This document shows, piece by piece, positions 1-64,000 of a stretch of 64,000 bases of DNA. This DNA is from an uncultured Solirubrobacteraceae bacterium. Its GTDB lineage: Bacteria; Actinomycetota; Thermoleophilia; Solirubrobacterales; Solirubrobacteraceae. Both the position numbers and the translations under genes were made by a program. The notes under the pieces are model-generated. The model had not been told where the DNA came from and made no database searches. It saw only the letters and a program-made list of their open reading frames with translations. Positions within the stretch are counted from its first letter, which is position 1; every line of letters begins with the position of its first letter. The stretch lies in the NCBI GenBank assembly GCA_963735435.1, contig CAVTKR010000005.1, positions 674,319-738,318 of the forward strand, written 5' to 3'.

Positions 1-302
1 TAGCCGAAGACGCGCACCGAGAGCGCCTGCACCCACAGCGCGAGCGGCGGCTTGTCCACGGTCATCACGCCGCTCGGGTCCAGCGAGGCGAACAGGAAGT
101 TGTGCCAGCTCGAGCTCATCGAGCGCACGGCGGCGCTGTAGTAGTCGTTCGCCCAGCCGTTGCGGCTCAGCGCCCACAGGTTCATGACGGCCGCGAGCAC
201 CAGCAGGCCCACCAGCTCGGGGCGAGGCGCGTGCAGGGCCAGGCGGCGAGCGCGCTCGGAGCGCAGTCCGGTCAGGTTGGCGGCGGCGGAGGGGGAGCTC
301 AT
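1..302 (-). CDS. Membrane glycosyltransferase, GT39/ArnT-PMT-like (GT-C); 5' end only, gene continues past the left edge
   Basis: Not in the ORF track because there is no stop in the window. Hand translation from ATG at 302 gives MSSPSAAANLTGLRSERARRLALHAPRPELVGLLVLAAVMNLWALSRNGWANDYYSAAVRSMSSSWHNFLFASLDPSGVMTVDKPPLALWVQALSVRVFG. It has an N-terminal TM helix followed by the N.YYSAAV...DKPPL..W block typical of ArnT/PMT_2-type enzymes. Codon position 3 is almost uniformly G/C. Confidence 0.7.
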   Translation of the reverse strand, partial: MSSPSAAANLTGLRSERARRLALHAPRPELVGLLVLAAVMNLWALSRNGWANDYYSAAVRSMSSSWHNFLFASLDPSGVMTVDKPPLALWVQALSVRVFG

Positions 303-419
303 GGCCGTGGAGATTGGTGGCCCGGCATGTGCGCGGGCTGGGCCAAACCTCAGAGCTTGCTGGGAGGCCGCCGACCCCGGAGGCCGGCACGGAGCGCCGG
401 GCGAACCTCGAGAAGAGAC

Positions 420-1238
420 TCAGTCGATGAGCCGCTTGCCGAGCTGCGAGACCGCCAGGCGCCACATCAGCAGCGCGAAGGCGATCAGCACCGCGGCGTG
501 GCCGAGGTCCCCCCAGTGCAGTTCGCCGAAGCAGGCGTCGCGGATCAGCTGCACGCAGTGGTAGAGCGGATTGATGTAGGCGACCTGGCGAACGCCTTCT
601 GGCAGCTTTTCGACCGGGAAGAAGGTCCCCGCGACGAGGAACATCGGCGTCAGTACCGCGCTGGTGACGTAGTTGAAGTTGTCGATCGTCTTCGCGACGG
701 CGGCGATCGCGACGCCGAAGGAGCAGAAGCCGAACCCCGTCACGAAGCCGATCAGCGGCACCAGCAGCATCCCCCACTCTGGTTCGAGCCCGAAGAAGAA
801 GCCGACGAGCAGCGGTGCGACGCCGTAGACCCCCGCGCGGATCGAGACCCACAGCACCTCGGCGGTGATCAGCTCTTCGACGTCGACCGGTGCGGCGAGC
901 ATCGCGTCGTAGGTGCGCTGGAACTGCCAGCGGACGAAGGTGTTGAACATGCCCGGGAAAGCCGAGGAGAACAGGACGGCCGTCGCGACGACGCCTGTGG
1001 AGACGTATGCGACGTAGCTCACGCCGGCGATCTGCGGGATGAACGCGCGGATCCCGAGGCCGAACGCGAGCAGGTAGATCGTCGGCTGCACGATCGAGGA
1101 GAAGGTCGTCGCCTTCCAGTAGCGGCCGAAGATCGAGACGTCGCGGCTCATGACGCCGGCGAGCGCAGCCGGTTCGAGGCGCCCGACGCGAACGCGCGCC
1201 GTCTCGATCCGTGGTGGGGCGATGTCAGCCGTGCTCAT
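420..1238 (-). CDS. ABC-2 type transporter permease (DrrB/NodJ-like)
   Basis: 272-aa ORF with about 6 hydrophobic segments and the ABC-2 permease layout. ATGA start/stop overlap (1235-1238) with the upstream ATPase gene suggests translational coupling. Confidence 0.85.
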   Translation of the reverse strand: MSTADIAPPRIETARVRVGRLEPAALAGVMSRDVSIFGRYWKATTFSSIVQPTIYLLAFGLGIRAFIPQIAGVSYVAYVSTGVVATAVLFSSAFPGMFNTFVRWQFQRTYDAMLAAPVDVEELITAEVLWVSIRAGVYGVAPLLVGFFFGLEPEWGMLLVPLIGFVTGFGFCSFGVAIAAVAKTIDNFNYVTSAVLTPMFLVAGTFFPVEKLPEGVRQVAYINPLYHCVQLIRDACFGELHWGDLGHAAVLIAFALLMWRLAVSQLGKRLID

Positions 1239-2152
1239 TCGATCTCCTCTCCGGTCAGGGCGACGAAGGCGTCTTCGAGGTTGGCGGGGCGCAGCACGCC
1301 CTCAGGCGCGTCGCCGTCCAGCAGCTCGGCCCGCAGGATCGCCACCGCCGGCCCGCTGCGCCTGCTCTCCCAGCCGCGCTCGGCCGCCAGCGAGCTGATC
1401 TCGGCCAGGCGGGCGGGTGGACCGTAGACTTCCAGCACCCGCTCGCCGGCGTGCCCGGCGACCAGCTCCGCGGGCGTGCCTTCGGCGATCACTTTGCCGG
1501 CCGACATCACGGCGACCGTGTCGGCCAGGCGCTCGGCCTCCTCGATGTAGTGCGTGCTCATCAGCACCGTCACGCCCTCGGCGCGCAGGCCGTCGATCAG
1601 CGACCACAGCTCCTGGCGGATCTGCGGGTCGAGGCCGACCGTCGGCTCGTCGAGCAGCACGAGGCGCGGGCGGTGGATCAGCCCGCGCGCCACAAGCAGG
1701 CGCCGGCGCATCCCGCCGGAGAGCTCCCGGACGATCGTGTCGGCGCGCGGGCGCAGGTTCGCGATGTGCAGGGCGCGCTCCACGGCGTCCTCGCGTTCGG
1801 CGCGCGGGACGCGATACAGGCGCGCGAACACGAGGAGGATCTGCCGGCAGGTGAGCTCGACGTCGAGGTTGTCGAGCTGCGGGACGACCCCCATCTCCAA
1901 CCGCGCCTGCTTGGATTCGCGCGGCAGCGTGTAACCGAGCACCTGGATCTCGCCCTCGTCGGCGAGCGCCTGCGCGGTCAGCATCCGCATCGTTGTCGAC
2001 TTCCCGGCGCCGTTCGGCCCCAGCAGCCCGAAGCAGACGCCCGCCGGAACGTCGAGCTCGAGGCCGTCTACGGCCTTGATCTCGCCGAAGCGCTTGTGGA
2101 CGCCGCGCATCGAGATCGCGCTCGTCCGGTGCTCTGATACCTCCTCGGTCAC
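1235..2152 (-). CDS. ABC transporter ATP-binding protein (DrrA/NodI-like)
   Basis: Walker A GPNGAGKST, signature LSGGMRRR, Walker B LVLLDEPT and H-loop MSTH are present. Start placed at GTG 2152 (VTEEVSEH...); ATG 2110 is the alternative. The ORF-track start at 2275 is probably too long. Confidence 0.9.
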   Translation of the reverse strand: MTEEVSEHRTSAISMRGVHKRFGEIKAVDGLELDVPAGVCFGLLGPNGAGKSTTMRMLTAQALADEGEIQVLGYTLPRESKQARLEMGVVPQLDNLDVELTCRQILLVFARLYRVPRAEREDAVERALHIANLRPRADTIVRELSGGMRRRLLVARGLIHRPRLVLLDEPTVGLDPQIRQELWSLIDGLRAEGVTVLMSTHYIEEAERLADTVAVMSAGKVIAEGTPAELVAGHAGERVLEVYGPPARLAEISSLAAERGWESRRSGPAVAILRAELLDGDAPEGVLRPANLEDAFVALTGEEIE

Positions 2153-2307
2153 GCGGCAGCACTCTAGGCGCCCGAGGCCGTCCACCGGACCCCGCTGGTG
2201 CGCCTGTCGGAGCACCCCGGCGAAATGTCCGACGGCGGTCCATGTCCGGTACGGCGTCGTGCGGGCAGCCTTCAACTGCAGTCAAGAGCAACGAACGGAG
2301 CGCAGCC

Positions 2308-3114
2308 ATGCCGGCCCGAGCCCCTCAGATCGTCGCCCTGGGCGGCGGCGGCTTCTCGATGGAGCGAGAAGGCTCGCTGCTCGACGACTACATCCTCTCG
2401 CTGCTCGACGCGCCCCGGCCGCGCGTCTGCTTCCTGCCGACCGCGTCCGGCGACGCCGACCACTACGTCGTGCGCTTCTACCGCCGCTTCTCGGAGTCCT
2501 GCGAGGCCAGCCATGTCTCGCTGTTCCGGCGCGACCAGGGCACCGGCGGCGTGGAGGACGACCTCGCGGCGCACCTGCTCTCGCAGGACCTGATCTACGT
2601 CGGCGGTGGCAACATGGTGAGCATGCTCGGCGCCTGGCGTGCACACGGGCTGGACTCGATCCTGCGACGTGCATGGCGGCGCGGGATCGTCCTCTGCGGG
2701 CCGTCGGCGGGCTCGCTGTGCTGGTTCGAGCAGGCGCTGAGCGCGTTCCACGGCGCGCCGCGGCCGGTGCGCGGGCTCGGCCTGCTGCCGTTCTCCAACT
2801 GCGTGCACTACGACGCGGAGCCGGCGCGCCGTGAGGAGTACCACCGTGCCGTCGCGGACGGCATGAAGGCGGGCTTCGCCGTCGAGGACGGCGTCGCGCT
2901 GCACTTCCGCGGCAGGAGCCTCGAGCGGACCGTCAGCTCGCGCCCCGACGGCAGGGCGTTTCTCGTTGAGCGCCGCGGCACGCGCGTGCGTGAGGCCGCG
3001 CTGCCGGTCGACTACTTGGGTGCCGCCGGGCGCCCGGCCGAGGCCGCGCATCGGACACGCGCCTCGGCCGGGCCCCGTCGCGGCAGCGCCGGGGAGCAGC
3101 GGGTCGCGGCATGA
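2308..3114 (+). CDS. Peptidase family S51 (dipeptidase E / cyanophycinase-like), paralogue 1
   Basis: MPARAPQIVALGGGGFSME...VCFLPTASGD...YVGGGN...GPSAGSLCW...NCVHYD shows the S51 pattern with the nucleophile elbow SAG and a downstream His. ATG at 2308 chosen within ORF 2242..3114. Confidence 0.8.
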   Translation: MPARAPQIVALGGGGFSMEREGSLLDDYILSLLDAPRPRVCFLPTASGDADHYVVRFYRRFSESCEASHVSLFRRDQGTGGVEDDLAAHLLSQDLIYVGGGNMVSMLGAWRAHGLDSILRRAWRRGIVLCGPSAGSLCWFEQALSAFHGAPRPVRGLGLLPFSNCVHYDAEPARREEYHRAVADGMKAGFAVEDGVALHFRGRSLERTVSSRPDGRAFLVERRGTRVREAALPVDYLGAAGRPAEAAHRTRASAGPRRGSAGEQRVAA

Positions 3115-3950
3115 GCCCCGCCGACGCGACCCTGCCCGAACCCGTCGCGCCCGAGCAGCGGACGATCTTCGCGATGGGCGGCGGCGGCTTCACGATGGAG
3201 CCGGCGAACCCGCTGCTCGACGACTTCGTGCTCTCGCTGTCCGGCGCGCGCGAACCCCGGATCCTGTTCCTGCCGACGGCCTCGGGCGACACGACGCCGC
3301 ACATCAACGCGTTCAAGGAGCGCTTCCACGGACGCACCTGCGTTCCGGAGCATCTCTCCCTGTTCCGGCTGCGCGAGGCCAAGCGCCCGCTGCGCGACAT
3401 CCTCTCCGAGCAGGACATCCTCTACGTCGGAGGCGGCTCGATGCGCAACCTGCTCGCGATCTGGCGCGCCCACGAGCTCGACGCGCTGCTGATCGAGGCG
3501 TGGGAACGGGGGACGGTGCTCGCCGGGCTCAGCGCGGGCGCGATGTGCTGGTTCCAGTGGGGGCTCACGCGCTCCAGCGGGCCGCCGGAGGCGCTCGAGG
3601 GGCTCGGCCTGCTCGAGGGCTCGCTGACGGTCCACGCCGACGGGGAGCCCGAGCGCCTGCCGGTATGGCTCTCACACCTGCGCGACGGCTCGATGCCCGC
3701 CGGCTGGGCGCTCGACGACGGCGTCGGGCTGCTCTTCCACGGCCGCAAGCTCGAGCGAGTGGTGACCTCGCGCCCGGGAACCGAAGCGCTGCGGGTCGAT
3801 CCGATCGCCGGCGAGCTCGTGCGCCGGCGCATCCAGCCCGAGCTGCTCGGCAGCCGCGCCAGCGACCCGCTCGGCGGCTACGACGAGGCGGTAGAGGAGC
3901 TGCGCCGCGTGCACCGGCTGCGCCGCGGGACGGGCGGCCGCCGGACCTGA
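3111..3950 (+). CDS. Peptidase family S51, paralogue 2
   Basis: It has the same motif series as the preceding gene (FAMGGGGFTME, ILFLPTASGD, YVGGGS, GLSAGAMCW, LTVHAD). ATGA overlap with paralogue 1 at 3111-3114. Confidence 0.8.
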   Translation: MSPADATLPEPVAPEQRTIFAMGGGGFTMEPANPLLDDFVLSLSGAREPRILFLPTASGDTTPHINAFKERFHGRTCVPEHLSLFRLREAKRPLRDILSEQDILYVGGGSMRNLLAIWRAHELDALLIEAWERGTVLAGLSAGAMCWFQWGLTRSSGPPEALEGLGLLEGSLTVHADGEPERLPVWLSHLRDGSMPAGWALDDGVGLLFHGRKLERVVTSRPGTEALRVDPIAGELVRRRIQPELLGSRASDPLGGYDEAVEELRRVHRLRRGTGGRRT

Positions 3951-3983
3951 CTCAGCGACGTCTCGCGGGGGTAACCTCCCCGC

Positions 3984-4901
3984 ATGCCCGCGCCGCCCTC
4001 CGGCGAGCAGTTCGAGATCGTCCACGGCGAGCAGCGCGCGACCATCGTCGAGGTCGGCGGCGGTGTCCGCTCCTACAGCCACGGCGAGCGCGATGTGCTC
4101 GAGCCCTACCCGCTTGCGAAGATCTGCGACGGCGCCCACGGCGCCGTCCTGATGCCATGGCCGAACAGGCTCCGCGACGGCAGCTACGAGTTCGACGGCA
4201 ACCACTATCAGCTCGCCCTCGACGAGCCCGCCAAGCAGAACGCGATCCACGGCCTGCTGCGCTGGGTGCCCTGGAGGGCCGTCGAACGTGAGGCGGACCG
4301 CGTCGTCGTCGAGGCGCGCATCCACCCGCGGCCGGGCTACCCCTTCGACGTCGAGGCGTCTGTCGAGTACGCGCTCTCCGAGGAGGGACTCACTGTCACC
4401 CAGCGCGCCCGCAACGTAGGCGAGAACGCCTGCCCCTATGGCGCGGGTCAGCATCCCTACCTCTCTCCCGGCACCGGCAGGATCGACGCCTGCAGGCTGG
4501 AGCTCCCCGCCGAGATCGTGATCCTCACCGACCCCGAGCGCCAGCTCCCCTGCGGTCGCGCCGACGTGGACGGCGGACCGCTCGACTTCCGCGCCGCGCG
4601 CGAGCTCGGAGCCAGCGAGATCGACAGCCCGTTCACGGGCCTCTCGCGCGATTGGCAGGGCCGGGCGACGGCGCGACTGACCGGCTCTGACGGCGCCACC
4701 GTCGAGCTGTGGGTCGACGGTGGCTACGAGATGCTCGAGGTCTACACCGGCGACACGCTCGCGCCCGAGCGCCGCCGGACCGGTCTCGGGCTCGAGCCGA
4801 TGACCTGCGCGCCGGACGCGTTCCGCAACGGCGAGGGGTTGATCCGCCTGGGTCCCGGCGAGAGCACCTCGGCCACCTGGGGCACGCGCCTCTCCGTCTG
4901 A
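3984..4901 (+). CDS. Aldose 1-epimerase family protein (galactose mutarotase-like)
   Basis: PWPNRLRDGSYEFDGNHYQL...NAIHGLLRW...HPYL motifs are typical of the aldose-1-epimerase fold. 305 aa. Confidence 0.8.
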   Translation: MPAPPSGEQFEIVHGEQRATIVEVGGGVRSYSHGERDVLEPYPLAKICDGAHGAVLMPWPNRLRDGSYEFDGNHYQLALDEPAKQNAIHGLLRWVPWRAVEREADRVVVEARIHPRPGYPFDVEASVEYALSEEGLTVTQRARNVGENACPYGAGQHPYLSPGTGRIDACRLELPAEIVILTDPERQLPCGRADVDGGPLDFRAARELGASEIDSPFTGLSRDWQGRATARLTGSDGATVELWVDGGYEMLEVYTGDTLAPERRRTGLGLEPMTCAPDAFRNGEGLIRLGPGESTSATWGTRLSV

Positions 4902-4920
4902 GGCGTGGTAGAAGTGGGGC

Positions 4921-5460
4921 GTGGACAGTGCCCCCTCCCACCCTGACGAGACGCTGCGAGCACGCCGCGAGGCGGTCGTCCGCGAGCACATGGAGTCGGA
5001 GAACGTCCACGACTTCGACACCACGATCGGCACCTTCTCGCACCCGCGCTACGAGATCGTCGCCACCGGTGACGTCTACGACGGCGAGAGCGCCGTGCGC
5101 GGCTACTTCGCCGAGACGCGCCGTGCGTTCCCCGACCAGCGCAACGAGCTGGTCTCGCTGCGCCACGCCGAGGACGCGGTGATCGTCGAGTTCGACCTGC
5201 TCGGGACGCATCTCGGCCCGCTGCGCTCGCTGCCGCCGACCGGGCGTTCGTTCCGCGCGCGCATGACCGCCTTCTTCATCTTCGAGGGCGATCGCATCGT
5301 CTGCGAGCGCGTCTACTTCGACCAGATGACGCTGCTGCGCCAGCTCGGCGTCGCGCACGATCCGACTTCGATCGCCGGTCGCCTCTCGACCGCGGTCAGC
5401 CACCCGCTGACGATCGGAAGAGCGCTCGCGCGCGGCGCGAGCGGCGGGCGTATCGGCTGA
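4921..5460 (+). CDS. SnoaL-like / NTF2-superfamily ester cyclase-like protein
   Basis: A ~130-aa core (VREHMESENVHDFD...GESAVRGYFAETRRAFPD...MTAFFIFEGDRIVCERVYFD) matches the SnoaL polyketide-cyclase-like pattern. GTG start. Confidence 0.65.
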   Translation: MDSAPSHPDETLRARREAVVREHMESENVHDFDTTIGTFSHPRYEIVATGDVYDGESAVRGYFAETRRAFPDQRNELVSLRHAEDAVIVEFDLLGTHLGPLRSLPPTGRSFRARMTAFFIFEGDRIVCERVYFDQMTLLRQLGVAHDPTSIAGRLSTAVSHPLTIGRALARGASGGRIG

Positions 5461-5567
5461 TCGCGTTAACGCCGAGTTATCGGCGGTTGCCTACAGGTCT
5501 CTCGGGGTACGGCCGAAACGGCGGCAGTACGCCTCTCCCCCCGCCGCCAACGACAAGGACGCCGTTG

Positions 5568-5750
5568 ATGCAACCCCCCAAGCTCACGATCAAGCAGACA
5601 CCGACCGGCTACTGGACGGTTCGGCGCGGAAGCGTCGAGCTCGCGAGCGCGATGACGCGCTCGGCCGCCGAACACGAGCGCGAGCTCCTGGCTCGCCTGA
5701 ACGCCGGCACCGAACGCCGCGCCGGCACCCGGGCCACCGTCAAGGCCTGA
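5568..5750 (+). CDS. Small hypothetical protein (60 aa)
   Basis: ATG at 5568 preceded by AAGGAC. MQPPKLTIKQTPTGYWTVRRGSVELASAMTRSAAEHERELLARL... has non-repetitive composition and high GC3. No recognisable family. Confidence 0.35.
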   Translation: MQPPKLTIKQTPTGYWTVRRGSVELASAMTRSAAEHERELLARLNAGTERRAGTRATVKA

Positions 5751-5999
5751 GCCGCCGAGCCGCCGCACCCGCGCGCCCATTCCGGCGCGCCGCTGACGGC
5801 TGCCTGGACAGAGCTCCCCCCGCGCTCGGGGCGGCGACGCCCACGGGCGTCCTGAGCCCACGCGCGGAGAACCCTCAAAACAAAAAACACCCGCGCGCGA
5901 GGGCGTCCAACAGCCGTCCAACTTCGGGCGCGTTTCTGTTCAGAAACTGACCCGTCGTCCGAAAGGTACGACACAGGTTGCCCGAAAAGGGCAGCCGAG

Positions 6000-6464
6000 A
6001 TGCCCCGAAAGAACGACATGAGCCCTCTCGAGAACAACGGACACGGCAAGGAGCGCGAGATGCACGGCACGCAGGCCCACGGATCGAGGACGCGCCCCCC
6101 GCGCCACCTCGAGCGCCACGGTGTCGTAGTCGAGATGAACACGCTCTCCCGGCTGCGCGTCCAGCACGAGGACCGGCCCCTGCGCTGCGTCTCCTCCGGC
6201 TACATGTCCGGCGGCTGCTCCTGCGACGCCGTCGTGCCCGCCGGCGTCGTCCAGGCGGTCTGGCAGCGCGAGCTCGCGCGCGCCGGGACCCCGGGGAACT
6301 GCTTCTTCCGCTTCGCCTGGCGCGGCGAGCAGTGGCTGGCCTTCGGGCTCGCCAACGGTCACATCAGGGGCGTCTACTGCCCCACCCACCGCGCCGAGCG
6401 CGATGCCCGCACCGCCGGCCGCGAGGCCCGTCACCCCGAGCGGCCGGCGCGGGCAGCCGCCTGA
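6000..6464 (+). CDS. Hypothetical Cys/Trp-containing protein
   Basis: Almost every codon ends in G/C, and the composition is diverse (W, F, Y, C): CVSSGYMSGGCSCDAV...NCFFRFAWRGEQWLAFGLANGHIRGVYCPTH. The true start may be an internal Met (6060 or 6135). The antisense ORF 5940..6434 has its third positions on this frame's first positions and looks low-complexity. Confidence 0.45.
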   Translation: MPRKNDMSPLENNGHGKEREMHGTQAHGSRTRPPRHLERHGVVVEMNTLSRLRVQHEDRPLRCVSSGYMSGGCSCDAVVPAGVVQAVWQRELARAGTPGNCFFRFAWRGEQWLAFGLANGHIRGVYCPTHRAERDARTAGREARHPERPARAAA

Positions 6465-6569
6465 TCGTCAGGCTCCCGGGCACTCGCGCGCCCGGGAGCC
6501 TGGCACAGCACGGCGTGTACGGCCGCAGCCGGAACTCCCGGAGCACGCCGCGGCGCCGGCACCGGCGCC

Positions 6570-8312
6570 TCAGGGCACTTTGATGCCGGGCGTTCCCGGC
6601 ACCTGGACCGTCACGCTCGGGACGGTCACGCTCGGGACCCTCACCGCCCCGACGCTCACCTGCGGCGTGGTCACCGACGGCGTGCTGAGCGGCGGGACCC
6701 TCGCCGGCGGCACTTCCACCGAAGGCACTTCGGCGCTCGGGACTTTCACCGGCGGCACGCCCGGCGGCTCGGGGACCGCGACCGCCGGCACTTCGGATTC
6801 CCCGCCAGCGACAGGCGGCGTGCCCTGCCCGCCCCCACCCGTGGACACCGGGCTCGAGCCGCTCGGGCCGGTGCTCGGAGCGCCGGTCGGGCTCTCCTTG
6901 GCGGCGCCCGGCGTGATGATCACCGCGCCGTCCGGGCTCGTGCCTGCGACATGGTGGCCGGTCGGCCCCGTTCCCGCGCGCGGCCGCCCGGCGGCGGGCC
7001 CACCCGTGCCCGCCGCGGGCACGCCGCCCTGCGCGTGCAGTTCGCCTGGGAAGGCAGGCTGGAGCGAGGCCGCCTGCGCGGCGGCTGGGGCCTGGAAGCC
7101 CCGTTCGTAGCGCGCATCCGGGGCCAGTGCCAGGACGCCGGCCGCGCCGACGGCAGGCAGCACGCCCGCGAGAGAGGCGCCGCCGAGCAGGCTCCCCGGC
7201 AGCAGTTGGAACGCCGCCGCGATGCGCGCCGAGATCGCCCCGGCCGCCGAGACCGAGGCGATCGAGCGTCGCGGCGAGTAGCTGCGCAGGAAGGCATCCA
7301 CCGCCCCGGCGTCGAGCAGCCTGCCGCGCTCTGCTTCGAGCACCGCCAGCGCCTCGCGCTGGCTGCGCGCGCGCCGGTACGGGCGGTGGGAGGTGATTGC
7401 GTCGAACGTGTCGGCGACGGCGATGATGTTCGCGCCTAGCGGGATCTCGGCGCCCTCCAGGCCGTCTGGGTAGCCGCTCCCATCCACGCGCTCGTGGTGG
7501 TGGCGGACGATCGCGACCAGTTCCAGATCGTGAACCGGCGCGAGCATGTCGGCGCCGTCCGCGGCGTGGCGCTTGACGATCTCGAACTCGGCTTCATCGA
7601 GCGGCCCCTGCTTGTTGAGGATCTCAGGCGGCGTGTAGACCTTGCCGACGTCGTGCACCAGCGCCGCCGTGCGGATCTCCGCGACGTGCGCGGAGTCGAG
7701 GCGCATCTCGCGAGCGATGCGTTCGGAGTGCCGCGCGACGCGCCGGCAGTGGCCGCAGGTGTACGGGTTGCGGATCTCCAGCAGATGCGCCAGGCCTTCG
7801 AGCAACTCGACGCGCACCGTCCCGTCCTCGCCGACGGCTGCCCGGTAGGTGTCCCCCACCCGCTTGAGCTGACGCTCGGTCCACAGCCGCCGGAAGAAGC
7901 CCCAGAGCATCAGGTCTCCGTACGCGACCCCGCGGGACCCGTGAAGCCGCCTCCAGCCCCACGCCTCAATTGCCGCGAGCGCGAGCGCGAGCGATGCTGC
8001 GATGAGCACCGCCGCGATCGCAGCGGCCACGCCGTGCGGAGGGACGAGTGCGTTCGCCGCGAGCGCCGGGACGACGGTCACGCTGACTGTGGCGATCACC
8101 GACAGCGGGAGATAGCGGATGAAGCTGGTCGGGAGCTCGTGCCACGGGACCCGATCGCAGGCGGCCTTGCGTCTCCGCGCCTCCGCCTGCGCCGGGCCCC
8201 GGGTACGGGATCCGCCGTGCCGTGGGTCGGGCGCCTCGCGGCGACCGATCCCCGGCCGCCTGTCGTGACGCTCTACCTCACGCCGCAGGAGGGGTTGCGA
8301 CGGGGTCGACAT
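6570..8312 (-). CDS. Membrane-associated HD-GYP domain protein (putative c-di-GMP phosphodiesterase) with a Pro-rich C-terminal tail
   Basis: HD motif (LVHDVGKV) and HHERVDGSGYPDGL (GYP) are present. There are hydrophobic segments N-terminal to the domain and again after it. The last ~130 aa are Pro/Gly/Val-rich, with VPxxx pentads. Confidence 0.85.
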   Translation of the reverse strand: MSTPSQPLLRREVERHDRRPGIGRREAPDPRHGGSRTRGPAQAEARRRKAACDRVPWHELPTSFIRYLPLSVIATVSVTVVPALAANALVPPHGVAAAIAAVLIAASLALALAAIEAWGWRRLHGSRGVAYGDLMLWGFFRRLWTERQLKRVGDTYRAAVGEDGTVRVELLEGLAHLLEIRNPYTCGHCRRVARHSERIAREMRLDSAHVAEIRTAALVHDVGKVYTPPEILNKQGPLDEAEFEIVKRHAADGADMLAPVHDLELVAIVRHHHERVDGSGYPDGLEGAEIPLGANIIAVADTFDAITSHRPYRRARSQREALAVLEAERGRLLDAGAVDAFLRSYSPRRSIASVSAAGAISARIAAAFQLLPGSLLGGASLAGVLPAVGAAGVLALAPDARYERGFQAPAAAQAASLQPAFPGELHAQGGVPAAGTGGPAAGRPRAGTGPTGHHVAGTSPDGAVIITPGAAKESPTGAPSTGPSGSSPVSTGGGGQGTPPVAGGESEVPAVAVPEPPGVPPVKVPSAEVPSVEVPPARVPPLSTPSVTTPQVSVGAVRVPSVTVPSVTVQVPGTPGIKVP

Positions 8313-8367
8313 GGCCTGCCGATGCTACGGCGCTGTCAGCTCTGTGACGGGGCCGTAGACGTATGTT

Positions 8368-9309
8368 CTAAGCCTGACCGTACCCCACGAGCACGAGGCT
8401 CTCGAGCGCCCTGTCGACGTTGCCCTCGGCGCTCGAGACGCCGGCACGGGCGGCGTCATAGGCGGAGACGCCTTCCGTTTCCGCCGCGTCGGCGAGTTCC
8501 ACATACGCCTTGCTCGCGGCGCTCAGCGACTGCGAGAGCTCGACCTGCGCCGCCGCGGCGGGGGCAGGCGCTTCGAGCTTCGAGACGGTTCCGGCCGCGT
8601 GCTCGTAGCGGGCAGCCAGTGAGCGGGCCGGTGCGACCACCGAGGAGGCAGAGGCGCTTTCGTCGAGCTGGCGCCGCGCGGCCAGCCGCGCTGTGTCGAG
8701 CGCTGAGACGGCGGGCGCCAGGGCCCCGGCGTAGGTCGCCGACGGCGTCAGCGTGAGCGGGGCGGTCCCGGTGAGGGTGACGTTGGCGACGATCCGCTCA
8801 CAGGCCTCGCCCGCCGCTGTCGCGTGCTTCGGGGCAAAGCAGGCGAGCACGCGCGTGCCGGCGCCGGAGGGGATCGCATAGAGGTCGAAGACCCCTGGGT
8901 ACCCCGGCAGGCTGATGTCGCTGTAGCGATAGGCCTGCGCGGAGACGAGCGAGACGACTTCGGCATGCGGCGCGGCGCTCAGGCGTGAGAGGAAGCCGGC
9001 GGGAAGCGGCGCCGGTTCTCCGGCCGGCAGCATGCCGCTCAAAAGGCCCGAAGATTCGTCACCGCGGGGCGAGAGCGTGATCGCCTGCGTCAGTTCCAGG
9101 CCGGGGATCGACTTGGTCGCGGACGCGCGCTGCCAGGAGACCGGGTATTCGAGCAGCAGCCCGGCGCCGGTCGCGACCTGCGCGGGCCCTGCCGGGCTCT
9201 GCCCCGAGGAGGACGAGACGCGGTGGGTGCCGGCGAGATAGCCGAACACCGCCGCGGCCAGCAGCGCGACCACGAGCAGCGGATGCAGGACGCGTGCCGG
9301 AGCGTCCAC
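8368..9309 (-). CDS. Hypothetical N-terminally membrane-anchored protein
   Basis: Single N-terminal hydrophobic helix (LHPLLVVALLAAAVFGYLAG) followed by a ~280-aa Ala-rich region with no recognisable motif. Lies 5 nt downstream of the preceding gene in the same operon. Confidence 0.6.
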   Translation of the reverse strand: MDAPARVLHPLLVVALLAAAVFGYLAGTHRVSSSSGQSPAGPAQVATGAGLLLEYPVSWQRASATKSIPGLELTQAITLSPRGDESSGLLSGMLPAGEPAPLPAGFLSRLSAAPHAEVVSLVSAQAYRYSDISLPGYPGVFDLYAIPSGAGTRVLACFAPKHATAAGEACERIVANVTLTGTAPLTLTPSATYAGALAPAVSALDTARLAARRQLDESASASSVVAPARSLAARYEHAAGTVSKLEAPAPAAAAQVELSQSLSAASKAYVELADAAETEGVSAYDAARAGVSSAEGNVDRALESLVLVGYGQA

Positions 9310-9313
9310 GTGC

Positions 9314-9814
9314 TCAGCCCGAGCTTTCGAACGAGGTGCCCGAACCGGACCCGGACCCGGAGCCGGAGCCCGACCCGCCGGAGGAGTGCTGCGGCGCGCT
9401 CGGGGCCGGCGCGGCCGGTTTGCTCGCCGGCGTTTCGGCGGGCTGAGTGACGGTGGGAGCCGGGGTGGGCGAAGGGGTCGTGCTCACGGGCGCGGCCGGC
9501 GTGACGGTGGGAGTCCTCGCCGCGGGCCGTGAGCTCGTGGCGGGAGCGCTCCGCTTCGGCGCCGGTGGCGGCTGTTGCACGGCCAGCTTGATCGTGGGCG
9601 CCGCGGCGAGCGTGGAGGGCACCGGGGTCGCGACGCCGGGCAGCGGCGGCGGCGTGCGTTCGAGGACCGAGCTGCCCGAGCGGTTCATGTGGCCGATCCC
9701 GAACGCGGCTGCGAAGACCAGCAGGACCGCTCCGCTCCAGATCGCGAAGCGGCGCAGCTCAAAGCGGCGCCCGGACGGTCGAACCCGGCGTCGGTCGAGA
9801 GGGTGTGTGCTCAT
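9314..9814 (-). CDS. Hypothetical bitopic membrane protein with a Pro/Thr/Ala-rich disordered region and a C-terminal (SG)n tract
   Basis: Arg-rich N-terminus, one TM helix (FAIWSGAVLLVFAAAFGIG), a PTA-rich linker, then GGSGSGSGSGSGSG. ATGA overlap with the upstream gene at 9811-9814. Confidence 0.6.
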   Translation of the reverse strand: MSTHPLDRRRVRPSGRRFELRRFAIWSGAVLLVFAAAFGIGHMNRSGSSVLERTPPPLPGVATPVPSTLAAAPTIKLAVQQPPPAPKRSAPATSSRPAARTPTVTPAAPVSTTPSPTPAPTVTQPAETPASKPAAPAPSAPQHSSGGSGSGSGSGSGSGTSFESSG

Positions 9815-11241
9815 GAGGCGGGGCAGAGGATCGGCTTTTCTCCCGTGCTCAAGCAGCTGTCGGTCCTTCTCGGCAGCTTCCCACGTCGGGGGATGAAGCG
9901 CGTCAGCTTGCCGATCTGGCCCGCTTTGGTGACGCGTATTTCGAGCACGGAGCCGGCCGCGAGCGAGCGCGCGAAGCGCGGGAAGGAGAGCACGGCGGTG
10001 CCAGGAGCGGACGGCTGCTTGGAGGCGGTGGCCACCCTGGTCTGGATCGTCGTGCGCACGCCGGTCCCGCGTAGTCGCACCGTCACGCGCGCACTCACCG
10101 GTGCCGAGACGGTGACGAGTGTCAGCCTGGCCCCGCGCGCCGTCTCTCGCCCGGCGAGCCTTACGATCGGGAACGGTTCCATCAACGTCGCAGCCTGGTG
10201 GTGCACCGCGATCGTCTCGGACGCGGTGGCAGAGCGGCCCGCCACATCGGTGACCTGGAGCCGCACGACGTGGGCGCCGGGCGTCGAGAACGTCGTCGTC
10301 GTCGTCGCGCGCCCGGGACGAATCGGTTCGAGGGGGGTCAGCCCCCAGGCGAAGGAGGTGATCGGCGAGCCGGTGTCGGTCGAGCTCGAGATGAGCGTGA
10401 CCTGTTCGCCCACCCGCGGCTGTTCGGGGAACCAGGTGAACGAGGCGCTCGGTGGCGGCGCCGGCGCGGGCGCCAGCACTGTGATCGGAACCGCTGCGCT
10501 CGTGCCGACGTTGCCCGCCTCGTCACTCTGTTGCGCCTGAAGCATGTACGCACCCGGGGCGAGACCCGCGAGGGTCCCCGACCAAGCGCCGGCCGACGCT
10601 GCCGTTTCGACCGACTCGACCGGGGCGCCGGTCGTCTCGGCGCCTGCGAACACGTGGACGAGCACGTTCCCCTGATCGCTCGGCTCGGTCCCGGCGGTGC
10701 CGCGCACCGGGATCGAGCCCGGCAGATAGGTGGAAGCGGCCGTCGGCGAGGAGATCGCGGGGGTCGGCGCCGTCGTGTCGACGATGAATGTGACCGGCGC
10801 GCTGACGACCGTCGTTTCGATTTCGTTGAAGCCTTCCAGCCAGGTCCGTTCCTCTTCGGCCACGGCCGTATAGGGGCCTTCGCCCAGCGGCGTTTCAGGG
10901 GTCGCCTGCCAGTTGGTGCACGTGTCCGACCCCGGCAGCCGGACCTGCTGGGCCGGCTGCCCTTCGGCGAGCGTCCCCGCGTAGAGCTTGACGGTCACGA
11001 CGCACCAGACGGCTTCATCCGGTTCCAGCGCGCCGACGATCACCGGCGTGGCCTGGTTCGTGCGCGCGTTCGCGGCCGGGGCGGTGATCCGGAGGTTCGG
11101 TTCGGTGGCGGCGGCGCCCTCTGCGCAGAGAAGGAGCCCGCAGAGGACCGCCGCCGCGGCGCCGGCGATGCGGACCTGCCGAATCGCGAGGGACCTCAGC
11201 CGGTGCACGGGATCGCTTTCGGTTCGGTCGAGCTGACGCAT
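9811..11241 (-). CDS. Secreted surface protein with 2 Ig-like repeats, a PKD domain and a conserved Cys-pair C-terminal domain
   Basis: Signal-like N-terminus (AAAAVLCGLLLCAEGAAA). Ig-like repeats end in the ...GxY...A.Q.DEAGN motif. PKD signature is SFTWFPEQPRVGEQVTLISSSTDTGSPITSFAWGL...VRLQVTD. The last ~123 aa are homologous to the C-terminus of the next gene. Confidence 0.8.
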   Translation of the reverse strand: MRQLDRTESDPVHRLRSLAIRQVRIAGAAAAVLCGLLLCAEGAAATEPNLRITAPAANARTNQATPVIVGALEPDEAVWCVVTVKLYAGTLAEGQPAQQVRLPGSDTCTNWQATPETPLGEGPYTAVAEEERTWLEGFNEIETTVVSAPVTFIVDTTAPTPAISSPTAASTYLPGSIPVRGTAGTEPSDQGNVLVHVFAGAETTGAPVESVETAASAGAWSGTLAGLAPGAYMLQAQQSDEAGNVGTSAAVPITVLAPAPAPPPSASFTWFPEQPRVGEQVTLISSSTDTGSPITSFAWGLTPLEPIRPGRATTTTTFSTPGAHVVRLQVTDVAGRSATASETIAVHHQAATLMEPFPIVRLAGRETARGARLTLVTVSAPVSARVTVRLRGTGVRTTIQTRVATASKQPSAPGTAVLSFPRFARSLAAGSVLEIRVTKAGQIGKLTRFIPRRGKLPRRTDSCLSTGEKPILCPAS

Positions 11242-14200
11242 GCATCGGTGCGCAGCGGCAATCGTCGTTTGCGGATGGCGAACCGGGTGTACTTCCCGAT
11301 CTTCCCGGTCTGCGTGACCCTGACTTCGAGCGCGACCCCGGCGGGGAGCGCGCGCTGCAGGCGCGGGAAGGTGAGTACCGGCAGACCGGTGGACTTGCCT
11401 TTCGGGCGCTGAGCGAGGCGTGACAATGCGCGCACGGGACAGCCTTTGCCGTTGCAGAGGACGGCGACCTTGGCGCCGGCCGGCGCTTCGACGCTCAGCA
11501 GCTTCAGGCGCAGGCGCCCGGCCGAACGGGTCGTGATGATCCGAACCGTCGGGAACGGCCGCATCAGCGGGAAGCTGACGGGGATCTGCTGCGATGCGAC
11601 GCCCGAGAGGCCCGCCCCGTCGGTCACGCGCAGCGAGACGGGATGGCTCCCGGGCGTGGCGAACGTCACGGTGCGGCGCTGTGTGCCTATGGCGAAGGCC
11701 GAGCCCAGAACGTTCCAGCCGTAGCTCGTGATCGGACTTGCGGCGTCACTCGAGGTCGACACGAGCGTGACGAGTTCGCCGGTGTGGGGGTGCGCCGGGA
11801 ACCATGTGAAGGATGCCACCGGGCCGACGCTCGGGGCGGCGGTGGCGATGTCGGTGAACGAGTGGGCTGCGGCACCGATGTTGCCCGCCTCATCGCCCTG
11901 CGCGACACGTGCCGTGTAGTCGCCCGGCACCAGCCCGCCGAGCGTGGCCGACCAGGCCCGGCCGGGTGCCGCAACCGTGACCGTCTGCAGAGCATTGCCC
12001 GAGGCCGAGCCGCCGGCAAAGAGCTGCAACGTGACTTCCGCTAGATCGTGAGGAGCCGTCCCAGCGACTCCGTGGAACGAGACCGTCGAGCCGCTGACCG
12101 TCGCTCCCGCGCCGGGCGCGTCGATTGTCACCACAGGAGGGGATGTGTCGATCGTGAAGTTCTGGCGGACGGCCGCCCCGAGAGCGCCGCCCCCTGTCTT
12201 CTGCCACGCGACCGCCTCGTATTCGCCGTCTTCGAGCGGTTCGGTGACCGTTGCCGACCAGGCGCCGCCGCCGGCCGATTCTGCTTCCCGATCGCCGTGT
12301 TCTGGTTCACAGCTGGCCGTCGGGACCTTGCAGATCGCGACGTGCACGTGCGTAGTGTCGGTGGAGGTGCCGGCGAAGGTCGGGGTGGCGGTCCCGATCT
12401 GAGCCTTGACGGGTGACATCGTCACGGTCGGAGCGAGGGGGTCGACGACGAACGAGAGCTTCGCCACCCCCGCTTCGTTGCCGATCGAGCTCGCCTGTGT
12501 CGCCGTCGCCGTGTACGTCGCTTTCGTCGAGGGAAGCGCCGGGCTCGCCTTTGCTTCCCATTTCCCCCCGGCGACGCTGACCGACAGTTTCCGTTCTGTC
12601 CCCCCTCCCTTCACGACCAGGGTCACAGGCCCCACGTCGCTCGCCGCGCCGCTGAACGTCGGTTCCCTGTTGGGCGAGGGGGTGGCGATCGGCGCGATGG
12701 TGACGGTGGGCGGCAGCGTGTCGAGGACGAACGGTAGTTCCGCACTGCGGCCGTCGGGGTTGCCGAGACTGCTTTTCTGTATCGCTACGACCGTGAACGA
12801 GTGTTCCCCAGCCGGGAGTTCGGGCGCGACCGGCCCGGTTTTCCATTTGCCGCCCGCCGGCGTCGCTTCCGCGCTGGCCACAGGCGTGCCCGCTTCGAGC
12901 ACCTGCACGACGACCTTCGCGGATTCGTTGGTGGTCCCCGAGAAGCTCGGGGCTCGCACGTTCGACGGAGATTTGAACGGCGAGAGCATGACGTTGGGCG
13001 GGCTCGTGATGACCGTGAAGTGGACTTCGCCGCTGTGGCCGGTTCCGTTCGCGAACGCGCCGCTCTGTTCCGCGACGGCGGTGTAGCCACCTTCCGCGAG
13101 CGCTGGGGCGACGGGTCCCGAGCTCCACGTCCCGCCCGTCCCGGTGGCATGCACGACCCTGACGGGTTCCCCATTGGCTGCGCCGCCGGCGTAGACGTCG
13201 ATGGTCACCGTCGTGCCTTCGCTGGCGGAGCCGCTGAAGGCCGGCGTGGCATTCCCGCTGGGTGTCGGGACGCCGGCGAGCGAGACCGTCGGCGCGGACG
13301 TCGAGACCGTGAACGTGATCGTGTTGCTCGTTCCCGGGCCGTTTCCGAATTCGCTTTCCTGTTCGGCGATCGCGGTGTAGGTGCCGTCGTGGAGGGTCGA
13401 GGAGACCTCGGCCGAGCTCCATGAACCCCCGGTGCCGTTCGCCTGCGCCTGCGCCACCGGTGCGCCGCTCGCCGAGCCTCCTTCGTACACGCGGACGGTG
13501 ACCAGCGTCTCTTCACTCGCCGTGCCGCTGAAGGAGGGCGTCCTGTCGCTCGTGGGCGAGGAGATGCCTTTGAGCGTGAGCTGCGGTTTCGCCGCGTGGA
13601 TTGTGAAGGTGCTCGGTTCGCTCGACCCCGCCGGGTTGCCGATCGAGCTGCCCTGTTCGGCGAGGGCCGTGTAGGTGCCGTCGGCCAGAGGGCCGACCGA
13701 GCCCGAGGACCACCCCGCCCCGGTACCCGCTGCGAAGGCCTCGGCGACGGGCGAGCCTGAGGCGGAGGAGCCTTTGTAGACGCGAACCGTCACTTCGGTG
13801 GTGTCGCTCGCCGTCCCGCTGAAGGAGAGCGTCGAGTTGCTCGTCGGCGACGGGATCCCGTTCAACGTCACGGACGGGCTCTGCGTGTCGACCGTGAACA
13901 TCGGGGCATCGCTGCGTCCCGTTTCACCCGTGAGTTCTTCCGTCTGCACCGCTTCGACGCTGTATTCGCCGTCTTCGAGGTGGGTCGGCAGCTGGACCGA
14001 GAAGCCGCCTCCGGCGTGGGGCTGGGCTTCAGCGCTCTCGTAGAAGAAGCCGTCTTTCGAGACGGCGACCGTGACCGGGTCCTCGCTGTCGCTCGTGGAC
14101 CCGGAGACGAAGGGATGGGTGTCATTCGTGACCGACCCCGCGCCCGGCGATTCGATCGAGAGCATCGGCTGCGCCAGCGCAGGCGCCACCGACGCGGCGA

Positions 14201-14381
14201 ATGCCGCGGCGGTCACGAGCAGCCCCGCAATCAGGGCGCGTCTGAACGTTCTCCTAGGCCTCAACGGAGACCCGCAATCGATCCATCTGTCTCCAGGCCG
14301 GGTCCCCCGGCCGCCCCCGACACCCCTCCAGGTGCCATACGGAGCCTCTAGGGCGGCTTCTGTTCCGCCGCGACAAATCAT
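11196..14381 (-). CDS. Large secreted surface protein with 8 Ig-like repeats, a PKD domain and a conserved Cys-pair C-terminal domain
   Basis: The signal peptide (RRALIAGLLVTAAAFAASVAPALA) lies ~40 codons inside the ORF, so the true start is possibly TTG at 14265. Eight ~95-aa repeats carry the P.FSGTAS...V.V....G...........W......L.DG.Y...A.Q motif. PKD signature is SFTWFPAHPHTGELVTLVSTSSDAASPITSYGWN...LRVTDGAG. Confidence 0.85.
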   Translation of the reverse strand: MICRGGTEAALEAPYGTWRGVGGGRGTRPGDRWIDCGSPLRPRRTFRRALIAGLLVTAAAFAASVAPALAQPMLSIESPGAGSVTNDTHPFVSGSTSDSEDPVTVAVSKDGFFYESAEAQPHAGGGFSVQLPTHLEDGEYSVEAVQTEELTGETGRSDAPMFTVDTQSPSVTLNGIPSPTSNSTLSFSGTASDTTEVTVRVYKGSSASGSPVAEAFAAGTGAGWSSGSVGPLADGTYTALAEQGSSIGNPAGSSEPSTFTIHAAKPQLTLKGISSPTSDRTPSFSGTASEETLVTVRVYEGGSASGAPVAQAQANGTGGSWSSAEVSSTLHDGTYTAIAEQESEFGNGPGTSNTITFTVSTSAPTVSLAGVPTPSGNATPAFSGSASEGTTVTIDVYAGGAANGEPVRVVHATGTGGTWSSGPVAPALAEGGYTAVAEQSGAFANGTGHSGEVHFTVITSPPNVMLSPFKSPSNVRAPSFSGTTNESAKVVVQVLEAGTPVASAEATPAGGKWKTGPVAPELPAGEHSFTVVAIQKSSLGNPDGRSAELPFVLDTLPPTVTIAPIATPSPNREPTFSGAASDVGPVTLVVKGGGTERKLSVSVAGGKWEAKASPALPSTKATYTATATQASSIGNEAGVAKLSFVVDPLAPTVTMSPVKAQIGTATPTFAGTSTDTTHVHVAICKVPTASCEPEHGDREAESAGGGAWSATVTEPLEDGEYEAVAWQKTGGGALGAAVRQNFTIDTSPPVVTIDAPGAGATVSGSTVSFHGVAGTAPHDLAEVTLQLFAGGSASGNALQTVTVAAPGRAWSATLGGLVPGDYTARVAQGDEAGNIGAAAHSFTDIATAAPSVGPVASFTWFPAHPHTGELVTLVSTSSDAASPITSYGWNVLGSAFAIGTQRRTVTFATPGSHPVSLRVTDGAGLSGVASQQIPVSFPLMRPFPTVRIITTRSAGRLRLKLLSVEAPAGAKVAVLCNGKGCPVRALSRLAQRPKGKSTGLPVLTFPRLQRALPAGVALEVRVTQTGKIGKYTRFAIRKRRLPLRTDACVSSTEPKAIPCTG
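11826..14171 (-). repeat. Array of eight diverged ~285-bp coding repeats (Ig-like, Big_13-type by motif)
   Basis: Protein-level periodicity seen directly, for example LNGIPSPTSNSTLSFSGTASDTTEVTVRVY / LKGISSPTSDRTPSFSGTASEETLVTVRVY / LAGVPTPSGNATPAFSGSASEGTTVTIDVY. Boundaries were estimated from residue counts. Confidence 0.7.
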
Positions 14382-14495
14382 AGGCCCCGATTGCCGCTAC
14401 CGCAAAGGGATTAGCGCACGTTGCGGCCCGTTTTGGGCGGGTTTGCGGCGATGTGCGTAGACTCGACGAGAGCAATCCGGAAGGGAGGAGCAGCG

Positions 14496-14957
14496 ATGTA
14501 CTCGGTTCTCTCCTCAGTGCGGTGGGGTGTCATGAAGGGCGCGCGCCGGTTGCCGCTCTGTGCGGCTCTCCTGGCGAGTGCCGTCCTCTGCTCGTCGGCG
14601 CAGGCCCGCAAGCTCGACCAGACCCCGCCCGAATTCGCAGGCCTCCTCGCGGCGACGACGTGCACCCCGGGGCCCATCGGGCCGGGCATCTCGACCAGCT
14701 ACCACCTCAGCTGGGAAGCGGCGAGCGACAACCGCACCAAGCAGAAGCGGATCGTGTACGCGGTCTACCAGGCGACACAGCCGGGCGGCGAGGACTTCTC
14801 GCAGCCGACCTACGTGACGAAGCACGGGGCGACGAGCTTTGAAACCCCGAAGCTGAGCTCCGCGCAGAACTACTGGTTCGTCGTGCGCGCACGCGACCGC
14901 AAGGGCAACGAAGACACGAACACGGTGGAGCGCGAAGGGGTCAACCTCTGCGTGTGA
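14496..14957 (+). CDS. Small secreted fibronectin type III-like protein
   Basis: GGGAGGAG RBS lies 6 nt before ATG 14496. Signal peptide RRLPLCAALLASAVLCSSAQA. The DQTPPEF...YHLSWEAASDN......YAVYQAT....F..PTY......SFETPKLSSAQNYWFVVRARDRKGNED pattern is that of an FN3 domain. Confidence 0.7.
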   Translation: MYSVLSSVRWGVMKGARRLPLCAALLASAVLCSSAQARKLDQTPPEFAGLLAATTCTPGPIGPGISTSYHLSWEAASDNRTKQKRIVYAVYQATQPGGEDFSQPTYVTKHGATSFETPKLSSAQNYWFVVRARDRKGNEDTNTVEREGVNLCV

Positions 14958-14966
14958 GCGCTGCTA

Positions 14967-15057
14967 CGGAGGGGGAGGGATTCGAACCCTCGTCAGAGGT
15001 TTAAACCCCTGAAACGGTTTTCGAGACCGCCGCATTCAACCGCTCTGCCACCCCTCC
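14967..15057 (-). tRNA. tRNA-Ser (anticodon CGA)
   Basis: Minus strand reads GGAGGGGTGGCAGAGCGGTTGAATGCGGCGGTCTCGAAAACCGTTTCAGGGGTTTAAACCTCTGACGAGGGTTCGAATCCCTCCCCCTCCG. It has a 7-bp acceptor stem (GGAGGGG/CCCCTCC), anticodon loop CT-CGA-AA, a long variable arm, the T-loop GAGGG-TTCGAAT-CCCTC and discriminator G. CCA is not encoded. Confidence 0.9.
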
Positions 15058-15135
15058 GGGTGGAGCCCGACAAGGCTAGATGATCGGCCCGCGGCACCGA
15101 AGGACCGCGCTGGAGGTGGGAGGACGCCGCCGGCG

Positions 15136-15642
<507 letters not shown>

Positions 15643-15660
15643 TCATCATTATCGGAAACA

Positions 15661-17094
15661 ATGCCCCCCGCGCCCCCTCTCTCGACCACTCCAGCTCCTC
15701 GCCCCGCCCTCCGCACCGCGCACGCGAGGACGGCTGCCGTAGCCGTGTGCCTGGCGCTCGGCGCGGCGCTGGCGCTCCACGCGCCGACGCGCGCCGACGC
15801 GGCCTCGTATGCGGCGGATCGCATCGTCGTCCGCTTCGGGACGCGCGACCGGGCCGTCGCTGCAAGCGCCGGCGTCACCTCGAGACCGGCGTCCGAACGC
15901 ACGGTCGTGATGAGAGTGCGGCGCGGAGAAGACATCCACCGCGCGCTGCACCGGCTGCGCAGCCGGGGCGACGTGCTCTGGGCTGTGCCGGACTTCCGGG
16001 CTCACACCTCGGGAACTTTCGTACCGGATGACCCGGGCGCGGGCACGACCCCGGGCGGCTGGCAGGAACTGCAGTGGAACCTCGACGGGCCGTTCGGGAT
16101 CCAGGCTCCCGAAGCGTGGGCGAACCTGATCTCCGACGGCAGGCCGGGAGGCGCAGGCGTCACGGTTGCCGTGCTCGACACCGGCGTCGCGTACGCGAAC
16201 CGCGGGCCGTTCCGCCGCTCGCCCGACTTCGGCCCCTTCGAGTTCGTCAAGGGCTATGACTTCGTCGGGCGCGACCCCTACCCGAACGACCGCAACGGCC
16301 ACGGCACGTTCGTCGCCAGCGTGATCGCCGAGGAGGCCAACAACGGAATCGGCGGAGCCGGGATCGCGTACGGAGCGCGCATCATGCCGGTGCGGGTTCT
16401 CAACTCGCGGGGGGAAGGCGAAGCGACCACGATCGCGGACGGCGTGCGCTATGCGGTCAGCCATGGCGCGCAGATCATCAATCTCAGCCTCGAGTTCGAA
16501 CCGACGGTCAGGGCGAGGGACATCCCCGAGCTGATCGAAGCACTGCGCTACGCCCACCGCCATCGCGTGCTCGTCGTCGCTGCAGCCGGCAACGAGGGCC
16601 ACGCGGCGATCGCCTACCCGGCGCGCGTGCCGGACGTCATCTCCGTGGGTGCCACGACCGAACGGGGCTGCCTCGCCGAATACTCCAACGACGGCTCCGG
16701 ACTGACCATGGTCGCGCCCGGCGGCGGGCGCGACGCCGCCCTCCTCGGCGATCCCAACTGCGACCCCCAAGCCGGGGGTCGCCACGTCTTTGCGATGACG
16801 TTCACCGACGGCTCGCTCGAGCACTTCGGCATGCCGAGCGAATACGAAGGCACATCGATGGCCACGCCGCATGTATCGGCGACCGCGGCGCTTGTGATCG
16901 CCAGCGGCGTCCTCGGCCCGCACCCGACCCCCGCGCAGCTCACCACGCGCCTGCGCGCCACCGCGCGCAAGCTCGGCGGAGGCGGGGACGAACGCCTGTA
17001 CGGCGCGGGTCTCCTCGACGCGGCGGCCGCGACCGCCCCCGGAGGGCCCGGCACGGTGACGAGCAGCTCAGCGGCCGCCGCGGGCTCGGGCTAA
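15661..17094 (+). CDS. Secreted S8 family serine peptidase (subtilisin-like)
   Basis: Signal peptide present. Catalytic triad motifs are VAVLDTGV (Asp), HGTFVASVIA (His) and GTSMATPHVSATAAL (Ser). Confidence 0.9.
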   Translation: MPPAPPLSTTPAPRPALRTAHARTAAVAVCLALGAALALHAPTRADAASYAADRIVVRFGTRDRAVAASAGVTSRPASERTVVMRVRRGEDIHRALHRLRSRGDVLWAVPDFRAHTSGTFVPDDPGAGTTPGGWQELQWNLDGPFGIQAPEAWANLISDGRPGGAGVTVAVLDTGVAYANRGPFRRSPDFGPFEFVKGYDFVGRDPYPNDRNGHGTFVASVIAEEANNGIGGAGIAYGARIMPVRVLNSRGEGEATTIADGVRYAVSHGAQIINLSLEFEPTVRARDIPELIEALRYAHRHRVLVVAAAGNEGHAAIAYPARVPDVISVGATTERGCLAEYSNDGSGLTMVAPGGGRDAALLGDPNCDPQAGGRHVFAMTFTDGSLEHFGMPSEYEGTSMATPHVSATAALVIASGVLGPHPTPAQLTTRLRATARKLGGGGDERLYGAGLLDAAAATAPGGPGTVTSSSAAAAGSG

Positions 17095-17110
17095 AGGCCG
17101 CCGGGCGCGG

Positions 17111-18346
17111 ATGCCGATCACCAACGGGATGAGCCAACAGGTCGCCGAGCACTGCGACGTCGTCGTCGTCGGCGGCGGCATCCTCGGCCTCGCCGTCGCG
17201 CGAGAGCTGATCGCACGCCGCCCGCAGGCATCGGTCTGCGTGCTGGAGCGCGAGCCCGAGCTGGGGACCCACCAGACCGGGCACAACTCGGGCGTGATCC
17301 ACGCCGGCGTGTACTACGTGCCCGGATCGCTGAAGGCCCAGCTGTGCGTCGCCGGTGCGCGCGAGATGTACGAGTACTGCGAACGCAAGGGCATCGCCAG
17401 TGAGCGCTGCGGCAAGGTGATCGTCGCGACGGACCGCTCGGAGCTCGACCGCCTCGACGAGCTCGAGCGACGTGGCCGCGCGAACGGCGTCCCGGGCCTG
17501 CGGCGGATCGACGCCGACGGCATCGCCGAGCTCGAGCCGCACGCACGCGGGATCGACGGGCTGCACTCCCCCGGGACCGGCATCGCCGACTTCCCGTCGG
17601 TGGCACGCGCCTACGCGGGCGACGTGCAGGATGCGGGCGGCACGATCGCGACCGGCTGCGAGGTTCTCGGCGTCGCCCGGAACGGCCGCGCGCTGCGCCT
17701 CACCCACTCTCGCGGCGTCACCGAGGCCGGCAACGCGATCTTCTGCGCCGGCGCCTGGGCCGACCGGCTCGCGGTCGCGGCCGGCGCCGACCCCGACCCG
17801 CGCATCGTCCCGTTCCGCGGCGCATACCTGAGGCTACGGCCGGAGCGGCGCGAGCTGGTGCGCTCGCTGATCTACCCCGTGCCCGACCCGTCGCTGCCCT
17901 TCCTCGGCGTCCACCTGACCAAGCACATCGGCGGCGACGTCCTCGTCGGCCCGACAGCACTGATGGCAGGCGCGCGCGACGCCTACCGCCTCGGCCGCGT
18001 GCGCGGCCGCGACCTCGCCGACACGCTCGCCTGGCCGGGCACGTGGCGGATGCTGGCGCGCTGGTGGCGGACGGGGATCACCGAGCTGAGTCACGCCGCG
18101 CTGCGCTCGGCGTTCGTGCGTGCCGCTGCGCGCTACGTCCCCGAGTTGCAGGCCGGGGACGTCGAGCCCTCCTTCGCCGGCGTGCGCGCACAGGCGCTCG
18201 CCCGCGACGGCAAGCTCGTCGACGACTTCGTCTTCTCGCACACCGAGCGCGCGCTGCACGTCCGCAACGCACCGTCGCCGGCGGCGACCTCATCGCTTGC
18301 GATCGCCCGTTATGTGACGGACGAGGCCGAGCGCGCGTTCGCCTGA
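17111..18346 (+). CDS. lhgO: L-2-hydroxyglutarate oxidase/dehydrogenase (FAD-dependent)
   Basis: DVVVVGGGILGLAVAREL...HQTGHNSGVIHAGVYYVPGSLKAQLC closely parallels the E. coli LhgO N-terminal region as recalled from memory. Confidence 0.85.
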   Translation: MPITNGMSQQVAEHCDVVVVGGGILGLAVARELIARRPQASVCVLEREPELGTHQTGHNSGVIHAGVYYVPGSLKAQLCVAGAREMYEYCERKGIASERCGKVIVATDRSELDRLDELERRGRANGVPGLRRIDADGIAELEPHARGIDGLHSPGTGIADFPSVARAYAGDVQDAGGTIATGCEVLGVARNGRALRLTHSRGVTEAGNAIFCAGAWADRLAVAAGADPDPRIVPFRGAYLRLRPERRELVRSLIYPVPDPSLPFLGVHLTKHIGGDVLVGPTALMAGARDAYRLGRVRGRDLADTLAWPGTWRMLARWWRTGITELSHAALRSAFVRAAARYVPELQAGDVEPSFAGVRAQALARDGKLVDDFVFSHTERALHVRNAPSPAATSSLAIARYVTDEAERAFA

Positions 18347-18356
18347 CGTGTTCCGT

Positions 18357-19277
18357 CTAGGACGCCGCTGAGGCGGCGATCAGGCGGGCCACCGCGTCCG
18401 GCACCCCCTCGCGGGCAGTGGGGAACTGCGGCTCCCAGCCCAGCTCCTCCTTGATGCGGGCGTTCGACGATCGCGCCGAGCGCACGACGGCATCGACGGC
18501 GTTGCCGCCCGCGACGAGACGCGCGAGAAGCGCGGGGATCCGGCGCGGGCGACCCACGCCGAGCTCGGCGGCCGTCAGCGCCATGAAGTCGTAGTAGGAG
18601 ATCGGCTCGTCGTCGGCGACGTGGTAGACCCGCCCACTTGCCCCGTCGCCGTCGACCGCGAGCAGGATCGCGCTCGCGGCGTCCTCGACATGGACCACGT
18701 CCCAGAGATTCGCGCCGCTCCCGATCACCGCGAAGCGTCCGGGCTGGCGCAGCCGCGGCACGAGCTCCTCGCCGTACCAGCCCCCGGGCCCGTAGACGTG
18801 TGAGGGCCGGATCACGACCGCGGGCAGCCCGCTCTCGAGGACCATGCGCTCGCCCTCCTGCTTGGCGCGCCCGTAGGGCGTCTCGATCGGGAGGCGGCTC
18901 TCCTCGGTCAGAAGCTCGCCGTGGGCGTCGCCTGTCACCACCGTCGAGGAGAAGACGAACTTGGGAGCGGCCGCGTCCAGCGCCAGACACGCGTCGAGCA
19001 GCCTGCGGGTGCCCGCTACGTTCACCTCCGTGACCTTCGCGGCGTCGCGCTGCGAAGCGATCTCCGCCGCCAGATGCACCACGCAGTCGGGGCGCACCTG
19101 TGCCACTGCCCGCTCCAGCGCGCCGTCGGGACCGAGGTCGCCGGGCACCGCCGCGGTCCCGGGGGGCTCCGAGCCGGGACGGCGCACGAGCGCTGTGACC
19201 TCGTGCCCGTGCTCGATCGCGCGCCGGCACACGACGCCCCCGATGAAGCCGCTCGCGCCGGTGACGAGGATCCGCAT
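18357..19277 (-). CDS. NAD-dependent epimerase/dehydratase (extended SDR)
   Basis: MRILVTGASGFIGG Rossmann motif and YGRAK (YxxxK) catalytic motif. Confidence 0.85.
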   Translation of the reverse strand: MRILVTGASGFIGGVVCRRAIEHGHEVTALVRRPGSEPPGTAAVPGDLGPDGALERAVAQVRPDCVVHLAAEIASQRDAAKVTEVNVAGTRRLLDACLALDAAAPKFVFSSTVVTGDAHGELLTEESRLPIETPYGRAKQEGERMVLESGLPAVVIRPSHVYGPGGWYGEELVPRLRQPGRFAVIGSGANLWDVVHVEDAASAILLAVDGDGASGRVYHVADDEPISYYDFMALTAAELGVGRPRRIPALLARLVAGGNAVDAVVRSARSSNARIKEELGWEPQFPTAREGVPDAVARLIAASAAS

Positions 19278-19287
19278 CGGCGCCGGC

Positions 19288-20433
19288 CTAGATGGGGCTC
19301 GCGGCCGCGATCACAAGCCCCAGCTCCTCGCGGAAGCGCTCGCGCGAGAAGCTCTCGGCGTTCTCGCGGATCGTGCTCTCCTGCAGGCTCATCGCCTCGA
19401 AACGCTCGATCGCCGCCGCGAGCCCGCTCGCATCCTGCTCGGAGAACAGCGCCCCCGTGACGCCGTCCTGGACCGTCTCGAGGGCGCCGCCGACGCCATA
19501 GGCGATCACCGGCGCGCCCGCAGCCTGCGCCTCGACCGGCACGATCCCGAAATCCTCCTCGCCGGGGAACAGCAGTGCGCGGGCTCCTGCCAGCAGCGCG
19601 TCGCGCTCAGCGTCGGAGACCTTGCCGAGGAACTCGATGCCCTCGGCCTCCGCTGCCTGCGCCCGCACCGCCTCGAGGGCGCGGCCGTCGCCGGCCACCT
19701 TCAAGCGTGCCCCCTGCGCTCGGCAGGCGGCGACGGCGAGATCCACCCGCTTGTAGGGGACCACGCGCCCGAAGGCGAGGTAGAAGTCCTCGGGGCGGCG
19801 TTCGATGCCCAGATAGTGCTCGACGTGCACGGGGGGATGCACGATCTCGGCCTCGCGGCCGTAGTAGCGTCGGATGCGCTCGGCCACGTGTCCCGAGTTC
19901 GCGACGAAAACATCGACTCCGCCGGCTCCCGCGAGGTCCTGCCGGCGCAGGTGGGCGAGCAGGGGCGGGAGCAGCCAGCGGGCTCCGCGCGGGACGGCCT
20001 CGCCCGCGAGGAACCCCTCCTCCCAGGCGTAGCGCATCGGCGTGTGGCAGTAGCAGACGTGAAGCGCCCCCGGCGGCTTGCGTACGTTCTTCGCGCAGGC
20101 GTGGCTGCTCGAGAGCACAAGGTCGAAGCCGCTCAGATCGAACGAGCGGAAGGCGCGGTTCATGAGCGGCAGCAGCTTCGGGTAGTGCGTGCTGGCACCC
20201 GGGAGCCGGCTCAGGAACGACGCGTGAACGGGGCGCGAGGTGATCTGCTCGGGCCACGGCGCCGGGTCGTAGATCGAGGTGAAGAGCTCCGCGTCGGGGA
20301 ACATCTCGAGCAGCTCCATCACCACCTGCTCGGACCCGCCGGGGATCGTCAGCCAGTCGTGGACCACCGCGACGCGCGGGAAGCGCTCGCGCAGCCCCTC
20401 GCTGAGGCCGGCATGGAGCGCCGGCCGACCCAT
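19288..20433 (-). CDS. Glycosyltransferase family 4 (GT-B)
   Basis: VAVVHDWLTIPGGSEQV N-terminus and C-terminal FPGEEDFGIVPVEAQAAGAPVIA (EX7E-type) motif. ATG 20433 chosen; the ORF-track start is 20478. Confidence 0.85.
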   Translation of the reverse strand: MGRPALHAGLSEGLRERFPRVAVVHDWLTIPGGSEQVVMELLEMFPDAELFTSIYDPAPWPEQITSRPVHASFLSRLPGASTHYPKLLPLMNRAFRSFDLSGFDLVLSSSHACAKNVRKPPGALHVCYCHTPMRYAWEEGFLAGEAVPRGARWLLPPLLAHLRRQDLAGAGGVDVFVANSGHVAERIRRYYGREAEIVHPPVHVEHYLGIERRPEDFYLAFGRVVPYKRVDLAVAACRAQGARLKVAGDGRALEAVRAQAAEAEGIEFLGKVSDAERDALLAGARALLFPGEEDFGIVPVEAQAAGAPVIAYGVGGALETVQDGVTGALFSEQDASGLAAAIERFEAMSLQESTIRENAESFSRERFREELGLVIAAASPI

Positions 20434-20525
20434 CCCCTGCAGGGGGGCTGGCGCCGAGTGGCCACCTGGCTGCACCACCCCGAGACTACAAGGCGGCGCG
20501 CGGGGCGCCCGGGCGGTCCGCGATC

Positions 20526-21737
20526 ATGCGGCCGATGGAGCTGCCCGCCGCCCTCCAGGGGCGCGACATCGTCTGCGTCGGTTTCGCCGACTGGGACACC
20601 GAGCTGTGGACCAACCAGCACCACCTGATGTCGCGCCTGGCGAAGGGCAACCGCATCCTCTTCGTGGAGTCGCTGGGCCTGCGCCGCCCACAGCTCGCCG
20701 GGCGCGACCTGAGGCGCATCGCGCGCCGGCTGCGCACGGGCCTGCAGGGCCCGCTCAGGCGGGACGGGCTCGACGTGCTCTCCCCGCTGGTGCTCCCGCT
20801 GCACGGCAACGCGGCCGCGGATGCGCTGAACCGGCGACTGCTGCCGGCGCTCGTCTCGCGCGCCGCTCGCCGGATCGGAATGCGCGATCCGTGGCTGTGG
20901 TCCTACGTGCCGCAGGCGGAGGGGCTCCTGGGCACGCTCGACCCTTCGCTCGTCGTCTACCACTGCGTCGATGACATCTCCGCGCACGAGCGCATCGACA
21001 CGGCGAGCTTCCGCGCCGCTGAGGAGCGGTTCGCGCGTCGCGCCGACCTCGTGCTCGCGAGCGCGCCGGAGCTGGCGCGCCGGATGCGCACGCTCTCCGA
21101 CAACGTGCTCGACGCGCCGAACGTCGCCGACACCGAGCTGTTCGCGACTGCGCTCGCCGACGGCCCCGCCGACGCCGCGATCGCGGCGCTCCCGTCGCCG
21201 CGACTCGTCTTCACCGGCGCGATCTCGGCGGTCAAGCTCGACATCCCGCTCCTGGTCGAGCTCGCCCGCGCGCGGCGCGACTGGTCGCTCGCGCTGGTCG
21301 GACCGGTGGGGCTGGGGGACCCGACGACCGACATCTCGGCGCTGGCCGCCGAGCCCAACGTGCATTTGCTCGGACCGCGCAGCTATGCGGACCTCCCGTC
21401 GGTCCTGCGCGGGGCCGACGCGGGGCTCATCCCCTACGTCAGCAGCGCCCTGACCGACAGCATCTTCCCGATGAAGGTCTACGAGTACCTGGCCGCCGGG
21501 CTCCCCGTCGTCGCGACCCCCCTGCCCGCCCTGGCGGGCGTCGAGCAGGTCGCGACCGCTGCCGACGGCGCCGCCTTCCGGGCGGCGCTCGAACGCGCGC
21601 TCGCCGAGGAGTCGCCGGCGCTTCGCCGCGCGCGCTCCGCCGACGCCGCCTCCCATTCCTGGGACGAGCGCCTGCGCGAGATCGCCGGCGCGATCGAAGC
21701 GCTCCCCGTCGCCGCCGGCGCGCCGCAGCGACGATGA
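20526..21737 (+). CDS. Glycosyltransferase, TuaH-like GT-B family
   Basis: DIVCVGFADWDTELWTNQHHLMSRLAKGNRILFVE N-terminus and C-terminal IFPMKVYEYLAAGLPVVATP are typical of the teichuronic-acid TuaH-like group. Confidence 0.75.
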   Translation: MRPMELPAALQGRDIVCVGFADWDTELWTNQHHLMSRLAKGNRILFVESLGLRRPQLAGRDLRRIARRLRTGLQGPLRRDGLDVLSPLVLPLHGNAAADALNRRLLPALVSRAARRIGMRDPWLWSYVPQAEGLLGTLDPSLVVYHCVDDISAHERIDTASFRAAEERFARRADLVLASAPELARRMRTLSDNVLDAPNVADTELFATALADGPADAAIAALPSPRLVFTGAISAVKLDIPLLVELARARRDWSLALVGPVGLGDPTTDISALAAEPNVHLLGPRSYADLPSVLRGADAGLIPYVSSALTDSIFPMKVYEYLAAGLPVVATPLPALAGVEQVATAADGAAFRAALERALAEESPALRRARSADAASHSWDERLREIAGAIEALPVAAGAPQRR

Positions 21738-22852
21738 GCGACCTGCTGGTGAGCACCCATACGCCGATCCTGCGCTCGGGGCAGACGATGCGCACCTACG
21801 GGATCGCACGGGCGCTCGCCGCGGGCGGCGACGGCCTCACGCTGCTCTACGCGCGCTTCGAGGGGGATGCGCCGGACGAGGCGTTCAGCTCAATTCCGGG
21901 GATCGAGCTGCGCGAGGCGCTGCCCTCGCGTGGGGCGCGCCGGCTGGCGACATACGCCCGCGCGCTCACCGCGGGCACGCCGGCCGGCTTCGCACGCGGC
22001 GTCTCGCCGGAGCTCACCGCCGCCGCCGAGGCGCTCGCCGAGGCGCCGGAGCGCGGGCGCGTGATCGCCGACGGCCCGATCGCGGCGGCGGCGCTCCGCA
22101 GGCTCGCGCGGCGCCGACCCGTCATCTACAACGCGCACAACCTCGAGTCGGGGTTCCGCGGCGAGCTCTCCGGAGGCGAGCCCTCGGTGCGCGGGCTGCG
22201 CCGCTTCGAGCGCCGGTTGCTCCAGAGCGCCGCGGAGTCCTGGATGGTCAGCGAGGCCGACCTCGCCGCGGCGGCCGACCTGTGTCCCGGCGCCCGGCTG
22301 CGCTACGTCCCCAACGTCGTCGACGTGAGCGCGATCGTGCCGGTCGCGCCCGCCGATGAGCCCGTCGCCGTGTTCGTCGCGAACTTCGCCTACGAGCCCA
22401 ACAGCAACGGGCTCGCGTTCATGCTCGAGCGCGTGATGCCGCGGGTCTGGGAGCAGCTGCCGACCGCGCGCCTGCGGCTCGTGGGGGCGAACCTCGCCCT
22501 ACCGGCCGGTTGCGATGAGCGAATCGAGGCGGTCGGGTTCGTCGCGCGGCTCGCGGACGCCTACGCCGGCGCGCGCTGCGCCGTCGTGCCGCTGCTGCAG
22601 GGAGGCGGCACGCCGCTGAAGTTCGTCGAGGGGCTCGCCTACGGGCTGCCGGTGCTCGCGACGCCGCGGGCGGCGGCGGGGCTCGCCGTCACCGCCGGGC
22701 GCGACTGCGTGCTGGCCGACGGCGAAGAGGCCTTCGCGGAGGCGCTCGCGAACCTGCTGCGGGCAGGCGCGCCGGAGATCGGCGTGCGCGGGCGCGAGCT
22801 CGCGATGGAGCGTTATTCGATCGAGGCGCTGACGGCGCTGCTCGCGGAGTGA
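21734..22852 (+). CDS. Glycosyltransferase family 4 (GT-B)
   Basis: ATGA overlap with the preceding GT. C-terminal PLLQGGGTPLKFVEGLAYGLPVLAT motif. Confidence 0.8.
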   Translation: MSDLLVSTHTPILRSGQTMRTYGIARALAAGGDGLTLLYARFEGDAPDEAFSSIPGIELREALPSRGARRLATYARALTAGTPAGFARGVSPELTAAAEALAEAPERGRVIADGPIAAAALRRLARRRPVIYNAHNLESGFRGELSGGEPSVRGLRRFERRLLQSAAESWMVSEADLAAAADLCPGARLRYVPNVVDVSAIVPVAPADEPVAVFVANFAYEPNSNGLAFMLERVMPRVWEQLPTARLRLVGANLALPAGCDERIEAVGFVARLADAYAGARCAVVPLLQGGGTPLKFVEGLAYGLPVLATPRAAAGLAVTAGRDCVLADGEEAFAEALANLLRAGAPEIGVRGRELAMERYSIEALTALLAE

Positions 22853-24329
22853 CGCGGCCGCTCAGGCGGCGCGCGGCTGGCTCGCCGTCCTCGCCCTCCC
22901 CGTCGGGAGCCGCCCGCGGCAGCGACGCGATCAGGGCGAGCAGGCCGATCTGGATCGCGAACACGATCGTGAAGCGCAGTTCGGCGGCGGTGAAGGTCGC
23001 CGTCGTCTCGGCCACGATCAGGCCCGCCACCCCGCACAGCGAAGCGAGACCGAAGACCCTGAAGATGGGCTCCGTGCGCTCGCGCCAGACACGCCATGAC
23101 AGTCGCGCGGTCGCGATCAACAGCGCGAAGTAGGCGAGCAGGCCGAGGATCCCCATCTTCATCCACCACCACAGGGCCGCGAAGTGCACGTACTCGCGCG
23201 CTTCTTCGTGTTCGATCGGCAGCGGACGCTTGCTTGCGTTCCACGAGACGTTGACGCCGAGCCCGGTGATCGGTTTTTCCTTCAGCTCGCCGAACACGTT
23301 GGCGCGCTCGTCGAGGCGGTAGCGGTCTTCGATGTTGGTCGTGAGGCTCGTCGGCGAGAGCGACGCTGCGCGCTTGACGATCGGGTTCTGGGACTGGAAG
23401 TTGATCGAGCCGAGCAGCCAGATCCCCGCCGCGACGATCAGCGCGGTGGGGACGAGCAGCCGCCTCCCGACCGGCGAGAGCGCGAGCAGCACCACGAGGA
23501 GCACCCCGAGCACCGCCGCGATCCAGAACGAGCGCCGGTAGGAGAGCAGCAGCGAGGCGATCAGCAGCGGCGTGCCGAGCAGCATCCACAGAGGCGGGCG
23601 CAAGCGCGCGACGATCGCCGCGAAGATCCCCAGCAGCGCGATCATGATCACCCAGTTGGCGGTCGGTTCGTAGTAGGTGAGAGCCGAGGTGCCCTCGATC
23701 GCCGCCCCCTTGCCTGCGGCGAGCTCGACCAGCCCGAGGAACGCCTTGAAGACCGCGAGCCCGTAGAGGCCTCCGAGCAGCAACTTCAGCCGGCCGGGCT
23801 CGGCCTTGACGTTGGCGACCGCGATGGGCACGACCAAGAGGTATGCCAGCAGGTTCTCGGCGAGCACGAGTGACTTGAGCCCCTCGCCGCTGCCGCCTTT
23901 GCCCACCGCCAGCCCGCACAGCATGCCGAGCCCAAGGAGCAGGTGCGGGAAGCGCAGCTCGCGGGGATAGCGAAGCGGCCGGCGGTCGCGAATCATGTCG
24001 AGAGCGACCGAGGCGACCGCGAGCACCACGAGCGCATCCACCGGCGTGAGCCGCTTGTAGAACGGGTCGTACACGTGCGCCGCGAACGTGAACAGCCCGA
24101 ATGCCGGCCCCTCGAGAAGAATCGGGGCGACCAGGGCGATCGTGATCGCGAGCAGGGGGCGCATCATGACGAGCACGACGAGCGCCAGCGCGAGCGGCAC
24201 GATCAGTGCCAGCGTCGAGTCGAGCTTGCGGTGCGCGAGAACGATGATCAGCGCGGTCGCGATCGCGGCCACGACGGCCGTGAGCACTTCGCGCCCGTCG
24301 GTCGCTCGCAGGTTCAGACGCCAGGGCAC
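22689..24329 (-). CDS. O-antigen ligase/polymerase family membrane protein (Wzy-like)
   Basis: About 11 hydrophobic segments with a large loop containing REYVHFAALWWWMKMGILG (Wzy_C-like). GTG start at 24329. The Arg/Pro-rich last ~70 codons overlap the convergent GT gene and may not all be genuine. Confidence 0.75.
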   Translation of the reverse strand: MPWRLNLRATDGREVLTAVVAAIATALIIVLAHRKLDSTLALIVPLALALVVLVMMRPLLAITIALVAPILLEGPAFGLFTFAAHVYDPFYKRLTPVDALVVLAVASVALDMIRDRRPLRYPRELRFPHLLLGLGMLCGLAVGKGGSGEGLKSLVLAENLLAYLLVVPIAVANVKAEPGRLKLLLGGLYGLAVFKAFLGLVELAAGKGAAIEGTSALTYYEPTANWVIMIALLGIFAAIVARLRPPLWMLLGTPLLIASLLLSYRRSFWIAAVLGVLLVVLLALSPVGRRLLVPTALIVAAGIWLLGSINFQSQNPIVKRAASLSPTSLTTNIEDRYRLDERANVFGELKEKPITGLGVNVSWNASKRPLPIEHEEAREYVHFAALWWWMKMGILGLLAYFALLIATARLSWRVWRERTEPIFRVFGLASLCGVAGLIVAETTATFTAAELRFTIVFAIQIGLLALIASLPRAAPDGEGEDGEPAARRLSGRVTPRAAPSAPRSNNAPSRARARARRSPARLPAAGSRAPPRRPLRRRPARSRARR

Positions 24330-24341
24330 TATGCCCTCCGT

Positions 24342-25913
24342 CTAGACGGGTTCGCGGTTTTTGGCCGAGGAGCGATCGCGCTCGCGACGCCGCTCGAGAC
24401 CGTCGGCGTTGACCTCGACCGTCCCCGCGTTCTCGCCGTAGGCAGCGTAGGAGTAGCGGCCGCCGTCGCGCATCCCGGTGACCACGAGGCCGACCGGCTC
24501 CACCATGTGGCGGTCGAGGATGCCCCGCGCGCGGCGCACCTCGTCGCGCGTGGTTTTGTTGAGCCGGGCGACCAGCAGCGTCGCCTGTACCGAGGAGCTG
24601 TTGAGCAGGATCTGGGCGTCGGCGACCGGGTTCAGTGGCGGCGCGTCGACGATCACCATCGTCTCGCCGCCGTTGCCGAGTTCGGTGATGATCTCGCCGA
24701 TCACAGGGCTGGCCAGGAGCTCAGCCGGGTTGTGGGGCAGTGGCCCCGCGGGGAGCACACTGAGGTTGGGGAGCGAGGGCAGCGGCTCGACCAGGAGTTC
24801 GGCCGGCGCGTCGCCGCGCAGCAGCGCCGTTGTCAGGCCGCGCCTCGGGTCCAGCCCGAAGTGGCGCGTGAACGTCGGCATCCGGAGGTCGAGCTCGAGC
24901 AGGACGATGCGGCGTTTGGTCAGCGCGATCACCTGCGCCAGGTCGACCGATACGGTCGTCTTGCCCTCGCCGGGGACAGCGCTCGTCACCAGCAGCGTGT
25001 CCATCGCGCGCGTCACCGCGGCGAATTCGAGTGCGCTGCGCAGAATCCGGTAGGGCTCGAGTGCTTCGCCGCGTTCATCCGCGCGCGGCGCGCCCATCGA
25101 CGACTGCGGCACGACGCTGAGCGCCGAGAGGCGGTACTCGCGTTCGAAGTCGTCGACCGTCTTGATGCGCCTGTCGAGGGACTCGAGCAGGAACAGCAGG
25201 GTGAAGGCGAGCGCGAGGCCGATCACCAGGCCGATGATGATCGCCGTGGAAAGGTGCATGCCTGAGGGTGAATCCGGGGGTGTGGCGCGCCCGATGATGT
25301 CCGCCCCGGAGCCGACCACGGCGCGAGCCTGTGTCAGGCGCTGGATCTGCTGTTCGAGCGAAGCCGCGTTCGCCGTGCCAGGGGTGGTGGCCGCGAGCTG
25401 CTGCTGCAGCTGGTTTTTCGCGGCGTCGATCGCCGTCAGCTGCGAGTTCGCGCGGAAGGTGATGTATTGGTTCGCGAAGGCGTTGGCGATGCGCGCCGAT
25501 TCGCGCGGGTCGCCGGCCGAGGCGGTGATGTTCAGGACGTCCGCGTTGGGCGCCGCTTCGATCGAGACCGTTTCGAGCAGTTCGTCGGGGCTCTTGGAGC
25601 TCCCGAGCTCGGTGCGCACCGCCTGCGCCACTTCCGGCGAGTGCGCGATCTCGACCTGCGTGTCGGCTTCGCGCTGCGGTTCGGTGCCCGAGGAGGTGAA
25701 CCCGACGGCTTCACCGGCGATCGTGGAGTTCTGGAATGCGACCTGCGCGGTCGACTTGTAGGTCGGCGTGGCGCGCTTCTGCTGGATCGCCGAGAGGATC
25801 GTGCAGACGAGGACGATCGCCAGCGCGATCGGCCAGCGGCGCCGCAGCACCTCGATCCCGGCGGAGACGGAGTTGCTCTCCCCGAGCGGCTCGAAGCGGT
25901 TGTCGGCTCTCAT
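24342..25913 (-). CDS. Polysaccharide co-polymerase fused to bacterial tyrosine autokinase (Wzc-like BY-kinase)
   Basis: Wzz-like N-terminal part with two TM helices flanking a coiled region. Walker A VPGEGKTT, Walker A' VLLELDLR, Walker B MVIVDAPP. C-terminal Tyr cluster GGRYSYAAYGE. Confidence 0.9.
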   Translation of the reverse strand: MRADNRFEPLGESNSVSAGIEVLRRRWPIALAIVLVCTILSAIQQKRATPTYKSTAQVAFQNSTIAGEAVGFTSSGTEPQREADTQVEIAHSPEVAQAVRTELGSSKSPDELLETVSIEAAPNADVLNITASAGDPRESARIANAFANQYITFRANSQLTAIDAAKNQLQQQLAATTPGTANAASLEQQIQRLTQARAVVGSGADIIGRATPPDSPSGMHLSTAIIIGLVIGLALAFTLLFLLESLDRRIKTVDDFEREYRLSALSVVPQSSMGAPRADERGEALEPYRILRSALEFAAVTRAMDTLLVTSAVPGEGKTTVSVDLAQVIALTKRRIVLLELDLRMPTFTRHFGLDPRRGLTTALLRGDAPAELLVEPLPSLPNLSVLPAGPLPHNPAELLASPVIGEIITELGNGGETMVIVDAPPLNPVADAQILLNSSSVQATLLVARLNKTTRDEVRRARGILDRHMVEPVGLVVTGMRDGGRYSYAAYGENAGTVEVNADGLERRRERDRSSAKNREPV

Positions 25914-26127
25914 CGGCTGCTCTCGCTGACGGATCGCGCGGGACTCGACACGGAATGCGACGGTCCGCTGCAGGCCACAGTTATCACGACACCACTCCTA
26001 TCGTCGCTCGCCGCTCCCTTCTTGAGGCCCGGCGTGCGGGGGTGCTCGGTGACCACGGATGGTACCTACCCCGGACGTCTCTGAGCGCACCCGGGCCTGC
26101 GCCGACGGGGTCGCCGGCACCGTTGTT

Positions 26128-27345
26128 TCAGCTCAACGCGTCGCGCGCGTCGAGCACGAAGCGTTCCTGCTCGTCGAGGTAGGGCCCGATCCGAAAGGCC
26201 TCAGCCCGCACCCGCGCCCGCTCCACGCGCGCCGCCGTAGCCTCCGGTTCGCCGAAGACCCGCTCGAGCGCCGCCGCCGCGCCGGCGGAGTCGCCGGGCT
26301 CGAACAGCAGCGCATGCTCCACGTCGTGAAGCCCCTCGCCGATGCCGCCGATGTCCGAGGCGACCACCGGCACGCGCGCGAGCGCCCCCTCGATCGCGAC
26401 GAGCCCGAACGGCTCCTCCCAGGTCGAGGGCACGATCATCGCCCGCGCCCCCGCCAGCGCCGCCGCCGCCTGCTCGGGACCGAGCTGTCCGCGCCAGCTG
26501 ACCGCACCGTCCAGACCGCGCCTGGCCGCCAAGGCCCGCATCTCGGCCGCGTAGTCCGGCTGCTCCTCGGGCCCGATCACGACCAGCCGCGCCTCGGGCT
26601 GGCGCCCGGCGCGGAGCCTCGCGAGCGCCTCGATCGCGACACCCAGGCCCTTGCCGCGGTTCACGCGCCCGACGAACACGATCTCCGGCTCGGGGGCCTC
26701 GGCCCGATGAACGCCTTCGTACACCTCGCCGTGAGGCGGGACCGGGTGCTGCACGCGCTCGAGCACCGGCTCGAGGAACGCCGGCGTGGGCACGCTGCGC
26801 TCCAGGGCGTTGGAGTTCCACGAGATCGCCGTCCGCAGGGGCGCGACCGGATCCAGCCGCAGCTGCGGCAGCCGGTTCAGCGCGCGGCAGCCGGCCGCCC
26901 AGGCAGCGCGAGCCGGAGCGCGCCTGGCCGGCAGCAGCTCACGCATGAACTGGTCGCGCGCGAAGACGCCGCCGAACCAGTGCTCGCAGACACGGAAGGC
27001 AACAGGCACGCCGCTGTCGGCGAGCACGCGCAGCCCGGCCTGGGGGATGTTCGCGCAGTTCCAGGCGTAGACGAGCTCGGGCCGGAACGCGAGCAGGCGT
27101 CGCGCGACCTCGCTCGCGCGCAACGCAGCCAGCGGCGCCCGGCGCGCACCGGCCGCGTCGCCGCTCAGGAGCTCCAGCTCGCGCAGCACGCCGGGCTGGG
27201 GGGGCACGCTGCCGTGGCGCGGAATGCTCGTCAGCACGCGCACCTCGTGCCGGTCGCGCAGGTACGCGGCCACGGCGCCGCACTCCGCCTCGTAGCCACC
27301 GGTGGTGACGGGCGGGAAGAGATTCGAGACGATCAGGATCCGCAT
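26128..27345 (-). CDS. Glycosyltransferase family 4 (GT-B)
   Basis: MRILIVSNLFPPVTTGGYE N-terminus (ATG 27345) and VPSTWEEPFGLVAIEGALARVPVVAS motif. Confidence 0.85.
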   Translation of the reverse strand: MRILIVSNLFPPVTTGGYEAECGAVAAYLRDRHEVRVLTSIPRHGSVPPQPGVLRELELLSGDAAGARRAPLAALRASEVARRLLAFRPELVYAWNCANIPQAGLRVLADSGVPVAFRVCEHWFGGVFARDQFMRELLPARRAPARAAWAAGCRALNRLPQLRLDPVAPLRTAISWNSNALERSVPTPAFLEPVLERVQHPVPPHGEVYEGVHRAEAPEPEIVFVGRVNRGKGLGVAIEALARLRAGRQPEARLVVIGPEEQPDYAAEMRALAARRGLDGAVSWRGQLGPEQAAAALAGARAMIVPSTWEEPFGLVAIEGALARVPVVASDIGGIGEGLHDVEHALLFEPGDSAGAAAALERVFGEPEATAARVERARVRAEAFRIGPYLDEQERFVLDARDALS

Positions 27346-27386
27346 CGGCGAGGGCACACGCTATCCAGGGCCTGGGCGCGCCCTGC

Positions 27387-28838
27387 TCACCTGGCCGGCG
27401 AGCTGCGCCGCAGCACCGCGCGGACGTCGTCGAGCGACATCCCCCCGAGCGCGAGCAGCAGCGCCGGGTAGGTGACACAGGCGAGAGCGACCAGCACGGC
27501 GAGGCCCGCGCCGAGCACTTGTGCGATCGCGAGCTCGCCCGCGAGCAACACGGCGCAGACGGTCGTGCGCAAGATGCGGCCGTAGGTGATCTCGCCCAAG
27601 GGCACGCTCTCCGTCACGAGTTTGATCTCCAGACCGGCCACCAGCGCCTCGGTCGCGAGCGTCATCCAGGCGGCGGCGTGGAAGCCGAACACGGGCACGA
27701 ACGCGAGGTTGCCGGCGACGTTGAAGACGAGCGCCGCGAGGCAGATCTTCACCAGCCGTCCCTGCTTGCCCGTGACGAGGACCAGGTTGTCGAACAGGTA
27801 GCCGAAGGAGATCAGCACGAAGGCCCCGCCGAGGATCGGCAGGATCGCAGCGGCTTCGACGAATTCCTCGCCGAAGATCAGCCGCACAACCGGTTCGGAG
27901 GCAACGAGAGCGAAGGCCAGCGCCCCGAACGATCCGACACACAGCAGCTCGAGCGTGTTGCGGACAGCTCGCAGCAGACGATCGCGGTCGCTCGGCCAGG
28001 CGGCGGCGATCACCGGCGCCATCGTGGTCAGGATCGACCCCGGAACGAAGTGCGAGGATTCGAGCAGCACGTAGATCGACCCGTAGAGGCCCGCCTCCTT
28101 CGCGCCCCTGATCGAGAACACGATCACCTGGTCGATGCGCCCGTAGCCCATCACGAGCAGCCCAGTGATCCCCACCGGAACCGCACGCTGGAAGAGCGGG
28201 CGTGCGTAGCGCATCGTCGGGCGCGGCCAGCGCCCGACGAGTTTTCGCGCCGCGAACACGTTCACCAACGTCCCGCAGAGGTTCGTGACGACCATCGCGA
28301 TCGAAAGCGCGATCATGCCGCCGCCGTTCAGGTAGATGATCAGCACCGCTACGCCCCACAGCACGCTGCGCAGCGTCAGGACGACCATCGGCACGCGGTT
28401 GTCGACCCGCAGGTTGAACATCAGCGCGATCGCGCTGAGGCCCCCGAAGGGCATCGCCAGCACCAGGATCACGCCGGAGATCAGCATTTCCTGGCTCTCG
28501 TGCAACGCCACGACCGCGCCGAGCGCCGCGAGCGTGACCGGGCCCAGCAGGATGATCCGCACCATCATCACCGAGCCGAGCCAGTCGAACTCGCTGTCCG
28601 GCTCTCGCGACGCTTCGCGGATCGCGATCTGTTCGAACCCGAAGGTCGCGAAGTAGCCGATCAGGTCGATGACGATGAACGTCGTCCCCCACTGGCCGTA
28701 GTGGGCCTTGCCGAGCGTGCGCACCAGAAGCGCCGTGACGATCGTGCCCACCGCGAGGTTCGCGACTCGCACGACGACCTGCATCAGAATGTCGGAGGCC
28801 GCGCGCTGGCGGGTTACGTCGCGAGCTATGGTCGGCAT
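27387..28838 (-). CDS. Polysaccharide flippase (Wzx / MOP superfamily)
   Basis: About 12-14 TM segments in a polysaccharide-biosynthesis-protein layout. ATG 28838 (MPTIARDVTRQRAASDILMQVV...) chosen over the longer ORF-track start at 29069. Confidence 0.8.
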   Translation of the reverse strand: MPTIARDVTRQRAASDILMQVVVRVANLAVGTIVTALLVRTLGKAHYGQWGTTFIVIDLIGYFATFGFEQIAIREASREPDSEFDWLGSVMMVRIILLGPVTLAALGAVVALHESQEMLISGVILVLAMPFGGLSAIALMFNLRVDNRVPMVVLTLRSVLWGVAVLIIYLNGGGMIALSIAMVVTNLCGTLVNVFAARKLVGRWPRPTMRYARPLFQRAVPVGITGLLVMGYGRIDQVIVFSIRGAKEAGLYGSIYVLLESSHFVPGSILTTMAPVIAAAWPSDRDRLLRAVRNTLELLCVGSFGALAFALVASEPVVRLIFGEEFVEAAAILPILGGAFVLISFGYLFDNLVLVTGKQGRLVKICLAALVFNVAGNLAFVPVFGFHAAAWMTLATEALVAGLEIKLVTESVPLGEITYGRILRTTVCAVLLAGELAIAQVLGAGLAVLVALACVTYPALLLALGGMSLDDVRAVLRRSSPAR

Positions 28839-29049
28839 GTGCTCGACATTCTCGACCGAGGAAGGGTCACGATACCCACCATCGGCCGTACGGAGGGCGT
28901 TTTGTAGCGTAGGCGCCCTGCTCAAGGCCCTCCGGGGCCATGCCGATAGCGGCTGTAGCATCGGAGGCGCCGTCGCGGCGGCGCCGGCTGCTCGGGCACG
29001 CCCGAGCGATGACACATTCGCACACCCGAACAGAGAGGACCAGGACGAC

Positions 29050-30024
29050 GTGGGCACCATCTTGATCACCGGCGGCAGCGGTTACATCGGCTCCCTGCTC
29101 GCGGGCGAGCTCCAGGAGCACGGCCACGAGGTTCGGGTCCTCGACTCGCTGCTCCACGGCCAGGAGGACATCGCGAGCGAGCAGGAGGGCAAGGGCATCG
29201 AGGTCATCCGCGGGGACGTCCGCGACGGCGACGCTCGCGCTCGCGCCCTCGACGGCGTCGAAGGGGTCGTCCACCTCGCGGCGATCGTCGGCGACCCGGC
29301 CTGCGCCCGCGATCCACAGGAGTCCGACGAAGTCAACGTCCAGGCGACGGAGTCGCTGGTGGCCGACGCCAAAGCGGCCGGCGTGCAGCGGCTCGTGTTC
29401 GCCTCAACCTGCTCGAACTACGGCCGCATGGCCGACCCGACCGTCCCGATCACCGAGGACGGGGAACTGCGTCCCGTCTCGCTCTACGCCGAGCAGAAGG
29501 TGGGCATGGAGAAGCTGATCCTCGGCGGGGGCAGCAACGGGATGGCCCCGACGTGCCTGCGCTTCGCGACCGTCTACGGCGTCGGCCGGCGGATGCGCTT
29601 CGACCTGACCGTCAACGAGTTCACACGCGAACTGTGGGCCGACAAGGAGCTGGAAGTGTTCGGCGAGCAGTTCTGGCGCCCGTACATCCACGTCCGTGAC
29701 GCGGGCCGCGCCGTGCGCACCGTGCTCGAAGCCCCGGTCGAGAAGGTCGCAAGCAACGTCTTCAACGCCGGCCGCTCGGGCGAGAACTACCGCAAGCTCG
29801 ACATCGTCGAGGAGATCGGCAGGCAGACCGAGAAGGGCACGGTCACCTACGTCAAGAAGGACGAGGACCCGCGCGACTACAAGGTCAGCTTCGACAAGAT
29901 CAAGGCCGAGCTGGGCTTCGAGACGCTGATGACGGTGCCCGACGGGATCGCCGAGATCATGCAGGCGCTCGACCAGGGGCGCTTCGGCGACCCGTACGAC
30001 CCGCGCTACAAGAACATCCCGTAG
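29050..30024 (+). CDS. NAD-dependent epimerase/dehydratase (extended SDR)
   Basis: GTG 29050 preceded by GAGAGGA. ILITGGSGYIGSLL Rossmann motif and YAEQK (YxxxK). The upstream part of ORF 28708.. is antisense to the flippase gene. Confidence 0.85.
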   Translation: MGTILITGGSGYIGSLLAGELQEHGHEVRVLDSLLHGQEDIASEQEGKGIEVIRGDVRDGDARARALDGVEGVVHLAAIVGDPACARDPQESDEVNVQATESLVADAKAAGVQRLVFASTCSNYGRMADPTVPITEDGELRPVSLYAEQKVGMEKLILGGGSNGMAPTCLRFATVYGVGRRMRFDLTVNEFTRELWADKELEVFGEQFWRPYIHVRDAGRAVRTVLEAPVEKVASNVFNAGRSGENYRKLDIVEEIGRQTEKGTVTYVKKDEDPRDYKVSFDKIKAELGFETLMTVPDGIAEIMQALDQGRFGDPYDPRYKNIP

Positions 30025-30032
30025 AGACCGTC

Positions 30033-31184
30033 TTGGCGTCCACGGAGACCTTCCCGGAGCTTCCGCTCTTCGACCTGCAGCTCCAGCCGCAGGATCTCGA
30101 GGCGGTGGCCGAGACGCTGCGCTCGGGCTGGCTGACGCTCGGACCCCGGACCGCGGAGTTCGAGCGCGTCTTCGCCGAGCACCTGGGCGCCAAGCACGCG
30201 ATCGCCGTCTCGAGCTGCACCGCGGCGCTGCACCTCGCCTACCTCGCGGCCGGGGTCGGCCCGGGGGACGAGGTGATCGTCCCCGCGTTCACGTTCGCGG
30301 CAACCGCCACCGCTGCGATCTACTGCGGCGCCGACCCGGTGTTCGCCGAGATCGTCTCGCGGGAGGTCCCGAGTCTCGACCCCGAGGACGTCGAGCGGCA
30401 CATCACGCCGCGGACGAAGGCCGTCTGCATCGTTCACTACGCCGGCTACGCCGCCGCCGCCGACCGCATGAAGGAGATCTGCGACCGCCACGGCATCGCA
30501 CTGATCGAGGACGTCGCGCATGCCCCGAGCGCGACGCTCGGAGGGCGCAAGCTCGGCACCTGGGGCCTCGCTGGTGCGTTCAGCTTCTTCTCCAACAAGG
30601 TCCTCTCCGTCGGAGAGGGCGGGCTCCTCTGCACCGACAGCGACGAGGTCGCGGCGTTCGTGCGCTCACATCGCTCCCACTGCATGACGAGCGGGACCTG
30701 GGACCGTCACAGCGGCCGCACCGACACCTATGACGTCGTCGGTCTCGGCTTCAACTACCGCCTCGACGAGCCGCGCTCGGCCCTGCTGCTCTCACGCATG
30801 GGGCGCCTCGACCAGGAAATCGAGCGCCGGCGCGAGCTGACGCTCCGCTACCGCTCACTGCTCTCCCAGGTCGAGGGCATCGTCCTGCCGTTCACCGATG
30901 AGGAGGTCCACACCTCCTCCGCGTACGTGATCCCGATCATGCTCGAGGAGGACGGCACACAGGGCGAGGTCTCGAGCCGCCTGCGCGAGCGCGGCATCCA
31001 GACGAGCATCTTCTACCCCTCGATTCACCGCTTCACGGCCTATCGCAAGCGCTACCCCGGCGTCTCGCTCCCGATCACCGAGCTGGCCTCGCGGACCGAG
31101 CTGACCCTCCCCTTCTACCCCCACATGAGCGACGACGACCAGGACCGGGTCGTCACCGCGCTGGCCGAGGCGGTGCGGCGATGA
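30033..31184 (+). CDS. DegT/DnrJ/EryC1/StrS family sugar aminotransferase, paralogue 1
   Basis: Fold-type I PLP pattern with the conserved Lys in FSFFSNKVLSVGEGG. TTG start. Confidence 0.9.
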   Translation: MASTETFPELPLFDLQLQPQDLEAVAETLRSGWLTLGPRTAEFERVFAEHLGAKHAIAVSSCTAALHLAYLAAGVGPGDEVIVPAFTFAATATAAIYCGADPVFAEIVSREVPSLDPEDVERHITPRTKAVCIVHYAGYAAAADRMKEICDRHGIALIEDVAHAPSATLGGRKLGTWGLAGAFSFFSNKVLSVGEGGLLCTDSDEVAAFVRSHRSHCMTSGTWDRHSGRTDTYDVVGLGFNYRLDEPRSALLLSRMGRLDQEIERRRELTLRYRSLLSQVEGIVLPFTDEEVHTSSAYVIPIMLEEDGTQGEVSSRLRERGIQTSIFYPSIHRFTAYRKRYPGVSLPITELASRTELTLPFYPHMSDDDQDRVVTALAEAVRR

Positions 31185-32323
31185 GCGACTGGCGCGTGCC
31201 GCTGACCGACATCGCCGTCCCCGAGCAGGACGTCCAGGCGGTGCTCGAGTGCCTCGACTCGGGCTGGCTGACCATGGGCCCGCGGATCGCGGCCTTCGAG
31301 CAGGCGCTGAAAGACTTCGTCGGCGTCGAGCACGCGGTCACCGTGTCCTCCGGCACAGCCGCGCTGCACCTGGCGTGTCTTGCGGCCGGGCTCGGTCCCG
31401 GCGATGAGGTGATCGTGCCCGCCTTCACATTCGTGGCCAGCGCCGCGGCGATCCGCTACGTCGGGGCCACGCCCGTCCTGTGCGACGTCGTCTCGCCGCG
31501 CGAGTTCGTCCTCGACCCCGCGGACGTCGCGCGCCGCATCACGCCGCGCACGAAGGCCGTGATCGCGGTCCACTTCTGCGGCTACCCGGCCGCCCTCGCC
31601 GAGCTGCGAGCGCTCTGCGACGAGCACGGGCTCGTGCTGATCGAGGACTGCGCCCAGGCGATCGGCGCGACCGTGGACGAGAGCGAGCGGCAGGTCGGGA
31701 CGGTCGGCGAGCTCGGGGCGTTCAGCTTCTTCTCCAAGAAGCAGCTCTGCGTCGGCGAGGGCGGGATGGTGAGCTGCGCCGCCGGCGAGCACGCCGAGCG
31801 CGTCCGGCTGCTGCGCTCGCACGCGCTGACAAGCAGCACCTGGGACCGCCACCGCGGACACGACCCCGCGTACGACATCGTCGACATCGGCTTCAACTAC
31901 CGCATGGACGAGCCGCGCGCGGCCCTCGGGCTGAGCCGCCTCGGGCGTCTGGCCGGCTCGTTGAGCGCCCGTCGCGAGACGGTCCGCGCCTACCGCGAGC
32001 AGCTCGCCGGCATCGAGGGCCTCGAGCTCTGCTTCGACGAGGAGGCGGTCGCGCGCTCCTCGCACTTCGCCTTCCCGGTGCTCGTCTCCGATCGCGAGCG
32101 GCGCGACCGTTTCCGCGACCAGCTCAAAGACGCCGGCATCCAGACGACCTGGTACCCGGCGCTTCACAGCTTCACCGACTACGCCTCCTACGCCCCGGCG
32201 GGTGGCCTGCCCGCGGCCACCGAGGTCGCATCCCGCCATTGCGCGCTGCCGCTCAGCTCGAGCACGACCCCCGAGGAGATCGAGACGGTGGTCGAGGCTG
32301 TGCGCACGGCGCTGGCGAGCTAG
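31181..32323 (+). CDS. DegT/DnrJ/EryC1/StrS family sugar aminotransferase, paralogue 2
   Basis: ATGA overlap with paralogue 1. Conserved Lys in FSFFSKKQLCVGEGG. Confidence 0.9.
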   Translation: MSDWRVPLTDIAVPEQDVQAVLECLDSGWLTMGPRIAAFEQALKDFVGVEHAVTVSSGTAALHLACLAAGLGPGDEVIVPAFTFVASAAAIRYVGATPVLCDVVSPREFVLDPADVARRITPRTKAVIAVHFCGYPAALAELRALCDEHGLVLIEDCAQAIGATVDESERQVGTVGELGAFSFFSKKQLCVGEGGMVSCAAGEHAERVRLLRSHALTSSTWDRHRGHDPAYDIVDIGFNYRMDEPRAALGLSRLGRLAGSLSARRETVRAYREQLAGIEGLELCFDEEAVARSSHFAFPVLVSDRERRDRFRDQLKDAGIQTTWYPALHSFTDYASYAPAGGLPAATEVASRHCALPLSSSTTPEEIETVVEAVRTALAS

Positions 32324-32346
32324 CCGAGTCTCCCCACCCGGCGGGG

Positions 32347-33624
32347 TCAGGCGACGAAGTGCCAGAGCGCGAATTTCGCGCTGACGTAAGCCGCGCACGC
32401 GCCGGACACGAGCAGCACCGGCCGCTGCAGGCGCGGGCGCCGCTGAAGCCAGAACGCGAGCCACATCGCGATCGGGAACAGCACCGCGACGAACCGCGAC
32501 ATCGAGAGCAGCTGTTCGGGCTCCGGGTTCGACAGCGGCGGGATCAGCGCCACGATCATCCACAGCCCGTAGGCGAGCGGCAGACGCCGCAGGACCCCGA
32601 CCGCCGCGACCGCCGCGAACAACAACGAGGCGAGCTGCAGCACCTGGTTGCCGTGGTGTTCGACCACGGTCTGTTTGATCGCCCGCCACACCGTCACCAG
32701 CGGGAAGGTGCCGGTGCGTTCCCAGGCCGTGTGCTCGGTGCTGAACGGGCTCAGAGGGTGCCCACCCGCGAGCGCCAGGCCGGCAAAGAAGGCGAGCAGC
32801 CCAAGCGGGATCAGACCCAGCCAGATGACATCGCGGCGGATCCTGTAACGCGGAAGCAGGCGCGAACCGAGCGTCTGCCCTCCGGCGCGGTCAGGCCGGC
32901 GATCCTCCCGGGGCCCGTAGAGATAGATGACGAGCGCCGGCACCAGCAGCAGCACTCCAGGACTGCGCGTTGCGCCTGCCAGCAATCCCGCAACGCCGGC
33001 CCAGGCCCATCGCCCGGTGCGCGCGCACAGGAAGACCGCGACCGCGAGCGCCATGAACAGCGACTCGGTGTAGACGGCCGAGAAGAACACGGCGAGCGGA
33101 GAGAACGCCAGCAGGAGCACCGCGAGTCCCGCCGTCCGCGCGGCCGGCTCGGCCGTGAGGCCGGTGCGTGCGAACTCGAGCACCGTCAGACGGTGCACCC
33201 CGTAGAGCGCCAGGCCGAGCGCCACGAGCGAGATCAGCACGCCTGCGAGGATCAGCGGCATCGCGACTCCCAAGAGCTTCACGAGCAGCGGGTACAGCGG
33301 GAAGAACGAGAGGCGCCGGTTCGTAGCGGAGGCGAGGTTCCCGTACCCGTGGGCTGCGATCGCGAGGTAGTAGGCGCCATCCCACCGCGCGGCAGGCCCG
33401 GCCAGCACTTCCCCGACCGAGCCGAGCCCCGAGGTCAAACCGCGCGGGTCGTACGCGATGTGGGTTTCGCCCGACTGATTGAAGACCGCGCCCGCGAAGA
33501 CCCCCGCCGCCCAGACGAGGAGCCGCGAGGTCCACAGAGCCCGCCACGCCGAGCGTGCCGCCTGCGAGCGCTCCGTGTCCTGGCGCGTCGAGGCCAAGGC
33601 CTGCGTCGCGGGAGCCGTGCTCAT
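32347..33624 (-). CDS. Polytopic GT-C type membrane glycosyltransferase, PIG-V/mannosyltransferase-like
   Basis: About 9-10 TM segments. The first extracytoplasmic loop carries RWDGAYYLAIAAHGY, which resembles the WD..Y..IA..GY motif of PIG-V-type mannosyltransferases (recalled from memory, needs an HMM check). Confidence 0.55.
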   Translation of the reverse strand: MSTAPATQALASTRQDTERSQAARSAWRALWTSRLLVWAAGVFAGAVFNQSGETHIAYDPRGLTSGLGSVGEVLAGPAARWDGAYYLAIAAHGYGNLASATNRRLSFFPLYPLLVKLLGVAMPLILAGVLISLVALGLALYGVHRLTVLEFARTGLTAEPAARTAGLAVLLLAFSPLAVFFSAVYTESLFMALAVAVFLCARTGRWAWAGVAGLLAGATRSPGVLLLVPALVIYLYGPREDRRPDRAGGQTLGSRLLPRYRIRRDVIWLGLIPLGLLAFFAGLALAGGHPLSPFSTEHTAWERTGTFPLVTVWRAIKQTVVEHHGNQVLQLASLLFAAVAAVGVLRRLPLAYGLWMIVALIPPLSNPEPEQLLSMSRFVAVLFPIAMWLAFWLQRRPRLQRPVLLVSGACAAYVSAKFALWHFVA

Positions 33625-33770
33625 ACCGGCCTTGCGAGGAAGGCGTCGCTCGTCTCAGTGGATGCGGGCCTGGTGGCTCGAGGACGCAAGCCTCCGCATA
33701 GTTACCCAAAACTCGTGCAGAGGATTGAGACTTGCCCGACGGTCGGTCGGTCCCGCCCTGGTGACGGCCG

Positions 33771-34496
33771 CTACCCGCCCGGGATCAGCCGGTGGCGCAC
33801 CGAGTTGAACTCCTCCTGGGCCTGCTCGTAGTCGTCGTGGCGCCCGATGTCGAGCCAGTAGTCGTCGCTCAGCCACGAGCGGACGATGTCGCCGTCGGCG
33901 ATCAAGCGGAGGATCAGGTCCGGGAAGTCGAGCCGCTCGTCCGGGACGATGTGCTTCAGGGCGCGCGGCGCGAAGCAGTAGACGCCCATCGAGGCGATGT
34001 AGTCGATCTCGGGCTTCTCGTCGTAGCCGGTGAGCCGGGTCGGGTCGCTGTCGTCGCCGAAGCGCAGGACGCCGAGCGAGACCTGGATGTGGCGCTTCTT
34101 GGTGGCGATCGTCGCCGCCGCGTCGGAGTCGGCATGGCGTGCGAGCAGGGCGCCGTAGTCGATGTCGGTGAGGACGTCGCCGTTCATCACCAGCACGTTG
34201 TCCTCGCCGAGCCCGTCGATCAGCGCCAGCGCCCCGACGGTGCCGAGCGGTTCACGCTCGCGGAAGTAGTCGATCTTGACCCCATAGCTCTCGCCGTCGC
34301 GGAAGAAGGCCTCAATCAGCTCCGCCAGGTAGCCGGTCGCCATCGTGATGTGCTCGAAGCCGTGCGCCTTGAGCTGGCGGACGACGATGTCGAGCACCGG
34401 GCGGTCGCCGATCGGCATCAACGGCTTCGGCAGCACCGTCGTATAAGGGCGCAGGCGAGTGCCCTCGCCGCCTGCGAGAATGACCGCGCGCTTCAC
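33771..34496 (-). CDS. Sugar-phosphate nucleotidyltransferase (NTP_transferase family)
   Basis: AVILAGGEGTRLRPYTTVLPKPLMPIG signature. GTG 34496 chosen, giving 241 aa; the ORF-track start at 34754 adds an Arg-rich extension. Confidence 0.85.
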   Translation of the reverse strand: MKRAVILAGGEGTRLRPYTTVLPKPLMPIGDRPVLDIVVRQLKAHGFEHITMATGYLAELIEAFFRDGESYGVKIDYFREREPLGTVGALALIDGLGEDNVLVMNGDVLTDIDYGALLARHADSDAAATIATKKRHIQVSLGVLRFGDDSDPTRLTGYDEKPEIDYIASMGVYCFAPRALKHIVPDERLDFPDLILRLIADGDIVRSWLSDDYWLDIGRHDDYEQAQEEFNSVRHRLIPGG

Positions 34497-34602
34497 CGGA
34501 GGGGGCGGAGAAGGGTCGTGCCGGGCCTTGACGGTGCGAACACGCTGCAAGCATACGGAGCTGCAATGACGACCCTCTCGTGACACGACCACCGGATCCG
34601 CG

Positions 34603-35472
34603 ATGAGCGCCCGCGATCCCTTACGCGCGCTGCGCAGGCGCCCTGCCGCGGCGCGGGCTCTGGCCCGCGCCCACGGCCTGCTGTTGCCGCCGCTCCGGGC
34701 CTGCAACGCAGGCCTGCGCCGCCTGACGGCCGCGATGCACCGGCTCCAGTACAAGGTCGAGGGGTTCCTGAGCCCGTCGGCGGAGTGGTTCGACCACGAG
34801 ATCGACGTGCACTGGCAGTGGCCTGCCCTAGGTCACGCGAGCTTCTTGGAGCGCGGTGTGCTGAGCGCGCTCGCGATCCGCCCGGGCGCCGAGGTGCTCG
34901 AGCTCTGCTGCGGCGACGGCTTCAGCGCCGCGCGCTTCTATGCCCCGCGCGCCCGGCGGGTCCTCGCGCTCGACAATAACGAGGAGGCGCTCGACCACGC
35001 CAGGCGCCGCCATTCGCGCCCGAACGTCGAGTTCAGGTGGGGCGACGTCCGCGAGGAGCTCCCGGCGGGCCCCTTCGACAACGTGATCTGGGACTCGGCC
35101 ATACACCACTTCACGCTGGCCGAGGCGGCCACCGTGCTGGCCGGCGCCCACCGCTCGCTGCGGGCCGGCGGGGTGCTCTCCGGCTACACGGTGATCGAAC
35201 CAGGCGACGACTACGAGTACTCGCGCATCACCTTCGCCCAGCCGGGTGACCTGCTCGCGCTGCTCGAGCGCGAGTTCGCTCATGTCGCGGTCGTGGAGAC
35301 CAGCGAGGCGCAGCGGCGCAACCTCTACTTCTTCGCCTCCGACGTGCGATCGGTGCTGCCGTTCCCCGAGGGTGTGACGAGCTCAGGCGGCGAGGCGGCT
35401 GGCGTCGACCTCGGCGAGGAAGTCCTCCCAACGGGCCGCATAGGGCGCGATCGCGGCCAGCAGGCGGCGTAG
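34603..35472 (+). CDS. Class I SAM-dependent methyltransferase
   Basis: Motif I VLELCCGDGFSAARF and post-I VLALDNN. The true start may be the internal ATG at 34735 (MHRLQYKVEG...). Confidence 0.75.
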   Translation: MSARDPLRALRRRPAAARALARAHGLLLPPLRACNAGLRRLTAAMHRLQYKVEGFLSPSAEWFDHEIDVHWQWPALGHASFLERGVLSALAIRPGAEVLELCCGDGFSAARFYAPRARRVLALDNNEEALDHARRRHSRPNVEFRWGDVREELPAGPFDNVIWDSAIHHFTLAEAATVLAGAHRSLRAGGVLSGYTVIEPGDDYEYSRITFAQPGDLLALLEREFAHVAVVETSEAQRRNLYFFASDVRSVLPFPEGVTSSGGEAAGVDLGEEVLPTGRIGRDRGQQAA

Positions 35473-36378
35473 CTCCGCGAAGCCGTCGTCGGCCTCCCAG
35501 CCCCAGTGGAGCACGATCGGCGCCCAGAGCGCCGACTGGCCCTCGATCAGGCGCGAGGCCCCGTCCAGCACCTCGCCCGCGTGGCCGTAGAGCGGGTGAT
35601 ACGCGGGCAGGTAGACGGCGTCGTCCCGCCAGACCGGGCTGCGCTGGAAGCCGAGCAGGCCGACCGTCTCAGGCCCTCCGCACACAACGTCGAACTCACG
35701 GGCGAGCACCGGGTACTGGCGCGCGTCGAAGCGGTTGTACGGCGGCACGAAGACGCGGGGGCGGATGCCCGACGGCTCGAGCTCGGACAGCGCGGTCGCG
35801 AGCAGCTCCTCGGTCTCGCTCACGCTCAGTCCGCACAGCTCGGAGTGGCGCCGGGGGGAGGCGTGACGCGTGCGGTGGTCGAGGCCGTGCAGCCCGTAGA
35901 TGACGCCCTCGGCGGGCATCCTGGCCAGCAGCGCGCGCTCGTCGTCCTCGAGCGCCCGCCAGCGCGTCCCGGCCGGATCGAGCGACGCGTTCGAGACGCG
36001 CGGCAGCACGGCCACCAGATACGGCACGCCCGCGTCGTGCATCAGCTCGTGGAAGCGCAGATAGGCGCTCGTGCCGTAGCGCTCAGGTTCGTCCCAGGCC
36101 ATGTAGTGGGGGAACTCGTCCATGCGGATCAGGAACCGCGGCGGCCCCTCGGCGGCGTCGCCCAGGGCCGCGCGGCGCGCGGCCATCAGAGGCGCCGCAA
36201 CCGCCTGCTCGTACTCGAGCCGCCCCAGCTTGCGCTGGACGCGCTGGAGGAAGCGCACAGGCGCTGAGGGCACCCGACGCGGGCGCACTGCCGCGCGCAC
36301 GGCTCGCAGGCGCTCCGCGCCGGGAGGCGCGCCGGGACCGAGCAGCAGCCTGGTGCTCCTCGCGAGCTCGTCAGCCAT
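35383..36378 (-). CDS. DUF2334 / polysaccharide deacetylase-like protein
   Basis: FLIRMDEFPHY...VPYLVAVLPRVS...YGLHGLDHRTR pattern of the DUF2334 family. ATG 36378 overlaps the stop of the upstream GT (ATGGCTGA). Confidence 0.65.
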   Translation of the reverse strand: MADELARSTRLLLGPGAPPGAERLRAVRAAVRPRRVPSAPVRFLQRVQRKLGRLEYEQAVAAPLMAARRAALGDAAEGPPRFLIRMDEFPHYMAWDEPERYGTSAYLRFHELMHDAGVPYLVAVLPRVSNASLDPAGTRWRALEDDERALLARMPAEGVIYGLHGLDHRTRHASPRRHSELCGLSVSETEELLATALSELEPSGIRPRVFVPPYNRFDARQYPVLAREFDVVCGGPETVGLLGFQRSPVWRDDAVYLPAYHPLYGHAGEVLDGASRLIEGQSALWAPIVLHWGWEADDGFAELRRLLAAIAPYAARWEDFLAEVDASRLAA

Positions 36379-37588
36379 CGGCCAGCGCCGTCTCGTAGAC
36401 CTCCTCGGTCTGGGCCGCGATCGTCCTCCACGAATAGCGCTCGTCGGCGAGCCGCGCACCGGCCTCGCCGCGGCGCAGGCACTCCTGCGGCCCGGCCTCG
36501 ATCGCCGCTGAGAGCGCGTCGGTGAGCGAGGACGCGTCGGGCCGGGCGCAGACCCAGCCCGTCTCGCCGTCGATAACCGCCTCGGCCATGCCTCCGACGG
36601 GGTAGACGACGACCGGGCGCCGGAAGCCGTAGGCGAGCAGCAGCACCCCGCTCTGGCTGGCCACCCGGTAGGGCAGCGCGACGGTGTCCGACGCGGCGAA
36701 CAGCTCTGCCGCCTCGGACATCTCGAGGAAGCCCTCGCGGATCGTGATCCGCCCGGCGAGCGCCGGATCGGCCAGCGCCTCGCGGTTCTCCGCGAGAGCG
36801 CCCGCCTCCTGGCCGCCGATCAGCAGGTGCAGCCGCGGCAGTGCTCGCATTGCGACCAGCAGGTCGCCGAGGCCCTTGTCGGTCCGCAGCTGCCCGAACA
36901 TCAGCGTCACGTGGGCGTCCTCACCGGCCCCGATCGCGGCGCGCGCGGCGACGCGATCGGCCTCGCCGCCGGTGCGCGCCAGGCCGCCGTACTCGCCGTG
37001 CGGGATCACGACGGTGTGCCGGGCGATGTTCGCCGGGAGCCGCTCGAGGTCGGCGGCGGTGTGGACGATCGTCCGCGCGGTCATCGCGCCCTGCAGCCTG
37101 CGGGTCGCGGTCCGGAGCCGCCGCGCACGGCTGGTGCGCTCGAACGTGCCGTGAGCGGTCTGCACGATCGGCCGCCCGGCGAGCTTCAGCACCGACAGCG
37201 CAGGGACGCCGAGCTGCGGTATCTCCCACCCCTGGCTGTGCACGATCTGGCTGTGCCGTGCGAGCACCAGCAGGCGCGGCAGCGAGAACAGGAACAGGAG
37301 CCCGTTCAACGGCCTTTTGAGTCGCCAGGACGCGAGCCGGTCGCCGAGCCGCGTGCCGACGCGAACGTAGTGGAAGACGCCGCTCGGCGTGACGCCCTCG
37401 ACAGGCTCGTAGAGGTGGTCGTCGGCGGTCGCCAGGTCGATCCGCCAGCCGCGCGCGGCCAGCGCCCGTACGAGCGCACCGGTGTAGTCGGCGACACCGC
37501 CCCGACCGCCCTGCTCGATCATCAGCAGCCTGCGCTGCTGCGCTTGGTCGGGAGGGAGGGCTGGGCCGGCGCTCCGTATCCGCCTCAT
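36371..37588 (-). CDS. Glycosyltransferase family 4-like (GT-B)
   Basis: GGRGGVADYTGALVRALAARG N-terminal region and a GT-B C-terminal half. ATGA overlap with the upstream GT at 37585-37588. Confidence 0.75.
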   Translation of the reverse strand: MRRIRSAGPALPPDQAQQRRLLMIEQGGRGGVADYTGALVRALAARGWRIDLATADDHLYEPVEGVTPSGVFHYVRVGTRLGDRLASWRLKRPLNGLLFLFSLPRLLVLARHSQIVHSQGWEIPQLGVPALSVLKLAGRPIVQTAHGTFERTSRARRLRTATRRLQGAMTARTIVHTAADLERLPANIARHTVVIPHGEYGGLARTGGEADRVAARAAIGAGEDAHVTLMFGQLRTDKGLGDLLVAMRALPRLHLLIGGQEAGALAENREALADPALAGRITIREGFLEMSEAAELFAASDTVALPYRVASQSGVLLLAYGFRRPVVVYPVGGMAEAVIDGETGWVCARPDASSLTDALSAAIEAGPQECLRRGEAGARLADERYSWRTIAAQTEEVYETALADG

Positions 37589-38742
37589 GCGCCGCTGACG
37601 GCTCGCTGTTGCGCGGGAGCGCTCTTGGCGATCGCCTCGTCGAACAGGCCCTCGATCAGCTCAGCGACGACGGGCGCAGCGTACTTGCTCTCCGCGTGAG
37701 CCCGGGCCGCCGCCCCCTCGCGCTCGGCGCGGCCGGGATCGTCCAGGTAGCGCACGAGCAGCGCGCGCAGGGACTCCGGGTCGTTCTCGGGGCTCGCGAT
37801 CCCGCCGATGTCCGGCGAGATCATGTCCGAGACGCCCTCCGCGCCGGTCGAGAGGCATGGACGGCTCGCGAGCATGCCGAGGATCACGGCGCGCGGGGCG
37901 CCCTCGGTCGGGCTGGGACAGAACACCGACACGTCGAAGGCGGAGAGCACGTCGGGCACCTCGCGACCAGGCGTCGGGATGAAGTGCGCCCGGTCTCCGA
38001 GCGGCACGGCAAGCTCGCGCAGTTCGGCTTCGGTTTCGCCGTCGCCGCAGAGCAGCAGGTGCGCGTGCGGGTCGTCCAACGCGATCACCGCGCGAACGAC
38101 GACGTCGTTGCGCTTCTTGTGGTGGAAGCGGGAGATGCAACCCACCACGAAGGCGTCCTGCGGAATCCCCAGCTCGGCGCGGACGCGCGTGCGCCCCTCT
38201 GGGCTGAAGCGGATCTCGTCGGTTCGCAGGACGTTCGGCACGACGATCACCTTCGCCGGATCGACGCCCACTTCGGTGACCGAGCGCTTCGTGCCCTCAG
38301 ACACCGCCATCACGAGCGGCACAGGCTCGGCGGCGCGCAGATAGGCGCGGCGCGGCAGCCCCTTGCGCAGCGGATAGGGGACCGGCCCCCACTCCGACCA
38401 CACGACGGTACGGCTGAGCTCTGCCGGCAGCCCGCGCGCCATCAGCTGCTCCTTCTTGTAGTGGACGAGCAGCACGTCGTAGGGCGCCTCGGCCTCGAGC
38501 GCCGCACGCAGCCGCCCGAGCAGCCCGCGCCAGCGCAGCAGCAGGCTCGGCCAGCTGCCCGTCGAGAGCTTCGGTCCGATATCGAGGGAGCGGACGGTGA
38601 CGCCGGTGTCGCGCCCGATCCCGGGTTGATCGGTGAGCATCACGGTCTCGTTGCCGCGCTGACGCAGCGCCTCGAGCATCTCGAGCGCGGCGAACTCCGC
38701 GCCGCCGCTCGAATCGGTCGTCATAACGCTCACGATCTTCAT
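37585..38742 (-). CDS. Glycosyltransferase family 4 (GT-B)
   Basis: MKIVSVMTTDSSGGAEFAALEML N-terminus (ATG 38742) and a GT-B C-terminal half. Confidence 0.8.
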   Translation of the reverse strand: MKIVSVMTTDSSGGAEFAALEMLEALRQRGNETVMLTDQPGIGRDTGVTVRSLDIGPKLSTGSWPSLLLRWRGLLGRLRAALEAEAPYDVLLVHYKKEQLMARGLPAELSRTVVWSEWGPVPYPLRKGLPRRAYLRAAEPVPLVMAVSEGTKRSVTEVGVDPAKVIVVPNVLRTDEIRFSPEGRTRVRAELGIPQDAFVVGCISRFHHKKRNDVVVRAVIALDDPHAHLLLCGDGETEAELRELAVPLGDRAHFIPTPGREVPDVLSAFDVSVFCPSPTEGAPRAVILGMLASRPCLSTGAEGVSDMISPDIGGIASPENDPESLRALLVRYLDDPGRAEREGAAARAHAESKYAAPVVAELIEGLFDEAIAKSAPAQQRAVSGA

Positions 38743-38837
38743 TGCCGGCCCCATTATCCAAGGCGCCCGGGACGACTCCGGTTCTGGACGAGTCTCTCAC
38801 GCACGCTTTAGGCCACACACATAAGCTCCCCCGCGCG

Positions 38838-39974
38838 ATGCGCGCCCTCCTCGTCGACGAAGGACGTGACCGGGCGACCCTCGTCGCTGTCAGAGCCCTT
38901 ACCGCTGCGGGCTTCCAGGTGGGTACGGGCGGGCCGCCGCAGAGCTTCGCGAGCATGTCGCGGTACGCAGGCACTCATCATCTCATCAGGGAATGCTCAG
39001 AGGACGAGGACGGCTTCGTGGCCGACGTCGCACGGGCGGTGAGCGAGAGGGGCTATGACATCGTGTTCTGCTCCTACGAAGGCGGGCTGCTGACGCTCTC
39101 GCGCCGCCGCGAGGAGATCGCCCCGGCGGTCTGGCCCTACCCCCCCTACGAGGTCGTGCGGCGCACCTTCGACAAGCTCGACCTGTTCGGAGCCGCGACA
39201 GCGGCCGGAGTGTTGACGCCGTACACCGTCCCGGCTGACGAGGGCTCGCTGGCCCAGTGGTCGGGGCCCGTTGTCGTGAAGGCCCGCAATCACGTACCGC
39301 ACCGATTTGAAACGGCCGTGTTCGAGAGTCCCGTGCAGGCGCGCGCGCTGGTCGAGCAGACGCTCGCCGAAGGGGGCGAACCCCTCCTCCAGACACCGCT
39401 GAGCGGGAAGATGGGCGCCGCCGTCGTGGTGGTGGGCCGCGACGGAACGATGCTCGTCGAGCTCCATCAGGTGGCCGACCGGACCTGGCCCCCCGGCGCG
39501 GGCGACACGGTGCTCGGCCGCGTCATCGCAACCGAGGTGGAGCTTTCCGAGGCCGCCGCTCGCCTCGCCCGCGAGCTCGGCTGGACCGGGCTCGCCCAGA
39601 TCGAGCTGTTCCGCGATGAGCAGGGTCGACCGTGGATCACAGATTTCAACGGCCGCTTCTACGGCTCGATGGCGCTCGCCGTGCGGGCGGGCGTCAACGT
39701 TCCAGCGATCTGGGCCCGCGATGCGCTCGGACTCGATCCGTGGAACGGCTCCAGGCCGTCCTCGGCGCGAGTCGGGGCGCGCTTCCAGTGGTTGAACCGC
39801 GACATCCGGGCCGGCTGGGCCGGCGGCCCAGGCACGCTGCTCGACGCAGTCGCAGCGGCGCCCGTCGCGGCCCACTCGATGTGGGAGCCGGCGGACCCGA
39901 TGCCGGTGTTTCGCTACCTGGTCCCCGAGGCGGGGCGCAGATTGCGCCGCCGCGTCCAGCCTGACGCCGACTGA
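38838..39974 (+). CDS. ATP-grasp domain protein (carboxylate-amine ligase type)
   Basis: ATG 38838 (MRALLVDEGRDRATLVAVRAL...). PreATP-grasp plus ATP-grasp layout with VVKARNH..., LLQTPLSG, and the Mg-binding region GLAQIELFRDEQGRPWITDFNGRFYGS. Confidence 0.7.
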   Translation: MRALLVDEGRDRATLVAVRALTAAGFQVGTGGPPQSFASMSRYAGTHHLIRECSEDEDGFVADVARAVSERGYDIVFCSYEGGLLTLSRRREEIAPAVWPYPPYEVVRRTFDKLDLFGAATAAGVLTPYTVPADEGSLAQWSGPVVVKARNHVPHRFETAVFESPVQARALVEQTLAEGGEPLLQTPLSGKMGAAVVVVGRDGTMLVELHQVADRTWPPGAGDTVLGRVIATEVELSEAAARLARELGWTGLAQIELFRDEQGRPWITDFNGRFYGSMALAVRAGVNVPAIWARDALGLDPWNGSRPSSARVGARFQWLNRDIRAGWAGGPGTLLDAVAAAPVAAHSMWEPADPMPVFRYLVPEAGRRLRRRVQPDAD

Positions 39975-40094
39975 GCACGCGCGGCCTGGAGGCGGCGCCA
40001 CGACATCGCGGGGTGCTCACCGAGCATCGGCAGGCGGCCCGCAGACGGCCACTGCCCCTAAAGGTCTCGCCGCACGGCGACGAAAACGAACACA

Positions 40095-41141
40095 GTGATG
40101 AGCTCGACGCCGATCGTCGTCCAGTATCTGTACGTCCACGAGCCCGAGGAGGGCTTCTCCTACCCCACCGCGCGCGCGGCGAACTCCGCCGCCCTCCTCG
40201 CCCAGCGTTACCTGGAGTGCGCGCTCACACAGGTCGCCTCGCTCGCCCTTCAGGACGCCGATTGCGAGCTCGTGCTCGCCACGAACATCACCGAGCGCTC
40301 ACTCGTCGGGCGCCGCGGCGCGACCCTGCTCGAGCACATCGAGAAGCTGGGCGCACGCGTCGTGCACACCCCGTACACGCACCGGCCTCGCGAGGGCACC
40401 GAGATCTACGTCTCCTCGCGCTACGTGCTCGACGCGATCATGACCGCGTCGGAGGGGCTCGACCCGGCGCGCCGGCTGTGGCTGACCGACCTCGACTGCG
40501 TCTGGGCCGACCCCGGCGCCGTCTTCGCGGCGGCCGCTCCCGAGAACGCGGTCGGCTGCGTCTTCATCGACTACCCCCCGGATTGGGACACGGTCCTCTT
40601 CGACGTCCACGGGCGCACGCGCAACGACATCGGCAGGTTGGCGGGGGAGTTGGGCGCCGACGTGCAGACCCCACCCTGGGTCGGCGGAGAGCTCCTGACC
40701 GGAACGGCGGCCTCGCTGCGGGATCTCGTCTCGACATGCGAGCGCCTGGACGCGCAGCTCGCCGCCAAAGAGGTGTGGCTGCCCACCGAGGAGCAGATCC
40801 TCTCACTCGCGGGCGCGCTCGGCATGATCCCGTTCGTGGATCTCTCGGCGGTCGCGCGGCGCATCACGACGGGCAAGCGCAGCCAGGCGACCCCCGTCCC
40901 GGATGCGGCGTCGCTCGGCCTGTGGCACCTGCCGTCGGAGAAGGGCCTCAGCATGCGCCGCACAGCAGGGCAGATCGTGCGCGGGCACACGAGCGCGCTC
41001 CGCGCCGACCTTGCAGACCGGCAGCGGCGCGCCCGCCGCTTCAACGTAGCCGGTGCCGGAGCGCTGCGCCAGGTGCGCGACGACGGCTGGATCGTCACTC
41101 AGCGACTGCGCAGCATGGGACCCCGGCTCGCCGGGTCCTGA
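40095..41141 (+). CDS. Hypothetical protein (possible GT-A-like nucleotide-sugar transferase)
   Basis: High-GC3 348-aa ORF of normal composition. LWLTDLDCVW contains a DxD-like motif. No confident family assignment from sequence alone. Confidence 0.5.
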   Translation: MMSSTPIVVQYLYVHEPEEGFSYPTARAANSAALLAQRYLECALTQVASLALQDADCELVLATNITERSLVGRRGATLLEHIEKLGARVVHTPYTHRPREGTEIYVSSRYVLDAIMTASEGLDPARRLWLTDLDCVWADPGAVFAAAAPENAVGCVFIDYPPDWDTVLFDVHGRTRNDIGRLAGELGADVQTPPWVGGELLTGTAASLRDLVSTCERLDAQLAAKEVWLPTEEQILSLAGALGMIPFVDLSAVARRITTGKRSQATPVPDAASLGLWHLPSEKGLSMRRTAGQIVRGHTSALRADLADRQRRARRFNVAGAGALRQVRDDGWIVTQRLRSMGPRLAGS

Positions 41142-41162
41142 CGACTCGCCTCCGACAGCGGC

Positions 41163-41606
41163 TCAGGTAGTGCGGATGATCAGCACCGAGCAGGGCGCGT
41201 GATGGGACACCTTGTTCGGCACCGAGCCGAGCAGGAACCGCTTCGCGCCGGTCATGCCCTTGTTGCCGACGACGATCAGGTCGGCCTCCTGCTCCTCGGC
41301 GACATCGAGGATCGCGTCTGCAGGGTCGCCTTGGCGCGCGTAGATGGTGACCTCGACGCCCGCCGAGCTGGCCACCTCGGCGGCAGCCTCGAGCGTCGCA
41401 TCGACGTCCTCGCGCGGGTTGATCGTCCACTGGAGATCCTCGGGCGCCTGGCGGCGTTCCTCGGACAGGCGCTGCGAGGAGACAGGCTCGTAGGCGCTGA
41501 CGAGCTCCACCTTGGCGCCGACGGCTTTCGCCAGGTCGACCGCCTGGCGCACGGCCTGTCCGGCCGTGTCCGAGCCATCGGTCCCCACCACGATCGATTT
41601 GAACAT
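41163..41606 (-). CDS. Universal stress protein (UspA family)
   Basis: MFKSIVVGTDGSDTA...LIVVGNKGMTGAKRFLLGSVPNKVSHHAPCSVLII shows the canonical USP ATP-binding motif G-2x-G-9x-G(S/T). Confidence 0.9.
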   Translation of the reverse strand: MFKSIVVGTDGSDTAGQAVRQAVDLAKAVGAKVELVSAYEPVSSQRLSEERRQAPEDLQWTINPREDVDATLEAAAEVASSAGVEVTIYARQGDPADAILDVAEEQEADLIVVGNKGMTGAKRFLLGSVPNKVSHHAPCSVLIIRTT

Positions 41607-41667
41607 CCCGACCTCCTCGCCGCGTCGCCTCGCGGTCCGATGCCGCCTGCGGCGCGATCATACCCGG

Positions 41668-42837
41668 ATGGCACACGCTGAAGTCATCGACGATCTCGCC
41701 GCGGCGGCGGCGCTGGCGGGTGCGTGGGACGAGCTCGCGCAGGAAGCCTCGCTGCCCTTGTGCGCCCCTGGCTGGATGCTCTCGTGGTGGCGCCACATGG
41801 CCCCGGAGGGAAGCGAGCTTCGGATCATCGCGGTGCACGACGGCGAGACACTCGTGGCGCTGGCACCGTGGTTCGCGGGCCCCGGACCGCGGGGGCGCGT
41901 CGACGTGCGGTTCCTGGGCGCGCAGATCTCCGATCGCGTGGATGTCCTCTGCCGTCCCGGGCGCGAGCGCGAGGCCGCGGGTGCGATCCGGCGCGCGATC
42001 GGATCGGTGCGCCCGCGGCCGGACCTGATCGCCTTCGAGGCCGTCCCCGGGTCCTCCCGCTGGACGCGGCGCCTCGCTTCGGGCGCGGCGGGCCGTGCAC
42101 GGCTCTCCCGGTATCGGAACTCGGTGCTGCCGGCACCGACCGTCACGCTGCCGCAAGAGGGGGGCTTCGAGGGCTGGATGGCAAGCCGCTCCTCGAACTT
42201 CCGCTCGCAGATGCGTCGCATGCGGCGGAAACTCGAGTCCGGTGGAGGGGCTGTGCGGATGCTGCGTGAGCCGGCCGAGGTCCGCTCCGGCCTGGCGGCA
42301 CTGCTCGCGCTTCATCTCGACCGTTGGAGCGAGCGCGGCGAGTCAGGCCTCGCGCGCCAGGGTGTCCCGGAGCTGCTCGCGGACGCCGCGGCGGCGCTCG
42401 GTCCAGAGCGCCTGCGGCTCTGGGTGGCCGAGCTCGACGGCGAGCCGATCTCGGTTCAGCTGTTCATCGCCGCCGGCAGCGAGATCAAGTACTGGAACGG
42501 CGGCTGGGCGGAGGCGCACGCCGCGCTCAAGCCCTCGATGCTCACGATCCTCGCGGCGATCGAGGACGCGATCGGCCGTGGAGAGGAGCGGATGGACCTC
42601 GGCGTCGGGACCCACGAGTACAAGCTGCGCTTCGCCGACGGCGAGGACCCGATCACCTGGGGCGGGGTGATCGCCCGCAACCACCGCTGGCCTGCGACGC
42701 GCGCGGAGCTCGCGCCGATCGTGCTGCGCTACCGCGCCAAGCGCGCTGTGGAGGCGCTGCCGGAGCCGGTCACCGATCGGGTCGCCGCGGTTGTGAGGCG
42801 GCGGCGGGGGGCTGAGCCCCCTGCTCATTCGCCGTAG
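41668..42837 (+). CDS. GNAT-fold acyl/aminoacyl transferase, CelD/BcsL/FemAB-like (Acetyltransf_6 type)
   Basis: ATG 41668. N-terminal WDELAQEASLPLCAPGWMLSWW and C-terminal ISVQLFIAAGSEIKYWNGGWAEAHAALKPSMLTILAAIEDAI..G..RMDLGVG...YKLRFA are typical of this family. Confidence 0.7.
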   Translation: MAHAEVIDDLAAAAALAGAWDELAQEASLPLCAPGWMLSWWRHMAPEGSELRIIAVHDGETLVALAPWFAGPGPRGRVDVRFLGAQISDRVDVLCRPGREREAAGAIRRAIGSVRPRPDLIAFEAVPGSSRWTRRLASGAAGRARLSRYRNSVLPAPTVTLPQEGGFEGWMASRSSNFRSQMRRMRRKLESGGGAVRMLREPAEVRSGLAALLALHLDRWSERGESGLARQGVPELLADAAAALGPERLRLWVAELDGEPISVQLFIAAGSEIKYWNGGWAEAHAALKPSMLTILAAIEDAIGRGEERMDLGVGTHEYKLRFADGEDPITWGGVIARNHRWPATRAELAPIVLRYRAKRAVEALPEPVTDRVAAVVRRRRGAEPPAHSP

Positions 42838-44795
42838 ACGAGCGTCTCTTCCATCGTCCCCGGGCTGCACCAGAAGATCGAGCCCGAGACGGAGGCGAGG
42901 CGAGCGCCGGCGGCCAGGTTGTGCGCCTGCGTCATGCCCAGCCTCGGCAGGTGCTCCGCAGGCAGCACCGCGAACAGGAGCCGGTTGCCGGCCCGCAGGG
43001 ACGCGACGACCGAGATCTTCCCGCGCGCGACCTTCGACGAATGCAGGCGAATGTGACACGTGAAGCGATGGTTGGCGGACGCCTCGGCTCTGCATTGGCC
43101 GAGCTCGTGCCCGCCAGAGCGCGCGAGCAGTTGCACGCGGCCGGCAAGTGCCGGCATGGTGCTCATCACCAGCTCCTTGCCGTACACCATTGCGCGCGGG
43201 CGCGTGAGGTAGGTGGGGGTGGTGCCGGGTTTGCTCGTGGACGTCCCGGCGACGCCGCCTGAGCCGGTCGACCCCGGCGAGGGGGGGATTTCGATTGCAG
43301 GTGTCTCGACCGGGGGCGCCAGGATCACGACGGTCTGCGTGGCTTTGACGGACGGTTTCCCGGCGAGCTGAGCGGTCACCGTGACCGTCCCTCCTGCCGG
43401 CACGGCCGCCGGCGCCGTGAGGGTCGCGGAGTGCCCGGGTGCCGCCCCTCCGGCGATAGCGCCGCCACTGGTGCTCCATTGCACCGCTTCAGAGGTGTTG
43501 GTGGTTTCGGCGGTCAGCGTCCCCGCGGTCCCGGCGACCAGTGCCGAGGGCGCGCTCGTGATCGCGAGCGTCGGCGGTCCGGCGCCCACGGTCACCGAGA
43601 CTTTTCCTTCGACGGGGTTGCGCGGGAATTCGCTTTTCGTGTTCCGGGCCCAGAAGCCGAACGTGTCCGTCCCCGAGTAGCCCGGTGCAGGCGTGTAGGT
43701 GAGGTGTTCGCCGCTGCCGCTGAGCGTCCCGTGCGAGGGCTGGGTGTGCACTTCGTACTTCGCTTCGCTCGCGCTGACCCCGAAGGCCTTTGATTTCAGC
43801 GTGATCGAGACCGGGTGCCCGAACGGCGTTTCGACGGACTGCCCTTCGGCCACGAACCCCGGGATCACGGTCTTCGAGGACGCGTAGGCGACCGCGTTGA
43901 CCGGGTTGGCTTCGGTGATGAATTTTTCCGGGTTCACTTCCTCGCCCAGCCAGTATTCACCCGGGACGGCGTTCGAGGCGTCGACCCACTGCCACGCGAG
44001 GTTCTTGAGGTAGCGGTCGCGCCAGCCCGGGGAGATCCCCTCGGTCAAGCTGGTCGCGTTCGGCCGGTAGAGCTGGCAGAAGTCGCCGCGGATTTCGTCG
44101 TTGTAGACCGCGTTTTTGGGGCCTGTTTCTTCGAGCCGTTCGCTGTCCTCCAGACAGAACCCGACCTTCTGCGACGGAACGACTTCCTTCGCGCCGGGGG
44201 TGTTCGAGTTGTAGAGCCCGTACTTGGCGACGTGCTGCAGGTGCCAGTGGTGGTGGCCGTCGGCGTTGGCATAGACCATCGTGCCCGGGATCTTCGCCTG
44301 CGTGTGCTGGGGGTATTCGGGGGCGTTCGGTTCTTCTTCCTGTTCGGGCGTGCGCGTCATGAACAGGCGCTGTTCGACTTCCATCGGCGGCGTCGCGAGT
44401 TCTTCTTCCCATTTCTGGGGCAGCGGTTCGTTTTTTTCGCCCAGGCGTTTGGCTTCTTCTTCGACCTGCTGCTTGGTCTTGCCGTTGACTTTTCCTTCCG
44501 TCGCGCGGTGGCCGCGGACGTCGAGCGCGCCGTCGCCCTCGTTGTGCACGTAGCCGTTGAAACGCAGCAGCAGGCGTTTCGTACCTTCTTCGGCTTTGGT
44601 GGAGCCTTCGCTCGTCACCACCAGTTCCGGGGCCGTAGGAGCTTCGGAGACGAGATCGGGCAGCTGCGGAGATTCGCTCGCGCGGGCCGTCAGCGGCGAG
44701 GCCGGCACGAGCAGCACCGAAAGCGCGACGATCGGCCCGAGCAGCGCGACCCTGCGGGGGCCCCTTCCAAAGATCTGCGTCATCCGTGACACCAA
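42825..44795 (-). CDS. Secreted lysyl-oxidase-like (LOX catalytic domain) multidomain protein, paralogue A
   Basis: Signal peptide present. LOX-type motifs are LLLRFNGYVHNEG, DGHHHWHLQH (44241-44255), QKVGFCLEDS and GISPGWRDRY...AWQWVDASNAVPGEYW. These are followed by a cadherin/Ig-like domain (HGTLSGSGEHLTYTPAPGYSGTDTFGF), a Big_2-like domain and a 128-aa Cys-containing C-terminal domain. Start is TTG 44795 or ATG 44783. Confidence 0.85.
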   Translation of the reverse strand: MVSRMTQIFGRGPRRVALLGPIVALSVLLVPASPLTARASESPQLPDLVSEAPTAPELVVTSEGSTKAEEGTKRLLLRFNGYVHNEGDGALDVRGHRATEGKVNGKTKQQVEEEAKRLGEKNEPLPQKWEEELATPPMEVEQRLFMTRTPEQEEEPNAPEYPQHTQAKIPGTMVYANADGHHHWHLQHVAKYGLYNSNTPGAKEVVPSQKVGFCLEDSERLEETGPKNAVYNDEIRGDFCQLYRPNATSLTEGISPGWRDRYLKNLAWQWVDASNAVPGEYWLGEEVNPEKFITEANPVNAVAYASSKTVIPGFVAEGQSVETPFGHPVSITLKSKAFGVSASEAKYEVHTQPSHGTLSGSGEHLTYTPAPGYSGTDTFGFWARNTKSEFPRNPVEGKVSVTVGAGPPTLAITSAPSALVAGTAGTLTAETTNTSEAVQWSTSGGAIAGGAAPGHSATLTAPAAVPAGGTVTVTAQLAGKPSVKATQTVVILAPPVETPAIEIPPSPGSTGSGGVAGTSTSKPGTTPTYLTRPRAMVYGKELVMSTMPALAGRVQLLARSGGHELGQCRAEASANHRFTCHIRLHSSKVARGKISVVASLRAGNRLLFAVLPAEHLPRLGMTQAHNLAAGARLASVSGSIFWCSPGTMEETLVYGE

Positions 44796-44811
44796 GACAT
44801 CCTTTCCCTTC

Positions 44812-47800
44812 TCACGGCAGCGATGCGATCGCGCCCGGCCCCCCGAGCCGCAGCGACGGGCTGCAGATGTAGGCGAACGCGGCGCTCACGCCACCTTTGA
44901 TCGCCGGCAGCCGCGTGAGCATCCGCATCGTCGGCACGGGGACGCCCGAAACCCGGCGCGAGCCGAGGACGCGGTGGCCCGAGCGCAGCACGGCGCTGAC
45001 GTGCAGGTCAGCGTTGCGTGCCGCGCCGCGGAGCGGCAGGCGGCAGGTCACCCCGACGCCGCCGAGCGTCGCGTTCGAGCAGCTCCCGAGCAGCCGATCG
45101 CCCGCGCGCGCCGTGATCGTCACGATGCCCGCACGCCCGGCGGCCGTGGTGATCACCAGTTCGCGATTGATGATGATCGCCGAGAGCGAGCCCAGCGCCT
45201 GGCGCCCGGTTCCGGTTCCGGTCGCGCTGACGCTGGCGGCGGCCGGCGCGGGCGCAGACGCCGACGCGGACAGGGGATCGACCGTCACCTGCAGGCTCTG
45301 CCCGCGCGCGCCGGGCGCGGCTGCGGCGATCGTGACGGTCGTGGGGACATCCACGTGGGGCGCCAGGTACAGCCCGCCTGAAGAGACGGTGCCGGCACTG
45401 GCCGTCCAGGTGACGGGCCCGGTCGCGCCGTCGGCGAGCGCGGTCAGCTGCGCGGCCGTGCCCGAGGTCACCGTCTGCGGCCCGGCGAGCGCGACCCGTC
45501 CCGAGGGCTTGGCCGGCACGGAGACCGTGGTGCTCGCCCTCGCCGCGAGCGCCCCGCCGGCCGAGGCGCTGCCGTTGGCCTGGAAGCCGACCGGGCCCTG
45601 GCCGTAGCTTTCCCACGAGGTCTCGGCCGTGGCTTTGCTCAACCCGGTGGCGGTGGTCTCGACGTTGCCCGTCCCGCCCGAGCTCTTCGCGGCGTTGTAG
45701 TGCAGTTTGCCAGAGCCGAGCGGGAGTGCCACGAGCCAGTACTTCGTTCCGCTCGTGACTGAGACCGACAGGCCCGAGGCCGTGATCCAGGAGCTGACGG
45801 CGGGCGTTCCCGACGCCGTCGCGCTGCCGAGCACAGCGCCCGGTTTGCCGGCGTTTTCGGCGAAGAGCGCCAGCACCACTCCGGTCACTCCCGTGTTCGC
45901 TGTCGCGTTCGTGCGGAACAGCAGTTCTTCGACCGTGCCGCTGGCGGCGGCCGTGAACTGGAACGCTTCCTCACGTCCCGCGGTGGTCTGGTCGGAGACC
46001 GTGTACGTGGCGGTGGCGTCGCCGACGAGCAGGCCTTTGGTCCCCGCGGGCGCCGTGATTTCGATCGTCTTTTCGGCTTTCGCGCCTTTGCTCGTCGTCG
46101 CCGTGACCGTGACCTTGCCCCCAGCAGGCACCGATTCAGGCGCCGTGTATTTCCCTTCGCTGGTGATCGTGCCCGCGCTCGCGCCCCACGTCACCGTCGG
46201 CGAGTCGTTCGTCACTTTCGCGGTCAACTGAACGCTCGCACCGGTGTTCATGCTCGCCGGCGCACCTTCGATCACCACACTCGGCACCGGCGCCGTGACT
46301 TCGATCGTCTTTTCGGCTTTCGCGCCTTTGCTCGTCGTCGCCGTGACCGTGACCTTGCCCCCAGCAGGAACGGATTCGGGCGCCGTGTATTTCCCTTCGC
46401 TCGTGATCGAGCCCGCGCTCGCGCCCCACGTCACCGTCGGCGAGTCGTTCGTCACTTTCGCGGTCAACTGAACGCTCGCACCGGTGTTCATGCTCGCCGG
46501 CGCACCTTCGATCACCACACTCGGCACCGGCGCCGTGACTTCGATCGTCTTTTCGGCTTTCGCGCCTTTGCTCGTCGTCGCCGTGACCGTGACCTTGCCC
46601 CCAGCAGGAACGGATTCGGGCGCCGTGTATTTCCCTTCGCTCGTGATCGAGCCCGCGCTCGCGCCCCACGTCACCGTCGGCGAGTCGTTCGTCACTTTCG
46701 CGGTCAACTGAACGCTCGCACCGGTGTTCATGCTCGCCGGCGCACCTTCGATCACCACACTCGGCGGCGCTTCGCCCACGGTGCCGTTGGCCTGGAAGCC
46801 GACCGGCCCCTGGTTGAAGGCTTCCCAGGACGTCTGGGCGGTGGCTGTGCCCATGCCGCCGGCGGTGCTCTCGACGTTGCCCGCGCCACCCGAGCCGACG
46901 GCGGCGTTGTAGTGCAGCTTGCCCGAGCCCGTGGGCAGCGCGACGAGCCAGTACTTGGTTGCGCTCGTGACCGCGACCGACAGCCCGGAGACCTTGATCC
47001 ACGAGCTGACCGCCGGCGTGCCCGAGGCCGTCCCCTGTCCGAGCACCGCGCCGGGTTTGCCGCCGTTTTCCGCGAACACCGCCAGCACCAGACCGGTCAC
47101 GCCGGTGTTGGCCGTGGCGTTGGTCCGGAACAGGAGTTCTTCGACTTTGCCGGTCGTTTTCGCGGTGAACTGAAACGCTTCCTCGCGCCCAGCCGTGGTC
47201 TGGTCGCCGACCGTGTAGGTCGCCGTGGCGTCCCCGACGAGGAGCCCTTTCGTCCCGGCCGGGGCGCGTGATTTCGATTTTCTTTTCGGCTTTCGCGCCT
47301 TTGCTGGTCGTCGCCGTGACCGTCACCGTTCCGCCGGCGGGGACTTCGGCGGGCGCCGTGTATCTGCCTTCGGAGGTGATGGCGCCGGCGCTCGCCCCCC
47401 AGGTGACCGTCGGGGAGTCGTTGACGACTTTCGCGGAGAGCTGCACGCTCGAGCCCGCCTGCATGCTCGCGGGCGCGCCTTCGATCGAGACCGCCGGCTG
47501 GGTCGAGGAGGTGACTTCGATCGAGACCGTGGCCACCTGCGGGCTTTCCGGGAATTTGCTCGCGGCGTCGGCGGCCGAGAACGTGAAGCTGTCGGTGCCC
47601 GTGAACCCTGCGGTGGGGGTGTAGGTGACCTTGCCTTCGCTGTTGATCGTGCCGAGGCTCCCGTGGCCGGGGCCGGAGACGATCTTGTAGGTCGGTTTGT
47701 TGCTGTCTTTGAACGCTTTGGAGGTCAGGGTGATGGTCTTGGCGATGCCGGCCGGCGTTTCGGTGGCCTGGGGCTGCGCGTCGAAGCCCGGCACGACCGT

Positions 47801-48673
47801 CGCCGCGGTCGAGTAGACCGGCACGTTGGCTTCGCCCGTTTCCTTGACGAACCCGAGCGGGTTGACGTCCTCGCGCAGCCAGTATTCGCCCGGCAGCACG
47901 TTCGAGATGTCGACCCACTGCAGCGCGAGCGAGGAGTCGTAGACGTCGCGCCAGCCGACCGAGATGCCCTCGAACAGGCTTGTCGCGTTGGGCCGGTAGC
48001 GCTGGCAGAATTCGCGGAAGGGGGCGACGTTGTCGGCGTAGACGGCGCTGGAGGGCCCGATCGAGGTTTCGACGTGCTGGCTGTCGTCGAGGCAGAAGCC
48101 GACCTTCTGAGCGGGCGCGACTTCGGCCGTCTTGCTCACGTTCCACAGCGAGTAGCGCGCGATCTTCTGCAGGTGCCAGTGGTGGTGGCCGTCGGCGGCC
48201 GCGTAGATCAGTTCCCCGCTGCTCGTTTCATCGACATGCGCGCGTTCGATGTTTTTTTCTTCGGCGGTCGTCGTGAACAGGCGCTGGAAGGTCTTCATCG
48301 CCGGGACGGCGAGTTCTTCTTCGTCTTTCTGCGACAGCGGTTCTTCTTTTTCGCGCGCTTTTTCGACTTCTTCGGTGACTTTTTTGCTGACTTTCGGCGC
48401 TTCGCGCGAGCCGCGGAAGTCGACGGCGCCCGGCCCCTTGTTGTGGATGTAGCCGTTGAAGCGCAGCAGTAGCCGGGGAGTCCCGGTCGAGGTGTCCGTC
48501 GCGATCGACTGCGCGTCGGGCGGGTCGGCGACCAGGTTCGGGAGCAGCGTCGCGCCCGAAGCGCCCGCGACCCGGGCCGACGCGGCCACGGAGAGCAGGA
48601 CGGCGGCGAGCGTCATCACTGCGGCAACGGCGCGCAGACCACTCATGCGGCGCTGTGAGACCTTCATCTCCAT
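44812..48673 (-). pseudogene. Secreted lysyl-oxidase-like multidomain protein, paralogue B (~1286 codons if read through); frame broken by one extra base near 47266
   Basis: The N-terminal part is ORF 46136..48745, in frame down to 47267. It has ATG 48673 after GGGGTGGAG, a signal peptide and the LOX motifs LLLRFNGYIHNKG, DGHHHWHLQK (48173-48187), QKVGFCLDDS and GISVGWRDVY...LQWVDISNVLPGEYW. After ...AKAEKKIEIT the frame turns Arg-rich. The sensible continuation APAGTKGLLVGDATATYTV... lies in the frame of ORF 44812..47100, which is open up to 47265. An intact copy of the same junction (KTIEITAPAGTKGLL) occurs at 46037-46070. Confidence 0.8.
46049..46764 (-). repeat. Three tandem 240-bp coding repeats (80-aa Big_2-like Ig domain); two are identical
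   Basis: Direct comparison shows 46171-46524 is identical base for base to 46411-46764 (240-nt offset). The third unit (46049-46290) differs at a handful of positions. Each unit encodes SVVIEGAPASMNTGASVQLTAKVTNDSPTVTWGASAGSITSEGKYTAPESVPAGGKVTVTATTSKGAKAEKTIEVT. Confidence 0.95.
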
Positions 48674-48795
48674 CCAGACTCCACCCCTGCCATCCGTGAC
48701 GCTGTCTCCGGGTATGCGCCTTCGACGAGCGAGAGTACCAGTCACCCGAATGTGGGGGAGTGGGCCGGGCAGATCTTTAGGGTCTCCAAGAAACC

Positions 48796-49569
48796 ATGAT
48801 CGACCTCCACTGCCATCTGCTGCCGGGCATCGACGACGGACCGCCCGACATCGAGGGCTCGATCGCGATGGCGCGACGTGCGCTTCGGGCGGGAATCGAG
48901 ACGGTCGTGGCGACGCCGCACGTGAACTCGCGCTATCCCAACGATCCGGAGACGATCGCGGCCGGCATCGCCGATGTCCGGGCGGCGCTGGCCCGCGAGC
49001 AGCTCGATCTCGAGGTCCGTCCGGGCGCTGAGATCGCCGTCAGCTACCTCGCCGAGACGGACACGTCCGGGATCGGCGCGCTGACGCTGGGGGGCGGCGA
49101 ATGGCTGCTGATCGAGCCCCCCTTTGCGACGGTGGCGAGCGGCCTCGTCACGACGGTGCAGGGCCTGCTCTGGGACGGGCATCGCGTCGTGCTCGCCCAC
49201 CCGGAGCGCTGTCCCGCGATCCATCGCGATCCTTCGATCGTGCGCAGGCTCGTCGACGACGGCGTGCTGATGTCGCTGACAGCCGGCTCACTCGCCGGGC
49301 GCTTCGGCTCGCAGGCGCGACGCGTGGCCGTGGCGCTGTTGCGCGAGGAGATGGCCCACAACGTGACCTCGGACTCACACGACGCCGGGAACCGCCCGCC
49401 GTCGATCGCGCCCGAGGTGCAGCAGGCCGGGTTCGGCGAGTTGGTCGGATGGCTGACCGAGGAGGTCCCCGCCGCGATCCTCGGCGGCGGCGCTGTGCCT
49501 CCACGCCCGCCGCGCGCGGCGCGCGAGGGCCTGCGTGCCCGCGTTGCGCGGGCGCTCAAGCGAGCCTGA
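48796..49569 (+). CDS. CpsB/YwqE-type PHP-family protein-tyrosine phosphatase
   Basis: MIDLHCHLLPGIDDGPPDIEGSIAMAR...VVATPHV... is the hallmark N-terminus of the capsule phosphatase CpsB. 257 aa. Confidence 0.9.
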   Translation: MIDLHCHLLPGIDDGPPDIEGSIAMARRALRAGIETVVATPHVNSRYPNDPETIAAGIADVRAALAREQLDLEVRPGAEIAVSYLAETDTSGIGALTLGGGEWLLIEPPFATVASGLVTTVQGLLWDGHRVVLAHPERCPAIHRDPSIVRRLVDDGVLMSLTAGSLAGRFGSQARRVAVALLREEMAHNVTSDSHDAGNRPPSIAPEVQQAGFGELVGWLTEEVPAAILGGGAVPPRPPRAAREGLRARVARALKRA

Positions 49570-49726
49570 CGATCGCGATCACCATCCCGATCAGGACGAA
49601 CACGACGATCGCGACCTGGATCCAGATCCAGTGCTGGGGCATCCGACGGCCAGCCTAGCTGGGTCCGCCCTCCGGGACCGCCCCAACCTTCGCCTCAGCT
49701 TTAGGGTCGCCACTATCGTGTCGGGA

Positions 49727-51016
49727 ATGCACCGAGCGCACCGCAGGCTCGCCGCGCTGCTCGCGTTGGCAGCGCTGGCGACCTACGCGGCGAGCGCCCA
49801 GGCCGCGACGGGCCCGCTCGGCGGCGTCAACATCCCCGGTCTCAGCGCGCTGTCCTCGGCGGCGGCGACCGATCACGTCGTCCAGACCGCCTCGAAGATG
49901 CACGCACGCGTCGTGCGGGTCGACTTCCCGTGGTCGCTCTTCGAGCCCGACGGGCCGGCGCTCGACCCGGCCGCGCTCGCGCGTGCCGATCGCCTTCTCG
50001 CGGACACCTCGGCGGCCGGCATCAAGGTGGTCGCGACGGTCGCCAACACGCCGTGCTGGGCCTCCTCCGCGCCTCCGTCGGCGCGGAGCGGCTGCGCGAC
50101 CGGCAACACCGACACCGCCGGAGCCTGGCCGCCGAGCAACCCGGCGACGTACGCCGCCTTCCTGAACGCGCTCGTGGCCCGCTACGGCACCAAGATCACG
50201 GCGATCGAGGTCTGGAACGAGCCCGACCAGGCCAACGAAGACTATTTCGCCGGACCCGACAAGGCCAAGAACTACGCCGCCGTCGTACGCGCCGCCTATC
50301 CCGCCGTGAAGGCGGCGAACCCGGGCGTGCTGGTCCTTGCCGGCTCGCTCGTCGGCTCGAACGGCAACTTCCTGCGCGCCCTCTACGCGGCCGGGATGAA
50401 GGGCTACTACGACGGCCTCTCGGTGCACTTCTACAACCTCACGCTCGCCTCGCTGCGATCGATCCACGAAGCCCAGCTGGCGAACGGCGACACCAAGCCG
50501 CTGTGGCTGGACGAGTTCGGCTGGACAAGCTGCTGGCCGGGGCGCAAGATCGAGCAGGAACAGGCCTGCGTCACGCCGCGGACGCAGGCGCTGAACCTGC
50601 GCAACTCGGTCCGCGAGATGGCGCGCGCCCCCTACGTGGCGGCGGCGATGGTCTACAAGCTCGAGGACTCCCACGGCGAAGACTTCGGGTCGGTGACGAC
50701 AGGCGGTGCTCGCAAGCCCGCCTTCGGCGCGCTCAGCGAAGCCTTCGTCAAGCCGTTCGGGGCCTACAGCCGCGTGAGCCTGAGCCTGCGCCGCCGGGGT
50801 TCTCACCTAGTGGCGAGCGGCGGCGGCCCGGTCGGCGACTTCCTGGAGCTCGAAGCCTTCAAGGGGACCCACCTGCGCTACCGCGCGCTGTTCACCCAGG
50901 ATCGCTTCAACCGCTTCTCGATCCCGCTGCCCTCGCAGCTCGGGACCCGCGGCCTGCGCGTGCGGGTCTTCCAGTACTGGACGGGTCCCTCGCGCGCCGC
51001 CACGCGGAGCGTCTGA
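49727..51016 (+). CDS. Secreted glycoside hydrolase, clan GH-A TIM barrel (GH5/GH39-like)
   Basis: ATG 49727 with signal peptide MHRAHRRLAALLALAALATYAASAQA. IEVWNEPD (acid/base Glu) and LWLDEFGW (nucleophile Glu). Confidence 0.7.
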   Translation: MHRAHRRLAALLALAALATYAASAQAATGPLGGVNIPGLSALSSAAATDHVVQTASKMHARVVRVDFPWSLFEPDGPALDPAALARADRLLADTSAAGIKVVATVANTPCWASSAPPSARSGCATGNTDTAGAWPPSNPATYAAFLNALVARYGTKITAIEVWNEPDQANEDYFAGPDKAKNYAAVVRAAYPAVKAANPGVLVLAGSLVGSNGNFLRALYAAGMKGYYDGLSVHFYNLTLASLRSIHEAQLANGDTKPLWLDEFGWTSCWPGRKIEQEQACVTPRTQALNLRNSVREMARAPYVAAAMVYKLEDSHGEDFGSVTTGGARKPAFGALSEAFVKPFGAYSRVSLSLRRRGSHLVASGGGPVGDFLELEAFKGTHLRYRALFTQDRFNRFSIPLPSQLGTRGLRVRVFQYWTGPSRAATRSV

Positions 51017-51060
51017 GCCGCCGAGGCCGGCAGGGAGCGCCGGCCGGCCCTTTCCTACGC

Positions 51061-52626
51061 CTATTCCGCGTTGCGGAAGAGCGCGACCAGCGTCAGCGCG
51101 AGGATCTTCAGGTCGAGCCCCAGCGACCAGTGGGCGATGTAGTAGTTGTCCCACTCGACCCGCTCTGCAAGCGAGGTCTGGCCGCGCAGCCCATGGACCT
51201 GCGCCCAGCCGGTGATGCCCGACTTGACACGGTGGCGATCGCCGTAGCGAATGATGTCGTTGCGGAAGAGTTCGACGAACTCGGGGCGCTCGGGGCGCGG
51301 ACCGACGAGGCTCATGTCGCCGCGCAGCACGTTGAAGAGCTGCGGCAGCTCGTCGAGCGAGCTTTTACGCATGAAGCGCCCGACAGCGGTGCGGCGGTCC
51401 TCGCCCTCGACTCCGCCGGGCGCGATGTCGCCTGCGAGCAGGAAGTCCAGCGCCGTCTCGTCCTCCTCGATCAGCTCGCCCTGGCGCGCCGCACGCATCG
51501 AACGGAACTTGTAGAAGTCGAAGACGCGCCCGTCGCGTCCGACACGGCGCTGCTTGAAGAGGATCGGTCCGGGACTCGAAAGCTTGACGGCGATCGCGAC
51601 CAGCGCCAGCACCGGCGAGAGCAGGATCAGCAGGACCATGGCGAGCATCCGGTCCAGGCCGTGCTTGATCGTGAACTGGGCGCCCTTCGGGTCCACGGCG
51701 GTGAACGAGAGCAGCGGCAGGCCGCCGACGGTGTCGTAGCCCACGCGGTCGTTGATCAGGTCGAACATGCGCGGCACAACCGACACGTCCACGCCCAGTT
51801 CCTGACAGCGCGGGATCAGCCGGCTGACGCGGGCGTCCGCGACCGATGAGAAGGCGACGATCAGATACTTGACGCCGGTCCGTTCGACGGCCTCCTCGAG
51901 GTCGTCGATCGTGCCCAGCACGGGCACCTCGCGGCCGCCGACCTCGGCGACCGAGCGCGGGTCCTCGTCGAGGAAGCCAACCGGGGCCAGCCCGTACTCG
52001 GGGTGGTTCTCCAGCCGGCGCGCGACCTGAGCGCCGACCACGCCGGCGCCCATGATGAGGACGGGCCTGCCGATCAGGCGCTTGGCGCGGGCCCGGCGCT
52101 GGGCTAGCGCCAGCACGGTCCGGCCGATGCCGACACCCACGAGCGCGTAGAACCAAGCGCGGATCCACTGCCCCTGTTCAGGCACTTCGTGGTTCGCAGC
52201 CAAGCCCAGGACCGCCACCGCCATCGCCGCGACGGAGACGCCGCTGATCACGGGCACGATGCCGTCGAGGACCTGGGTGCGGAGCTTCGTGCGATACAGG
52301 CCCCGCAGATAGAAGAGGAGCACCACCAGGAACGGCATCAGCAGCAGCGGAGCGCGGGGTTCGTTGATGCCGAACAGGCTGCCGAAGCCGCCGAGCGCGA
52401 TCACGAGCGCCACCCACACCATCACGAAGTCCACGATCGGCCGCACCACGCCCCAGCCAGAGCCCTCCAGCGCCCACTGCAGCGGCCCGTGGAAGGTGCC
52501 GCGGTGCAGCGCCCGCGGAGTCGGGGCGTCGTGAGCCAGCTCGCTTCGCAGCGAGATGGTGCTGGATGTCGTCTGTTGAGTTACGCGCGCGCGGTCCATT
52601 TGCAGCCCGGGGATTTCCGCCTTCAA
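51061..52626 (-). CDS. Polyprenyl-phosphate sugar phosphotransferase (priming enzyme, WbaP/EpsB-like)
   Basis: N-terminal TM bundle, a Rossmann-like CoA_binding_3 region (VLIMGAGVVGAQV), and a C-terminal Bac_transf domain with DELPQLFNVLRGDMSLVGPRPERPEFV. The start may be ATG 52599. Confidence 0.9.
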   Translation of the reverse strand: MKAEIPGLQMDRARVTQQTTSSTISLRSELAHDAPTPRALHRGTFHGPLQWALEGSGWGVVRPIVDFVMVWVALVIALGGFGSLFGINEPRAPLLLMPFLVVLLFYLRGLYRTKLRTQVLDGIVPVISGVSVAAMAVAVLGLAANHEVPEQGQWIRAWFYALVGVGIGRTVLALAQRRARAKRLIGRPVLIMGAGVVGAQVARRLENHPEYGLAPVGFLDEDPRSVAEVGGREVPVLGTIDDLEEAVERTGVKYLIVAFSSVADARVSRLIPRCQELGVDVSVVPRMFDLINDRVGYDTVGGLPLLSFTAVDPKGAQFTIKHGLDRMLAMVLLILLSPVLALVAIAVKLSSPGPILFKQRRVGRDGRVFDFYKFRSMRAARQGELIEEDETALDFLLAGDIAPGGVEGEDRRTAVGRFMRKSSLDELPQLFNVLRGDMSLVGPRPERPEFVELFRNDIIRYGDRHRVKSGITGWAQVHGLRGQTSLAERVEWDNYYIAHWSLGLDLKILALTLVALFRNAE

Positions 52627-52656
52627 GTGACTACTCGGGTCTTGCGTCCCTTCCCT

Positions 52657-53205
52657 TTAGCGGATGTCGATCTCTCCCCGGCCCCCCCGTGACTGCTTTT
52701 CACCGCGTGTCAACAGCACCGTGACGACGGCGGTCAGCACCAAAACCAGAAATGCGAGCACGACATAGGCGACATCGGTGCCCGAGAGCCCCAGAGCAGG
52801 GGCGCTCACCGGCCGTACCGCGACCTGCGTGGCGGTCTCGCCGGACGCCGCCGAAGTGCTCGGGACGCCCGCCCGCGGGTGGGCTGCCCGGCGCTGCTGG
52901 GAGCGTGCTCCGGAGACCCCGCCGCGGCTTGCCCCGCTCGTGCGCGGCGTGGCGCGCGGCGCGGGAGCCGCTTCGATCGAGGCTGCCTGCGGCGCGGACG
53001 AGCCCCCGCCCGCGGAGCCTCCGCCGCCCGAGCCGGAGTGGCCCGAGCCGCCGATCAGGGTCGAGCCGAGGATCGCCTGGTTCCCCTCGCCGGGGCCGCC
53101 GTAGCCGCTCAACAGCGTGCTTGACGCCGAAGCACCCGGCGCGAGTGCGCAAAAGCACCCGAGCGCGAACAGCGCGACCGTCATTGTCAGGCGTTGCCTA
53201 CGCAT
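52657..53205 (-). CDS. Secreted Gly/Ser/Ala-rich protein with a C-terminal TM anchor
   Basis: Signal peptide MTVALFALGCFCALAPGASA, low-complexity GGSGHSGSGGGGSAGGGSS, and a C-terminal helix VAYVVLAFLVLVLTAVVTVLL followed by basic residues. Confidence 0.55.
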   Translation of the reverse strand: MRRQRLTMTVALFALGCFCALAPGASASSTLLSGYGGPGEGNQAILGSTLIGGSGHSGSGGGGSAGGGSSAPQAASIEAAPAPRATPRTSGASRGGVSGARSQQRRAAHPRAGVPSTSAASGETATQVAVRPVSAPALGLSGTDVAYVVLAFLVLVLTAVVTVLLTRGEKQSRGGRGEIDIR

Positions 53206-53350
53206 ACATCCCTACCGTGGGTTCCCTTCATCGGCCGGAGCAAAAACGCTCTCTGTCCTTGCCACTCGAGCGGCCTCACCGTGTCTCGGTTGGCAGTCTT
53301 GGACGTGCCCCCCGCCCGAGCAGCGGCGAATCGACGAGATGGCCCTTAAA

Positions 53351-55642
53351 CTATCGAAGCACGATCGGCCTGTCGAGCCGAATTTCGGATGTTCGGGCCT
53401 TCGGCTTGGACCCTAGGCGATCACCCGGATGTACGAGCACGGACGTGTCACTGCTCACGCGAGCTCTTGCGGCCTGGAGCAGGATCGCCTCGTTCAGCCG
53501 CGCCACGTCGACGCGCCCGCCCCGCCGTGCGATCTCGAGCGCCTGCCTGGTCAGCGGATCGCGGGGGTTGAGCGCGGCGGCCCGCGCCAGCAGCGCGAGC
53601 GCGCGAGCCCGTTCTCCCCGCGTCGAAGCGATCGCACCGCGCTCCAGCGTCGCGTAGGCGTCATCCGGCGAGCGCGACAGAGCGCGCGCGAATTCACGGT
53701 CGGCGCGTGCCAGTTCGTCGCGGCGCACGGCGATCGAGCCCGCAACGAGATTGGGCTGCGCGCTCCACGGGTTCAGTCCGGCGGCGTCTTCCAGGCGGGC
53801 GTAGGCGGTGCCCGGCGAACGGGTCCAGATGCGCGCCGCCTGCTCGACCTCCAACCCACTGAGCCACGGCCCGAGCAGGGCCAGCGCGGCGCCGAGGAAC
53901 ACCAGGGCGGCGAGGATCGTGGCGGCGATCACCGCCGGGCGACCGGCACGCCTGCGGCCGGGCTGGGCCCCCGGCGCCGGGCGCGTGCCCTCGCCCCTCG
54001 ACGTTGTGCCCGCGGCATCGGGCCCGTCCGACGCGGCCTGCCGCTCCTTCTCGCCGTCCGCCGGGCGCCCGCGTCCGGGGGCCGTCTCTCCTCGCACCTC
54101 GCTGTCGCGAGCGCTCGCACGCTCTCCGCGCGGCACCAGCGCGCAGGCGAGCCCCAGCATCGCGAACGCGGGCGCACCGAGGCCGGCGAACTCCCAGAAC
54201 CAGTCGACCGAGCCGTGGATCACCCAGTAGCCGAAGCCCGCCAGGGCGGCTGCGGCGACGCCGGCGGCCAGGCGGTCCGGCGAGCGGGCCGCGCGCATCG
54301 CCGCCAACAGCGCCGCGCCGAGCCCGATCAGGGCCAGCAGGGTTCCGATCACGCCTGTCTGGGAGAGCGTGCGCAGCTCGACGCTGTGCGGGTAGCGGGG
54401 CGTCTCGCCGCTGTGGCCGTGTCGCAGGTACTGCTGCTGGAAGTTGTCGGCTCCGATCCCGGCCGCGGGGTGGGCCCGGAATTCGTCGAGCGCGACGCGA
54501 AAGAAGTCGTAGCGGTTGCTGCCGAGACCGCTGAGCAGCCGGTTGCCGCCGCCGATCCCGTAGCCGCCCTTGAAGCTGTGCCAGGCTTTTTCCGCGCGCG
54601 TGACCGGGTTGCCCGCGGCGACGAGCCCGCCCGCGACCACCGCGACGAGTGCGACGATCGCCGCCGCCGCGGTGAGCCGGTGCAGGAGCCCGGGCGGGCC
54701 GGGCGCGTGGCCCGCGCGGCGCGCCTCCAGCGCCGCGCCGCCGGCGACGAGCAGCGTCACGACGAGCGCTGCCAGCAGCGTGGCAGTGCTCGCGGTGTGC
54801 ACGCGAGAGGGCACGGCTTCGCCCGCGCGCAGGTGGTCCCCCACGCGAAGCACCGCGGGGAGCGCCGCCGCCACGCCGGCCGCGACCGGCACGAGCAGCG
54901 CGAAGGTCCGCGTCCGTCCGGGCAGCAGGGCGAAGACGAGCACGGCGGTGATCGGCGTGGCGTAGAGCGAGCCGCGACTCTGGCTGAGCACCGCGACCTC
55001 GGCGAGCACCACCGCCGAGCCGGCCAGCAGGCCGCGCAGGGCCCACGGGAGCCGGCGCTCGCGCGCCAGAAGCAGCGCCGGCCAGAACGCCATCAGCCAC
55101 TCGGCGGCGTTCGCGTTGGGGTACCCGCTCGGGTACTCGAGCCGTCCCCCGGGGATCGCGGAGGCAAGGGTCGCGTGGGAAGCACCCGCGAGGTGCAGAA
55201 GCACGTACAGGGACAGGCCGGCGATGCAGAGCGTCCAGACGACCAGCAGCACCGCGGCGGTCGTCCCGCGCTGGGGCCACCAGGCGAAGAGCACGAACAC
55301 CAGCAGGTAGAGCAGCGTGCGGTCGGCCCCTTCGAAGGCGTCGCCGGGCGACGCGGCCCACGCGATCGAGAGGTAGCTGAACGCCGTGTAGGCGGCGAGC
55401 GCGCCGACCGCCACGAGCACCGGCACGGGGGGGCGGGGACGCCCGCGAAGCGCCACCACTGCGATCCCGAGCAGCACCAGCAGCGCGAGGCCGCCGGGCG
55501 CCCAGTGCGTCAGGGGATAGCCCGCCTGATCGGTTGCCCACACGACGAACAGGGCGATCGCCACCAGGCACGCGACCGTCGCGGGCGCCGCGCGCAACGG
55601 CGCCGTGAGCTTGGCGGTCATCTGCCTTGGAACGATAATCAC
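53351..55642 (-). CDS. O-antigen ligase/polymerase-like membrane protein fused to C-terminal TPR repeats
   Basis: About 12 TM segments with a Wzy_C-like loop (RYPHSVELRTLSQTGVIGTLLAL). After a Pro/Arg/Gly-rich linker and a further TM helix come TPR-like repeats (YARLEDAAGLNPWSAQ...ADREFARALSRSPDDAYATLERG...ALALLARAAALNPRDP). Confidence 0.8.
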   Translation of the reverse strand: MIIVPRQMTAKLTAPLRAAPATVACLVAIALFVVWATDQAGYPLTHWAPGGLALLVLLGIAVVALRGRPRPPVPVLVAVGALAAYTAFSYLSIAWAASPGDAFEGADRTLLYLLVFVLFAWWPQRGTTAAVLLVVWTLCIAGLSLYVLLHLAGASHATLASAIPGGRLEYPSGYPNANAAEWLMAFWPALLLARERRLPWALRGLLAGSAVVLAEVAVLSQSRGSLYATPITAVLVFALLPGRTRTFALLVPVAAGVAAALPAVLRVGDHLRAGEAVPSRVHTASTATLLAALVVTLLVAGGAALEARRAGHAPGPPGLLHRLTAAAAIVALVAVVAGGLVAAGNPVTRAEKAWHSFKGGYGIGGGNRLLSGLGSNRYDFFRVALDEFRAHPAAGIGADNFQQQYLRHGHSGETPRYPHSVELRTLSQTGVIGTLLALIGLGAALLAAMRAARSPDRLAAGVAAAALAGFGYWVIHGSVDWFWEFAGLGAPAFAMLGLACALVPRGERASARDSEVRGETAPGRGRPADGEKERQAASDGPDAAGTTSRGEGTRPAPGAQPGRRRAGRPAVIAATILAALVFLGAALALLGPWLSGLEVEQAARIWTRSPGTAYARLEDAAGLNPWSAQPNLVAGSIAVRRDELARADREFARALSRSPDDAYATLERGAIASTRGERARALALLARAAALNPRDPLTRQALEIARRGGRVDVARLNEAILLQAARARVSSDTSVLVHPGDRLGSKPKARTSEIRLDRPIVLR

Positions 55643-55646
55643 AGGG

Positions 55647-56399
55647 GTGGAGGACTCCGCCGAGCTGATCGGCTTCTACGAGCGCGCGTATTCGCACGAC
55701 GGTCCGGAGGCGGACTCATATGCGCGCTGGCGCGCGCTCAGCGCCGTCGGGAAGGCCGACCACGTGGTCGCCCTGTGCCGCCGGACGGGCATCGCTCCGG
55801 CGACGACACTCGATGTCGGCTGCGGGGACGGGGCGCTCCTCTGCGAGCTCCGCCGGCGTGGCTTCGGCGGCACCCTCTCGGGCCTCGAGATCTCAGAGCC
55901 GGCGGCCGAGATCGCCCGGCGAGCCCTTCCCGATGCGGACGTCGGGCTGTTCGACGGCGTGCGCCTGCCGCTCCGAGACGGCTCACGCGAGCTCGGCATC
56001 CTCTCGCACGTCCTCGAGCACGTTCCCGACCCGCCGGCGCTGCTGGCCGAGGTCGCGCGGGTCTGCGCCGCGGTCGTGTTCGAGGTGCCGCTCGAGGACA
56101 ACGTCTCGGCGCGGCGCGCCTCCAAGCGCGTCCACGCCGAGGAGATCGGCCACCTGCAGCGACTCTCGCGCGAGACGGCGCGCGCGATCGCGAGCGCCGC
56201 GGGGCTCCAGCTGGCCGCCGAGCTGGAGGACCCTCTGCCGCTCGAGGTTCACCGCTTCTTCGCCGAGGGCCGCGCCGCGCGGAGCGCGGCGACGGCGAAG
56301 TGGGCGGTGCGCGCCGGCACCGAGCGCCTCGCGCCCGCGCTCGCGCGGCGCGCGTTCACGCTCCACTACGCGGCGCTGTGCCTCCCGCGGGGCGCGTGA
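55647..56399 (+). CDS. Class I SAM-dependent methyltransferase
   Basis: Motif I TLDVGCGDGALLCEL. GTG 55647 chosen to avoid overlapping the divergent gene; the ORF-track start is 55605. Confidence 0.75.
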   Translation: MEDSAELIGFYERAYSHDGPEADSYARWRALSAVGKADHVVALCRRTGIAPATTLDVGCGDGALLCELRRRGFGGTLSGLEISEPAAEIARRALPDADVGLFDGVRLPLRDGSRELGILSHVLEHVPDPPALLAEVARVCAAVVFEVPLEDNVSARRASKRVHAEEIGHLQRLSRETARAIASAAGLQLAAELEDPLPLEVHRFFAEGRAARSAATAKWAVRAGTERLAPALARRAFTLHYAALCLPRGA

Positions 56400-57018
56400 C
56401 GGCGGACAGCAGCAGCCCCAGCACTTCACCCATCAGCTCGTCCGGCACCGCCTCGGGGTCGGCGAGCTTCTGGCGCGCGATGCCATCGGCCAGCGCGTCG
56501 ATCACGATCGCCAGGTGCTCGGCGGGGATCGTCAGCTCGAGGTCGAAGTCGCGCGCGCCCTCGGCGAGCAGGCCGGTGAGCAGGCCGCGCGTCTTGGCGA
56601 AGCAGGCGGCGACGTGCCCGCGCATCCGCTCGTCACGGGCGCCGTAGGCCCAGAACTCGGTGAACAGCAGCAGCGTCTCGGACTCGCGCTCGATCATCGC
56701 CATCCACTGCCGTGCGCCACCGGCGGCCCGCTCGGAGATCGACGCGCGTTCGCGCACCGCGGCGGCGATTTCCTCGCCGTGCTTGGCGACCTCGCGCCCC
56801 ATCAGCTCCAGGAACAGGTCCTCCTTGCCCTCGAAGTTCGAGTAGAGGGCTCCGGTCGAATAACCCGCCTCGGAGGCGATCTCCTCGACTGACGCGCCGT
56901 GGAAGCCGCCGCGCGCGAACACGCTGCGGGCGGCGTCCAGGAGCCGCGCGCGCGTCTGGGCGCGGCTCTGCTCGCGCGTCATGCGGGCGCCTGCCGGAAT
57001 CGCAGCCATCGCCGTCAT
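56356..57018 (-). CDS. TetR/AcrR family transcriptional regulator
   Basis: N-terminal HTH: RARLLDAARSVFARGGFHGASVEEIASEAGYSTGALYSNFEGKEDLF. Confidence 0.9.
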   Translation of the reverse strand: MTAMAAIPAGARMTREQSRAQTRARLLDAARSVFARGGFHGASVEEIASEAGYSTGALYSNFEGKEDLFLELMGREVAKHGEEIAAAVRERASISERAAGGARQWMAMIERESETLLLFTEFWAYGARDERMRGHVAACFAKTRGLLTGLLAEGARDFDLELTIPAEHLAIVIDALADGIARQKLADPEAVPDELMGEVLGLLLSAVTRPAGGTAPRSGA

Positions 57019-57023
57019 CTTAC

Positions 57024-57061
57024 TTGACAGAGCGAACGCTATTCCGATAACGTCCGTTATC
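57024..57061 (+). promoter_or_regulatory. Candidate promoter -35 box plus palindromic TetR operator in the divergent intergenic region
   Basis: TTGACA at 57024-57029. Perfect palindrome GATAACG-TC-CGTTATC at 57046-57061, lying between the TetR gene (start 57018) and the R2-like gene (GGAGG at 57076, ATG 57088). Confidence 0.5.
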
Positions 57062-57087
57062 CAACCTTCGTAGACGGAGGAGACCGC

Positions 57088-58395
57088 ATGGCCAGCGCGA
57101 CCGCCCCCACCCCAGACATCGGCTCACTCCCCACAGACGCGATCTCCTACGAGGACCTCTACGCGCGCTGGGAGCGCGGCAACTGGAAGGCGACCGAGCT
57201 CGATTTCACCGAGGACGCGCGGCAGTGGCGCGAGGACTTCACAGACTTCGAGCGCCAGGCGGCGATCTGGAACTACTGCCTGTTCTTCTGGGGCGAGGAC
57301 GCGGTCGCCGACAACCTGTCCCCCTACATCGACGCCGCGCCGCTGGAGGAGCAGAAGTACTTCCTGACCACGCAACAGGTCGACGAGGCGCGGCACGCCG
57401 TGTTCTTCAAGCGCTTCATGCAGGAGGTGTGCGGGATCGGCGACGGCACGATGGCGAGCGGGCTGCAGGCGATCCGCCCCCAGCTCACCCCGGGCTTCCG
57501 CAAGATCTTCGACCGCCTCGACACGATGGCCGACGAGCTGCGCAAGGACCGCTCGCCCGCGAAGCTCGCGGCCGCCGTGACCCTCTACCACGTGGTGATC
57601 GAGGCCTCGCTCGCGCAACCGGGCCAGCACTTCATCTGCAGCTACCTGGAGCGCCGCGACCAGCTACCGGCGTTCCGCGAGGGGATGGAGAACATCGCCG
57701 CCGACGAGCAGCGCCACATCGGCTTCGGTGTGAAGCTCCTCTCCGACCTGAACCGCGAAGACCCCGTCGGCGTCCCCAAGGCGGTCGCCGCGCTGCTGCG
57801 CGACGTCACGCGGTACACCGCCCAGGTGCTGATGCCGCCCGGCTGGGACGAGCGCTACATCACCATGTTCGGCTCGAGCTACGACGAGGTCGGCGTCGAG
57901 GGCGTCACCTCGATGGTCACGAAGCTGCGCTCCGCCGGCCTGCCGGTCGAGTCCCTGCCGGGGCCGCCGCTGCTGCCGCCCGGTCTGACGCCGCTCGAGC
58001 TCTCCCAGCGCGGCCGCGCGCTCGCGAAAGCGAACGTTCTCGGCGTGCGCCAGGGGCCGACGAACCGCGACCCCGAGACGGTCGCGTTGATGTTCGACAC
58101 CGTCCGGCGCACGGTCAACCCCGACCACGGCCTGCGCCGGCCCGCGACCTTCCAGTGGGAGTTCACCGATCCCGACGTCGCCACCTGGCACCTGCGCGTC
58201 GACAACGGGTCGAGCAGCGTCGCCGAAGGCGAGGCCGAGAACCCTGACCTGCGCCTGAGCATCGCCTGGCAGGACTGGGCGGACATCGTGGGCCAGCGGC
58301 TGAACCCGCTCCGCGCGGTGGCGACCGGCCGCCTGCGCCCGCGCGGCAACCCGCTCGGTCTGCACAAGCTGACCAAGGTGTTCCCGCAGAGCTAG
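57088..58395 (+). CDS. Ferritin-like diiron protein (ribonucleotide reductase R2-like) fused to a C-terminal SCP2 sterol-carrier domain
   Basis: Two ExxH motifs (VDEARHAVFF and ADEQRHIGFG) plus the intervening carboxylates (FFWGED, VIEAS). The C-terminal ~100 aa (FQWEFTD...WHLRVDNG...LSIAWQDWADIVGQRLNPLRAVATGRLRPRGNP..L.KL) follow the SCP2 pattern. Confidence 0.75.
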   Translation: MASATAPTPDIGSLPTDAISYEDLYARWERGNWKATELDFTEDARQWREDFTDFERQAAIWNYCLFFWGEDAVADNLSPYIDAAPLEEQKYFLTTQQVDEARHAVFFKRFMQEVCGIGDGTMASGLQAIRPQLTPGFRKIFDRLDTMADELRKDRSPAKLAAAVTLYHVVIEASLAQPGQHFICSYLERRDQLPAFREGMENIAADEQRHIGFGVKLLSDLNREDPVGVPKAVAALLRDVTRYTAQVLMPPGWDERYITMFGSSYDEVGVEGVTSMVTKLRSAGLPVESLPGPPLLPPGLTPLELSQRGRALAKANVLGVRQGPTNRDPETVALMFDTVRRTVNPDHGLRRPATFQWEFTDPDVATWHLRVDNGSSSVAEGEAENPDLRLSIAWQDWADIVGQRLNPLRAVATGRLRPRGNPLGLHKLTKVFPQS

Positions 58396-58620
58396 CCGGC
58401 GGCGGCGACGGCGCCCTCCTGGCGCCGGCAGCAACGCGCTTCGATCGCCTCGCCCTCGCCCACGCGGGCCGCAAGGGTGACCCTGAGCTCGCCCGGCACC
58501 CGATGCTGCTGGCGCGCACCCGCCGGAGGTGTTTGACCAGCACCCAGTCGCCGCGCGCTTGGATCCGCTCGATGATCAGCCCGCCCTCGAAGTCCTTCCA
58601 GATGCGCGGGAACTCGAGCG

Positions 58621-59919
58621 CTAGCCGGGGCCGAACTCGCGTTCGGCGGCGCCGGCGTTCGCGCTCGCGGCGCGCGCCGCGGTGCCGGCGACCGGTTCGG
58701 GCCGTCCCGGCGACGGCACCTGCTCGGGCGTGAACTCACGGTTCTGCGCCCGCGGGAGAGCCGGTACGCGTGCGGCCGGGGTGCGGACGGGACGTGCGGG
58801 CGTCGCCGGGACGGCCAAACGCGCGGCGGCGGCGCGGTGGCCGCCACCCGCCGGGAGGACCGGTGGCGCAACGTGCGATGCGGCGCGAGCGCGTTGGCCG
58901 TGGTGAGCACCCGAGCGCCCGAGGGCGACGCAGCCCGCTCCGACCCCGAGCGTCAAAAGACAGCCGGCCGCGAGCTTCGCTGCGAGACCGCCGCCGCCGA
59001 GCGCCCACCCGCCGCCGGCGGCGCCGCTGCCCGCCGCCGCCGAGGCCCCGAGCGGAGCCTGGCCGACCGCCGTTGGTGCGAGACCGACCCTGCCGCCGTG
59101 CGAGGCGCCGGCCGCGAGCGCGGCCAGACCGAGCTTTCCCGCGCCCGGCAGCGTCAGCACCGGCGGCAGCGCAACGGCCAGACCGCGCAGCGACGCCACT
59201 CGTCGCCGGCAGGCCGGGCATGCGTGCAGGTGAGCGAGGGCGATGCGATGGCGCTCACCGTCCGGCTCGAGCATCCCGAACGCCAGGGCGCGCATGAGCG
59301 ACTCCTGCTCGCCGCAGAACTCCCCGGCGGCGATCGTCGCCGCCAGCGCCCCGACCTTCTGCGAGACCCCTGCCCGTCCCGCCCCGGGACCCTCCATCAG
59401 CTTGCGCATGCGCGTCTCGCTGATGCCCATCCGCCGCGCGGCCTCCGCGCGCGAATAGCCGTGCAGGTAGCAGAGGGCCGCAGCTTCGCGCTCGCGCAGG
59501 TCGAGCCGGCAGCGCATCCCCTCGAGCAGGTGTCGCAGGCGCGTCCGCGCGTCCAGCTCGGCGTCGACGTCGCGCTCCGCGGCGAGGTCGGGGTCGAGCG
59601 TGGTCTCGGTCCGGCGGGCGGCGCGCAGCTCCTCGATCGCCCGCCGGTAGGTGACGAGGGCGAGCCAGGCGGCCGGGTTCTCGATCGTCCGGCCGCGCAC
59701 CGTCTCGCCGTAGAGGCCCTGCCAGGCGCCGGCATAGCAGGCCTCGAGGTCCGCGCGGTCGAGCGAGCCGCCGCTCGCGCGCAGCCTCGCGGCGACGATC
59801 GCGAGGACACTGCTGCGAAGGGCGTGGAAGTCGCGCTCGAGCAGCCGCTCTGCTCTGTAGGTGCGAAGCGCAGCCGGACTCACGGCGCCCGAGGCTACGG
59901 ACGCGGCGGTGCCGCGCAA
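58621..59919 (-). CDS. ECF-type sigma-70 factor fused to a ZAS anti-sigma motif, a TM segment and a Pro/Ala-rich C-terminal tail
   Basis: Region 2 (YAGAWQGLYGE...NPAAWLALVTYRRAIEELR). Region 4 HTH (LREREAAALCYLHGYSRAEAARRMGISETRMRKLM). H-x3-C-x2-C (HLHACPAC, 59209-59232). Hydrophobic segment LAAKLAAGCLLTLGVGAGCVAL. Start is TTG 59919 or GTG 59883. Confidence 0.8.
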   Translation of the reverse strand: MRGTAASVASGAVSPAALRTYRAERLLERDFHALRSSVLAIVAARLRASGGSLDRADLEACYAGAWQGLYGETVRGRTIENPAAWLALVTYRRAIEELRAARRTETTLDPDLAAERDVDAELDARTRLRHLLEGMRCRLDLREREAAALCYLHGYSRAEAARRMGISETRMRKLMEGPGAGRAGVSQKVGALAATIAAGEFCGEQESLMRALAFGMLEPDGERHRIALAHLHACPACRRRVASLRGLAVALPPVLTLPGAGKLGLAALAAGASHGGRVGLAPTAVGQAPLGASAAAGSGAAGGGWALGGGGLAAKLAAGCLLTLGVGAGCVALGRSGAHHGQRARAASHVAPPVLPAGGGHRAAAARLAVPATPARPVRTPAARVPALPRAQNREFTPEQVPSPGRPEPVAGTAARAASANAGAAEREFGPG

Positions 59920-60007
59920 CCCGGCGGTCCCGCGGGCGGCGCCGCATCCCGCGGATGCAGGGAAAACGCGCGAGCGCGTCTGGAGCGGATGTCTCCGACC
60001 GCCTAGA

Positions 60008-61078
60008 TCAAGCGTCCAGCGCCGCCGCGAAGGCGTCGATCTGCCCGAGGGTGCAAGCGCGCATGTCCTCGCCGGCGCGCTCGCGCCGATGCCATTCCAC
60101 GGTCCGCTCCAGGGCCTCCTCGATGCCCCAGGGAGGGCGCCAGCCGAGCTCCCGCTCGGCGGCTCCGGAGTCGAGCAGCAGATGCGCCGCCTCCGGTGGC
60201 TGAGGCGTCGTGTCGGCGACCCAGCTCAGCTCGCCCTGCCACAGCTCGGCGAGCCGCCCTGCGATCCAGCCGACCGAACGGGCCTCGCCTGCCGCCGGCC
60301 CGAAGTTCCAGGGCCGCTCCGCGCGCTCAGAGCGACACAGCTCCTGGGCCAGGAGGAGATAGCCGGCGAGCGGGTTGAGCACGTGCTGCCAGGGACGCAC
60401 CGCATCGACGTTGCGCACGCGCAGCGGCACGGCCTCCTCGACCGCCTTGACAGCGTCGGGAAGCAGGCGGTCCTCTCCGCGATCGCCGCCGCCGACCACG
60501 TTGCCCGCGCGGGCGGTGGCGAGGCGCGCGCCGCCGCCGAGCGGACCGAAGGAGCGCCGGTAGGCCGAAGTCAGGAGCTCCGCGCAGGCCTTCGAGCTCG
60601 AATACGGGTCACTCCCGCCGAGCGCGTCGTCCTCGGTGAAAGGGCGCCGCCGCGCGGCACTGTTCTCGTAGCACTTGTCGGAGGTGACGACGACCACGGC
60701 TCCGACCGGCGCGCCGCTCGTACGCACCGCCTCGAGGACGTTGACCGTTCCCATCACGTTGACCTCGTAGGTGCCCGCCGGGTCGCGCAGCGACCGCCGT
60801 AGGAGCGGCTGCGCGGCGAGGTGGATCACGACCTCGGGACGCGCGGCGGCAAGCGCGCCGGCAACGGCGGCGCCGTCACGGATGTCCGCGGCGTGCTCCT
60901 CGACACGCTCGCCGGCCCGGGCCCGCTCGTAGAGCGAGCCTGCCTGCGCGGGCGGGGCCAGACCCGCGACCTCGGCGCCGAGCGAACCGAGCCAGAGCGA
61001 GAGCCACGCGCCCTTGAACCCCGTGTGGCCGGTGACGAGAACGCGCCGGCCGCGCCAGAAGTCGGGGTCGATCGCCAC
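60008..61078 (-). CDS. rfbG: CDP-glucose 4,6-dehydratase
   Basis: VAIDPDFWRGRRVLVTGHTGFKGAWLSLWL N-terminus, YSSSK (YxxxK), and a C-terminal tail typical of RfbG. GTG 61078 chosen; the rest of the 721-aa ORF (to 62173) is Arg-rich antisense of the next genes. Confidence 0.85.
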   Translation of the reverse strand: MAIDPDFWRGRRVLVTGHTGFKGAWLSLWLGSLGAEVAGLAPPAQAGSLYERARAGERVEEHAADIRDGAAVAGALAAARPEVVIHLAAQPLLRRSLRDPAGTYEVNVMGTVNVLEAVRTSGAPVGAVVVVTSDKCYENSAARRRPFTEDDALGGSDPYSSSKACAELLTSAYRRSFGPLGGGARLATARAGNVVGGGDRGEDRLLPDAVKAVEEAVPLRVRNVDAVRPWQHVLNPLAGYLLLAQELCRSERAERPWNFGPAAGEARSVGWIAGRLAELWQGELSWVADTTPQPPEAAHLLLDSGAAERELGWRPPWGIEEALERTVEWHRRERAGEDMRACTLGQIDAFAAALDA

Positions 61079-61117
61079 GCGGCGAGGTATCTTCACGGAA
61101 TCGAAGCCGCGCGTGCA

Positions 61118-61918
61118 GTGTCCCTCCCGAGCGACGGATCGCCCACCCTGCCCGAGCGCGCCGAGGTGCTCGGCGTCCCGCTCGCGGTCAGCGACTACGA
61201 CGAGGTCGTGGCCTGGATGGAGGCGACGATCGCCGCCGGCGGGCGCGGCTACATCACCGCCGCCGCCGTGAACCTCGTGATGAGCGCCCGCGAGGAACCC
61301 GACACCGCCGCGGCCGTTGACGCGGCGACGCTCGCCGTGCCGGACGGCCAGCCGCTGGTCTGGGCGCTCAAGGCGCTCGGACACCGCCGCGCGAGGAGGA
61401 TCTACGGGCCTGACCTGATGGCGGCGTTCTGCGCGCGAGCCGCCGAGCGCGAGATCCCGATCTACCTCTACGGCGGTCGCACGCCGGAGGCGCTCGCGCT
61501 GCTGCAGGCGCGCCTTCGCGAGCGCTTCCCCGGATTGCCGATCGCCGGCGCCTACTCGCCTCCGTTCAGAGAGCTCACCGCGCATGAGAGCGAGGCGCTG
61601 GCACGGCAGATCGACGCCTCGGGGGCGGCCGTGGTGTGGGTCGGGACCGGGCAGCCCAAGCAGGAGCGCTGGATGCACGAGATGCGCCCACGTCTCGCGG
61701 CGCCGCTGCTGGCCGGGGTCGGGGCCGCCTTCGACTTCCATGCGGGGCTCGTGCGCCAGGCGCCGCCCTGGATGCAGCGCGCCGGCCTGGAGTGGGCCTA
61801 CCGGCTGATGCGGGAGCCGCGGCGGCTGTGGCGGCGCTACGCGCGTTACAACCCCCGTTTCGTTGCTGCCTTCGCGGCTCAGTACGCCCGCTATTTGCGC
61901 GCCCGTGTGCGGCGCTGA
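61118..61918 (+). CDS. WecB/TagA/CpsF family glycosyltransferase (GT26)
   Basis: VLGVPLAVSDYDEVVAWME...AVNLVMSAREEP...VPDGQPLVWA...IYLYGG...VVWVGTGQPKQERWM pattern. GTG 61118 chosen. Confidence 0.8.
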   Translation: MSLPSDGSPTLPERAEVLGVPLAVSDYDEVVAWMEATIAAGGRGYITAAAVNLVMSAREEPDTAAAVDAATLAVPDGQPLVWALKALGHRRARRIYGPDLMAAFCARAAEREIPIYLYGGRTPEALALLQARLRERFPGLPIAGAYSPPFRELTAHESEALARQIDASGAAVVWVGTGQPKQERWMHEMRPRLAAPLLAGVGAAFDFHAGLVRQAPPWMQRAGLEWAYRLMREPRRLWRRYARYNPRFVAAFAAQYARYLRARVRR

Positions 61919-61975
61919 GGCCTGGCGCGGTGGTTGCGTGCCGGCGCGCGCCACGCCGCTAACCTCAAGGCTCAG

Positions 61976-63274
61976 ATGAGCGTCCCGCAGAGCAGCGCCG
62001 AGGTGGCGGTCGTCGGGTTGGGCCGGGTCGGGTTGCCGCTGGCCCTTTCGTTGGCCGATCGCGGCCTCGGTGTGATCGGGGTGGACAACGACCCCCGGCG
62101 CCTCGAGGACGTACGCGAGGGTCGGATGCCCTTCGAGGAGACGGGCGCCCAGGAGCTGCTCGACAGGGTCCACGCGTCGGGGCGGCTGTCCGTCAGCTCA
62201 TCTGTCGCAGAGGCGGCACACGCCCGCCAGATCGTCATCACCCTGGGCACCCCGTCCTTCTCTCATATAGAGATTGATATGAGGGATATTCGCTCAGCGC
62301 TGGACGACCTCCTTGGCGTCCTGGAACCGGGCCATTCGCTGATCCTGCGCTCGACGATCGCGCCCGGCACGACCGAGTTCGTGTCGGGCTACCTGCGCAA
62401 GCACCGCGGCTTTCAGATCGGCGAGGAGGTGTTCGTCTCGCACGCGCCGGAGCGGATCGCCGCGGGCCGCTTCCTCGCCGAGATCGACACCCTGCCCTGC
62501 ATCATCGGCGGCGTCGGCCCGCGCTCGGGGGAGGTGGCGGCCGAGCTGTTCGGCGTCTTCGACGCGCCGATCGTGCAGACCACGCCGGTCCAGGCGGAGC
62601 TCGCGAAGATCTGGGCGAACATCCTGCGCTACACCAACTTCGCGCTGCCGAATCTGCTGATGATGGACTGCGAGCGCACGGGCGCGAACGTCTTCGAGGT
62701 GATCGACCTGATCAACCGCGACTACCCGCGCGGCGGCATCGCGCAGCCCGGCCTCACCGCCGGGACGTGTCTGCGCAAGGACTTCACCTTCTCTGAGGAG
62801 CGCTCCGCTGCGCCCGGGATGCTGCTCGCCGTCTCGCGCGTCAACGAGTCGGTGCCGCTGTTCCTCGTCGAAGGCCTCAAGCGCCGGCTCGGCTCGCTCT
62901 CCGACCGCCGCGTCGCGGTGCTCGGGCTCGCCTTCAAGGCGGACACAGACGACGAGCGCGACTCGCTCGCCCACAAGCTCGTCAGGCTGCTGGAACGGGA
63001 GCTGGCCGACATCGTGGTGCACGACCCGCACGTCGCAACGCCGACGGCTCCGCTGCTCCAGGCACTGGCCGGCGCCGATGCCGTGGTCGTGGCCGCCAAC
63101 CACTCAGACTTCCGCGACCCGGCGACCCTCGCCGCGGTTGCCGAGCTGGCGGGTCCGAACTGCGTGGTCGTCGACCCGTGGGACTGCTGGGGCGCCGCCC
63201 AGGTCTTCGGGTACGCGGCAGAGCTCCTCGCGCTCGCCGGAGCCGCGCAGGTGCCGGAGGTCCCGCCGCGATGA
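61976..63274 (+). CDS. Nucleotide-sugar dehydrogenase (UDP-glucose/GDP-mannose dehydrogenase family)
   Basis: Rossmann motif VAVVGLGRVGLPLA and catalytic Cys motif AGTCLRKD (compare GGSCFPKD). ATG 61976. Confidence 0.85.
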   Translation: MSVPQSSAEVAVVGLGRVGLPLALSLADRGLGVIGVDNDPRRLEDVREGRMPFEETGAQELLDRVHASGRLSVSSSVAEAAHARQIVITLGTPSFSHIEIDMRDIRSALDDLLGVLEPGHSLILRSTIAPGTTEFVSGYLRKHRGFQIGEEVFVSHAPERIAAGRFLAEIDTLPCIIGGVGPRSGEVAAELFGVFDAPIVQTTPVQAELAKIWANILRYTNFALPNLLMMDCERTGANVFEVIDLINRDYPRGGIAQPGLTAGTCLRKDFTFSEERSAAPGMLLAVSRVNESVPLFLVEGLKRRLGSLSDRRVAVLGLAFKADTDDERDSLAHKLVRLLERELADIVVHDPHVATPTAPLLQALAGADAVVVAANHSDFRDPATLAAVAELAGPNCVVVDPWDCWGAAQVFGYAAELLALAGAAQVPEVPPR

Positions 63275-64000
63275 GCCGGGTGCTCGTCACGGGCGGTGCC
63301 GGCACGATCGGCGCCGCCGTGGTCCGGCGGCTGCTCTCGGACCCAACCTATGAGGTGCGTGTCTCCGACCAGCGCCTCGCGCCGCAGTGGATGCGCGAGG
63401 GCTGCGAGGTCCACACCGGCGACCTGCGCGAGCTGGGGCAGGCCCGCGAGGCGACCCGCGGCTGTGAGCAGGTGATTCACCTCGCGGCGATCGTCGGCGG
63501 GATCGCGAACTTCCACAAGCTGCCGCACACGCTCACGGAGGTGAACAACGCGCTCTACAACGCGGTCGTGCGCGCGGCCCTCGACGAGCAGGTGGGGCGC
63601 TTCGTGTACGTCTCCTCCTCGATGGTGTTCGAGCGCGCCGAGCAGTACCCGACCACCGAGGCATACCTGCCCGACTGCCCGGTGCCGGAGTCGGCCTACG
63701 GCTTCTCGAAGCTGACGGGCGAGGTGTACTGCCGCGCCGCGCACGACGAGCACGGCCTGCCCTTCACGATCTGCCGCCCTTTCAACGCCTACGGACCCGG
63801 CGAGGTGCCGGACGCCGAGCCCGGCATCGCGCACGCCGTCCCGGACCTGATCGAGAAGGTCCTGAACGGCCAGCACCCGTTGCAGATCTTCGGCTCCGGC
63901 GAGCAGACGCGCACGCTCACCCACGTCGATGACATCGCGGACGGGATCGTCACCGCGATGGGCTCACCCGCCGGCCTGAACGAGGACTTCAACATCTCGG
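63271..64000 (+). CDS. NAD-dependent epimerase/dehydratase (extended SDR), 3' end beyond the window
   Basis: Not in the ORF track because there is no stop in the window. ATGA overlap at 63271-63274. Hand translation gives MSRVLVTGGAGTIGAAVVRRL...VYVSSSMVFE...ESAYGFSKLTGE (YxxxK)...FNAYGPGE. Confidence 0.85.
   Translation, partial: MSRVLVTGGAGTIGAAVVRRLLSDPTYEVRVSDQRLAPQWMREGCEVHTGDLRELGQAREATRGCEQVIHLAAIVGGIANFHKLPHTLTEVNNALYNAVVRAALDEQVGRFVYVSSSMVFERAEQYPTTEAYLPDCPVPESAYGFSKLTGEVYCRAAHDEHGLPFTICRPFNAYGPGEVPDAEPGIAHAVPDLIEKVLNGQHPLQIFGSGEQTRTLTHVDDIADGIVTAMGSPAGLNEDFNIS

Follow-up and report, generated by a model that had tools for sequence, protein, structure and literature searches.

What would a soil actinobacterium do with two lysyl-oxidase-like (LOX-like) proteins encoded inside a polysaccharide locus? 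The window, i.e. the whole 64,000-nt stretch of DNA analysed here, comes from a member of the Solirubrobacteraceae (order Solirubrobacterales). Our overall reading, to which we give a probability of roughly 0.5, is that the two genes encode paralogous, Sec-exported LOX enzymes that would oxidise or cross-link amines in the cell-surface matrix. A sequence-only reading had described them as adjacent minus-strand genes lying 16 nt apart, both with signal peptides, and this layout holds:

42825..44795 (-), gene 1, short LOX-like protein of 656 aa (ORF); signal peptide, LOX domain, Big_9, Ig-like domain, low-complexity linker, C-terminal beta-sandwich
44812..48673 (-), gene 2, long LOX-like protein, broken by a 1-nt insertion (three-frame translation, Pfam); when repaired: signal peptide, LOX, Big_9/Cadherin_5, aBig_2, domain X, 3 x aBig_2, domain X, Ig-like domain, C-terminal beta-sandwich

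The 16-nt gap carries a GGGAAAGGA Shine-Dalgarno sequence, and another, GGGGTGGAG, precedes the ATG of gene 2. Both N-termini are signal-peptide-like, with a basic n-region, a hydrophobic core and an AxA-like site; in the full-length AF2 model of gene 1 (pLDDT 76), residues 1-39 score below 50. Judged by these sequence features, the genes form a two-gene operon encoding a predicted Sec-exported pair, the operon layout following from the Shine-Dalgarno sequences and the close spacing. Gene 1 is 70% identical to its orthologue at a related locus, L001.

The description of a tandem pair needs one amendment: both LOX genes are present, but gene 2 is not intact in the given sequence.

47254..47260 (-), frameshift site with one extra base (DNA alignment with L001: GGCCGGG here, GG-CGGG in the orthologue)

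The gene 2 interval, 44812-48673, is 3862 nt long, which is not divisible by 3, and because of the insertion the sequenced gene splits into ORFs 46136-48745 and 44812-47100. Taken at face value, gene 2 would be a true pseudogene, and the pair one working enzyme, gene 1, plus a relic; a search of the insertion site for a slippery or programmed-frameshift motif, which revealed none, fits this as well. We nevertheless regard a relic as improbable: the product matches the intact L001 orthologue equally well on both sides of the shift (90.3% identity downstream, 88.7% upstream), the correct frame is free of stops past the frameshift, and the insertion lies in a G/C run, where assembly indels are frequent. 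Moreover, many domain X homologues in databases are 120-290-aa fragments on long contigs, suggesting similar breaks elsewhere. Since the repaired 1286-aa product is 89.7% identical to the intact orthologue across its full length, the likeliest origin of the frameshift is an assembly error or a mutation of very recent date.

We then compared the catalytic domains with known lysyl oxidases. Both genes score well above the gathering cut-off of the Pfam Lysyl_oxidase model PF01186 (20.4), gene 1 with 45 bits (E=1.3e-11) and gene 2 with 53 bits (E=4.2e-14), and the only PDB match by phmmer is human LOXL2 (5ZE3, E=8e-5). The codons proposed from sequence for the HxHxH motif and for the lysine and tyrosine of the lysine tyrosylquinone (LTQ) cofactor are exact in both genes, and the residues pair with those of 5ZE3:

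43881..44678 (-), gene 1 LOX catalytic domain, aa 40-305 (AF2, Foldseek)
44241..44255 (-), gene 1 HxHxH, putative copper ligands H181/H183/H185 (aligned to LOXL2 HxHxH)
44166..44168 (-), gene 1 K210, LTQ lysine position (5ZE3 alignment: Lys of HKASFCLED)
44010..44012 (-), gene 1 Y262, LTQ tyrosine position (5ZE3 alignment: Tyr of WDMY)
47819..48547 (-), gene 2 LOX catalytic domain (Pfam LOX E=4.2e-14)
48173-48187 (-), gene 2 HxHxH, H163-H167 (aligned to LOXL2 HxHxH)
48104-48106 (-), gene 2 K190, LTQ lysine position (5ZE3 alignment: Lys of HKASFCLED)
47939-47941 (-), gene 2 Y245, LTQ tyrosine position (5ZE3 alignment: Tyr of WDMY)

The two LOX domains are 54% identical. In gene 1, a conserved K/E-rich helical insertion of ~70 aa separates the first beta-strands from HxHxH. 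H181, H183, H185, K210, Y262 and the C214/C240 pair are invariant in sets of 34 and of 121 homologues, in which overall identity is only 40-75% and, outside the catalytic residues and their flanking motifs, falls to about 45% (121 set). Invariant His, Lys and Tyr with their flanking motifs amid such divergence are what an active site under maintenance would be expected to show. An AF2 model of the gene 1 LOX domain built on the 121-sequence alignment (pLDDT 90.1, pTM 0.86) has LOXL2 5ZE3 as its sole significant Foldseek match in the PDB (E=7.8e-8, TM 0.49-0.51). Because Pfam score, invariant catalytic residues and predicted fold agree, both proteins genuinely belong to the lysyl oxidase family on sequence and model evidence, and very probably LOX-family amine oxidases.

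Downstream of the catalytic domains, the proposed cadherin/Ig-like and Big_2-like modules were recovered by Pfam as Big_9, Cadherin_5 and aBig_2, and domain X has no match in Pfam or the PDB:

43638..43853 (-), gene 1 Big_9 bacterial Ig domain, aa 315-386 (Pfam PF17963 E=3e-5; AF2 pLDDT >90)
42936..43208 (-), gene 1 C-terminal beta-sandwich, about aa 530-620 (AF2 pLDDT 88-94)
46049..46765 (-), gene 2, three tandem 240-nt repeats, 98% identical, each an aBig_2/Ig_3-like domain (TRF; Pfam aBig_2 and Ig_3)
46768..47257 (-), gene 2 domain X copy 1, ~165 aa, uncharacterised
45571-46050 (-), gene 2 domain X copy 2, uncharacterised

Domain X has only a few homologues, which are unannotated and restricted to the clade. 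The C-terminal beta-sandwich is common to both genes, has conserved cysteines (C568 and C580, invariant in 34 sequences) and matches no Pfam family. Ig-like/cadherin-like repeats, typical of adhesins, make up most of both proteins, and Foldseek matches the full-length model to S-layer proteins, cadherins and other tandem Ig arrays; the proteins might thus be surface adhesins or structural envelope proteins whose LOX-like domain is a binding or structural module devoid of oxidase chemistry. We consider this highly improbable in the face of three His, the Lys, the Tyr and flanking motifs that stay invariant in 121 sequences while the remainder diverges.

How do these oxidases relate to characterised ones? 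With animal LOX and LOXL1-4 they share PF01186, the HxHxH copper motif, the LTQ Lys and Tyr positions, secretion, the FCLED and QWVD..PG.Y motifs and one disulfide pair position, at only about 18% identity. LOXL2 has five disulfides, whereas the Solirubrobacteraceae pair conserves one position. The helical insertion ahead of HxHxH is absent from animal LOX; conversely, the pair lacks the SRCR domains and propeptide of animal LOX and carries Big_9, aBig_2, domain X and the beta-sandwich on its C-terminal side. The genomic partner also differs, being a polysaccharide pathway here as compared with collagen or elastin for animal LOX. Of the His residues in the animal motif, the fourth (first) is missing from the pair, as it is from other bacterial LOX (PMC4448552).

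LOX domains were reported in Bacteria, including Actinobacteria, and in Archaea by Grau-Bove et al. 2015 (PMC4448552), with conserved His, Lys and Tyr and often a signal peptide, as here. All but three of those surveyed were single-domain and no genomic-context link was reported (PMC4448552), whereas the Solirubrobacteraceae proteins are 650-1290 aa long, multi-domain, tandem paralogues and located inside an exopolysaccharide (EPS) locus. HTU-LOX of Haloterrigena turkmenica was shown experimentally to be a Cu-dependent, BAPN-sensitive amine oxidase acting on Lys polymers, aminoglycosides and polymyxin (PMC6452851). Likened to our pair by description, it is a prokaryotic LOX that accepts amino-sugar antibiotics; it differs in being archaeal and single-domain, with an N-terminal autoinhibitory stretch, a native role called 'cryptic' and no EPS context reported (PMC6452851). 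By homology to animal LOX and HTU-LOX, both proteins are probably copper enzymes that make their own LTQ cofactor.

Homologues are already labelled 'Lysyl oxidase/Bacterial Ig domain' or 'lysyl oxidase family protein' by JGI and NCBI. Since bacterial LOX have been known since 2015, an archaeal LOX is proven and databases name the homologues, the pair is not a new enzyme class. The earlier statement that no characterised bacterial system of this architecture or context is known was to that extent overstated (PMC4448552, PMC6452851); what stands is that the multi-domain architecture and the linkage to a polysaccharide locus appear undescribed.

That locus, a Wzx/Wzy locus of roughly 38 kb, is the main exopolysaccharide/capsule locus of the host. 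Pfam bears out both the placement of the pair between a FemAB-like GNAT and a divergent CpsB gene and the other proposed neighbours (two DegT, Wzx, two Wzy_C, DUF2334):

22689..29081 (-), second Wzy_C, Wzz/P-loop (BY-kinase-like), GT1 and Wzx flippase, the left part of the locus (Pfam)
30033..32323 (+), two tandem DegT/DnrJ/EryC1 sugar aminotransferases (Pfam E about 1e-107 each)
35383..36459 (-), DUF2334 (polysaccharide-deacetylase-like) protein (Pfam E=2.6e-14; 86% identical to the L023 homologue)
41512..42837 (+), Acetyltransf_6 (FemAB-like GNAT), convergent with gene 1 and overlapping its end (Pfam E=1.5e-27; syntenic in 14 loci)
48796..49569 (+), CpsB/CapC-type phosphatase, divergent from gene 2 (Pfam PF19567 E=5e-42; syntenic in 14 loci)
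49535..51016 (+), secreted Glyco_hydro_cc-like glycosidase (Pfam E=2e-6; syntenic in 19 loci)
51061..52626 (-), priming polyprenyl glycosylphosphotransferase, Bac_transf and CoA_binding_3 (Pfam; NCBIfam TIGR03025, 414 bits against a cut-off of 295)
53351..55642 (-), Wzy_C polymerase/ligase-like membrane protein (Pfam)

An ATP-grasp gene and glycosyltransferases also belong to the locus; no obvious gene for a Lys-rich or collagen-like substrate adjoins the pair. Secreted enzymes that are encoded inside polysaccharide loci and modify the exported polymer include the PgaB/IcaB deacetylases and the PelA and PslG glycosidases, all of them hydrolases, and the present locus likewise has a glycosidase and a deacetylase-like DUF2334 gene. 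The literature searched describes no amine oxidase in such a role, and we know of none.

A survey of gene neighbourhoods covered 47 related loci, all from Solirubrobacterales/Thermoleophilia metagenome-assembled genomes. About 19, from species-level genomes, share the order Wzy, priming transferase, glycosidase, CpsB, LOX(1-2), GNAT, Usp, with neighbour identities down to 55-65%. Three more are linked otherwise: in L025 and L028, differently arranged polysaccharide loci, LOX adjoins Wzx and a deacetylase, and in L027 it adjoins a paralogous Wzy/priming-transferase set (30% identity). Over half of the 47 lie outside polysaccharide loci, as do all the distant short LOX paralogues sampled (5/5). 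Since all linked loci come from one order, the synteny may largely reflect vertical inheritance; conserved linkage makes a connection to the cell envelope plausible and is not proof of it.

The oxidases could also serve scavenging or defence, taking nitrogen from free environmental amines, inactivating amine antibiotics (aminoglycosides, polymyxins) or producing H2O2, with their place in the locus accidental. HTU-LOX is relaxed in its choice of substrate, accepting aminoglycosides and polymyxin among others, and nitrogen acquisition or competition are the roles suggested for it by its authors (PMC6452851); related genomes hold several LOX paralogues, most of them in unrelated contexts. An accidental position is nonetheless hard to reconcile with a CpsB-GNAT placement kept in about 19 species-level genomes despite strongly diverged neighbours, or with LOX still accompanying polysaccharide genes in the three rearranged or paralogous loci, and the long Ig-like/domain X tails suggest tethering, not free diffusion. 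We therefore find scavenging or defence unlikely and tentatively place the action of the pair on the envelope or EPS matrix.

For such matrix oxidation, the exported LOX domain would bind Cu via H181/H183/H185, and K210 and Y262 would be self-processed into LTQ. The enzyme could then oxidise primary amines on cell-surface material (R-CH2-NH2 + O2 + H2O -> R-CHO + NH3 + H2O2), while spacers or anchors formed by its Ig-like domains, domain X and C-terminal modules may keep it in the envelope or matrix, and the aldehydes might condense with nearby amines, stiffening or insolubilising the capsule or matrix. Lys side chains on surface proteins are one candidate substrate. Another is an aminomethyl or aminoacyl substituent on an amino-sugar polymer that the neighbouring DegT, ATP-grasp, FemAB-like GNAT and DUF2334 enzymes might make; the C2 amine of an ordinary amino sugar, borne on a secondary carbon, is a poor substrate for amine oxidase chemistry. 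As HTU-LOX accepts amino-sugar antibiotics, a glycan-borne amine is conceivable. Matrix cross-linking, like a protein or a glycan as its substrate, is something we infer. The conserved place of the pair in a capsule/exopolysaccharide cluster suggests a testable native role for bacterial LOX, namely the oxidation of amines in the outer matrix.

Two co-directional genes encode the tandem lysyl oxidase (LOX)-like pair, and by each sequence and fold criterion applied their predicted products belong to the lysyl oxidase family:

42825-44795, minus strand: gene 1, an ORF for a short LOX-like protein of 656 aa
48673 (ATG) to 44812-44814 (TGA), minus strand: gene 2, for a long LOX-like protein, co-directional with gene 1

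The sequence-only reading had recognised a LOX catalytic domain in each protein, and both are well over the gathering cut-off of 20.4 bits for the Pfam Lysyl_oxidase profile PF01186 (45 bits, E=1.3e-11, for gene 1; 53.1 bits, E=4.2e-14, for gene 2). When all PDB chains were searched with phmmer, the sole match was human LOXL2 (5ZE3, E=8e-5). In the 5ZE3 alignment H181, H183 and H185 of gene 1 pair with the HxHxH histidines of LOXL2, K210 with the lysine of HKASFCLED and Y262 with the tyrosine of WDMY; in LOXL2 these are the copper ligands and the two precursors of the lysine tyrosylquinone (LTQ) cofactor. This is the pairing proposed from the motifs, and every codon coordinate originally assigned in the two genes was exact. 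Alignments of 34 and of 121 homologues, with only 40-75% overall identity, show no variation at any of the five residues, at C214 and C240 or in the motifs around them. An invariant active site speaks against the proteins being non-catalytic adhesins, a reading that we consider very improbable.

A Foldseek search with the full-length AF2 model of gene 1 returned generic Ig-tandem matches only (nuclear pore, Sidekick, S-layer and cadherin proteins). Since this was uninformative for the catalytic domain, we modelled the LOX domain alone (pLDDT 90.1, pTM 0.86). Searched against 350,542 PDB chains, this model gave significant matches only to 5ZE3 chains A and B (E=7.8e-8 and 1.7e-7, probability 1.00), with query-normalised TM scores of 0.49-0.51 for a query that includes a helical insertion; the next-best match had E=7e-3 and probability 0.09. 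The predicted fold is that of LOX, as surmised from the motifs. 5ZE3 captures the precursor state of LOXL2, in which the lysine and tyrosine are far apart. A topaquinone copper amine oxidase was considered and rejected: the corresponding Pfam match is absent, and Foldseek places 8j6g, 1spu and 2y74 at E=0.24-0.45 with probability 0.01. From homology we infer that the pair would bind copper, form LTQ and have oxidase activity, and we put the probability that these are LOX-type amine oxidases at roughly 0.85.

The two genes are spaced by 16 nt and have Shine-Dalgarno sequences ahead of them (GGGAAAGGA for gene 1, GGGGTGGAG for gene 2). The description of two adjacent minus-strand genes 16 nt apart stands, with the correction that gene 2 is frameshifted in this sequence. 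Its interval of 3862 nt is not divisible by three, and three-frame translation follows a clean open frame to ...AKAEKKIEIT, after which the next frame picks up ...GTKGLLVGD...; as sequenced, a gene caller would see two ORFs (46136-48745 and 44812-47100). DNA alignment locates one extra base at 47254-47260 on the minus strand, where the window has GGCCGGG and the orthologue in L001, the closest relative, has GG-CGGG. Removal of this base yields a 1286-aa protein free of internal stops, and end-to-end comparison with the intact L001 orthologue of 1281 aa gives 89.7% identity. Because conservation is undiminished downstream of the shift (90.3% identity, compared with 88.7% upstream), the lesion probably reflects either an indel introduced when a G/C run was assembled or a mutation that is very recent. 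The same figures bear on whether the broken frame marks a true pseudogene, which we regard as unlikely. A programmed frameshift at 47254-47260 was rejected as unlikely, since the site has no slippery motif and the extra base is missing from L001.

Gene 1 diverges far faster than gene 2 (70% versus 90% identity to the L001 orthologues), and the genes flanking the pair are 79-96% identical between L001 and the window. Two antisense ORFs inside gene 2, at 45707-46228 and 47268-47621 on the plus strand, have high GC3 and passed a simple GC3 gene filter that the real gene failed; they are artefacts of the Thr/Ala/Gly-rich repeats. GC is lower (0.67) and AT skew strong (-0.30) in this region. Our scan of 42500-49100 detected no promoter-like sites and fewer terminator-like sites than in shuffles, and is uninformative at 70% GC.

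The predicted N-termini resemble signal peptides: each has a basic n-region and a hydrophobic core, with an AxA-like site that reads TARA/SE in gene 1 and VAGA/SG in gene 2. The two LOX domains are 54% identical. Gene 1 is organised as follows:

Residues 1-39: signal-peptide-like segment (AF2 pLDDT <50; basic n-region, hydrophobic core, TARA/SE)
Residues 40-305: LOX domain (AF2, Pfam)
Residues 315-386: Big_9 (Pfam, AF2)
About residues 405-495: further Ig-like domain (AF2)
Residues 499-527: disordered Pro/Gly/Thr linker (AF2)
About residues 530-620: C-terminal beta-sandwich (confident in AF2, conserved cysteines, no Pfam family)

Unlike animal LOX, the catalytic domain has about 70 extra residues separating HxHxH from the LLLRFNGY strands; this K/E-rich helical insertion is conserved and confidently modelled. 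Repaired gene 2 begins with the same N-terminal part and continues with aBig_2, a domain that we call domain X, three aBig_2 copies, a second domain X, an Ig-like domain and the same C-terminal sandwich:

46768-47257, minus strand: domain X, about 165 aa (GTKGLLVGD...KYWLVALP...GFQANG)
46049-46765, minus strand: three tandem repeats of 240 nt, 98% identical, each encoding one 80-aa aBig_2/Ig-like domain
45571-46050, minus strand: duplicate of domain X

The L001 orthologue also has three repeat copies, near-identical in sequence. Cadherin- and Ig-like modules had been proposed downstream of the catalytic domains, in good agreement with Pfam matches to Big_9, Cadherin_5 and aBig_2/Ig_3. Neither domain X nor the C-terminal domain finds anything specific in Pfam at E<=0.1, in NCBIfam or in the PDB by phmmer; homologues of domain X are a handful of unannotated, clade-restricted fragments, and it could be a binding module.

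The pair lies inside a polysaccharide locus that spans about 38 kb, from about 18.4 to 56.4 kb of the window, and in which Pfam detects Wzx/Wzy components comprising flippase, polymerase, priming transferase, chain-length/BY-kinase-like protein, CpsB, glycosyltransferases and sugar-nucleotide enzymes:

Wzx flippase (Polysacc_synt_3)
Two Wzy_C proteins
Wzz/P-loop (BY-kinase-like) protein
Priming phosphoglycosyl transferase (Bac_transf; TIGR03025, 414 bits against a cut-off of 295)
CpsB (CpsB_CapC) and a secreted Glyco_hydro_cc glycosidase, divergently transcribed
Five GT1/GT4 glycosyltransferases and a PIG-V-like GT-C
NTP-transferase (NTP_transferase), two epimerases, two DegT aminotransferases and methyltransferases
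DUF2334 (deacetylase-like) protein, ATP-grasp enzyme, Usp and an Acetyltransf_6 GNAT

Pfam/NCBIfam annotation of the window confirmed the whole context described in the sequence-only reading, which had set the pair between a FemAB-like GNAT and a divergent CpsB within a Wzx/Wzy glycan locus with two sugar aminotransferases and a deacetylase-like protein. Several other genes of the window are of note in their own right. The gene between those for ATP-grasp and Usp (40095-41138, plus strand) encodes a 348-aa protein that has no Pfam/NCBIfam match and keeps its position in six related loci. At 57088-58392 (plus strand) lies an unusual fusion of a ribonucleotide-reductase-small-chain-like (ferritin-like di-iron) domain with an SCP2/alkyl-sulfatase C-terminal domain; it adjoins a TetR regulator (56359-57018), and five related genomes show it in synteny next to the polysaccharide locus. 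Two tandem Peptidase_S51 (dipeptidase E/cyanophycinase-like) genes at 2242-3947 (plus strand) adjoin an ABC-2 transporter pair at 423-2275.

Homologues with the LOX plus Big_9 architecture of about 650 aa number more than 464 in the protein database; the exact gene 1 protein is absent, the best is 73% identical, and some are already named 'Lysyl oxidase/Bacterial Ig domain' (JGI) or 'lysyl oxidase family protein' (NCBI). Against 1.84 billion 50%-identity representatives, the LOX domain matched 2235 clusters at E<=1e-3, falling to 112 at E<=1e-30; alignment in one piece across the helical insertion is limited to about two dozen. We surveyed one genome per species, mapping neighbours by tblastn and clustering, and recovered 47 related loci, all from Solirubrobacterales, Solirubrobacteraceae or Thermoleophilia MAGs. 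This places the origin of the window in a Solirubrobacteraceae-like actinobacterium, with which its GC content of about 71% agrees. The context seen in the window recurs: the order Wzy, priming transferase, glycosidase, (CpsB), one or two LOX, GNAT, Usp, ATP-grasp and GT4 is present in about 19 of the 47 and persists where neighbour identity is down to 55-65%. The two-gene arrangement, long type then divergent short type, appears again in L001, L013, L021, L023 and L026. In a rearranged version of the locus (L025 and L028) LOX adjoins Wzx and a polysaccharide deacetylase, and in L027 it stands beside a paralogous Wzy/priming-transferase set of about 30% identity. Persistence through rearrangement and appearance at a paralogous locus argue for the linkage being more than inertia. 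On a neighbour-joining tree of LOX domains, drawn with no support values, copies linked to exopolysaccharide (EPS) genes are spread over several clades, and there is a hint that the LOX-EPS linkage is old.

The surroundings of the remaining loci (about 25 of 47) vary and include genes for lipid metabolism, MFS transporters and lipases. None of five more distant short LOX paralogues, sampled via contigs, has polysaccharide genes nearby; all five are in unrelated neighbourhoods, which rules out a family-wide link and makes the linkage a property of this LOX subfamily, not of bacterial LOX generally. Being phylogenetically confined, it carries limited weight as functional evidence. The proteins could instead be scavenging or antibiotic-inactivating oxidases whose position in a polysaccharide locus is coincidental, which we find doubtful; the LOX of the archaeon Haloterrigena turkmenica (HTU-LOX) also acts on aminoglycosides and polymyxin, in which the groups oxidised are sugar-borne aminomethyl groups and Dab side chains (PMC6452851). 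In L020 and L041 a P-type ATPase of about 870 aa lies between the priming transferase and the glycosidase; its PEGL motif, read by eye, is not the Cu-type CPC and points to a P2-type pump, so a copper-handling partner beside the locus was rejected.

In the reading with most support, the pair would be exported copper/LTQ amine oxidases, tethered in the envelope by their Ig-like modules, that would oxidise primary amines of surface material and so give aldehydes which could then cross-link the matrix. Animal LOX chemistry is one precedent. To action on the envelope or EPS matrix we give a little less than even odds. A glycan substrate is conceivable because neighbouring enzymes (two DegT, ATP-grasp, FemAB-like GNAT and DUF2334) could supply an amine-bearing or aminoacylated sugar. 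That the polysaccharide itself is oxidised, at an aminomethyl or aminoacyl (e.g. Lys/Orn-type) substituent installed by the DegT, ATP-grasp and FemAB-like GNAT enzymes, to give aldehyde/imine capsule cross-links, seems improbable to us. LOX chemistry works poorly, however, on ordinary C2 amines, which sit on secondary carbons. Alternatively, the substrate would be surface proteins. Possible candidates are two large surface proteins with Big_13/PKD repeats (9814-14381, minus strand, and 15661-17091, plus strand) that adjoin a subtilase; a homologue of the 1061-aa Big_13/PKD protein lies a few genes from the LOX pair in the related locus L004.

LOX domains were described in 2015 in Bacteroidetes, Actinobacteria, Proteobacteria, Gemmatimonadetes, Deinococcus-Thermus and Archaea, almost all in single-domain architectures (PMC4448552); that paper also noted the loss of the first animal histidine that is seen in the pair. 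HTU-LOX, assayed in 2019, offers a precedent: its refolding needs Cu, it is sensitive to BAPN, and Lys polymers are among its substrates, with a native role called cryptic (PMC6452851); both papers leave the native function of prokaryotic LOX unknown or cryptic. Literature searches on bacterial LOX in combination with EPS, Solirubrobacter or Streptomyces LTQ returned nothing beyond these two. The enzyme class is thus known and the pair are members of it; the claim that architecture and context have no characterised counterpart holds for the literature searched, but does not extend to the LOX class itself. What appears undescribed is an architecture of several domains (helical insertion, Big_9/aBig_2, domain X and C-terminal sandwich), the conserved tandem paralogy and the conserved placement of the genes within a Wzx/Wzy polysaccharide locus.

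Should the proposal fail, the pair would be further members of an already recognised family. LOX at a conserved EPS-locus position in about 20 Solirubrobacterales species, combined with tethering-type Ig domains, provides the first concrete, testable hypothesis for prokaryotic LOX function, namely that the enzymes oxidatively modify or cross-link the outer matrix of the bacteria. It turns the open question of the role of prokaryotic LOX into a specific experiment, the function being one that we infer for hosts that are mostly uncultured. Soluble bacterial LOX enzymes for cross-linking biomaterials could come of it as well. If the glycan were indeed the substrate, this would be the first glycan-directed LOX and the first native function of any prokaryotic LOX, and would imply that LOX matrix cross-linking is older than animals. 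More broadly, oxidative cross-linking of the outer matrix, if true, would bear on the evolutionary origin of extracellular-matrix cross-linking chemistry and on the resistant envelopes of abundant, poorly cultivated soil Actinomycetota.
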